Part shown: piece after piece, positions 1 to 25,176 of the stretch
Layout of the letters: the number at the start of each line of letters is the position of its first letter
Numbering within the stretch: position 1 is the first letter of the stretch
Assembly (NCBI GenBank): GCA_964550965.1
Contig: CAZKCB010000002.1
Location: forward strand, 1 to 25,176
Direction: 5' to 3'
DNA length: 25,176 nucleotides
Origin: an uncultured Oscillospiraceae bacterium
GTDB lineage: Bacteria; Bacillota; Clostridia; Peptostreptococcales; Anaerovoracaceae
Translations under genes and position numbers: made by a program
Notes under the pieces: generated by a model
What the model was told of the DNA's origin: nothing
Databases searched by the model: none
What the model saw: the letters and a program-made list of their open reading frames with translations, nothing else

Positions 1-80
1 GGCGGCGAGCGCCACTTACGGGTCGGATCTCTTCTAGTCCGGTTCAGGGGCGTCGGCAACGCAGAACGTTATGCGAAATT
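1..80 (+). repeat. attC-like site 0 (right half only, cut by window edge)
   Basis: GTCCGGTTC at 37-45 (also at 1284 and 2326), then CGTCGGCAACGCAGAAC and core GTTATGCGAAATT at 68-80, directly upstream of an ORF. Confidence 0.75.
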
Positions 81-102
81 CTTTATGAAAGGTTGAGACA
101 CA

Positions 103-939
103 TTGAACCAATACTGTATTAAAACCTCTGAAAAACAGGTAGTTGCATGCTCGCAAATGCGCATTTCGTTTGAACCTAAAGGGACTCAGATGGATTTCAG
201 AAACGAAATGAGAAAAGCCATCTCAGAATTAAGACTTGGAAATAATGAGATAGCAATTGCATCCTTCTGCACAACCGAAAATGCATTCTTCGATGTTGAA
301 AATATTCTGGTGTATAACATAGGGCCAAATACATTTGCCACAATTAGCAAGAATGGGATTCATGTTGTGAAAAGCAATGAAACAATAGATGCTGGTTTTA
401 GCAATAAGTATGAGTACCTTATTGCTGACAAGAAAAAGACACTTTCAGAACTGGAAATAAAAAAGAGCAACGCATTTTTGCAGTTCCAATTTACCTTGAA
501 GAAGTTCAACACTGCATTGAAACCGAGTGATTATTGGCTGGCTTTCCATGATGGTAACACAGAAATTGAAAACCATGAAACAAAAAAGTTTTTTGGGGTT
601 TTCATAGATGTGCATCTGCCAAATGAATGTGGAAATATAGTGAGCATGATGAAGCCGATGATTGATGGGATCATTTCCGGGATGCATTCAGAAAATCTGA
701 AAGACGGAGATGCTGAGATCAGACTGTCTAAAATCCTTAATGTACCAAATGAAAGAATTACGGAGTTATTGTACAGGAAAGATTTTTCAATTTTAGGTGA
801 GCGGAATTTGATAAGTGCCTATAGAGATGGCCTGAAATGGAACCCAGAAGACGAGAGATGCATTGAAATTACAATAATTCCTCATGAAAATAAATCAATT
901 GAAAGAGCAGAAGTAAAAGGTTACGTTTATTGGCTGTAA
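103..939 (+). CDS. Hypothetical protein, cassette-borne (278 aa; start uncertain, TTG 103 or ATG 157)
   Basis: Long AT-rich ORF bounded by GTTATGCGAAATT (68-80) and AACTTCGCATAAC (952-964). No family confidently recognised. Confidence 0.8.
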   Translation: MNQYCIKTSEKQVVACSQMRISFEPKGTQMDFRNEMRKAISELRLGNNEIAIASFCTTENAFFDVENILVYNIGPNTFATISKNGIHVVKSNETIDAGFSNKYEYLIADKKKTLSELEIKKSNAFLQFQFTLKKFNTALKPSDYWLAFHDGNTEIENHETKKFFGVFIDVHLPNECGNIVSMMKPMIDGIISGMHSENLKDGDAEIRLSKILNVPNERITELLYRKDFSILGERNLISAYRDGLKWNPEDERCIEITIIPHENKSIERAEVKGYVYWL

Positions 940-951
940 GTCACGGCTAAG

Positions 952-1028
952 AACTTCGCATAACAATGCATCTGCCGCAAGGGTTTCGGGCATCTCTGGG
1001 GCGGACTACGACGGTCCACACCCCTTCG
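952..1028 (+). repeat. attC-like site 1 (left part, truncated)
   Basis: Inverse core AACTTCGCATAAC 12 nt after the stop. Left arm TAACAATGCATCTGCCG can pair with the site-0-type right arm CGGCAACGCAGAACGTTA. Internal GGAC/GTCC hairpin followed by CACACCCC as in sites 2 and 3. GC-rich sequence stops abruptly near 1028. Confidence 0.7.
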
Positions 1029-1151
1029 TCAAGGAAAGATCTAGGTCAAATAGTTGAATATGGTATTTTTCAAAAAAACAAAGTAGGAAAAAAGTATGTA
1101 TATTCATTGAAAGAAATTGTTTCTGTGATATCAAGTTTGAATAAGAATTAA
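1029..1151 (+). pseudogene. 3' remnant of a gene ending in a winged-helix-like C-terminus
   Basis: Reads SRKDLGQIVEYGIFQKNKVGKKYVYSLKEIVSVISSLNKN-stop, AT-rich, followed immediately by an inverse core. The RKDL..LV..G...K.K.G..YVY pattern resembles wHTH tails such as those on Fic-family proteins (inference). Confidence 0.5.
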
Positions 1152-1154
1152 CGG

Positions 1155-1316
1155 CATATAACAAAGCACTCACGCTGACGGCTCGTTCAGCAAAGTTTGT
1201 GCTTGGGCTGCCGATTTCTAACAGCGTTGGGCAGCCACACGCCCTCACCGGGTGCAAGCACCGCTCTGAGGCAAGTCTTTCGGGTCCGGTTCGGGTGGCG
1301 TCGGCAATGCGAATTT
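1155..1316 (+). repeat. attC-like site 2 (GTTA core apparently deleted)
   Basis: CATATAAC then AAAGCACTCACGCTGACGGC, identical to sites 3 and 6. GGCTGCC/GGCAGCC hairpin at 1206-1236, GTCCGGTTC at 1284. Ends GGCAATGCGAATT versus GGCAACGCAGAACGTTATGCGAAATT in site 0. Confidence 0.8.
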
Positions 1317-1339
1317 GTTCATGAAAAGGGGGCATTCAA

Positions 1340-2182
1340 ATGAAAAAAGACCAATACTTGCAAACCCCAGTCGTTACAGAATTTATAGAATGGCTTATTA
1401 AACACATTGATGAAGACCTATTCACACATACCTATATTCAGAAACGGCCTAAAGGCAATGTTTGGAGATGCAATTCTATTTACAATGCCTTTGAAAACTA
1501 CAAATGGAGATTCAATTGTACCCTCCCAAATGGAAAGACTATTTCAGGAGATACATACAGAGAGTGTGAAGAAATACTGACAAACATTTCGTCAGGTTTA
1601 ATAAATGCTTTAGAACAAGGGAATCAATCACTGCTCAAGGCATATTGCATATCCACTTTACAATGGGGCGGAGTACTAAGGAGCAATAAAGAGAAAATTG
1701 AAAACATGGAAAATGCATTAGAGTACTTTTCTTCAACAACGTGTGCGCTGGATCCATACACGGTTTCATTGTCTGATACGTTTGAAGGAATTTTAATGAA
1801 TTCAGGATTCACAAAGATTTACTCTTTGATGATTAAAGATTTTATTATTTATGACGGACGTCTAGGAGCTGCTCTCGGGCTGCTTGTAAGAAAGTATCTT
1901 GAAGAAAACAATATTAATACAGTTCCAAGTGAACTGAAATTTGCATACGGTAATCCAAAGACCAATAGTTATGATAAGGATGAACTTTCAAAGCGGAATC
2001 CCAGCAAAGATGGCTACAAGTTCCCTTTGTTAACCAATAATAGTAAGCTCCATGTTGTAAATAATTTGAGAGCTAATTGGATTGTTTTTGAAGCAGCAAA
2101 ACAAAGTAAATTTTCAACACATAATAGTCCAATGAGAGCATTAGAATCTGCATTATTTATGATCGGTTATGATATCAGGTAG
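1340..2182 (+). CDS. Conserved-looking hypothetical protein, possibly HhH/DNA-glycosylase-like fold, cassette-borne
   Basis: 280 aa, RBS AAAGGGGG. Motifs WGGV, NSGFTKIYSL, IYDGRLGAALG, LESALFMIGY. Fold assignment is from pattern recall only. Confidence 0.8.
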   Translation: MKKDQYLQTPVVTEFIEWLIKHIDEDLFTHTYIQKRPKGNVWRCNSIYNAFENYKWRFNCTLPNGKTISGDTYRECEEILTNISSGLINALEQGNQSLLKAYCISTLQWGGVLRSNKEKIENMENALEYFSSTTCALDPYTVSLSDTFEGILMNSGFTKIYSLMIKDFIIYDGRLGAALGLLVRKYLEENNINTVPSELKFAYGNPKTNSYDKDELSKRNPSKDGYKFPLLTNNSKLHVVNNLRANWIVFEAAKQSKFSTHNSPMRALESALFMIGYDIR

Positions 2183-2189
2183 TACCAAC

Positions 2190-2369
2190 GACTTCGCCTA
2201 ACAAAGCACTCACGCTGACGGCCCGTTCCACAGAGTTCGTGCCTGGGCTGCCAGTTTTCTGACACGGTTGGGCAGCCACACCCCATCACCGGGTGCAACC
2301 ACATTCAAGATGCTCTGGCTATGGGGTCCGGTTCAGTGACGTTGTGAACACAGCGGCGTTATATGAAAT
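2190..2369 (+). repeat. attC-like site 3 (complete, about 165 bp core to core)
   Basis: GACTTCGCCTAAC (2190-2202), TCAC box, internal hairpins, GTCCGGTTC (2326), GTGA box, GTTATATGAAAT (2358-2369). The first 24 nt from TAAC are identical to sites 2 and 6. Confidence 0.85.
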
Positions 2370-2437
2370 CATACGCAAAGACTGCGCGCCGCTCTGGCGC
2401 GGAAGCCATGTTAGTTATGTAAGATTGAGGTGAGACA

Positions 2438-3043
2438 ATGAATGCAAAAGAGGAACAATCAAGAAAAGCATATAACAAAATAGCGGAGAACTATAATGAC
2501 TCATTTGATGGGCGGTTCACACGCTTATTCAAAGATGAGCTGGTTTCAAGAGTGATTCTTAAGCAGAATGATGCAGTACTGGATGTTGCCTGCGGAACAG
2601 GTGAACTGTTAGACCGCCTTTATCATAAATGTCCTATTAAAGGAGTTGGGGTAGATATATCAGATAAAATGATAAAGGTAGCAAAATTGCAGTACAGTAA
2701 ATTTGATTTTATTGTATCAAGCTGTGCACCGCTTCCCTTTGATGATAACTCATTCGATGTATTAACAGTATCCGCAGCTTTTCATCACTTTCCGGAGCCT
2801 GGAGAGTTTGCAAAAGAAGCACACCGTGTTCTAAAGTATGGAGGGAAAATATACATAGCAGAAGTGAATTACCCTACACCAATACGTCAAATCGTTAATT
2901 CTATCATTTTACCGTTATATAATGCGGGTGATGTTAAGATATACCACGCAAAGGAGCTAGTTGAAATATTTAAAAAGGCTAATTTTAACCTTCTATCAGT
3001 TGCCCAAAAGGGAAAAGTGCAGCTACTGAACGCCACCAAATGA
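2438..3043 (+). CDS. Class I SAM-dependent methyltransferase (UbiE-like / Methyltransf_11)
   Basis: Motif I VLDVACGTG, GVDISDKM, LPFDDNSFD, AFHHF..P..F..E..RVLK.GG. RBS GAGGTG. Confidence 0.9.
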   Translation: MNAKEEQSRKAYNKIAENYNDSFDGRFTRLFKDELVSRVILKQNDAVLDVACGTGELLDRLYHKCPIKGVGVDISDKMIKVAKLQYSKFDFIVSSCAPLPFDDNSFDVLTVSAAFHHFPEPGEFAKEAHRVLKYGGKIYIAEVNYPTPIRQIVNSIILPLYNAGDVKIYHAKELVEIFKKANFNLLSVAQKGKVQLLNATK

Positions 3044-3169
3044 GTAAAAACAAATAATAGTTATTCATTTTGCTGTTCGAATGGACCATATCTTTCCCCT
3101 AGATTTACAGTGCCGCAGTCCATGGCCGCCACGTAGTGTGGCGGAAGAAACAAGGAGGGTAGAAGAACC

Positions 3170-3778
3170 ATGAAGAAAAATATTTTGATAAGTACGCTTT
3201 TTATGATAATTATAGTGATTGCTTTTTCTTCGTGTACGAATAAAGAAAATGAGTCAAACGATAGTAACATATATGAATACATTCCTTATGGGCAATTGCC
3301 TGAAGACTATAATGTAGAAGACGCAAAATCGGATGGATGTGTCGTATTTGAGGATCTTCAGCTTACTTCCGGAGATGAAGCTTGGAAACAATTCTTAGAA
3401 ACCGCACAAGCTGGCAAAGCGGCAAGTGTTCGTCTTGCGAACTATTATACGTTAGACGCTCAGAATATATCAGAAGAGTATTATGCGGAAGTAAAAGACG
3501 AATATCCCGTTTTATATGTACAGGATTTAAGCTTTGACGGCGAGAACTATCGCTTATATTATACCGAGGGCGAAAAAGAATATGAATACAAATACCCATA
3601 TTTAGTAAAATTCACAGGCCCTCCCAACAGTAGTACCGCAACATACAGCCAATATGAAAGATATTTTTTGGTAAGGGATAAGTCAGTTACTTTTGAGCAA
3701 ATTCAAATAGGTTGGTTAAGCAGTTACACGGGAAATCAAGTGGATTGTGTTGCGGTCTATACGGATTTAAAAAAATAA
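3170..3778 (+). CDS. Hypothetical lipoprotein
   Basis: MKK + hydrophobic stretch + lipobox-like FSSC. Strong RBS AAGGAGGG. Confidence 0.8.
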   Translation: MKKNILISTLFMIIIVIAFSSCTNKENESNDSNIYEYIPYGQLPEDYNVEDAKSDGCVVFEDLQLTSGDEAWKQFLETAQAGKAASVRLANYYTLDAQNISEEYYAEVKDEYPVLYVQDLSFDGENYRLYYTEGEKEYEYKYPYLVKFTGPPNSSTATYSQYERYFLVRDKSVTFEQIQIGWLSSYTGNQVDCVAVYTDLKK

Positions 3779-3840
3779 GAGGGTTGCATTTAAAGCTATG
3801 GCGCCACGTCCTGTGGCGCTTAGTAAAAAGGAGATAGATC

Positions 3841-3985
3841 CATCTTATAACAAAGCACTCTGACGGCACGTTCAACAAGGTTCGTGCCGGAGCTGCTGAT
3901 TTTTCTCTTGCTCAAAAGCAGCCAAAGTACTTGTGAAGACGGCTGCATATATGCCTTGCTTCGAAATGGTGAGTAGTGTTATTAA
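3841..3985 (+). repeat. attC-like site 4 (divergent)
   Basis: CATCTTATAAC AAAGCACTC-TGACGGC (4-nt deletion versus sites 2/3). Hairpins GGCACG/CGTGCC (3865-3888) and GCTGCT/AGCAGC (3892-3922). Candidate right end GTGAGTAGTGTTATT (3969-3983). Confidence 0.65.
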
Positions 3986-4025
3986 GCAAAATGCGCCATA
4001 AATTGTGGCGAATAGGGGATTAAAA

Positions 4026-4109
4026 ATGTATGGTGCAGCAGGTGGCGGTTCTTGCTCCCGCAATATACTGGGGTGTGATGGGGATTCAGCATTTGACACA
4101 AAAATCTAA
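4026..4109 (+). CDS. Possible 27-aa small ORF or gene remnant (MYGAAGGGSCSRNILGCDGDSAFDTKI)
   Basis: ATG preceded by AGGGGA, immediately after site 4 and a leader hairpin. No family recognised. Confidence 0.25.
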   Translation: MYGAAGGGSCSRNILGCDGDSAFDTKI

Positions 4110-4130
4110 AGGTGATTCTGGAGGAATTTT

Positions 4131-4895
4131 ATGAAAATAATTACAATTGATAGAAACAACATTGATCAAGAGCATATTTGCTGCGCCATTGGAAATGACA
4201 AACCAAATCAAAACAGAGCTCAAACAAAAAAGGATTGGATGAAAAATGAATTTGATAATGGGCTTGTATTTAAACGATTTGACCAGAGAGGCAAGTTGTT
4301 TATTGAATATACTCCCATTGAAAATATCTGGAAACCAATAAAAGGGAAAAACTATATGGCCATTAATTGCTTGTGGGTTTCGGGGCAATTTAAGGGAAAG
4401 GGATTATCGACGCAATTACTTGATCGTTGCATTGAAGATGCAAAGTTAAAGGAAAAAGACGGAATCGTTGTCGTCAGTAGCGATAAAGTCAAACCATTTT
4501 TGACAGATAAAAAATTCTATTTGAAACATGGATTTGAAATTGCAGATACTGCCCCACCGTATTTTGAATTGCTGGTTTTGAAATTCAATGAGAAAGCTGA
4601 GAATCCAACATTTTCAGACAATGCCAAAAGTGGGACATGCATAAATAAGAATGGATTTACCTTTATCTACTCAAATCAATGCCCTTTCATGGAGGAATAT
4701 GTAGCGATCTTATCTGAGGTCACCAAAAGAAATGAAATAGCATTTGAGACGATCAAGCTGCAGAATTTCAAAGAAGCGCAAGAAATGGGAAGTCCATTTG
4801 GGACACTTGGAATTTATTTCAATGGTGAATTTCAAACCCATGAATTGATGTCGGAAAAGAAATTCGAGAAATATATTGAAAGATACAGAAAATAG
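4131..4895 (+). CDS. yoaP: GNAT N-acetyltransferase with YoaP domain
   Basis: N-terminal EHICCA, INCLWVSGQFKGKG (acetyl-CoA loop), QCPF, C-terminal F.THE. RBS GGAGG. Confidence 0.85.
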   Translation: MKIITIDRNNIDQEHICCAIGNDKPNQNRAQTKKDWMKNEFDNGLVFKRFDQRGKLFIEYTPIENIWKPIKGKNYMAINCLWVSGQFKGKGLSTQLLDRCIEDAKLKEKDGIVVVSSDKVKPFLTDKKFYLKHGFEIADTAPPYFELLVLKFNEKAENPTFSDNAKSGTCINKNGFTFIYSNQCPFMEEYVAILSEVTKRNEIAFETIKLQNFKEAQEMGSPFGTLGIYFNGEFQTHELMSEKKFEKYIERYRK

Positions 4896-4913
4896 AGAGT
4901 AGTAACTATTCAA

Positions 4914-4952
4914 CAGCGCATAACAGTGGCTCTGCCCCTGTGGATCTGCGGT
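4914..4952 (+). repeat. attC-like site 5 (short left-arm stub)
   Basis: CAGCGCATAAC 18 nt after the yoaP stop, followed by AGTGGCTCTGCCCC. Interrupted by site 6. Confidence 0.45.
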
Positions 4953-5000
4953 AATTCGCCTAACAAAGCACTCACGCTGACGGCTCGTTCATCAAGGTTT
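4953..5000 (+). repeat. attC-like site 6 (left part, truncated; right end of array)
   Basis: AATTCGCCTAAC. 31 nt from TAAC (4961-4991) are identical to site 2. Continues TCAAGGTT, like site 4. Confidence 0.75.
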
Positions 5001-5975
5001 TGGACGAATGACAAATATTTTTTCGTAAAACGCTCCATCCTTATAGAAGGTCGCGACACAAACATTCCTTCCGTAAACATCGCTTTCCACACAAGCAACC
5101 CTTGTGCCGGAATTGCGTCCTTGCCACATTCCATTTTCTTCTTTGACGTCAACGTACTCGATGTATTTTGAAAGCTCCTTGTACAGGTCATCTGCAATAA
5201 ACTCATCTACGTAGTAATAATTATCAAAATAACCGCCTTGTTTGAATTCACACTCGGAAGGATTTAATGACAGAAGAAACTCCTTGATCGCTTTGTCTCC
5301 AAAAGCAGTCTCAGTATCGTCTCTTTTGAGGAGAGTAGTAACGCCGTCCTCTTTTTTGTATGGCAAATCAGCTTCCGTTTTAATGCGTTCCAACAATGTA
5401 CCGTCTGTGTTTTTTATTTTCATAGACAGTGCATCGTTTGAAATTAAAGCAACATCGGCACGGAGAAACTGATGGCTACCCGTGGCGTATTCTCCTGCTG
5501 TTATACCGATTTTGTCAGATAGCTCCCAAGCCTTGTTCCACGAGAAGTCCCCCTCACTATCCTTGTAACCGAGAGCACGGAGAACAAGCGTAAGATACTG
5601 CGTTGCCGTAACCGTAGCGTCCCCGCTGAAAGTTGTTGCGCTTGTCCCGGCTGTCAGGCCGTTTGAATAGGAATAGCCGACATAAGGCTTTGCCCAATCG
5701 GGAACATCGGTAAAGGGCGTCGTCCATGTTCCGGCCTTTGCTTCCTCATCCTTGCCCAAAAGCCGCACAAGCATTGTTACAGATTCTGCGCGGGTGGGCG
5801 CACGGCCAAGGTCATAAATGGGTTTGCCGTTTGCGTCAGTGCCTGCTCCGCTAAACAAGCCCAGAGCGTTCAGCGCATCTGCCGCTTCGGTTGCTTTGCT
5901 GCTGGCTGCAAATGCAGATGGAACCATAAAAGAAACCATGATCAGTACAAAAAAAAAGGAAATTGCTCTCTTCAT
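4992..5975 (-). CDS. S-layer homology (SLH) domain surface protein
   Basis: Signal peptide ending AFA. SLH-type motifs TRAESVTMLVRLLG, PFTDVPDWAKPYVGY..NGLT.G, LRADVA. RBS AGGAGGGG. Confidence 0.85.
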   Translation of the reverse strand: MKRAISFFFVLIMVSFMVPSAFAASSKATEAADALNALGLFSGAGTDANGKPIYDLGRAPTRAESVTMLVRLLGKDEEAKAGTWTTPFTDVPDWAKPYVGYSYSNGLTAGTSATTFSGDATVTATQYLTLVLRALGYKDSEGDFSWNKAWELSDKIGITAGEYATGSHQFLRADVALISNDALSMKIKNTDGTLLERIKTEADLPYKKEDGVTTLLKRDDTETAFGDKAIKEFLLSLNPSECEFKQGGYFDNYYYVDEFIADDLYKELSKYIEYVDVKEENGMWQGRNSGTRVACVESDVYGRNVCVATFYKDGAFYEKIFVIRPKP

Positions 5976-6147
5976 TGAGTCCCCTCCTATATAGATAATA
6001 GCTCATTTAATTATTCTACTGCAAACTTTTCCAAATTTCAATTATCGCAGGTTTTATTTCTCTTTAGACTTTTTTTGATAAATGAACTTGAAGAAAAAAG
6101 CAAGTTTGCATTAAGCAAGAAAATGGATACAAATCGTATCAAAATTA

Positions 6148-6194
6148 AAAGCCGGGTTCAAGTGCATTAACCTAATGCATTTGAACCCGGCTTT
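6148..6194. terminator. Long hairpin, probable terminator of the usp gene
   Basis: 22-bp inverted repeat AAAGCCGGGTTCAAGTGCATTA / TAATGCATTTGAACCCGGCTTT, 1 wobble, 3-nt loop, 10 nt beyond the usp stop. Confidence 0.8.
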
Positions 6195-6204
6195 ATCAGA
6201 TCAT

Positions 6205-6639
6205 TTATCGGACGATCAGTGTGGGTAAGTTTATTGCTAAGGTAACTCGCCGTGAAACGCTTCCGATTGCTCCACGTATTCCTCCCATACCACTTGAGCC
6301 CATAATCACAAAATCAAAATCACTGTTTTCCAGATATTCAATTATTTTATCTGCAGGATTTCCGGTCAAAAGCTTTGTCTCAACAACTCCGCTAAAGCTG
6401 CATAACTTATTAGCAGCATCTTCTAAAATCTTTGATCCAAGTAAGCGTTTTTCTGTTGTGATGTTATGGACCAATTCCGGTGAGAATTGATATGGATTTG
6501 TGGCATAGCTACTTTCTTCTACGTCAATAACATAGAGGACCGTAATTTTGCTGTCAAAGGCCGTCGCCATTTCCTGTGCCATTTCAAGAGCCTTTGATGA
6601 ATTCAATGAACCGTCGATGGGAACCAGAATTTTTTTCAT
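6205..6639 (-). CDS. Universal stress protein (Usp family)
   Basis: MKKILVPIDGS start with RBS GGAGGG; G.PAD.I, D.VIMGSSG.GG..G.IGSVS..V......P.LIVR. Confidence 0.9.
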   Translation of the reverse strand: MKKILVPIDGSLNSSKALEMAQEMATAFDSKITVLYVIDVEESSYATNPYQFSPELVHNITTEKRLLGSKILEDAANKLCSFSGVVETKLLTGNPADKIIEYLENSDFDFVIMGSSGMGGIRGAIGSVSRRVTLAINLPTLIVR

Positions 6640-6753
6640 AGATAATCCCTCCATTCATAAAACTTAAAAAGCAACACAAAATAAGAACTATGAGAATTAA
6701 AGTCCTCGAACACATTATACCCTTAATGAATGCATCTAAAGCAATATTGTGTT

Positions 6754-8619
6754 CTAATTAGTCTGGCCGACCCGTTCGACTACGATAATATGAATTCCGG
6801 CGCCTTTTATCGTGGAGCTTACATTTAGGATGCCATCGATTTTTTCAAGGCGCACTTGTGCCTGCGGTTCGGTATTCAGCATGCCGACCCAAGCTTCAGT
6901 CAGAGGGGAAAATTCCGGAAACCCCAAATCAGACATATGCGCGAAAATGGAATTGGAATTTGACAAGGCATATTTTGCAATCACATATTGACCGGATAAA
7001 ATCGGAATATTGAAGTCAACGTGCAGTTCATCCATAAAGGAGCGGATGATGTCATTTGTTTCGTGGACACCGGCATTACGCATATAAAGGTGCTCTATGT
7101 CATCGTTATAATTGATCACAATAAACGTATACGAATCTTTTTCGGACAAGTCATTTTTGATTACATAGTAATTGTTTCCACAGGAAAGTATACTTCCCTT
7201 TATATTCTTAAGAAATTGGTACGCGTAAAAAGAAGGCTTTGGGACAAGACAGGAAGTGATGCAGGAAGGAGATCCCTTTAAGATCCTGGAGGGTTCACCC
7301 TGATCCCGCAATCTGCAGTGCAGTATATTTTCCTTTGAAATAAAATAGGTCCGGAATATGTGTATTGCTGCGGCGATTGAGTCATACCCAGCTGAAGAAC
7401 CGCAGTACAAACCGTTGTCGCATGCCGTTGACACTTCATATCCGCTGAAACGCAGCTGGTCTGCAATTCGTGCGCTTTCTGTTTCGCTGTCTTCCTGACG
7501 GATCGCAAGAATCACCTTAGATGCGTTAAGATCAGAAAGCAGATTGAAAAGCCGCTCACCCATGATCTGATGATCCTCTTGCGTGACAAGGACTTCAAGA
7601 GCGTGCTCGAGATCCATAACAGGCGGCACCTTTGGATCCACATCAACGGTGAGATGTGTGCGATTGATGACGGAAGAACTTTTTTCCTGATCACTGGCAG
7701 CTGACAGACATTGTTTTATGAGACTGACTGCCTGATTGTTCGGAAGCAGTTCAAGGCGTGGAGGTCTTGCGGCGCCGAGGATCTGTGAGGTATAAATCTG
7801 ACGATGTTCGAGTGGTGTATGACCAAACCATTTGCGGAAGAATTTTTCGTAATATGAGGTGGTTGAAAAGCCGACATCTCTAGCGATCACGCTGATTTTA
7901 CGATCCGTTTCCAACAGGAGGATTTCCGACATTTCAACTCTGGCGAAACAGAGAAATTCCTTAAAGTTTATGCCAATGTAATCACGGATCAGATGGGAGA
8001 CGTAAAAGGTACTTAAGTGCTCTCTTTCGGCCAATTCTTCAAGCGAGATCTTGCTGGCGTGGTTCGCGTATACATAGTTTATGATCCGGCTGATCCGCTC
8101 GACGATGACCGGATTATCATTGTTGAAATTTACAACAACCTCACCTTCGAAAGCAAATAAGTTGTAATGCTGGTTGAGGTATTTGATTGCGTCGATCATC
8201 TGCTCGATACAGGTGCTTTTATAGTTAAAACTTCTTTTTGAATAATCCAGCAAAATATGAAGCAGTATTTTCTGGAGCACATCCAACTTAAGATGTTTAT
8301 CCTTATTTACATATGTCATAAAACATGCCTTAGTCAAAGCCGGAAAATATTTTGTAAAAAAGCGATTGCTGACCTGCACGATTGCCACAACGCATTCTTG
8401 ATCTGTCGCGGTCAAACCGTGAATTTCATGGCCGCTGTTGGTAAAAATATCTCCTTCTTTTAGAAGATAATGATGACATACGTTTTTCAGACGGATCTCA
8501 CCCTTGAGAACATAGATAAAGTCAACATCCAGATGATAATGGATCGGATATTCCGTAACCTTTGCAATTCTTATGTTTAGTGGAAAGTCGTCAAGATATG
8601 TTGTTTTTTCAAGTAACAC
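6754..8619 (-). CDS. AraC-family regulator: N-terminal cupin, central HTH pair, C-terminal degenerate GH39-like domain (621 aa)
   Basis: GTG start at 8619 with AAGGAGG. HYHLDVDFIYVLKG cupin; ISLEELAERE..S.FY.SH and GFS.TSYY.K.F.K.FG.TP HTHs; KPSFYAYQFL, typical of GH39-like C-termini. Confidence 0.85.
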   Translation of the reverse strand: MLLEKTTYLDDFPLNIRIAKVTEYPIHYHLDVDFIYVLKGEIRLKNVCHHYLLKEGDIFTNSGHEIHGLTATDQECVVAIVQVSNRFFTKYFPALTKACFMTYVNKDKHLKLDVLQKILLHILLDYSKRSFNYKSTCIEQMIDAIKYLNQHYNLFAFEGEVVVNFNNDNPVIVERISRIINYVYANHASKISLEELAEREHLSTFYVSHLIRDYIGINFKEFLCFARVEMSEILLLETDRKISVIARDVGFSTTSYYEKFFRKWFGHTPLEHRQIYTSQILGAARPPRLELLPNNQAVSLIKQCLSAASDQEKSSSVINRTHLTVDVDPKVPPVMDLEHALEVLVTQEDHQIMGERLFNLLSDLNASKVILAIRQEDSETESARIADQLRFSGYEVSTACDNGLYCGSSAGYDSIAAAIHIFRTYFISKENILHCRLRDQGEPSRILKGSPSCITSCLVPKPSFYAYQFLKNIKGSILSCGNNYYVIKNDLSEKDSYTFIVINYNDDIEHLYMRNAGVHETNDIIRSFMDELHVDFNIPILSGQYVIAKYALSNSNSIFAHMSDLGFPEFSPLTEAWVGMLNTEPQAQVRLEKIDGILNVSSTIKGAGIHIIVVERVGQTN

Positions 8620-8652
8620 GAGAAATACCTCCTTTGACCGCTCTAAATGTAT

Positions 8653-8680
8653 ATTATACACCGAATTTGCATAACGACAA
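8653..8680 (-). promoter_or_regulatory. Candidate sigma-A promoter for the araC gene
   Basis: Minus strand TTGTCG-N16-TATAAT, 33 nt upstream of the GTG. Confidence 0.5.
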
Positions 8681-8712
8681 CAAGACAATTAGAAAAATTA
8701 GCAAGTCAGTTC

Positions 8713-8741
8713 TTGTCTTCTACTCCCTCAAATTATATGAT
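8713..8741 (+). promoter_or_regulatory. Candidate sigma-A promoter for the GRE operon
   Basis: TTGTCT (8713-8718)-N17-TATGAT (8736-8741), 40 nt before the ATG at 8782. Confidence 0.55.
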
Positions 8742-8781
8742 AAACGGAATCAAGCGGTTGAAAAACCAGAAGGAGGACCAA

Positions 8782-11154
8782 ATGCTAACATCGAGAGTTC
8801 AGAAAATGCGGGAAAAGCTTTTCAACACGATTCCAACAATCACAGCAGAGAGACTGGTCCTGGCAACGGAAGCCTATCAGAAATTTGCCGGTGATGCGGT
8901 TCCTATTTTCAGAGCCAAGGTGGTCAACTACATCATGGAGAACATGACAACACTGATCATGGATGATGAACTGATCGTAGGAACAGCAACAAATGCATAT
9001 CGTGGTTCCAATCTGCATCCCGAATTTCAGTCAAGTTCATGGTATCTCAGTGATATTGACGAATTTTCAAGCAGAAGCAAGGACCCCTGCAATATTTCCC
9101 CGGAAGACAAAGCGACGATCGTAGAAACGCTCAAGTACTGGGAAGGGAAGTCCATGGAAGACCTGGCAGAGATCATAATGCCGGCATCCATTCGCGAACT
9201 CCAAAAAGACGACGTTATTTGCGTAGGCCTTCAGAATGGTGTCTCAGGGGAAACGACCTGCGATCACGAAAAGATCCTGACGGTAGGAATCAGAGGGTAC
9301 ATCGAAGAGTGCCAAAGAAACATCGAGAACACCCTTCCTCAGACCATGGAGGATCAAGCTAAGGTGGATTTTTGGAAGGCTTGCATCATCCAGAGCGAAG
9401 GCCTGATCACATACGCGCATAGAATGGCAGACGAAGCCGAAAGAATGGCAAAAGAATGCACAGACACGAAAAGAAAGCAGGAGCTTCTTACGATTGCAGA
9501 AAACTGCAGGATCATTCCGGAAAACCCACCGCAGAGTTTTCAGCAGGCGCTTCAGACCGTCTGGTTCGTGCATGTCTATTTCTACATTGAAGTTTGCACT
9601 ACTGCATGCGGATTCGGCAGATTTGACCAGTACATGTGGCCATTCTACAAAAAGGACGTGATCGACGAGAAGAACATCACAAGAGAAGAAGCCTTGGAAA
9701 TGCTGGAATGCTGTTATCTCAAGGCTTGTGAAGTATATGAAGTAAGAGACAACTGGTATGCAACCGCATTCGCAGGTTATCCCATGTGGCAGATCCTTGT
9801 TGTGGGCGGACAGACGAGAGACGGTAAAGATGCATCAAATGACTTATCGTTCCTCTGTCTGGAAGCAGCAGATGAGCTCCGAACAACACAGCCTGTCATG
9901 GCACTGCGGGTCTTTCCCGAAACGCCGCACGAACTGATCGAGTTCGGCTGCAAGATGATTCAGGAAGGTCAGGCAAACCCGGGATTTTTTAACGATGAAA
10001 CCGCAATCAAGATGGCTCTTGGCAAGGGAGGCACTTTAGAAGAAGCACGAGACTGGACCATCGTTGGCTGTATTCAGGCAGGACCTGGGGGCGGCGGAAC
10101 AGATGGTTCCCCTGATGCCGGATACGTTAACATGGGCAAGATGATCGAGTTCGTTCTGCATAACGGCCTTGACCCTGTTACAGGAAAGCTCATGGGGCTC
10201 GAAACCGGAGACCCCAGAGAATTCAAGAACATCGAAGAATTCAAGGATGCGCTCAAAAAGCAGATCATCCATCATTACGATCTCATCAGGATCGGCTACA
10301 ACCTGATGCAGAGCAACCACATGAATCGTTACCCTGTCATCTTCGCATCGATGGTAACCAGAGGCTGCGTGGAAAGCGGCAGATCCGTACAGAACGGTGG
10401 AGCACAGTACTCGACAGCTGGCATGTACGTTACAGGGGCAGCGAACCTTGCAGACTCCATCGCAGCAGTAGAAAAGTGTGTATTCGAGGATCAGGACCTG
10501 ACAATGGATGAACTGATCAAGGCCTGCGACACAAACTTCGAAGGACAGGAAAGAGTACGCCAGCTTCTGCTGAATAAACCCGGAAAATACGGGAACAACC
10601 AGGACCACGTTGATAGCATCTACAAGGAAATGATGCACCATATTGCGAATATGGTTCAGGGCTGGAATGACGCCAGAGGCGGACATTACAGTTTTGGAAT
10701 CGACTCACAGACGATGAATATTCCACATGGTGCCGTTACAGGCGCACTCCCGGATGGAAGGCTTGCAGGCGAATCATTTTGCGATGCTGCTTCTCCAATG
10801 ATGGGCAGAGACATCAACGGCCCGACTGCTACCGTTAAGTCGGTTGGCGGCATTGGACAGGAAGTATTACAGGAAGGTGCACTGTTCAACCTGCGCTTTG
10901 ATCCGAAGGGGGTTCAGGGAGAAAGCGGGCGGAATATTATCGGAGGCGTGATCAAGACATTCTTCGAAGATGGCGGCGAACATATACAGATCAATGTTGT
11001 AGACAATGAAACCCTCAAAAAGGCACAGGAAAAACCTGAGAACTACAAGGGGCTCATGGTTCGTGTAGCAGGATACATGGCATACTTCACAGAACTGGAT
11101 AAGAGCGCCCAGGATGTAATTATCAACAGAACTGCGCACTTATCGCAGAATTAG
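8782..11154 (+). CDS. Glycyl radical enzyme (PFL2/dehydratase-like superfamily), substrate unknown (790 aa)
   Basis: ATG 8782 with AGGAGG. Glycyl loop RVAGY (11062-11076), thiyl loop GCIQ (10066-10077), GRFDQY and AFAGYPMWQ.L.VGG; adjacent activase. Confidence 0.92.
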   Translation: MLTSRVQKMREKLFNTIPTITAERLVLATEAYQKFAGDAVPIFRAKVVNYIMENMTTLIMDDELIVGTATNAYRGSNLHPEFQSSSWYLSDIDEFSSRSKDPCNISPEDKATIVETLKYWEGKSMEDLAEIIMPASIRELQKDDVICVGLQNGVSGETTCDHEKILTVGIRGYIEECQRNIENTLPQTMEDQAKVDFWKACIIQSEGLITYAHRMADEAERMAKECTDTKRKQELLTIAENCRIIPENPPQSFQQALQTVWFVHVYFYIEVCTTACGFGRFDQYMWPFYKKDVIDEKNITREEALEMLECCYLKACEVYEVRDNWYATAFAGYPMWQILVVGGQTRDGKDASNDLSFLCLEAADELRTTQPVMALRVFPETPHELIEFGCKMIQEGQANPGFFNDETAIKMALGKGGTLEEARDWTIVGCIQAGPGGGGTDGSPDAGYVNMGKMIEFVLHNGLDPVTGKLMGLETGDPREFKNIEEFKDALKKQIIHHYDLIRIGYNLMQSNHMNRYPVIFASMVTRGCVESGRSVQNGGAQYSTAGMYVTGAANLADSIAAVEKCVFEDQDLTMDELIKACDTNFEGQERVRQLLLNKPGKYGNNQDHVDSIYKEMMHHIANMVQGWNDARGGHYSFGIDSQTMNIPHGAVTGALPDGRLAGESFCDAASPMMGRDINGPTATVKSVGGIGQEVLQEGALFNLRFDPKGVQGESGRNIIGGVIKTFFEDGGEHIQINVVDNETLKKAQEKPENYKGLMVRVAGYMAYFTELDKSAQDVIINRTAHLSQN

Positions 11155-11174
11155 TATAACGGGGGATCATTTCA

Positions 11175-12110
11175 ATGAGTAATATGCCTGAAAGCGTTCT
11201 TGTGGGAAACCTTCAGAAATTCTCTATAGAAGACGGTCCCGGCATCAGAACGACGGTATTCCTGAAGGGCTGCCCACTCAGCTGTAAGTGGTGTCACAAT
11301 CCTGAGTTGATCGACCCGAAGCAGCAGCTGATCAAGTCACCAAACAACTGCATCGGATGTGGATACTGCATCAGGATATGCCCAAAGGCTGCATTGACGC
11401 TGGACCCGGAAGCGGAAGTAGTCATTGACAGATCCAAATGCGATGTGTGCCTCAAGTGTGCAGATGAGTGCTACGCAAAAGGTTAAAGACCTGTAGCTAA
11501 GCCAATGACCATCGATGAAATACTTGACATCGCGGGGCAGGATAAAGGCTTCTATAATAACACAGGGGGCGGCATTACCGTCAGCGGAGGAGAAATCCTC
11601 ATGCACGTAGGGTTTGTCAGCAAGCTCATCGAGGAAGCGGGAAAACGAGGCATCAACGTGTGTCTGGATACCTGTGGCTTCGGAGATTCAAGGGCGCTTA
11701 TGGAAATGGCGCTAGCGGAAAACGTCACGAACATTCTTTATGATATGAAGTCAATTGACGACGAAGTTCACAGAGAGTACACGGGAGTGAGTAATCAGCT
11801 GATCCTTGACAACCTGAGAATGCTCGCAGCAGATGCAAAAACTTTGGATAAGCTGATCATGAGAATGCCTCTCATCAAGGGCGTGAATGACAGCGACGAC
11901 ATCATTAAGCACACGGGCGAGCTTTACAGAGAAATCGGAGTGAAACGACTGGATCTGCTCCCATATCACAGCCTTGGCATCAGCAAGGAAAGAAATGTGG
12001 GTGGCACACAGGAGGAACTCGAACCGCCGACCGAAGAGCGTCTGAAAGAAATAGAACTGTATTTCAGAAATGAAATGGATTTGAATGTGGGAATAATGGG
12101 TCAATTATAA
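11175..12110 (+). pseudogene. GRE-activating radical SAM enzyme with ferredoxin-like insert, split by one in-frame TAA at 11484-11486
   Basis: GPGIRTTVFLKGCPLSCKWCHNPE (CX3CX2C), two CX2CX2CX3C clusters, SGGE, DTCG, RMPLI, LLPYH. Both ORF halves share one frame. True pseudogene versus base-call error unresolved. Confidence 0.85.
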
Positions 12111-12147
12111 AAATTATTTATTGCTAGTTTAAGAGGAAGGAAACATT

Positions 12148-13560
12148 ATGGACGGGACTAATTTAGGAATCATCACCTTAATTCCGGCACTGGGCTTCTT
12201 AGTATTCGCTCTGGTGACTAAGAAGTGTATTCTGAGTATCATGTTATCTGGTATACTCGGGTACATCTTTTACTACAAAGCAGGGTTCTTCATGCCAACG
12301 ATCGACGCATTGCTCGCGGCATCGACCGATGGGGACAACAACTATATCGTAATCATTTGTTTGCTGTTCGGGTGCTTCGTACAGCTGCTCAGACAGTCAA
12401 AGGGAGCTGTGGCAATATGTGACATAGCCAGAAAGTACATTAAGACAGAAAAACAAGTACTGCTGATGACGTGGATCTGCGGAGTGATCATATTCATCGA
12501 TGACTACCTCAGCATCCTGGTTACCGCAAATTGTACACTTCCCCTTGCGGATGAACACAAGGTGCCCAGAGAAATGATGTGCTACATCATCAATACAACC
12601 TCGGCTCCGGTTTGTCTGATCATACCGATTTCCGCATGGGTCGTATTCTTCTCGGGAATCTTTGGGCAACAGAAAGAGGCAGCAGTAGTTGGTGACAGTG
12701 CAATGAGCATTTATTACCATATCATGCCATACTTCTTCTATCCGTTCCTTTGTGTATTCTTCGTGCTCTTCGTCATTCTGGGAGTCGTTCCGAAAATGGG
12801 CGGCATTAAGAAAGCCTACCAGAGAGTTGCCGAAACCGGACAGCTTTGGCCGCCGTCCAGCAACATGCAAAACCAGGGCGATGAACTGGGTGACGTAATG
12901 GGGGCCATCTCGGATTGTAATGCAAAGGAAGAAAAAGAAGTAAAACCGCATCTTTGGGCGTTCCTCGTGCCGATGGCAGTGGTGATCATCTCAACATTAT
13001 GGCTGGACGATATCCTTTATGGAGTCAGCCTGGGAATTTTCTCTTGTTTCGTTTTGTTTGTTCCCACCAGGATTATGAGTCTTGGCAAGTTCTGCGATGC
13101 CTGCTATAAGGGTCTTGAAGATATGCTATTTATCGCAGTTGTGCTTGTTACATCCTTATTCTATCGGGAATCCATCAACCTGATCGGCTTGCCTGACTAT
13201 CTGATTACTGTTGCAGGACCCTATATGAGTGCAGAATGGCTTCCTGCGATCTCCTTCCTGCTCATTGGTCTTGTATGCTTTGCAACCGGAAATATCTGGA
13301 GTATCCCTGCGGTATGTACCCCAATCATTTTACCGCTGGCTGCTGCAAGCGGTGCAAGCATTCCACTCACACTCGGAGCCATTATTTCAGCGGCCTGCTT
13401 TGGTGCACAGGCTTGCTTCTACTCGGACGTAACGCTGTTGTCGGCTTCAGCATGCAAAATCAATAACGTAGATTATGCGGTTGCACAGTTGCCATACATA
13501 GGAATTGTCACCGCAATATCATTCATCGGCTATGTGGTCTTTGGATTCGCATTGTCGTAA
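12148..13560 (+). CDS. NhaC-family (Na+/H+ antiporter-like) solute transporter
   Basis: 470 aa, many TM segments, IFIDDYLSIL motif, GN.WS, Q...YSDVT.LSA. RBS GAGGAAGG. Confidence 0.8.
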   Translation: MDGTNLGIITLIPALGFLVFALVTKKCILSIMLSGILGYIFYYKAGFFMPTIDALLAASTDGDNNYIVIICLLFGCFVQLLRQSKGAVAICDIARKYIKTEKQVLLMTWICGVIIFIDDYLSILVTANCTLPLADEHKVPREMMCYIINTTSAPVCLIIPISAWVVFFSGIFGQQKEAAVVGDSAMSIYYHIMPYFFYPFLCVFFVLFVILGVVPKMGGIKKAYQRVAETGQLWPPSSNMQNQGDELGDVMGAISDCNAKEEKEVKPHLWAFLVPMAVVIISTLWLDDILYGVSLGIFSCFVLFVPTRIMSLGKFCDACYKGLEDMLFIAVVLVTSLFYRESINLIGLPDYLITVAGPYMSAEWLPAISFLLIGLVCFATGNIWSIPAVCTPIILPLAAASGASIPLTLGAIISAACFGAQACFYSDVTLLSASACKINNVDYAVAQLPYIGIVTAISFIGYVVFGFALS

Positions 13561-13594
13561 ATAACAACGGCAGCTACACTGCAAATAAAAAACA

Positions 13595-13651
13595 CCCTAA
13601 CCTACGAACAACTCCAGATTTATAGTCTGGAGTTGTTTGTACGTTTTAGGG
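13595..13651 (+). terminator. Probable terminator of the GRE operon
   Basis: TACGAACAACTCCAGA / TCTGGAGTTGTTTGTA 16-bp stem (13603-13641) inside an outer CCCTAA/TTAGGG pair. Confidence 0.75.
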
Positions 13652-13675
13652 GAGAAAAAAAACAAATGGAGCTAT

Positions 13676-13704
13676 TTGTATTTGAATATATAAACTGGTA
13701 CAAT
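13676..13704 (+). promoter_or_regulatory. Candidate sigma-A promoter for the downstream gene run
   Basis: TTGTAT-N17-TACAAT with extended -10 TG at 13696-13697. Confidence 0.6.
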
Positions 13705-13780
13705 GGAGTAATTAAGACCAAATATTAGGCGGGAAATTAAAAATACTGGGAGAAGAAGCCCTGAACGGTTGGGAAGAATT

Positions 13781-14182
13781 ATGGAAAGAACAAAAATAAA
13801 TTATAATAATATAGAGGATTACCTTCTGAATTTTCCACAGGATGTACAGGCAAAGCTTAGAGCGATGAGAGCGACTATCGTTGCAGCAGCTCCTGATGCA
13901 GTAGAAAAAATCAGTTACCAGATGCCGACCTTTGTATTGGAAGGAAATCTGGTTCACTTTGCAGCATTTAAGAACCATATAGGTTTTTATCCGACGCCGA
14001 GTGCAATCGTAGAATTTTGTGAGCAATTAAAAGCTTATAAATGCTCAAAAGGGGCAATTCAATTTCCTTTGGATATGCCTTTGCCACTTGAACTGATAGA
14101 GCAAATTGTAAAATTTAGAGTTGGGGAAAACCTCAAAAAACATGAAGAAAAAACAGGAAAATCGAAAAGAAGGAACACATGA
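13781..14182 (+). CDS. DUF1801 / YdhG-like (iron-chaperone-like) protein
   Basis: AAPDAVEKISYQMPTF, LVHFAAFKNHIGFYP, KGAIQFP.D.PLP. ATG 13781 preferred over TTG 13769. Confidence 0.85.
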   Translation: MERTKINYNNIEDYLLNFPQDVQAKLRAMRATIVAAAPDAVEKISYQMPTFVLEGNLVHFAAFKNHIGFYPTPSAIVEFCEQLKAYKCSKGAIQFPLDMPLPLELIEQIVKFRVGENLKKHEEKTGKSKRRNT

Positions 14183-14994
14183 AAATCATGAAACCTCTTG
14201 AAAGAAGTAGATTAAGAATACTGTGCGGGAGAACCTGTTATACTGTATTGAGATACTTTGAATGGCATTTCAGTGATAAGAGATATTCAAAAATGAAGGG
14301 GAAAGAAATACTCCCGCATGTTATTTTTTCGCACGAAACGCCACTGTTTCGTGAATTGAAAAACGTGGATATGTGGCTGCAAGATAATAAAATCAATAAC
14401 CTTAAAATTGCAGTGGAAAGAGTAAACGGAATACTTATACATCCTGGAGAAACCTTTTCATATTGGAAACTGATCGGAAATCCAACAGCACGAAAAGGAT
14501 ACATGAAGGGCATGGTTTTATTCTATGGCGGCTTTAAGGCAGGTACGGGCGGCGGCTTATGCCAGCTATCGAATTTGATCTATTGGATGACAATACATAC
14601 TCCATTGAACGTGACTGAAAGACATAGACACAGCTATGATGTTTTTCCGGATTCAAATCGGACGCAACCTTTTGGCAGCGGAGCAACCTGTGTATATAAC
14701 TATAGAGATTTACAAATACGCAATGATACAAACCAAACATATCAATTGCAGCTACAAGTAACAGATAAAGACCTTTGCGGAGAGTGGAGAAGCACAGAAG
14801 AGCAAGAAAGTAAATTTGAAATATATGAGAAGGAACACAGAATAACACACGAATGGTGGGGCGGGTACATACGCCACAATCTTCTTCACAGGAAAGAATA
14901 TGACTCGGAGGGTGCATTGGTTGCAGATGCATATTTGACAGAGAACCACGCCATTATGATGTATCAGCCATTTTTAAGTGATGGCAAAGAGTAA
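14179..14994 (+). CDS. vanW: VanW-family protein
   Basis: NK..NL..A...NG..I.PGETFS, GGGLCQLSNL, ERH.HS, DLQIRNDT. ATGA overlap with the upstream gene. Family-level call only. Confidence 0.85.
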   Translation: MKIMKPLERSRLRILCGRTCYTVLRYFEWHFSDKRYSKMKGKEILPHVIFSHETPLFRELKNVDMWLQDNKINNLKIAVERVNGILIHPGETFSYWKLIGNPTARKGYMKGMVLFYGGFKAGTGGGLCQLSNLIYWMTIHTPLNVTERHRHSYDVFPDSNRTQPFGSGATCVYNYRDLQIRNDTNQTYQLQLQVTDKDLCGEWRSTEEQESKFEIYEKEHRITHEWWGGYIRHNLLHRKEYDSEGALVADAYLTENHAIMMYQPFLSDGKE

Positions 14995-15055
14995 CTTGGT
15001 CTTCATTTGTTATTGGATTTTTCAATTACCTATTTAAAGATGGAGGTTATTCCAA

Positions 15056-15841
15056 ATGCTTGAAGTAAAGAAAAATGAAATGTGCAATATCGCAGATTTA
15101 TTTAAAGGTTTTGAGGATTCTATGGTAATTGCTTGTCTTCAAGGATATATGGGCAGAGCATATGTTGACAGGCTATCAGATCCGACGATTGCGATGATAG
15201 TAAGTGGAGAATATAGTTTTTTTGCTGGGAATGCAAAAATGGAAGCGGCCAAAGCATTAGTAGAAAATATCTTTGAGTATATCGGGGAAGCTTCTACTGT
15301 AGCCATATACGCAGATGATAATTTGGAGTGGAGAGATCTCCTGCTATCAGTGCCTGAGAATAATCCGGTAGAAGTTGCCAGATACGGCATAGTCCAAAAG
15401 GACTATGAATTTAATATATATGCATTGAATAATTTTATTGATTCAATGCCTGAAGGTTATGAATTAAAGAGATTCGATAAACAGATATATGAACAGGCTA
15501 TGAGTGAGACCTGGTCTAAGGAGTTTTGCGAAACCTTCGATTCGGTAGAAGATTACTTGGAAAAGGGATTTGGATTTGGCGCATTATATCAGGGGAAGTT
15601 GGTTGCTGGCGCTTCAACAATGACGGTTTATGATGGCGGAATTGAAGTTCAAGTTGCAACAAAAGACGAATTTCAACGTAAAGGTTTAGCAATGCCTTGT
15701 GCGTCAGCGCTATTACTCGAATGTATGTATAGAAAAATTCGGCCTTGCTGGGATGCGGCCACATTGATTTCTAAGCATATGGCTTTGAAATTAGGATATG
15801 AATACAAGGGAGAGTATTCTACAGTGCATATGCGTATTTGA
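15056..15841 (+). CDS. GNAT family acetyltransferase (GNAT_acetyltran-like)
   Basis: G.GFG..Y.GK.VAGAS, IEV.VAT...FQRKGLA, P.WDA....S..MA.KLGY. RBS GGAGG. Confidence 0.85.
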   Translation: MLEVKKNEMCNIADLFKGFEDSMVIACLQGYMGRAYVDRLSDPTIAMIVSGEYSFFAGNAKMEAAKALVENIFEYIGEASTVAIYADDNLEWRDLLLSVPENNPVEVARYGIVQKDYEFNIYALNNFIDSMPEGYELKRFDKQIYEQAMSETWSKEFCETFDSVEDYLEKGFGFGALYQGKLVAGASTMTVYDGGIEVQVATKDEFQRKGLAMPCASALLLECMYRKIRPCWDAATLISKHMALKLGYEYKGEYSTVHMRI

Positions 15842-15898
15842 TGTTGGCAATATATATTTACAGTTCGACGCAAAGGCGCCACAAAACGGAGGGAAAAT

Positions 15899-16522
15899 AT
15901 GGAAATTATAATCAAGCCGCTCACGGCGGAGCTTACCGCAGATTACTTCGACTTCCTTGATAAACGCGCATTTACCGATAATTCTCCGTGGGGTGGGTGT
16001 TATTGTACCGGTTGGCAGATGACAAAGGCAGAAGAAAAAATCCAATTACTCGACCAAATGGAAGAAGGCTTTGCATATGGCGACAAAAACTTTATACGCG
16101 TACTTCGTGAAATCGGCACGCGACAAATCAAAGCGAAAGCTTTACGGGGATATTTAGCATATGTTGATGGCGTGTCGATCGGTTGGTGCAACGCGAACGA
16201 TAAAGCCAGTTTCCCGGCCGAATCTGCGAACGGATTTCGGCTGTATGCTCCCGCCGAAAAGCGGGAAAAAGCGGTCGTTTGCTTTGAAATCGCTCCAGAG
16301 TATCGAGGGAAAGGCGTTGCCACCGCTTTGCTGAACAGAGTAGTGAGCGATGCAAAAGCCGAAGGGTATGTTGCCATAGAAGGTTTTCCTCAAGTGCACG
16401 ACGAAAGGTTCGAATGGGACTATACCGGACCTGTTTCCTTGTATGAGAAAGTGGGATTTACTGCAATGACTAAGCTAGACGGCAGCATTATTATGAGAAA
16501 AGAATTAAAATCGGATAAGTAA
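15899..16522 (+). CDS. GNAT family acetyltransferase
   Basis: W.GCYC, GYLAY.DG..IGWCNA, VCF.IAPEYRGKGVA..LL, IEGFP, YTGP..LYEK.GF. RBS GGAGGG. Confidence 0.88.
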   Translation: MEIIIKPLTAELTADYFDFLDKRAFTDNSPWGGCYCTGWQMTKAEEKIQLLDQMEEGFAYGDKNFIRVLREIGTRQIKAKALRGYLAYVDGVSIGWCNANDKASFPAESANGFRLYAPAEKREKAVVCFEIAPEYRGKGVATALLNRVVSDAKAEGYVAIEGFPQVHDERFEWDYTGPVSLYEKVGFTAMTKLDGSIIMRKELKSDK

Positions 16523-16554
16523 AAATACAATACAAAAGAGAGGTATATGGGAAT

Positions 16555-17250
16555 ATGAAAACGATTGGATTGATTGGCGGAATGAGTTGGGAATCCTCAG
16601 CGGAATACTATCGAATTCTAAATCAACTGGCCAAAAAAGCATTGGGGGATATGCATTCCTGCAAGTGCATCATGTACTCCGTTGAGTTTGGCGAAATTGA
16701 AGCACTGCAACGCAAAGGAGATTGGGAAAAATTAACATCCATAATGCTTGATGTGGCGCAGAAGTTGGAGAAAGCAGGAGCAGAATTTGTAGTGATCTGC
16801 ACCAATACAATGCACCTGATGGCTCCGGAAGTCCAGGCAGGCATAGGGGTTCCGGTGCTGCACATCGCTGATGCCGCTGCAGAAGAGATCAAGAGGCAGG
16901 GATTGAAGAAAGTCGGGCTGTTGGGAACCCGGTTCACCATGGAAAAGGATTTCTAAAAGGGCAGAATAGCAGAGAAACATGGGAAAGAAGTAAACGTTCC
17001 CCGCGAAAAAGAATAAACGACCATAACAAAAGTAAAACAAAAATAATAGTAAAAAAAGTTTGTAAAAACAGAAAAAAAAAATCAGTATAAAGAAGTGATC
17101 CAAAGACTCTTGGATAATGGGGCAGAAGGCATCATTCTCGGATGCACAGAAATCCCGATGCTGATCAAGCAAGCGGATGTCGCTGTACCCATTTTTGACA
17201 CAACAGCCATACACGCAGAATACGCTATGGAATACGCGCTCAAGGAATGA
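16555..17250 (+). pseudogene. Aspartate/glutamate racemase family gene (231-codon frame) with 5 in-frame stops in an A-rich patch
   Basis: MKTIGLIGGMSWESS, ICTNTMH, GLLGTRFTM and, in the same frame, GAEGIILGCTEIP..PIFDTT.IHA. Stops at 16954, 17014, 17044, 17047, 17050. Confidence 0.85.
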
Positions 17251-17266
17251 AAGGAGATTTAGATCA

Positions 17267-17335
17267 ATGGATTGGCACAATCTTAAACTACAAGATAAGA
17301 CTTGTGTCTGCAATATGATCCAAAATCAGTTTTAA
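17267..17335 (+). CDS. Possible 22-aa small ORF or remnant (MDWHNLKLQDKTCVCNMIQNQF)
   Basis: ATG with AAGGAG RBS directly after the racemase stop. No family recognised. Confidence 0.25.
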   Translation: MDWHNLKLQDKTCVCNMIQNQF

Positions 17336-17426
17336 AGATAATGCTATCGAAAAGAGAGGCTGCCTTGCATGAAAATATTATTGATTTATTTGCTATGATA
17401 TAGAAAAAAGAAAAGGAGATTTTAAT

Positions 17427-17582
17427 ATGACTGCTATCTTCCCAATGTTTTTTACAGGAATTTTATACTTTGCATTAATTGGTGTTTCCGTGTATGCGCT
17501 GGTGCTGTTTATTATGCTTGCCAAAAGAGGAATAAAGGCACTAGACATATATATTGCTGAAAAAACGAACAAAATGCTTTAA
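17427..17582 (+). CDS. Small single-pass membrane protein (51 aa), absent from the ORF track
   Basis: AAAGGAG RBS. MTAIFPMFFTGILYFALIGVSVYALVLFIMLAKRGIKALDIYIAEKTNKML: hydrophobic helix plus basic tail. Confidence 0.7.
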   Translation: MTAIFPMFFTGILYFALIGVSVYALVLFIMLAKRGIKALDIYIAEKTNKML

Positions 17583-17605
17583 ATCATTTAAAAAGGAGAG
17601 TTTCA

Positions 17606-18025
17606 ATGAAAGATATAGAGCAAACCATAGGCAATTTGATCGACAAAGTAGATGTTTCTTTTATTGCTTCTGTAGATGGTGAGGGATTTCCAAATATGAA
17701 AGCTATGTTGCCTCCACGAAAAAGAGAAGGAATCAAGTGCATTTATTTTACGACAAATATTTCGTCTATGAGAGTAAGTCAATATAAAGAAAACCCAAAA
17801 GCAAGCGTGTACTTTTGTGATAATCTCTGTTTTAAAGGCGTTATGTTAAAAGGAACTATGGAGGTTCTTGAAGATCAAAATTCAAAAGAAATGATTTGGC
17901 GTAATGGTGATAAAATGTATTATCCATTGGGTGTAACGGATCCGGATTATTGTGTTTTAAAATTTAACGCAGCTGAAGGAAGGCATTATAGCGATTTTAG
18001 ATCGGAAAATTTCGAAGTTTATTGA
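17606..18025 (+). CDS. Pyridoxamine 5'-phosphate oxidase-like flavin-binding protein
   Basis: SVD.EGFPN.KAM, YFTTN.SS.RV.Q...NPKASVYF, YY..GV.DPDYCVLKF. RBS AAGGAG. Confidence 0.88.
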   Translation: MKDIEQTIGNLIDKVDVSFIASVDGEGFPNMKAMLPPRKREGIKCIYFTTNISSMRVSQYKENPKASVYFCDNLCFKGVMLKGTMEVLEDQNSKEMIWRNGDKMYYPLGVTDPDYCVLKFNAAEGRHYSDFRSENFEVY

Positions 18026-18067
18026 TGGTACTAAACTAAGTTGGTTTGTTTAGTGAAAGGTATAAGT

Positions 18068-18604
18068 ATGTCAATTATAAACACTGAAAGATTGATATTG
18101 CGCCCCTTGAAAATCAGCGATTCGGATGATGTTTTTGATTATTCCTGCACAGCAAATGTCGGACCGAATGCAGGGTGGAAGCCGCATGAGAGCAAAGAAG
18201 AAACACTTGAAATAATGAACGCTATTTTTTTGAATCAGGAAACAGTATGGGGAATCGAGCAAAAAGAAAGCGGACGAATCATTGGTTCGATAGGCGTGAT
18301 CGACGACCCTAAAAGAGAATATGATATGGTGAAAATGATCGGATACGCAATAGGTGAAGCTTATTGGGGCAAAGGGTTTATGACAGAGGCTGCCCGTGAG
18401 GTGATTAAATTTTGCTTTGAGGAATTACATTTGGCAGCAATTTCAGCGTATTGTTTTCCTTTTAATGAACGCTCAAAGAATATTATTAAGAAGTTTAATT
18501 TTGAATATGAGGGATGTTTGAAAATGGCGGAAAAGATATTTGATGGCAATGTTTATGACAACGAGTGTTATTTGTTGACGGAGCAAAGATATTATTCCAA
18601 ATGA
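18068..18604 (+). CDS. RimJ/RimL-type GNAT acetyltransferase
   Basis: TERLILRP, GP.AGW.PH, IGYA....YWGKGFMTEA, N.RS..II.K..F.YEG. Confidence 0.88.
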   Translation: MSIINTERLILRPLKISDSDDVFDYSCTANVGPNAGWKPHESKEETLEIMNAIFLNQETVWGIEQKESGRIIGSIGVIDDPKREYDMVKMIGYAIGEAYWGKGFMTEAAREVIKFCFEELHLAAISAYCFPFNERSKNIIKKFNFEYEGCLKMAEKIFDGNVYDNECYLLTEQRYYSK

Positions 18605-18645
18605 ACGTGATCACTAATTATTTTGTTTGAAAAGAGAGGTAAATT

Positions 18646-19113
18646 ATGAAATTTATAAGCCCGCTGATCGCTGTTTCCGACATGGAAAAGTCAAAGCGCT
18701 TTTACTATGATGTGCTTAGTTTGGAAGTCATAGCTGATTTTGGTGCAAATGTAATTTTGACAGGCGGACTATCCTTGCAGACCAAGGATAGCTGGTGTGT
18801 TTTTATTCGAAAAGAAGACAGCGAAATCGTTTTTGGAGGAAACACCGGGGAACTATATTTTGAAGAAGATGATTTGGATGCTTTCATTCAAAAGCTGGAG
18901 CAGATGAAAGAAATACAGTATATCCATCCTGCGGTAGAACATTCCTGGGGACAGAGGGCTGTTCGCTTTTATGACCCGGACAAGCACATTATTGAAGTCG
19001 GAGAACCTATAATTATGGTGGTCAGACGATTCTTGAATAGTGGGTTGTCCGTGGAAGAAACAGCTGCTCGAATGGATGTACCGGTCGATTATATAAAATC
19101 CTGTTTAGAATAG
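18646..19113 (+). CDS. Glyoxalase / bleomycin-resistance (VOC) family protein
   Basis: LIAVSDMEKSKRFY..VL, ELYFE, EHSWGQRAVRFYDPD.HIIEVGE. RBS GAGGT. Confidence 0.88.
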   Translation: MKFISPLIAVSDMEKSKRFYYDVLSLEVIADFGANVILTGGLSLQTKDSWCVFIRKEDSEIVFGGNTGELYFEEDDLDAFIQKLEQMKEIQYIHPAVEHSWGQRAVRFYDPDKHIIEVGEPIIMVVRRFLNSGLSVEETAARMDVPVDYIKSCLE

Positions 19114-19213
19114 CTTTCGAATAAAATTTAAAAATTGTTTTGCTTTCTATTTTTAAGCATGATATTTTGGCGATAACAAACCAATTCTGCTTTGCCAAGA
19201 AAGGAAAACAAAA

Positions 19214-19669
19214 ATGAAAATCAAGATCGAAAGCATACGACCCTATCAAATTGCTTATATAAGGAAAGTTGGGCCTTACGGAACCGATAATATCAAAACC
19301 ATGGAGCGATTAAAAACCTGGGCGAAGTCAAATGATTTATTCAATGATGAATCCATACTCTTAGGCATTGCTCATGATGATCCGCAAACCACAAAACCTG
19401 AGGCGTGTCGTTATGATACTTGTTTTGTTGTTCCCGAAGGATGTTTCGTAAATGATGATGATATAAGCCACGGCAATTTGGAAGGTGGAAGATACGCTGT
19501 CTTTGAAGTAAACCACACCGCAGAAGCCGTTGAAAAAGCATGGATTGAAATTTTTCCAGCATTAACAAAAAAAGGACATCGCTTCGATGAAGCAAGACCG
19601 ATCCTTGAAAGGTATAAAGTCAAACTGATTAAAAAGCATTTTTGTGAAATTTGTGTACCTATACATTGA
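19214..19669 (+). CDS. GyrI-like small-molecule-binding protein
   Basis: IAY.R.VGPYG, GIAHDDP..T.PE.CRYD.C, GGRYAVF..H, P.LERY. Confidence 0.88.
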   Translation: MKIKIESIRPYQIAYIRKVGPYGTDNIKTMERLKTWAKSNDLFNDESILLGIAHDDPQTTKPEACRYDTCFVVPEGCFVNDDDISHGNLEGGRYAVFEVNHTAEAVEKAWIEIFPALTKKGHRFDEARPILERYKVKLIKKHFCEICVPIH

Positions 19670-19697
19670 GTTGGACTGGGAAAGTTTAGAGGGTTAT

Positions 19698-20657
19698 ATG
19701 AAAAAACAATTGATTGCCATTCTTATACTTTTGCTTCTCCTTACTTTTCCGGGATGCGGAAATGCAAAAAATTCTGAGGCTTCGGGAGATGACAAGGTAC
19801 TTTTGCAAACCATTGATCACCTTTCAAAAATAAACAGCTATGAAATAAGAACAAGCAGGGTCGAATCTACGGCCTTTGGTGATAAGAAAGTCATGTCTCA
19901 AATAATCACAGAGCAGAAGATCATATTTGCACCCTTTGTAATCTGGAGCAGAACCGATTCAACATCTGCACAAATGCTTGATGGAACAAAATACAGATCG
20001 TTGAGAGAAACGTATCAAGTATTGAATGATGATCAGCTTGATATGTACATGCGATATAGTCCTGATCAAAACCCTGCGACTGGAAAAGAACCTGTCTTAG
20101 GTGAATGGCAGGAAATCTCTACCGCGAAAAAGGAACAGGCCGATTGGGCGGTTGATAATATGAGGAGCAATTTTGCAGCCCAACTTTATTTGTTAAGCTC
20201 AAATATTGACACCTTCGAGATCGTTGAAAATGATGCGATAGAAGATGAAAACATTCTTAGATATGACGGATACCTCGAACAGACAACGATACTCAAAGCA
20301 TACCAAAAGTACATCAGAAATAGTTATGTTAAGGGCGGAATGTTAAAAGACTCAAAAAATCTGTCTCTTGAGGATCTGAAAAATGAAATAACAGGCGGAG
20401 ATATGCTTGAAATCAAAACAGGGATCCCAAAGCTTGCTTATTCTGAAAAGCCAATTTCCGTTTCTTTGTGGATCGATAAAAGCAGCCTCCAATTAGAAAA
20501 AGTAACCGTTGACGAAATGGCCGTGCTGCAATCGTATATGGAAAAAGAAATGCCAAAAGTCGACCCCGAGCTTAAAGACCCGATCGTTTCGAAAGCCTTG
20601 CTCACATATGAAATAAAGAGCATAGATAAATTAAAAGAAATACCCATGCCTGAGTAA
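19698..20657 (+). CDS. Hypothetical lipoprotein
   Basis: ATG 19698 with GAGGG. MKK + hydrophobic stretch + FPGC lipobox; C-terminal LWIDK...QLEK..VD, reminiscent of LolA-like lipoproteins. Confidence 0.78.
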   Translation: MKKQLIAILILLLLLTFPGCGNAKNSEASGDDKVLLQTIDHLSKINSYEIRTSRVESTAFGDKKVMSQIITEQKIIFAPFVIWSRTDSTSAQMLDGTKYRSLRETYQVLNDDQLDMYMRYSPDQNPATGKEPVLGEWQEISTAKKEQADWAVDNMRSNFAAQLYLLSSNIDTFEIVENDAIEDENILRYDGYLEQTTILKAYQKYIRNSYVKGGMLKDSKNLSLEDLKNEITGGDMLEIKTGIPKLAYSEKPISVSLWIDKSSLQLEKVTVDEMAVLQSYMEKEMPKVDPELKDPIVSKALLTYEIKSIDKLKEIPMPE

Positions 20658-20681
20658 TAAAGATTTGAAAGGGAGCATAAC

Positions 20682-21281
20682 TTGCATTCGGATGTTAAGG
20701 AAAAATTGAAAAGAGGAAACAAAATACTCTTTACAAGAGACAGCAGTTGTCTGCAAAAACTGATTCGACTGGTTGAATTGCAAAAACATCGGACTCTTGT
20801 TATGTGGGCTTTTGAATGCGCTGAAATACCCTTGAACCTGTTGGAAGCAAAATATCCAAGCGAGCAAAGACCCAGAATCGCTATCGAATGTGCCAAAGCA
20901 TGGGCAAGAGGAGACCTGAAAATGCCTGCTGCAAAAAAAGCGATCTTGGATGCACATGCCGTTGCCAAAGAAATCGAAGATGAGGTGTACATCGCATTGT
21001 GTCATGCAATAGGCCATGCGGGGGCAACGGTTCATGTTGAAACACACGCTTTGGGCTTGGTCTTCTATGAGTTGAGTGCGATTGTTTTGCTAAACGGAAA
21101 AGAAAATTTCGATTTGGCTGTAAATGAAAAAATAGATTATTATTACGATAGACTTCTTTATTGGCAAAAAAATATCGATACCTTAGATGTTCCATGGTCA
21201 AAATTTTTATTGGATGATACTCGTCCTAACAAAGAAAAATCATTATTAGGCAGATTGGCTAAAGGAGAAGATAAATTATGA
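20682..21281 (+). CDS. Imm5-like (putative immunity) protein
   Basis: TTG start with AAGGGAG. L..WA.ECA....E..YP..RPR.AIE.A.AWA.G, A..A..HA.AT.HV..HA. Confidence 0.75.
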   Translation: MHSDVKEKLKRGNKILFTRDSSCLQKLIRLVELQKHRTLVMWAFECAEIPLNLLEAKYPSEQRPRIAIECAKAWARGDLKMPAAKKAILDAHAVAKEIEDEVYIALCHAIGHAGATVHVETHALGLVFYELSAIVLLNGKENFDLAVNEKIDYYYDRLLYWQKNIDTLDVPWSKFLLDDTRPNKEKSLLGRLAKGEDKL

Positions 21282-21802
21282 TGAGGATCGAATGCGAAGA
21301 TATCATATTAAGACCATGGGAAGCAAAGGATGCCGAAAGATTGGTGGAAATTGCCGACAATAAAAAAATCTATGACAACCTGAGAGATTATTTCCCGCAT
21401 CCATACACTTTGGAAGATGGAAAAAAATATATTGAAAGCTTATCCAATGATGAAAAGGCACTGATTTTTGCGATCGAATATGACGGCGTTTTGGTTGGAA
21501 ACATAGGAGCCTTTTTGCAATCGGATGTATATAGGAAGAATGCAGAAATAGGATATTTTTTAGCAGAAGAATTTTGGGGAAAAGGGATCATGACAAAGGC
21601 CATCAGAGCGATAACGTCCTATGTGTTCGAAAACCATGACATTATAAGGGTCTACGCAGAGCCTTTTGCGAGAAATATCGGATCGAGAAAATCCCTTGAG
21701 AAATCGGGTTTTAGGCATGAGGCAACATTGAAGAAAAGTATCATTAAAAATGGCTTGATAGAAGACAGTTGCATATACTCTATATTAAAAGAAGAATCCT
21801 GA
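21278..21802 (+). CDS. RimJ/RimL-type GNAT acetyltransferase
   Basis: NLRD.FPHPYT..D, AEIGYFLAEEFWGKGIMT.A, N.GSR..LEK.GF..E. Confidence 0.9.
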   Translation: MMRIECEDIILRPWEAKDAERLVEIADNKKIYDNLRDYFPHPYTLEDGKKYIESLSNDEKALIFAIEYDGVLVGNIGAFLQSDVYRKNAEIGYFLAEEFWGKGIMTKAIRAITSYVFENHDIIRVYAEPFARNIGSRKSLEKSGFRHEATLKKSIIKNGLIEDSCIYSILKEES

Positions 21803-21826
21803 GATCTGGGTTTGGAGAAAATCGAA

Positions 21827-22279
21827 ATGAAGAAAATGATTTTAATATTGATTTCACTGACTCTGCTTATTTTTAGTGCTTGCACAAATAAAGAAGTTAT
21901 AAAACATGATTATACTTACACGGGAGAAAGTGAAAATTGGGTCGCTGAATATAAGGTGGATGGCAAGGGAATCTTTACCGAGAAAGACGGCAGGACCGAA
22001 TACGAATGCAATGAAGAGACCAGGTTGACCGTGACCTATAAAAAAGACATAGAAGACCTGTCTACCCTGAAATGCATGAAAATCTCTTATGAAAGCAGCG
22101 CTGGCAGCGGAAGCCTAACTCAAAATCCTGCAGATGGTGATCCCGTGAGTAAAAAGACCTTTACACTTTCCGGCGGGGGTTCAGGTACCGCCATCGAAAA
22201 CAAAGATGAAACCATTAAAGTGACGATAGATCTTGATGGAAATATCGAAACCCTTGAACTTAAAAATGAGAACCTTTGA
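21827..22279 (+). CDS. Hypothetical lipoprotein
   Basis: MKKMILILISLTLLIFSAC lipobox; GES.NW motif. ATG 21827 with GGAG. Confidence 0.8.
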   Translation: MKKMILILISLTLLIFSACTNKEVIKHDYTYTGESENWVAEYKVDGKGIFTEKDGRTEYECNEETRLTVTYKKDIEDLSTLKCMKISYESSAGSGSLTQNPADGDPVSKKTFTLSGGGSGTAIENKDETIKVTIDLDGNIETLELKNENL

Positions 22280-22326
22280 TGAGCACTCATAAGTATTGAT
22301 TTCGTTAGCTTATTTAAAATACTCGG

Positions 22327-22356
22327 CTCAGCAGTTATTCTGCTGAGTTTTTTTTT
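22327..22356 (+). terminator. Rho-independent terminator
   Basis: CTCAGCAG-TTATT-CTGCTGAG followed by 9 T. Confidence 0.85.
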
Positions 22357-22511
22357 GCAATTATACGCATAAGACCTTAACTTTTCCGTAAAGAATTTTA
22401 AGCATTTCGTAAAGCACTGAAACACAAAAATTGCTATGCTGAAAAGGAAGAAAGGGCAACAAGAGGAAAATACAAAAGGGATATAATATATAAAAGGAAA
22501 GTGAAGCAAAC

Positions 22512-24269
22512 ATGAATTTCAGGGGAAAAGCAGATCAATCGATCTTACATCAGGAGGAATTAGGATCAAATTCCGCAGGGTATATGCCGGGATTGGACGG
22601 GATGCGTGCTTTGGCGGTATTTGCCGTCATTGCATATCATCTCGACCTGTCTTGGGCACCGGGAGGACTTTTAGGGGTAAGTCTGTTTTTCGTGCTGTCA
22701 GGGTATTTGATCACCAATATCCTGTTGACACAATGGAAGCACTCGGGATCGATCGATTTGAAAGAATTCTGGCTGCGCCGGATCCGGCGTCTGTTTCCGG
22801 CTCTTTTTACGATGCTGGCAGCTGTAATGCTTTGGGCCTTGTTTTTTGCGCCGGAACGCCTGGAAGCCTTAAAGCAGGAAGCGGCAGCTACGATTGTTTA
22901 TATCAGCAACTGGTATCTGATCTTACATCAAGTATCCTATTTTGAAAGCTTCGGTCCGGCATCTCCGCTGGGTCATCTTTGGTCTTTGGCAGTAGAAGAA
23001 CAATTTTATCTTGTTTGGCCGCTTCTTTTGGGATTGGGGCTTCGATATCTTCCACAGCGAAAATGGATCATCAGGGGGACGGTTGCTGTTGCGTTGATTT
23101 CGGCGGCGGCGATGGCACTGATCTATATCCCCGGTCATGATCCAAGCCGGGTATATTATGGAACGGATACACGTGCATTCACTTTGCTTATCGGCGCTTT
23201 TCTGGCGATGGTATGGCCCGGCGGCAAATTTTCTATTGATCTTTCCGGCAAAAAGAGAATGCTGCTTGATGCAGTAGGAATCATGGGACTATTGGTCGTG
23301 CTTATTATGATAGGCAAAAGCAGTCAATACCAACCTTTTCTCTACCAAGGGGGACTCTTGCTTTTCTCTGTTGCCGCTGCTTGCCTCGTGGCTGCTTTGG
23401 TTCACCCCGCAAGCCGCCTTGGAAGGGTATTCGGATGGAGGTCATTGCGCTGGTTAGGGCAATGTTCTTATGGGATATACTTGTGGCATTATCCGGTCAT
23501 TGTGCTGACAAGCCATGCTGTGAATACAGAAGGTCCTTCTTTTTTACGCGCACTCTGCCAGATTGCAGCAAGCATTATTTTAGCTGCGCTGTCTCGTTAT
23601 CTGATCGAGGAACCGATCCGCTATGGACGGTGGAAACGAGTTTGGAAGCGAAAGCCATTTGCTGTTGGCATCAGGATTTCAGTCAGTTTATTGCTGATAT
23701 TTGGGATTTTGTTTGCGCTGCCCTATGAAAGCACAGAGATCTTAGCAAAAGATCTGGTCAAGAGTCAGGTTGCACAAAAAAAGATCGAGCCGGATGGGGA
23801 TGAAATTACAGCGATCGGGGATTCCCTGATGATCGATATACAAGCGGTTTTGGAAAAAAGTCTGCCGGGCATAGTCATAGATGGCAAAATCGGCAGGCAG
23901 ATGTATCAGGCTCCCGATGTCATTTCCGGTCTCCAAAAGGAAGGCAAACTCGGGGAAATCGTCATTGTTGAATTGGGAACAAACGGTTCGTTTACGGAAA
24001 AACAGCTGACAAAGACTCTGGATTCGCTGAAAGAGTGCGAGAAGGTCATTCTCGTGAATACGCGTGTTCCAAAACCTTGGGAATCGGCGGTGAATGAAAT
24101 GCTGACAGAAGTCTCGGAGTCTTACTCGAACACAACGCTCATAGACTGGTATGCGGCGAGCAAAGATCATGAAGATTATTTTTATCCGGACGGTGTTCAT
24201 CTGAATCAGGCGGGGGCGGAAGCTTACGGTGAAATAATCATCGAAGCCTTGGGGAACGACGAGCAATAA
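22512..24269 (+). CDS. oatA: OatA/YrhL-like O-acetyltransferase (AT3 membrane domain + SGNH domain)
   Basis: GLDG.RA.AV, GV..FFVLSGYLIT, HLWSLAVEEQFY, SYG.YLWHYP; C-terminal IGDS, LGTNG, DGVH catalytic motifs. Confidence 0.88.
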   Translation: MNFRGKADQSILHQEELGSNSAGYMPGLDGMRALAVFAVIAYHLDLSWAPGGLLGVSLFFVLSGYLITNILLTQWKHSGSIDLKEFWLRRIRRLFPALFTMLAAVMLWALFFAPERLEALKQEAAATIVYISNWYLILHQVSYFESFGPASPLGHLWSLAVEEQFYLVWPLLLGLGLRYLPQRKWIIRGTVAVALISAAAMALIYIPGHDPSRVYYGTDTRAFTLLIGAFLAMVWPGGKFSIDLSGKKRMLLDAVGIMGLLVVLIMIGKSSQYQPFLYQGGLLLFSVAAACLVAALVHPASRLGRVFGWRSLRWLGQCSYGIYLWHYPVIVLTSHAVNTEGPSFLRALCQIAASIILAALSRYLIEEPIRYGRWKRVWKRKPFAVGIRISVSLLLIFGILFALPYESTEILAKDLVKSQVAQKKIEPDGDEITAIGDSLMIDIQAVLEKSLPGIVIDGKIGRQMYQAPDVISGLQKEGKLGEIVIVELGTNGSFTEKQLTKTLDSLKECEKVILVNTRVPKPWESAVNEMLTEVSESYSNTTLIDWYAASKDHEDYFYPDGVHLNQAGAEAYGEIIIEALGNDEQ

Positions 24270-24272
24270 TCG

Positions 24273-24281
24273 TGATATAAT
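24273..24281 (+). promoter_or_regulatory. Extended -10 element upstream of the response regulator
   Basis: TG-A-TATAAT, 26 nt before the ATG at 24308. Confidence 0.45.
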
Positions 24282-24307
24282 AGTAAAAAAATCAAAAGGA
24301 TGAAAAC

Positions 24308-25021
24308 ATGCAGTATAACAAGATAAAAGTATTGGTTGTTGAAGACGAAGCTTCTATCAGGCGTTTTATCACGCTCAATCTGGAAATGGCCGGGTATGAA
24401 GTCGGAGAAGCGGAGAGCGGTGAGGATGCACTGGCTCTGCTTTCGACGTTCCTGCCGGATTTAATTGTCTTGGATCTGATGCTGCCGGGTATAGACGGCT
24501 TAGAAGTCTGTCGGTACATTTCTGAAACCGCACCAAAGCCGCTCATCATCATGCTGACGGCCAAGGGACAGGATTCAGATAAAATCATGGGGCTTGAACT
24601 CGGGGCGGATGATTATATGGTGAAGCCCTTCAATCCCTTTGAACTGATTGCCAGAATCAAAGCGATGCTGAGACGGAGAAACCGTTTTGAGACCGAGAGA
24701 ACGGCCTACAGTTACGGTGACCTGCATCTTGATATTGCGGCCAATAAACTGCTGAAAGACGGCACGGAAGTTGAACTCACGCCTACGGAATATTCTTTAT
24801 TGAAACTGTTTATGGAAAATCCGGGCAAAGCATTGAAAAGAGATGAGATGCTCGACTCTGTCTGGGGAACGGATTATTTTGGGGATACGAAAACCTTAGA
24901 TGTCCATATCAGGCGTCTCAGAGAAAAAATCGAAGATAACCCATCTCAACCGCAGCATATCAAAACCGTTTGGGGCTCCGGCTATCGCTGGCAGCCGGAA
25001 GCAGACCGGAGGCTTCCATGA
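24308..25021 (+). CDS. OmpR/PhoB-family response regulator
   Basis: VEDE, DL.VLDLMLP..DG, LTAK, GADDY..KPF; wHTH ELTPTEY.LL, DVHIRRLREKIE, TVWG.GYR. Confidence 0.93.
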   Translation: MQYNKIKVLVVEDEASIRRFITLNLEMAGYEVGEAESGEDALALLSTFLPDLIVLDLMLPGIDGLEVCRYISETAPKPLIIMLTAKGQDSDKIMGLELGADDYMVKPFNPFELIARIKAMLRRRNRFETERTAYSYGDLHLDIAANKLLKDGTEVELTPTEYSLLKLFMENPGKALKRDEMLDSVWGTDYFGDTKTLDVHIRRLREKIEDNPSQPQHIKTVWGSGYRWQPEADRRLP

Positions 25022-25176
25022 AAGGGATCAGAGGGAGACTGGCGGCTAATTTTATAATCGTGATCCTGATTTCCGTATCCATTTTGGAAATACTTTTGAT
25101 CTACACTGTTCAGCAATAGTACTACGGCAGTTTAAAATGAAACTTAACGAATCAAGTAAAGATCAGCGCAGACATG
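25018..25176 (+). CDS. Start of cognate sensor histidine kinase (partial), with two in-frame stops
   Basis: ATGA overlap. MKGIRGRLAANFIIVILISVSILEILLIYTVQQ*YYGSLK*NLTNQVKISADM: basic start plus TM helix. Stops at 25117 (TAG) and 25138 (TGA). Confidence 0.6.

Follow-up and report, generated by a model that had tools for sequence, protein, structure and literature searches.

Co-oriented genes followed by GC-rich repeats at the left end of a 25,176-nt stretch of DNA from an uncultured Oscillospiraceae bacterium (the window, contig C2) raise the question of whether integron-type cassette capture occurs in this Gram-positive lineage and, if so, which recombinase is responsible. IntegronFinder 2.0 reported one complete integron in Firmicutes, where integrons are held to be nearly absent (PMC9024848), and published surveys list a few integrase-less attC clusters (CALINs) from Firmicutes and 539 archaeal attCs versus only six IntIs (PMC9024848, PMC9668308). 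The defining innovation of integron integrases is held to be the I2 helix, gained by an Xer-like ancestor, and natural intermediates are unknown (PMC7790495). In a first-pass annotation, the repeats were attributed to a system of cassette capture in a Gram-positive, or to a CALIN-like vestige of such a system, whose recombinase would lie outside the window. This proposal was supported by the present analysis, and each test run that could have refuted it came out in its favor.

Sites and cassettes of the window

All seven full or partial repeats noted previously were present, displaced by no more than a few bases from the positions first given, and did follow the stop codons of co-oriented, unrelated genes (Table 1). 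The core-to-core length, originally put at 165 bp, was right (168–169 nt). The right ends previously considered intact at 68, 2358 and possibly 3978 do carry GTTA.., although both ends were intact in site 4 only, and the right inner arm of this site is degenerate, with four transitions. Site 1 matched positions 93–163 of the nhmmer profile, and its bases 1–55 are identical to positions 1256–1310 of the reverse complement of contig C272. Site 3 has lost R' (..CGCAGAACGTTA) through a 12-nt deletion relative to site 1. A segment at site 2 (952–997) was also present in contigs of other, more abundant organisms from the same metagenomes. Thus, most sites of the window are defective, being deleted, chimeric or truncated, a condition that was not foreseen in the first-pass annotation and makes this part of the array a remnant. 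Seven sites, remnants included, are packed into 5 kb and the 25-kb window encodes no recombinase, which satisfies the definition of a CALIN (at least two attC sites less than 4 kb apart in an integrase-free neighborhood).

Table 1. Sites, cassettes and adjoining genes at positions 1–5000 of the window and just past position 5000.
Feature	Position	Strand	Remarks
Site 1, right (3') part of long attC-like site	1–74	+	R' GTTATGC at 68–74; contig start falls inside repeat
Cassette 1	69–964	+	ORF 103–939, 278 aa, no family
Site 2, other attC type, internally deleted	958–~1030	+	Left end GCATAAC, core motif CCACACCCC, right arm absent
Cassette remnant	1040–1151	+	Only 3' end of reading frame, stop 1149–1151; inferred from layout
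Site 3, long attC-like, full body	1156–~1316	+	Left end ATATAAC; 121 bits
Cassette ORF	1340–2182	+	280 aa, no family
Site 4, 169 nt	2196–2364	+	R'' GCCTAAC 2196–2202, R' GTTATAT 2358–2364; 120.7 bits
Cassette gene, class I SAM-dependent methyltransferase	2438–3043	+	PF08241, E = 3e-24
Second gene of methyltransferase cassette unit	3170–3778	+	Putative lipoprotein, no family
Site 5, degenerate long site	3845–3984	+	Left arm recognizable; possible R' GTTATTA 3978–3984; E = 1.5e-4
Cassette gene, GNAT acetyltransferase	4131–4895	+	YoaP-like C-terminus
Site 6, ~30-nt fragment of site-2 type	4918–~4947	+	GCATAAC...
Site 7, long site reduced to left arm	4948–~5000	+	GCCTAAC...; 95% over 40 nt; array end
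SLH-domain protein gene, convergent with array	4992–5975	-	Stop codon inside site-7 remnant

Structure and distribution of the repeat

An nhmmer search of the 2.25-Mb MAG located the repeat on contigs C2, C236 and C272 only; the copies invariably shared the coding strand of their neighboring genes and lay directly past stop codons. Long copies, which are 83–90% alike, are GC-rich, imperfect palindromes of approximately 165 bp with left ends ..TAAC, right ends GTTA.. and paired inner boxes. Identity with a known ncRNA family, which would have counted against the first-pass reading, was not found, as no Rfam family matched the repeat. Small GC hairpins were noted alongside the repeats.

In folded form, the sites have an R box, separated from a 9-bp L box by a short unpaired spacer that is asymmetric, and a branched, multi-helix inner part, the sequence of which is conserved between distant arrays. 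Comparison of two Clostridia attC lineages revealed compensatory changes in 12 of 36 pairs. Among Desulfitobacterium sites, structure was kept and sequence was not: 95.7% of cells were paired and nine pairs exhibited compensatory changes, while none of 500 shuffles paired as well and slid controls paired at 31–41%. Site lengths ranged from 67 to 185 nt overall and from 160 to 185 nt in Clostridia. The sites thus have the properties of attC (R''/R', L''/L', an unpaired central spacer, a variable inner part and structure conserved above sequence). These assignments are structural and were not made with IntegronFinder or its covariance model; the scanner used was crude and was designed after the sites had been seen.

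Cassette boundaries

Integron cassettes are delimited at G/TT of R', such that bases past GTT are part of the following cassette and are complementary to the R'' of that cassette's own site. This rule was obeyed. Complementarity of at least 8 nt between R' of one site and R'' of the next occurred at 44.6% of junctions, compared with 13.8% when R' and R'' came from one site and 2.6% when pairs were random; in the MAG, three of seven junctions included a 10-nt complement. Cassette 1 is an example, its 5' end (GTTATGCGAA) being an exact, contiguous 10-nt complement of TTCGCATAAC (955–964), just before the AAC of its own site. Flavobacterium saccharophilum has a duplicated cassette with exact AACGTTA at either boundary. 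A cassette start that complements the left end of its own site is the signature of integron cassettes.

The associated recombinase

The tyrosine recombinase sought outside the window was identified on C236 of the same MAG, where a co-oriented gene for a protein of 360 aa adjoins two further cassettes with the same repeat. In a relative (L124) with a 73% identical recombinase, the recombinase gene, an attI-like site (GTAGTTAT) and 11 long sites in 10 kb occur on one 49-kb contig. The C236 protein is IntI-like and ends in the SPLD tail common to IntI. However, relative to IntI1, the 41 residues of the IntI insertion were absent from all 28 family members examined, and the C236 protein has 28 residues where VchIntIA has 70. 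Its match to TIGR02249 (219.6 bits) was in two pieces that left model positions 170–237 unmatched. A canonical IntI is recognized by its additional domain (I2 helix), with a TIGR02249 score of at least 265 bits or a match to the IntegronFinder intI_Cterm profile, and the C236 recombinase does not qualify. Thus, the integron reading of the first-pass annotation was largely right, but the recombinase lacks the IntI-specific insertion and the system is therefore not a canonical integron. Neither this lack nor the co-orientation of recombinase and cassettes had been anticipated.

In a phylogenetic tree, IntI grouped with the insert-less family and a short family, and this clade was separated from Xer with 100/100 support. 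The insert-less family is the closest sister group of the integron integrases, and it may be ancestral to them. No description of insert-less integron integrases was found in the literature.

In SMARCAL1, the HARP fold serves to bind branched DNA. Five strands and two helices were predicted for the N-terminal 67 residues of the recombinase, matching the published description of the HARP fold (PMC4666394). The HARP family PF07443 matched 11 of 28 relatives (best E = 5.8e-6), while the MAG's own protein scored 14 bits, under the Pfam cut-off of 25. SMARCAL1 HARP (4o66) was the top PDB match in a profile search (E = 9.6e-4) and was also retrieved by Foldseek (probability 0.63, TM 0.42). These matches are weak but consistent and, with modest statistics and no DNA-binding data, give modest support to a putative HARP-like domain.

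Arrays in related genomes

Linkage of the insert-less recombinase to attC-like sites was evident from 80 relatives belonging to several phyla. Sites downstream on the recombinase strand numbered 0.36 per kb, as opposed to 0.07–0.11 per kb in three control compartments, a three- to fivefold enrichment, and at least two sites were present in 20 of the 29 loci with at least 3 kb of downstream sequence. The chromosome of Desulfitobacterium sp. Sab5 has 12 sites in 10 kb. Closed genomes of cultivable carriers are available for this strain, Paenibacillus sp. FA6 and Flavobacterium saccharophilum DSM 1811. Dozens of genomes from different phyla have the recombinase at the head of the array and always co-oriented with it. 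Approximately 110 nt past the recombinase gene of the MAG, dyad repeats are followed by GTAGTTAT; dyad repeats and then (T/A)AGTTA(T/G) occur 100–130 nt past the stop codon in the MAG and 14 relatives, although attI function has not been shown.

The variation in content expected of cassettes was confirmed in the single genome of the same genus to carry the system: its recombinase is 75% and its attC 88% identical to those of the MAG, and the two share no cassette. Assignment of the host to Clostridia, also part of the first-pass reading, received indirect support only, as a protein of this relative is named 'Eubacteriales bacterium' and EF-G identity was highest to Desulfitobacterium and Fusibacter. 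Among 80 further genomes from the taxonomic family, one carried the system, indicating an accessory trait of patchy distribution. Cargo included GNATs, glyoxalases, toxin-antitoxin pairs and defense genes (Shedu, PDC-S01), IS and group II intron insertions were present, and attC types were taxon-specific. The loci thus qualify as cassette arrays (mostly promoterless, co-oriented, single genes of unrelated function that vary between relatives).

Interpretation and alternative explanations

These findings indicate that positions 1–5000 of the window probably represent the distal, decaying end of an integron-like chromosomal cassette array, assembled and rearranged by a recombinase whose gene stands at the array head. 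Site anatomy, linkage of recombinase and array, the boundary rule, stem covariation, patchy distribution and the lack of canonical IntI in the genomes searched are observations. Each cassette consists of a gene (sometimes two, or none) and an imperfect-palindrome site. In the mechanism proposed, the array would most likely have been built and shuffled by the tyrosine recombinase at the array head, which in the MAG is on C236. The exchange point would lie within AAC/GTTA, so that the 5' end of each cassette would hold bases complementing the left end of its own site. Recombination via a folded single strand is inferred without strand-specific data. According to PMC7790495, which cites Messier and Roy (2001), deletion of I2 abolishes IntI1 activity; by inference, an insert-less enzyme that acts on folded sites would need another mode of recognition, and the HARP-like domain may serve in place of I2.

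Recombination itself has no experimental or read-level support; the material consisted only of contigs at 2–4x depth. The connection between the C236 recombinase and the window, which lie on separate contigs, rests on the shared repeat family alone, and assembly through repeats may have produced chimeric joins. Continued activity of the system in the MAG organism is inferred; because most window sites are defective, the local array may be a fossil.

An alternative is that the window is an ordinary integron remnant whose canonical, I2-bearing IntI is unassembled, acts in trans or belonged to a past host, the insert-less recombinase being incidental. The MAG bin is 78% complete, which leaves 22% in which such a gene could reside; CALINs are common and occur in Firmicutes (PMC9024848), and IntI1 can recombine archaeal attCs (PMC9668308). 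This explanation is nevertheless very unlikely. The MAG and five array-bearing genomes, of which at least two are complete chromosomes, gave no match over the TIGR02249 cut-off, and incidental presence does not account for an insert-less recombinase that is co-oriented at the array head in dozens of genomes together with a conserved attI-like site. Two of 401 genomes from the host phylum do carry a canonical IntI; insert-less, two-piece hits (ORFs of approximately 340 aa or more) occurred in roughly 16–20 of these genomes by table count.

Slightly less probable again is that the repeats are Xer/dif-type modules, like pdif of Acinetobacter plasmids, in which an Xer-like enzyme acts on double-stranded, sequence-specific sites with no folded strand. 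The sites, at 67–185 nt, are unlike 28-nt, 11-6-11 dif-like sites, their stems covary despite sequence drift, their spacers are asymmetric and each cassette carries its own R' complement; the conserved sequence of the R-box core AACGTTA and the dyad repeats of the attI-like site, typical of double-stranded sites, can nonetheless be cited for such modules. The best NCBIfam model for the C236 recombinase, which has no I2, was in fact the XerA-type NF040815 (246 bits, cut-off 220), yet the protein groups with IntI and apart from the Xer proteins of the same genomes, and a distinct Xer gene of the MAG is located on C38. A gene found in one of 80 genomes of the family is accessory and does not fit the description of an Xer resolvase, a conserved housekeeping gene acting at a 28-bp dif.

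That the repeats are structured elements of intergenic DNA, such as REP/MITE-like DNA, terminators or regulatory RNAs, which spread between genes without being recombination sites is scarcely credible. They are GC-rich, highly structured and intergenic, with inner parts conserved in sequence between distant arrays and small GC hairpins alongside, but copies are confined to arrays on three contigs without dispersal, Rfam gave no match and the tie to a single recombinase family is tight. Cassette-specific end complementarity and a duplicated cassette cut exactly at AACGTTA would be unexpected of REPs or terminators.

Comparison with known systems

The preferred reading, a cassette array run by an insert-less recombinase, leads to a broader proposal that is put forward tentatively, its chances being judged a little short of even: that I2 is dispensable for integron-type capture. 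An I2-less family with the HARP domain (at least 7,600 protein clusters) would run attC arrays in Bacillota, Bacteroidota, Nitrospirota, Spirochaetota, CPR bacteria and DPANN archaea, the HARP-like domain would recognize the folded site, and canonical IntI would have branched off within this family by losing HARP and gaining I2. Functionally defined integrons would then be far commoner than IntI-based surveys report, and many 'CALINs' would be complete systems. In the family described here, the closest relatives of IntI are already coupled to attC-like arrays without I2, so that the emergence of integron integrases and the way in which folded sites are recognized become directly testable in cultivable carriers with closed genomes. 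Counts of cassette-capture platforms in Gram-positives, Bacteroidota, CPR bacteria and Archaea are probably too low in surveys that rely on IntI; platforms of the insert-less type carry defense systems along with further adaptive cargo.

Xer recombinases (XerC/D, archaeal XerA, and those of pdif and IMEX modules) resemble the present enzyme in their simple two-domain core, their size and the absence of the IntI insertion. The enzyme differs from them in being non-housekeeping, in having no dif-like 28-bp site, and in its IntI-like C-terminal tail (SPLD, not HPR) and extra N-terminal domain. The latter is like HARP of SMARCAL1 and T4 UvsW in strand and helix topology and by weak profile and structure matches, but HARP is carried there on an SF2 motor and here would be fused to a tyrosine recombinase.

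Taken alone, the window resembles CALINs as defined by IntegronFinder, including those of Firmicutes and Archaea, in being an attC-like cluster without a nearby integrase. It differs from these in that the array is linked to a recombinase that the IntI definition of IntegronFinder would miss; by inference, many 'CALINs' outside Proteobacteria may therefore be complete systems.

A close likeness exists to sedentary chromosomal integrons, especially the 'inverted integrase' group (Treponema denticola), which also have a tyrosine recombinase at the head of co-oriented, mostly single-gene cassettes, imperfect palindromes with RYYYAAC and GTTRRRY-like ends, an unpaired spacer, an L box and a variable inner part, crossover at G/TT with the remainder of its own R' in each cassette, typical cargo, taxon-specific attC types, and IS and group II intron insertions. 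Unlike IntI, the recombinase described here is without the I2-containing insertion, falls under the TIGR02249 cut-off and has a putative HARP-like N-terminal domain that is present in no IntI. In contrast with sites of sedentary integrons, the Clostridia sites are 160–185 nt long with a branched core conserved in sequence, and because the recombinase is co-oriented with its cassettes, the divergent Pc/Pint arrangement of integrons is absent.

Results

Repeats and genes of the array

The GC-rich repeat reported in the first-pass annotation was present as seven copies or pieces within the window's first 5 kb. Five AT-rich genes, co-oriented but unrelated, accompany them; every copy lies on the coding strand of these genes, directly 3' of a stop codon. 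Two of the genes encode proteins without a known family; the others specify a SAM methyltransferase with a lipoprotein-like product, and a GNAT/YoaP acetyltransferase. Left ends of the repeats read ..(A/C)TAAC and intact right ends GTTAT.., and full-length copies measured 168–169 nt. The deletion in site 3 was evident from comparison of ..CGGCAACGCAGAACGTTATGCGAAATT at 54-80 with ..CGGCAA-TGCGAATTT. No Rfam match was noted at the repeats in a scan of bases 1-6500 with E up to 10. The array ends at a convergent gene (4992-5975) whose stop codon falls within the final repeat remnant; this ORF was considered as a possible integrase and rejected because it encodes an SLH-domain protein.

Attc-like sites 1 to 7 of the window, numbered left to right, and elements of C236, another contig of the same MAG
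Feature	Position	Strand	Description
Site 1	1-74	+	3' part of copy, cut by contig start; intact right end 68-74
Site 2	958-~1030	+	Other or deleted repeat type; right half absent
Site 3	1156-~1316	+	Full-length copy; R' lost through 12-nt deletion
Site 4	2196-2364	+	Full-length copy; intact right end 2358-2364; four transitions in right L arm
Site 5	3845-3984	+	Degenerate copy
Site 6	4918-~4947	+	Stub, other or deleted repeat type
Site 7	4948-~5000	+	Stub; left arm only
C236, reverse complement, first element			360-aa tyrosine recombinase
C236, reverse complement, next			190-nt spacer with dyad repeats, ending in GCAGTAGTTATATG
C236, reverse complement, next			UDG-like cassette, then intact repeat
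C236, reverse complement, last			Glyoxalase cassette, then another repeat

Farther along the window, the region 13769-22279 contains 13 small accessory genes, tightly packed and co-oriented, of the kind typical of integron cargo: DUF1801, VanW, four GNATs, a racemase fragment, PNPOx, a glyoxalase/bleomycin-resistance-like gene, a GyrI-like/Cass2 'integron-associated effector binding protein' and an Imm5-like immunity gene are among them. Hidden attC-like sites were looked for between the genes of this run and none were found; a fossil array and an unrelated accessory cluster are both possible readings of the run. The window also carries a glycyl-radical enzyme and an activase (8647-11154 and 11175-12110), plus an NhaC-type transporter, the activase being divided between two ORFs, one ferredoxin-like and one radical-SAM.

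Recombinase-bearing contigs

The first-pass annotation had placed the recombinase of the array outside the window, and a tyrosine recombinase was indeed found beside the same repeat on C236. Within the MAG (380 contigs, 78% complete, the window being its contig C2), the repeat was confined to C2, C236 and a third contig, C272; each of these breaks inside a repeat, and bases 1-55 of the window recur unchanged in a C272 copy. On C272, the repeat follows each of two cassettes, one encoding a Shedu (SduA) nuclease and the other a PDC-S01 ATPase. These anti-phage defence cassettes lie at L006:1782-2744:- and L004:140-1405:-; the SduA protein (PADLOC E = 5.8e-129) has 320 aa and an apparently shortened C-terminus, and the candidate-defence ATPase has domains AAA_14 and DUF4143.

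In a metagenome contig (L124), eleven copies of the long repeat share 10 kb with a 73%-identical recombinase and the same GTAGTTAT site. Thus, recombinase and repeat family are physically linked, though the MAG assembly splits them. In the same contig, in the region 13077-14550, an rve-family IS is inserted directly at the R' end of a site, between ..GTGAATGCGGAA and TGCAGTAGTC.., and the ORF-less unit nearest attI is duplicated (11379-11565 and 13077-13257). Since the sites near the recombinase (C236, C272) are intact and those of the window mostly defective, the window is read as the far end of the array, in decay. Chimeric assembly cannot be excluded, the MAG being low-coverage.

Structure of the sites and cassette boundaries

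Intact copies of the repeat fold on either strand, with the R box (..ATAAC/GTTAT..) outermost, an asymmetric unpaired spacer (3 nt left, 5-6 nt right), a 9-bp L box (GCACTCACG/CGTGAGTGC) and additional left-arm bases beyond it; the inner part is branched, the motifs CCACAC.., CACCGGG and GGTCCGGTTC pairing mutually. Both-sided changes were noted in 12/36 pairs, including three L-box pairs and several inner pairs, when this MAG was compared with locus L019, the two being Clostridia lineages with the same site type. Twelve sites of 75-129 nt on the chromosome of Desulfitobacterium sp. Sab5 keep ATAAC...AACGTTAT, and their stems vary in sequence with complementarity kept: 95.7% of cells were paired and 9 pairs had compensatory changes, pairing that 0/500 shuffles reached, with slid controls 31-41% paired. 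Conserved structure with drifting sequence is the pattern of attC sites.

In integrons, crossover takes place between G and TT of R', and bases past GTT are therefore part of the next cassette and complement its own R''. This boundary rule was tested on 65 junctions downstream of related recombinases, with a contiguous complement of at least 8 nt as criterion. R' of one site complemented R'' of the following site in 44.6%, compared with 13.8% when tested against R'' of its own site and 2.6% when sites were paired at random. A 10-nt complement was present at 3/7 junctions of this MAG, that of the window being GTTATGCGAA (68-77) against TTCGCATAAC (955-964), and the complement reached 15-20 nt in L019 and L124. 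A duplicated cassette in Flavobacterium saccharophilum (99% identity) is bounded exactly by AACGTTA in both copies, the upstream sites of which differ.

Association of sites with the recombinase family

The 360-aa recombinase lacks the insertion (I2) of the canonical integron integrase IntI and carries an N-terminal HARP-like domain; it and its relatives are called the family here. More than 575 relatives were found in species-representative genomes, and the 80 retrieved span Bacillota, Bacteroidota, Nitrospirota, Spirochaetota, CPR and DPANN/Altiarchaeota. Attc-like sites were located with a simple, mismatch-tolerant scanner oriented by spacer asymmetry; a strict, strand-blind scanner (perfect stem of at least 8 bp) missed both full window sites because their right arms are degenerate. 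Sites occurred at 0.36 per kb downstream on the recombinase strand versus 0.07-0.11 per kb in three control compartments, and two or more were present in 20 of the 29 loci having at least 3 kb downstream. Many contigs stop less than 300 nt downstream of the recombinase gene yet retain 10 kb upstream, which is what assembly breaks at repeats would produce. An attI-like arrangement of two or three dyads followed by (A/T)AGTTA(T/G), 100-130 nt past the recombinase stop codon, was noted in 15 loci examined, its function being untested. A plasmid of Chryseobacterium sp. SNU WT5 (NZ_CP041688.1 7035-26042) bears a member of the system with the same layout: the recombinase is followed by small co-oriented genes, and IS110-family transposase and group II intron reverse-transcriptase genes are annotated inside this run on the opposite strand. 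In classical integrons, IS110 elements and group II introns insert at attC sites. That the recombinase family makes these arrays, through site-specific recombination at these sites, is in our judgement quite likely.

Nine attC-like sites of 115-186 nt were also noted at only ~380 nt spacing in Fusibacter sp. 3D3 (L047 11397-14889), with little or no coding sequence between them, i.e., tandem ORF-less cassettes. Small GC-rich hairpins, situated either in the leader of a cassette or in the gap separating an ORF from its site, occur in the window at 2385-2402, 3113-3145, 3797-3822 and 3990-4012, on C236 (reverse complement) at 2679-2702, at nine places in locus L016, and in L019, L029 and L124. 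Many have the loop GTCC(A/G)T (e.g., GGTTGCCGTCCATGGCAACC); such hairpins numbered 0.039 per kb downstream of recombinases versus 0.006-0.011 per kb in controls, 9/11 of the downstream ones coming from one Desulfitobacterium array.

Distribution, host and metagenome reads

The recombinase was found in only 1/80 other genomes of the taxonomic family, a member of the same genus (75% identity). Two long sites in that genome have unrelated flanking genes. The relative's recombinase is named 'Eubacteriales bacterium', and EF-G was most similar to that of Desulfitobacterium (63% identity), then Fusibacter (60%), Paenibacillus (57%) and two Bacteroidota (54-55%); both fit a Clostridia host.

Window depth was 2-4x in two rock-metagenome runs (Logan contigs). 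Fragments of window sites matched contigs from other, more abundant organisms, one such run being without the host, and the site types are thus common to other community members. For the 40-nt left arm of site 2 (952-997), word depth reached 115-167 across metagenome runs, one without the host among them, and the arm bears many different GC-rich flanks in metagenome contigs. The alternative joints at site ends, 78>954 and 79>2191, were not counted as evidence of excision, since they may stem from arrays of other organisms.

Comparison of the recombinase with IntI and Xer

On the integrase model TIGR02249, the 360-aa recombinase scored 219.6 bits (cut-off 265) as two pieces, with model positions 170-237 skipped, and 28 residues stand where VchIntIA has 70. 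Its best NCBIfam model was of XerA type (246 bits, cut-off 220). The integron-like reading of the array was supported but membership among canonical integrons was not, the integrase being without the defining insertion. An ML tree separated IntI, the family and a short HARP-less family from Xer as one clade (100/100 support). Its four canonical IntIs were placed within the family, beside an archaeal member, and the family was monophyletic in 0/200 bootstrap trees; nesting of IntI within the family is not claimed because a sister relation remains compatible with the data by the AU test (p = 0.128). The short IntI-like family (285-310 aa; L110, L112, L113, L114 and several contigs of Fusibacter sp. 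3D3, G003) has neither HARP-like domain nor I2, ends in ..IKSPL, occurs more than once in certain Bacillota genomes and makes up a separate clade within the IntI/family group.

Neither the MAG (78% complete) nor five array-bearing genomes yielded a canonical IntI. Among 401 genomes sampled from the phylum, canonical IntI was present in 2, and insert-less two-piece matches in ORFs of at least ~340 aa in roughly 16-20 (counted from a table of matches). One closed genome of the phylum (G448) has two canonical IntI genes, L106 and L123, with 482 and 382 bits on TIGR02249. The protein database held at least 7,642 clusters at E <=1e-40, under names such as XerD, 'phage integrase' and 'site-specific tyrosine recombinase/integron integrase', none with a characterised name.

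N-terminal domain

The family shares a conserved stretch over residues 1-67 (F.Y......IK.I.G.RW....K.W..P), which was modelled as five strands and two helices (pLDDT ~88-94). Pfam HARP (PF07443) matched 11/28 relatives with a best E of 5.8e-6, the protein of this MAG reaching only 0.038. A domain-profile search of PDB sequences gave the SMARCAL1 HARP structure 4o66 as top match (E = 9.6e-4), and Foldseek with the N-terminal domain returned 4o66 at probability 0.63 alongside XPB and Mfd domains, none below E = 0.1. Because these three weak but independent lines converge, the domain is tentatively read as HARP-like.

Discussion

In IntI, recognition of the folded site relies on I2. By inference only, and without demonstration, the HARP-like domain would assume this role in the family. 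HARP is a five-stranded sheet packed against two helices and a determinant of fork-reversal function (PMC4666394). The wider proposal, replacement of I2 by HARP together with descent of IntI from the family, is tentative and in our view falls a little short of probable. Gain of I2 by a Xer-like ancestor was regarded by Escudero et al. (2020) as the key innovation, for which intermediates are lacking (PMC7790495), and Smyshlyaev et al. (2021) noted that the insertion is 'not fully conserved' within their integron-like subgroup (PMC8138268). IntegronFinder 2.0 recorded one complete integron and few CALINs (attC clusters without integrase) in Firmicutes (PMC9024848), and an archaeal survey recorded 539 attCs versus six IntIs, each defined by the IntI-specific domain (PMC9668308). 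No description of insert-less integrases heading attC arrays, or of a HARP-recombinase fusion, was found in literature text searches. Compared with known systems, the recombinase and each of its 27 aligned relatives lack 41 residues relative to IntI1, and the recombinase shares with IntI the C-terminal tail ..SPLD, whereas host Xer proteins end ..HPR.

Follow-up and report, generated by a model that had tools for sequence, protein, structure and literature searches.

The matching inverted repeats at the two ends of each gene cassette are the two halves of the basal stem of that cassette's own attC-like hairpin, in an integron-like gene-capture array of a Clostridia bacterium whose linked recombinase is not a classical integron integrase. 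The window, which is the whole stretch of DNA analyzed here, comprises the first 25,176 nucleotides of contig CAZKCB010000002.1 from a fragmented metagenome-assembled genome (GCA_964550965.1; 380 contigs, 2.25 Mb, 45% G+C, 78% complete) of an uncultured bacterium of the family Anaerovoracaceae. In 37 non-redundant cassettes from homologous arrays, the start of a cassette matches the reverse complement of its own end far better than that of another cassette. The splitting of such a stem between two cassette ends by crossover at G|TT is ordinary integron logic. The longer stem, an invariant mismatch at position 11, a conserved tip, the Clostridia host and an IntI-like recombinase without the IntI-specific domain are less ordinary.

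Organization of the cassette array

Bases 1–4990 of the window hold co-oriented, A+T-rich, unrelated genes on the plus strand, separated by G+C-rich repeats of about 90–165 bp. Each repeat begins with ..TAAC AAAGCACTCACGCTGACGG, and intact copies end with ..GGCGTCGTGAGTGC GGAAC GTTA... The window opens with the right part of an attC-like site (1–74) that is cut by the contig end. It belongs to the right-arm subtype GGCAACGCA-GAAC-GTTA, with the crossover GTT at 68–70, and its bases 1–55 are identical to an internal site of contig C272 of the same genome. The start half of the basal (R) stem of cassette 1 (GTTATGCGAAATTCTT, 68–83) carries A at position 11 (base 78), and the end half (AAGAACTTCGCATAAC, 949–964) carries C opposite this position (base 954). 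The two halves enclose a gene of 278 residues without a family match (103–939). A truncated attC-like site of a second subtype follows (958–1046; left arm AATGCATCTGCC), which has no right arm and precedes a gene remnant at about 1047–1151; bases 952–976 resemble 4912–4936. The next site (1156–1307) is chimeric, with a subtype 1 left arm and a subtype 2 right arm, and comparison of 37–80 with 1285–1320 shows that a 12-bp deletion has removed its GTTA crossover.

Cassette 3 therefore starts with a half-stem that lacks GTTA (TGCGAATTTGTT, 1308–1319), contains a gene of 280 residues without a family match (1340–2182), and ends with the half-stem AACGACTTCGCCTAAC (2187–2202). It is followed by a full-length attC-like site (2199–2361) with a degenerate right arm (TGTGAACAC instead of CGTGAGTGC). 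The unit at 2358–3852 contains two genes, encoding a class I methyltransferase (2438–3043) and a lipoprotein-like protein (3170–3778), and is probably a fusion of two cassettes. In the degenerate attC-like site at 3849–3981, the GTTA at 3978 lacks the usual 5-nt spacer. The last cassette gene (4131–4895) encodes a GNAT acetyltransferase with a YoaP-like C-terminus, and the ends of this cassette do not pair. The array end (4911–4990) consists of a subtype 2 left-arm remnant (4918–4957) and a truncated subtype 1 left arm (4958–4990), which abuts a convergent SLH-domain gene on the minus strand (4992–5975).

Complementarity of the cassette ends in the window

The observation made in the first-pass annotation, that the ends of each unit are inverted repeats of each other, holds. 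The repeats are located as it described, with GTTATGCGAAATT at 68–80, AACTTCGCATAAC at 952–964, GTTATATGAA at 2358–2367, CATCTTATAAC at 3842–3852, GACTTCGCCTAAC at 2190–2202, and TGCGAATT from 1308 with GTTA missing. The first pair is longer than had been described, since 68–83 and 949–964 are complementary at 15 of 16 positions (94%). A blind scan for GTTA...TAAC pairs with at least 10 of 12 complementary flanking positions returned only this pair in all 25,176 bases. The three examples differ in strength. The unit 68–964 is strong. The unit 1308–2202 is supportive, as 9 of 11 scored positions match between 1308–1319 and 2187–2198 (positions 5–16, with position 11 excluded), including 4 of 5 at positions 12–16. 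The unit 2358–3852, with 8 of 10, is no better than background, since about 7.2 of the first 10 positions match between unrelated cassettes.

Cassette specificity in homologous arrays

Scans of public genomes and metagenomes for a 22-nt repeat motif gave 29 further stretches. As the L'' and L' boxes are reverse complements of each other, sites were located with spacer-aware anchors that were required to occur as L/R pairs, and each GTT at the right end of a site was paired with the AAC at the left end of the next site, which yielded the 37 non-redundant cassettes. The first-pass annotation had named complementarity no better within than between units as the outcome that would refute it, and this was not found. 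Positions 1–4 (GTTA) are invariant within and between cassettes. At positions 5–7, the match is 0.81–0.95 within cassettes and 0.38–0.69 between cassettes (z 9.2); positions 8–10 give a z of 8.1, with a conserved G at position 8. At positions 12–16, the match is 0.65–0.97 within and about 0.25–0.44 between cassettes; for positions 12–17 the z is 12.8, and none of 20,000 permutations reached the observed value. From position 17 onward the match is at background.

The end similarity could in principle reflect only a longer conserved consensus of the repeat family, or conserved terminal inverted repeats of a transposon-like unit. Several flanking positions are indeed semi-conserved (G at 8, A at 9–10, T at 12), the starts of cassettes 1 and 3 in the window resemble each other, and the 2358–3852 example is at background. 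However, positions 13–16 have near-random composition between cassettes (0.24–0.25 match) yet match within cassettes at 0.65–0.78, and most stem columns contain four pair types. This reading is refuted by the permutation test and is very improbable.

Position 11 never matches. It is A at the start in 37 of 37 cassettes and C at the end in 35 of 37, and it was not used to select the cassettes. More distant arrays, whose recombinases are 45–57% identical, were found in Alkaliphilus metalliredigens QYMF, Clostridium formicaceticum, a Chryseobacterium plasmid and three other Clostridia genomes, one of which has 11 consecutive distinct cassettes. In these arrays, 21 of 21 cassettes have A at the start and C at the end at position 11 (56 of 58 overall), and pairing runs to position 18–19. 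This second set was found with a complementarity filter, so that only its position 11 and positions 18 onward are unbiased.

As a control, six class 1 integrons from plasmids were analyzed and the ends of 13 distinct cassettes were paired, with boundaries chosen by the 7-bp core only. Within-cassette complementarity continues to position 12 (0.46–0.77 at positions 8–12, against 0.22–0.49 between cassettes) and falls to background at position 13. Several cassettes pair for exactly 12 bp, and there is no fixed mismatch. Pairing beyond the 7-bp core is therefore a property of ordinary integron cassettes too, and the features particular to the arrays studied here are the extra 4–7 bp and the position 11 mismatch.

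Position of the crossover

A rare GTTC start is matched by GAAC at the end of the same cassette; position 4 therefore already belongs to the cassette, and the crossover lies 5' of it. A homologous 992-bp cassette occurs in three arrays with unrelated neighbors on both sides, and the similarity begins exactly at GTTA. In locus L025, a metagenomic array with a related recombinase, the same 190-bp cassette lies beside the attI-like junction and again 1.7 kb downstream, a pattern that re-insertion at attI would leave.

Predicted fold of the rebuilt sites

No site in the window is fully intact. The only full-length one (folded as 2183–2378, bottom strand) is no better than shuffles (z −0.34) because its right arm is mutated; the window thus shows relics, and the case rests on homologous arrays. 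From these, 24 circular-cassette sites were rebuilt in silico. Their bottom strands fold with a mean z of −5.15 against dinucleotide-preserving shuffles and are about 10 kcal/mol more stable than the in-array hybrids of the same sites in 24 of 24 cases. The consensus fold consists of a basal stem of 16–17 bp, an asymmetric internal loop (4–5 against 2–3 nt), a 9-bp L stem and a conserved branched tip. The L stem is invariant within the family of the window but covaries between lineages (GCACTCACG/CGTGAGTGC against CCATTCCCG/CGGGAATGG). No single extrahelical base of the canonical kind is seen in the L stem of the main subtype, although individual folds show a 3-nt bulge just past it. The arms of subtype 2, for which no intact site was available, differ by one base in length.

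The overall fold energies of the top and bottom strands barely differ (−43.7 against −44.0 kcal/mol), but the mismatches do differ by strand. Position 11 is an A.C mismatch on the coding strand and a T.G wobble on the bottom strand, and the other transitions favor a bottom-strand over a top-strand wobble by 38 to 14 (p 0.0012), which points to the bottom strand, as in classical integrons. These biases also argue against the possibility that the pairing acts in RNA, between the ends of each cassette transcript or through repeats serving as terminators or processing sites. The sites do sit between co-oriented genes and are GC-rich and structured, and their tip is conserved across families, which is unusual for attC sites and could mean a second function. 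However, the transcribed strand carries the A.C mismatch in 56 of 58 cassettes, cassettes move as units bounded at GTTA, the stem halves lie 0.2–3 kb apart in the transcript, and an Rfam scan of window bases 1–6000 gave no match at E ≤ 1. An RNA role as the explanation is thus very unlikely. A double-stranded, dif-like site was also considered and rejected, as conserved rather than cassette-specific arms would be expected. The loci contain many sites of about 160 nt with cassette-specific stems, instead of the single dif site of about 28 bp with conserved arms that serves a housekeeping recombinase in chromosome dimer resolution.

The linked recombinase and attI-like junction

Two further pieces of the array lie on contigs C236 and C272 of the same genome. 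C236 carries a gene for a 360-residue tyrosine recombinase, followed about 190 bp downstream by a junction ..GTA-GTTATATG and then by cassettes in the same orientation. Close homologues of the recombinase (73% and 67% identity) are located in metagenomic contigs directly upstream of arrays of the same repeat. The same order and orientation of recombinase gene, attI and array recurs in nine loci with recombinases 45–76% identical, namely C236, L025, L027, A. metalliredigens, C. formicaceticum, the Chryseobacterium plasmid, and genomes G364, G267 and G219; these include two complete genomes and a plasmid. A conserved attI-like junction ending in GTTA, with repeats resembling the L-box motif of the local sites, lies between the recombinase gene and the first cassette in C236, L025, L027 and a further locus, L059. 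A consensus scan of this region found no convincing sigma-70-type promoter; as the genes are co-oriented, read-through from the recombinase gene is possible.

The recombinase has the catalytic residues and the SAM-like and catalytic domains. It scores above the cut-off of the NCBIfam XerA model NF040815 (246 bits, cut-off 220) but below that of the IntI model TIGR02249 (219.6 bits, cut-off 265), which it matches in two pieces that skip model positions 170–236. Its alignment to Vibrio IntI4 (PDB 2A3V) skips chain residues 172–242. Its alignment to IntI1, at 31% identity, leaves about 41 IntI1 residues unmatched, while the C-terminal SPLD motif is shared. The protein thus lacks the IntI-specific domain.

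The first roughly 70 residues have no counterpart in IntI1. This N-terminal domain matches Pfam HARP (PF07443) below the cut-off in 8 of 14 homologues (best E 3e-4) and is modeled confidently (pLDDT 82). The best structural matches of the model are the N-terminal domain of T4 UvsW (Z 7.4, rmsd 2.3, 62 aligned), the XPB damage-recognition domain (Z 5.5 and 5.3), T4 MotA (Z 4.7) and SMARCAL1 HARP (Z 3.9). These domains bind branched or distorted DNA. Z values in this range can arise by chance and a Foldseek search against the PDB returned nothing at E ≤ 0.001, so that the resemblance is a lead rather than a result.

The recombinase family occurs in 12–16 of 400 sampled Clostridia species (about 3–4%), often at contig ends, and separate Xer-like genes exist in the genome studied here. 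The array might instead be an ordinary integron served by a canonical IntI encoded elsewhere, with the neighboring recombinase a bystander such as a Xer-type or IS-associated enzyme. The sites have the canonical layout (AAC/GTT, two stems, a spacer and a variable tip), class 1 cassettes also pair beyond the core, and recombinases of the integron-like subgroup without the IntI insertion are known from IS91 and IS3 elements (bioRxiv 10.1101/542381). No match above the IntI cut-off was found in this genome, although at 78% completeness a canonical IntI elsewhere cannot be excluded for this organism, nor in G099, a same-family genome (97% complete). G099 keeps a four-site array without any such recombinase, which counts against the explanation favored here. 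The recurrent linkage, the L-box copies in the attI-like region, and the absence of IS91 or IS3 transposases beside the recombinase in the loci read all argue against a bystander. In addition, IntegronFinder surveys reported no complete integron in Firmicutes in 2016 and only Limnochorda in 2022, plus a few arrays without an integrase. This alternative is therefore considered unlikely.

Interpretation

The explanation held with high confidence is that window bases 1–4990 are the decaying far end of an integron-like cassette array, in which each cassette carries its own recombination site of about 160 nt. In the free circular cassette, this site would fold on the bottom strand into a hairpin with a basal stem of 16–19 bp, the internal loop, the 9-bp inner stem and the branched tip. 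In this view, the recombinase cuts and joins at G|TT, at the inner end of the basal stem, so that after insertion one half of the stem (TTA plus about 12–15 nt) lies at the start of the cassette and the other (about 12–15 nt plus TAAC) at its end, next to the rest of the site. This would be why the ends of a unit are complementary to each other and not to their neighbors. Pairing would be kept by selection on the folded circle that re-inserts at the attI site beside the recombinase gene. The wobble at position 11, about one helical turn from the cut, probably marks which strand and which arm is used, and the enzyme is most likely the tyrosine recombinase encoded directly upstream of such arrays. 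The analysis itself establishes the covariation of the cassette ends, the position of the crossover, the fold, the linkage of recombinase and array, and the missing domain. Activity, including excision, circle formation and insertion, is inferred from comparative evidence alone, as are recombination of single strands, strand choice, and the roles of position 11 and the N-terminal domain.

The interpretation given in the first-pass annotation is thus partly supported. Its proposal that units were integrated from circles recombining just after the G of GTT agrees with the pairing of ends that lie in different repeat copies, the crossover evidence and the rebuilt folds. Its inference of a different recombinase footprint from pairing beyond 7 bp is not supported as argued, given the class 1 control, but the conclusion turned out right on other evidence, namely the longer stem with its position 11 mismatch and the recombinase lacking the IntI-specific domain.

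A more far-reaching reading, which remains tentative and is somewhat less likely than not, is that these arrays represent a distinct and fairly widespread class of integron in Clostridia, with at least one plasmid copy in Bacteroidota. Its recombinase would be a sister of IntI that never had, or has lost, the domain held to be essential for reading folded attC sites, and would instead use a UvsW/HARP-like structure-specific DNA-binding domain at its N-terminus. It would read a longer basal stem in which the T.G wobble replaces extrahelical bases as the strand-selection mark. Integrons are the textbook system for capturing genes by recombining folded single-stranded DNA, and two statements recur in that literature: that the IntI-specific domain is needed to recognize the fold, and that complete integrons are nearly absent from Firmicutes. 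An array family with structural hallmarks of integron cassettes beside a recombinase without that domain would make both statements testable, would show another way to recognize a DNA hairpin, and would open a large pool of unexplored cassettes in anaerobes. The position 11 wobble and the 16–19 bp stem are simple, mutable features, and cultured carriers exist (A. metalliredigens QYMF and C. formicaceticum).

Comparison with known systems

No paper describing these arrays, or linking such a recombinase to cassette arrays, was found in a literature search that covered few subscription journals. The closest known systems are classical integron cassettes and attC sites recombined by IntI (class 1 IntI1; Vibrio IntI4/VchIntIA, PDB 2A3V). 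Shared with these are arrays of co-oriented, unrelated, mostly promoterless genes, each followed by an imperfect palindrome beginning ..TAAC and ending GTTA.., a crossover at G|TT such that the R'' box at the end of a cassette pairs with the R' box at its start, and a site layout of R stem, unpaired spacer, L stem and variable tip. An attI site beside the recombinase gene, toxin-antitoxin cassettes and group II introns in the arrays, and a mismatch bias pointing to the bottom strand are also shared. The arrays described here differ in a stem of 16–19 bp instead of about 12, in the A/C (T.G) at position 11, which is absent from the class 1 control, in the lack of an obvious single extrahelical base in the 9-bp L stem of the main subtype, and in a tip of roughly 110 nt that is conserved across bacterial families. 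They also differ in the domain composition of the recombinase and in their Clostridia hosts, where complete integrons are reported as almost absent.

In integrons with an inverted integrase gene, of the Treponema denticola type, the recombinase gene is likewise co-oriented with the cassettes instead of divergent, but those integrases, as far as is known, carry the IntI-specific domain. Integration of the CTX phage by XerCD (PMC3442271) provides a precedent for a Xer-type recombinase without the IntI domain that exchanges one strand pair on a hairpin folded from single-stranded DNA; however, CTX uses the host chromosome-dimer resolution system and a single dif site, without cassette arrays or a dedicated recombinase gene beside an attI site. 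Finally, the non-IntI members of the integron-like subgroup of simple tyrosine recombinases, reported from IS91 and IS3 elements by Smyshlyaev et al. (bioRxiv 10.1101/542381), are close relatives of IntI without the IntI insertion, whereas the recombinase described here is located beside cassette arrays instead of an IS91 or IS3 transposase and has an N-terminal domain of which we found no mention in that description.

Sequence features of the arrays

GC-rich hairpins of the form GCCAC-N5-GTGGC recur in the leaders and trailers of the cassettes. Within the window, they are located at positions 2385–2401, 3126–3144, 3801–3819 and 3994–4010, and they are also present on contig C236, another contig of the same genome that carries a piece of the array. 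The stem sequence of these hairpins varies, while the pairing is kept. A glycyl radical enzyme gene and its neighboring genes (window 8647–11154) lie outside the array.

The tip of the recombination site, which is roughly 110 nt in length (for example, CACACC..TCAC.GGGTGCAAGCACCGCC and GGTCC.GTTCA), is conserved between Anaerovoracaceae and Alkaliphilus, as observed for the site at window 2199–2361, the sites of L025 and L027 (two metagenomic contigs with arrays of the same repeat) and the sites at 12213–12333 and 20089–20209 of L059 (the Alkaliphilus metalliredigens array). Such conservation is unusual for attC tips and suggests a second function.

Cassette content and distribution

A cassette of about 190 bp with no obvious gene recurs in several arrays (L025, 11191–11384 and 12894–13082; L027, 11965–12160; and L044, a further array-bearing stretch, 899–1094), and is found once directly beside attI. 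Additionally, three tandem copies of a 97-nt unit are located inside one cassette of L027 (16443–16734).

A near-complete genome of the same family (G099) contains a four-site array, but neither a recombinase of this family nor a canonical IntI was found in it. The array is present twice in the assembly (contig C1, about 528,800–532,400, stretches L018/L019; and contig C2, 7,376–10,922, stretch L021), once on a small contig in the reverse orientation. Comparison of one cassette on contig C1 of G099 (positions 11205–12196 of the extract covering L018/L019) with its homologue in the array stretch L057 (7273–8264) showed that the end of the G099 cassette differs at 4 of 6 positions next to TAAC and now matches the start of the next cassette instead of its own start, whereas the outer stem positions 12–17 are unchanged. 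This difference may be the result of conversion between neighboring sites.

The exact 22-nt repeat motif also occurs in genomes labeled as other phyla, in the stretches L030, L031, L033 (MAG labeled Fermentimonas), L036 (Chitinophagaceae), L038 (Anaerolineae) and L037 (OW818645.1). These occurrences could be due either to mis-binning of short contigs or to real transfer.

Possible relationship to other mobile elements

Multiple copies of a shorter recombinase (281 aa, 45% identical), which is without the N-terminal domain, occur in a single genome, G219, on contig C1 (944393–945199, 948396–949202, 1295293–1296099 and 1298664–1299470). Two of these copies are within about 7 kb of the full-length recombinase gene, on its array side. 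The shorter proteins may be the IS-linked relatives described in the literature.

Group II intron reverse transcriptase genes are found inside the arrays of A. metalliredigens (L059, 14075–18269), Clostridium formicaceticum (L060, 12546–13892, 16228–17268 and 20240–21020) and the Chryseobacterium plasmid (L069, 15732–17048), an arrangement that recalls the group IIC introns that target attC sites.

Follow-up and report, generated by a model that had tools for sequence, protein, structure and literature searches.

Glycyl radical enzymes (GREs) carry out difficult anaerobic chemistry, and several of those from gut bacteria make metabolites linked to disease, among them TMA, p-cresol, skatole, and H2S precursors. 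According to a 2026 review, every GRE eliminase and isomerase keeps a Cys-x-Glu (CXE) motif whose Glu is hydrogen-bonded to the substrate. An E-to-Q change at this Cys-loop Glu kills activity in both HypD and CutC (CutC E491Q is inactive), and in HplG, the trans-4-hydroxy-D-proline C-N lyase, Glu429 of Cys427-x-Glu429 hydrogen-bonds the C4-OH. In CutC, the cationic head group of choline lies opposite Asp216. Among characterised GREs, Cys-x-Gln is found only in the phenylacetate decarboxylase PhdB (Cys482-x-Gln484), in which the Q484E, Q484A, and Q484L variants are inactive or nearly so, demonstrating that the Gln is essential. An earlier, sequence-only reading of the DNA considered here had pointed to both the Glu at Cys+2 in characterised eliminases and its absence from phenylacetate decarboxylase, and these sources bear out both points.

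The window—that is, the whole stretch of 25,176 nucleotides that was analysed—contains a GRE gene together with genes for a regulator, an activase, and a transporter (Table 1). The GRE reading frame runs from an ATG at 8782, with the ribosome-binding site AGAAGGAGG 6 nt 5′ of it, to a TAG at 11152-11154. All of the motifs quoted in the sequence-only reading (the thiyl loop, GCIQ, SGETTCD, EVCTTACG, and GIDSQTMN) were found in the translation, with SGETTCD at residues 155-161, EVCTTACG at 270-277, and AFAGYPMWQILVVGG at 329-343. The codons of Cys430, Gln432 (CAG), and Gly764 lie at 10069-10071, 10075-10077, and 11071-11073, respectively, and the Gly-rich stretch of the Cys loop is one residue longer than in relatives. 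A dN/dS of 0.05 relative to the closest relative indicates strong purifying selection. Judged from its sequence, the gene is intact and encodes a functional-looking, oxygen-sensitive radical enzyme of the eliminase/isomerase structural class.

Table 1. Features of the GRE locus (positions in the window)
Feature	Position	Strand	Basis
AraC-family regulator, ~621 aa, divergent from GRE	6754..8619	-	Pfam Cupin_2 + HTH_18
GRE, 790 aa, subfamily A of Cys-x-Gln clade	8782..11154	+	PF02901, PF01228, trees
Glu157 codon	9250..9252	+	alignments to solved GREs
Cys loop WTIVGCIQAGPGGGG, residues 425-439	10054..10098	+	translation and alignment
Late (beta-8) loop GIDSQTMN, residues 639-646	10696..10719	+	alignment
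Glycyl radical loop RVAGY, residues 761-765	11062..11076	+	translation
GRE-activating radical SAM enzyme, 311 codons, interrupted	11175..12110	+	TIGR02494
NhaC-superfamily (PF03553) membrane transporter, 470 aa	12148..13560	+	Pfam

The enzyme belongs to the PFL-like branch of the GRE superfamily: PF02901 (613.9 bits) and PF01228 (102.8 bits) correspond to a PFL-like barrel and a C-terminal glycine-radical domain, an RVxG[FWY] loop is present, and Cys430 aligns with the catalytic Cys of GD, PD, HplG, and CutC. TIGR01774, the model of the PFL2/glycerol dehydratase subfamily, is exceeded only barely (680.1 bits against a cut-off of 678.2), and the NCBIfam equivalogs for HypD, CutC, HpsG, HpfG, IAD, and HPAD score 571, 526, 533, 522, 462, and 321 bits, respectively, all below their cut-offs of 1000-1150. 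With no equivalog reached and the best solved relatives only ~36-38% identical, the suggestion of a different substrate or chemistry in the sequence-only reading gains support. The AF2 model (pLDDT 94.7) superimposes on PD, GD, and HplG with TM scores of 0.96-0.97. The same reading had described a diol-dehydratase-like backbone, which stands as a fold match; the phylogenetically nearest characterised enzyme, however, is HplG, and the fold matches both equally.

Comparison with the diol dehydratases GD (1R8W) and PD (5I2A/5I2G, 9RCO), to which the model has an rmsd of 1.5 Å, shows a common FxGYPMxQ...VGGQ strand, a common Gly loop, and correspondence of GD Asp447 with Asp445. In the HMMER alignment to 1R8W, SGETTCD faces GH, EVCTTACG faces ESNGHS, GCIQ faces GCVE, and GIDSQTMN faces GLYPSS, in agreement with the sequence-only reading. 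Residue by residue, GD His164 becomes Glu157, His281/Ser282 become Thr274/Ala275, Glu435 becomes Gln432, and Tyr640 becomes Asp641, so that Asp447 alone of the GD residues compared is retained. Furthermore, GD and PD fall elsewhere in the tree, and the window locus holds no microcompartment or aldehyde dehydrogenase genes. The idea that this is a normal diol dehydratase carrying a harmless substitution was rejected: differences extend to five residues that govern catalysis or specificity, and the E-to-Q change is lethal in HypD and CutC.

First-shell positions were assigned from sequence alignment to solved enzymes and from published structures. On this basis, Glu157 aligns with GD His164, HypD His160, and CutC Asp216 (or the residue beside Asp216), and Asp641 and Gln643 fall at the positions of Leu698 and Ile700 in the first shell of CutC; by this match to GD, HypD, and CutC, all three are predicted first-shell residues. 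With Cys430-Ile-Gln432, and Gln throughout the family, the enzyme departs from the CXE pattern that the 2026 review gives for eliminases and isomerases. Gln432, Glu157, Thr273, Thr274, Ala275, and Asp641 are invariant among 13 members of 83-90% identity, and across 77 loci of 74-86% identity, GET, EVCTTA, and GCxQ are identical in every listed row, with Asp641 kept in subfamily A of these loci and His641 found in subfamily B. Because the residues are conserved across family members, the non-canonical motif pattern is not a product of chance. A set of 142 representatives drawn from the closest 50%-identity clusters has Glu at Cys+2 in 103 cases and Gln in seven, and at position 157 has His in 99 cases and Glu in four.

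HplG is the best match among solved structures (568 bits) and shares with the window GRE the fold (TM 0.97) and an [ST]-Gln motif in the beta-8 loop; identity is ~38% to the HplG-like representative and 36% to 7VUA by structural alignment. However, Cys427-x-Glu429 of HplG is replaced by Cys430-x-Gln432, all specificity segments differ, and no gene of a hydroxyproline/aminoketopentanoate pathway lies near the window GRE. Orthology with HplG was rejected on the grounds of a sister-clade relationship only, ~38% identity, and the replacement of Glu by Gln. PhdB has Gln484 where Gln432 is found here, but its Trp495, Tyr691, and Val693 pocket is not kept (Ser443/Pro444, Asp641, and Gln643 in the window GRE). 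Orthology with PhdB was likewise dismissed, identity to the PhdB-like P0242, itself recognised by motif only, being 35% and its clade (100/100) distant. CutC, ~33% identical, resembles the window GRE in the acidic residue of a G-[DE]-T-(T)-C motif at or beside Asp216 (Glu157 here) and in Phe389, Phe395, and Tyr506 (Phe330, Trp336, and Tyr448), but it needs Glu491, and its Leu698/Ile700 are Asp641/Gln643 in the window GRE. Neither cut-cluster nor microcompartment genes occur at the window locus.

In the trees, the GRE is placed in a monophyletic, uncharacterised Cys-x-Gln clade that is sister to HplG, with the topology (P0127,(P0126,(A,B))) sister to (P0128, HplG-like) and supports of 96/85, 100/100, and 100/99. 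At least three Cys-x-Gln lineages exist among GREs, and Gln arose here independently of PhdB. Clustering with a characterised GRE having the same residues, the outcome that the sequence-only reading had named as contrary to it, was looked for and not found. P0127 adjoins HplG orthologues, proC, and glmL-like genes, and P0128 adjoins an SSF symporter and DAO-type oxidoreductases. P0126, 52% identical, has an SDR and an NhaC/DcuC-type transporter alongside; it lacks an acidic residue at both 641 and 337, an observation that speaks against the interpretation proposed below.

The family has hundreds of members, mainly in Anaerovoracaceae, with 427 relatives in species-representative genomes and occurrence in many MAGs from humans, mice, ruminants, and bioreactors. 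Emergencia timonensis, Hornefia, and Aminicella are among the hosts in culture, and the named amino-acid degraders among the hosts include Aminicella lysinilytica, Aminipila, and Emergencia. In the literature on GREs of these hosts and on new C-N-cleaving GREs, most subscription journals being outside its scope, the family is uncharacterised. Subfamily A, which includes the window GRE, carries Asp641/Gln337 and a cassette of AraC regulator, GRE, activase, and NhaC-type transporter, the last following the activase immediately in 32 loci, each of them of subfamily A. Subfamily B, a sister subfamily of ~75% identity, carries His641/Glu337 and has immediately upstream, in 23 loci, an SDR and, in nine loci, an AKR not homologous to it, for which searches of the PDB and NCBIfam gave only generic ketone/aldehyde reductase matches; its transporters are LysP-like amino-acid permeases or of the EamA or NhaC/ArcD-like type, sometimes accompanied by an M20 amidohydrolase. 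Of the five positions that strictly separate A from B, three are in the beta-8 loop, which by this comparison appears to be the main A/B specificity switch.

The divergent AraC gene, found beside the GRE in 53 of 80 loci and encoding 617-624 aa in relatives, comprises an N-terminal cupin, HTH_18, and a ~330-aa C-terminal domain for which a Pfam search gave no match; its likely start is the GTG at 8619, behind AAGGAGG. The NhaC-type transporter, presumed to be a substrate importer or exchanger, is under strong purifying selection (dN/dS = 0.03). Rfam searches at the gathering threshold of the window and seven related loci returned only a group II intron, in one of the related loci (L079), and no riboswitch.

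On this evidence, the window GRE has been tentatively interpreted, at a little under an even chance, as a radical lyase or isomerase that acts with relocated carboxylates on an imported compound resembling an amino acid and bearing an amine. The adjacent radical SAM activase would, as in the family generally, install the radical on Gly764. From the pocket residues, we infer that the base has been relocated: the acid-base role of the Cys-loop Glu would have moved to Glu157 and Asp641 (to Glu337 with His641 in subfamily B), leaving Gln432 to hydrogen bonding only. The loss of activity on E-to-Q change in HypD and CutC counts against this relocation. The genomic context suggests a cationic or zwitterionic, amine-bearing, amino-acid-like substrate, whose C-N or C-O bond beta to the radical would be cut, yielding a carbonyl or imine. 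In subfamily B, the SDR or aldo-keto reductase may then act on that product; subfamily A is without a reductase, so its product may differ, a point against this scheme. The AraC regulator and NhaC-type transporter would complete a self-contained uptake-and-conversion cassette. As to individual compounds, 5-hydroxylysine, threonine/allo-threonine, hydroxy-imino acids, carnitine-type compounds, and imidazole acetate were considered, and none is supportable beyond the general amine-bearing class. The Asp/Glu/Gln/Thr/Trp-rich pocket would suit a neutral polyol or sugar too, a point against an amine.

Other interpretations bear on the same evidence. A dehydratase or isomerase of a neutral polyol, diol, or sugar-like compound, with a pocket that binds hydroxyls and with Glu157 replacing the usual His/Glu pair, would be in keeping with a fold closest to PD and GD (TM 0.96-0.97), the correspondence of Asp445 with GD Asp447, the existence of the GRE sugar isomerases YbiW and PflD, and AraC regulators and SDR/AKR partners typical of polyol pathways. 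Yet none of the 80 loci contains a kinase, aldolase, sugar transporter, microcompartment, or aldehyde dehydrogenase gene, the transporters are of the NhaC, LysP-like, amino-acid, or EamA type, the nearest clades stand in proline/hydroxyproline contexts, and GD His164, His281, Ser282, Glu435, and Tyr640 are all changed, leaving such an activity unlikely. A similarly low probability is given to the proposal that the Cys-x-Gln sister clade of HplG catalyses a GRE reaction type so far undescribed, for example one in which an amino acid or amine is deaminated, or has its C-N bond cut, via an alpha-aminoalkyl or similar radical and without a ketyl step that depends on Glu; subfamilies A and B would in that case act on two related substrates (stereoisomers or close analogues) by way of the Asp641/Gln337 versus His641/Glu337 swap.

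The sequence-only reading had offered decarboxylation, isomerisation, or C-C/C-N cleavage as candidate chemistries; a different substrate or chemistry is indeed supported, but decarboxylation is the least supported of those listed, because PhdB is only distantly related to the GRE and because subfamily B is associated with carbonyl reductases. A PhdB-like decarboxylase working by hydrogen-atom transfer, with Gln432 in the role of PhdB Gln484 and the NhaC-type protein swapping acid for product, would account for a Cys-x-Gln motif that is essential in PhdB and for a subfamily A cassette limited to the GRE, its activase, and a transporter, in which no further enzyme follows. Such an activity is nonetheless improbable: the PhdB-like representative is 35% identical and in a distant 100/100 clade, the equivalents of PhdB Trp495 and Tyr691 are Ser/Pro and Asp, the aligned first-shell positions hold two carboxylates and no Arg or Lys, and subfamily B, 75% identical, keeps company with carbonyl reductases, for which a decarboxylase would have no use.

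Whether by lyase, isomerase, or other chemistry, activity in this genome depends on the activase, whose reading frame is broken at codon 104 (11484-11486) by an in-frame TAA. The TIGR02494 match (294 bits) spans the stop, both pieces match activase models, and relatives have Ala-Leu (GCC TTA) where the window has Gly-stop (GGT TAA); the cognate activase is intact in all relatives inspected. The premature TAA would thus inactivate this copy of the cassette, provided that it is not an artefact of assembly. That the copy is dying or dead, with an activase pseudogene and a GRE that can no longer be activated, is suggested by this stop and by the finding of no second GRE activase above cut-off in the 78%-complete MAG. 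It is a serious possibility but on balance doubtful, given that there is one defect only and that dN/dS is ~0.14 in both activase halves, alongside 0.05 in the GRE and 0.03 in the transporter. Coverage is very low, 2-4x in the only runs with the stretch—two low-depth "rock metagenome" runs, neither of which spans 11105-11605—and no read covers the TAA. Furthermore, a CutC-like GRE fragment lies on another contig, and so at least one further activase would be expected in the missing part of the MAG.

Since the catalytic Glu is replaced by Gln and acidic residues stand elsewhere in the pocket, the substrate of the window GRE, and perhaps its reaction, may be new. The enzyme breaks the Cys-x-Glu rule of every characterised eliminase and isomerase, and its clade has no close tie to PhdB, the sole known exception. 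The two-residue swap between subfamilies A and B is a ready-made specificity experiment. Identifying the substrate would put to the test the idea that the catalytic base can move around the GRE barrel, and would bring to light a new nutrient or metabolite route in gut anaerobes that ferment amino acids.

The GRE consists of a PFL-like barrel and a glycine-radical domain, and the motifs quoted in the sequence-only reading, including the Cys-x-Gln signature on which it centered (Cys430-Ile-Gln432), were all found where that reading had placed them. The protein was observed to score barely above the cut-off of TIGR01774, a broad "PFL2/glycerol dehydratase" subfamily model (680.1 versus 678.2 bits), and to reach none of the equivalog models for HypD, CutC, HpsG, HpfG, IAD, and HPAD (321–571 bits versus cut-offs of 1000–1150). 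An AlphaFold2 model made from a 60-sequence alignment was confident (pLDDT 94.7, pTM 0.93) and superposed on propanediol dehydratase, glycerol dehydratase (GD), and the trans-4-hydroxy-D-proline C-N lyase HplG with TM 0.96–0.97 and an rmsd of about 1.5 Å, which identifies the scaffold as that of an ordinary eliminase-type GRE.

According to a 2026 review, Cys-x-Glu is kept in all six C-O eliminases, in the choline trimethylamine-lyase CutC, in three C-S lyases, and in three isomerases (HplG, YbiW, and PflD), with the Glu hydrogen-bonding the substrate in GRE eliminases and isomerases. An E-to-Q change at this Cys+2 position abolishes the activity of both HypD and CutC. As the sequence-only reading had stated, phenylacetate decarboxylase (PhdB) departs from this rule, containing Cys482-x-Gln484, and its Q484E, Q484A, and Q484L variants show little or no activity. 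In a set of 142 representatives drawn from the nearest 50%-identity clusters, Glu occupies the Cys+2 position in 103 and Gln in seven.

More than 120 close cluster representatives, with names from Aminipila, Emergencia, and "Anaerotruncus sp. 80" among them, are 82–90% identical to the GRE, and 427 relatives were found in species-representative genomes, mostly of Anaerovoracaceae; among the hosts in culture are Emergencia timonensis SN18, which has two paralogues, Hornefia butyriciproducens, Aminicella lysinilytica, Ihubacter, and Senimuribacter. Beyond this close family, identity in the 50%-identity library falls to 52%, 45%, 43%, and then ≤39%. In a careful IQ-TREE analysis of 43 sequences, a clade with support of 100/99 holds the GRE and splits into two groups, one (96/92) uniting the cluster representatives P0128 (CVE) and HplG-like P0133 (CIE), and the other (96/85) joining P0127 (CVQ) to P0126 (CTQ) and two subfamilies, A and B (both inner nodes 100/100). 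By this topology, the Cys-x-Gln proteins around the GRE are monophyletic, with the HplG group as their sister. PhdB-like representatives, picked by motif (Cys-x-Gln, Trp at Cys+13, and S-x-Y-x-V), form a distant 100/100 clade with 35% identity to the GRE, which is thus ruled out as a PhdB relative. A third, separate Cys-x-Gln lineage (P0218 and P0256) contains Thr at the radical site (RVSTYS), and its members are therefore presumably threonyl radical enzymes. Given these separate placements, the Cys-loop Gln arose at least three times. The clade around the GRE is itself more diverse than subfamilies A and B. One related locus (L005) contains two further GCTQ paralogues about 4 kb apart, P0276 and P0126, each accompanied by an AraC regulator, an activase, and an EamA transporter of its own.

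The subfamilies were delimited in an alignment of 77 full-length members from 80 loci. Subfamily A (39 sequences including the GRE, 78–86% identical to it) carries FGIDSQTMN and PMWQ[IT], and subfamily B (38 sequences, 74–77% identical, plus one locus at 78.6%) carries FNVHSQTVN and PMWEI. The two are told apart without exception at just five positions—G639N, D641H, M645V, A669N, and E698D—three of which belong to the beta-8 loop; the Gln337/Glu337 difference tracks these, with few exceptions. SGET (Glu157), EVCTTA, GCxQ, the GGG stretch, DGSPDAGY, and SQT are common to both. The cultured E. timonensis SN18 contains one copy of each, the A copy with AraC, activase, and NhaC genes, and the B copy with an upstream short-chain dehydrogenase (SDR) and no adjoining activase called.

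In a HMMER alignment to GD (1r8w), His164 is replaced by Glu157, His281/Ser282 by Thr274/Ala275, Cys433-Val-Glu435 by Cys430-Ile-Gln432, and Tyr640 by Asp641, whereas Asp447 is retained as Asp445. After the Gln, the Cys loop is rich in Gly (GPGGGG) and has one residue more than its counterparts in relatives. The published first shells of CutC (Tyr208, Asp216, Thr334, Phe389, Phe395, Cys489, Glu491, Thr502, Tyr506, Leu698, and Ile700) and HypD (His160, Asp278, Ser334, Asp339, Phe340, Glu436, Tyr450, and Thr645) align with Glu157, Thr273/274, Phe330, Trp336, Gln432, Tyr448, Asp641, and Gln643. Thus, the pocket no longer has a carboxylate on the Cys loop but has acquired one at 157 in both subfamilies, with a second at 641 in subfamily A and at 337 in subfamily B, from which we infer, on the basis of alignments and not inspected coordinates, that acid/base residues may have been relocated. 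Position 641 is also Glu in P0127, and Ala or Leu in the CXE sisters.

Features of the window and of related loci
Feature	Coordinates	Strand	Remarks
AraC regulator		divergent	about 621 aa; 5′ of GRE
GRE	8782-11154	+	ATG at 8782 with good RBS, TAG ending at 11154; 790 aa
Activase	11175-12110		directly after GRE
Activase in-frame TAA	11484-11486		codon 104
NhaC-superfamily transporter	12148-13560		470 aa; after activase
Run of small genes	13769-22279	same strand	DUF1801, VanW, several GNAT acetyltransferases, glyoxalase/bleomycin-resistance-like, GyrI-like, Imm5-like immunity protein
Asp/Glu racemase-like ORF	16555-16956		133 aa
P0276 GRE	L005:1765-4173		GCTQ paralogue
P0126 GRE	L005:8001-10373		GCTQ paralogue
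Group II intron domain	L079:12007-12175		RF02001, 114 bits
CutC-like GRE fragment	L096:1-1660		contig C362 of source MAG

The AraC–GRE–activase–NhaC-type cassette recurs in Aminipila, Emergencia, and metagenomes with differing flanks, which in the window are small unrelated genes. Its sole visible defect is the putative activase stop codon, located right after the second auxiliary-cluster Cys motif, where the window encodes Gly-stop (GGT TAA) and relatives encode Ala-Leu (GCC TTA); the only public runs with this stretch have 2–4x contig depth, the site lying outside the covered parts. Compared with the closest relative (90% amino-acid identity, intact 311-aa activase), dN/dS values were 0.05 (GRE), 0.03 (transporter), and about 0.14 (each activase half), and the cassette otherwise looks healthy. 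No second GRE activase above the cut-off was found in the source MAG (78% complete, 380 contigs). A second, CutC-like GRE (EENQTG...GRVDQY), preceded by another ORF, is cut by the end of its contig, implying that parts of the MAG are missing and that a choline-type locus and a further activase lie in the unassembled portion. Downstream of the cassette, the run of small genes of unrelated functions resembles a cassette array; the racemase-like ORF within it covers only the first 122 of 211 Pfam model positions and may be a truncated gene.

An NhaC-type gene follows the activase at 32 loci, every one of subfamily A. In subfamily B, the gene immediately upstream of the GRE encodes an SDR at 23 loci and an aldo-keto reductase, unrelated to the SDR, at nine. 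Transporters in this subfamily are NhaC/ArcD-like, an EamA exporter, or a LysP-like amino-acid permease (548 bits to PRK10836), and some loci contain an M20 amidohydrolase. The A. lysinilytica locus is followed by a group II intron domain, and no riboswitch was found in the window or in seven related loci (Rfam, gathering threshold). The recruitment of two non-homologous carbonyl reductases to the same position argues for a carbonyl compound as the product (or substrate) of the GRE. The transporter types and hosts point to an amino-acid-like compound, as do the contexts of P0127, which adjoins HplG orthologues, proC, and glmL-like genes, and of P0128, which adjoins an SSF symporter and DAO-type oxidoreductases; the P0126 locus contains an SDR and an NhaC/DcuC-type transporter.

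The suggestion of the sequence-only reading that substrate or chemistry differs is supported by the failure to reach any equivalog and by the catalytic and specificity residues changed relative to GD. These same changes speak against a neutral polyol dehydratase, a reading consistent with the superposition on propanediol dehydratase and GD but unlikely overall. Decarboxylation of the PhdB type, with which the enzyme shares the Cys-loop Gln, is more improbable still, considering the distance of the PhdB-like clade and that a carbonyl compound is a better fit to lyase/isomerase chemistry. Overall, the leading, still tentative reading is that the GRE is a radical lyase or isomerase that would act, through relocated acid/base residues, on an imported amine-bearing compound.
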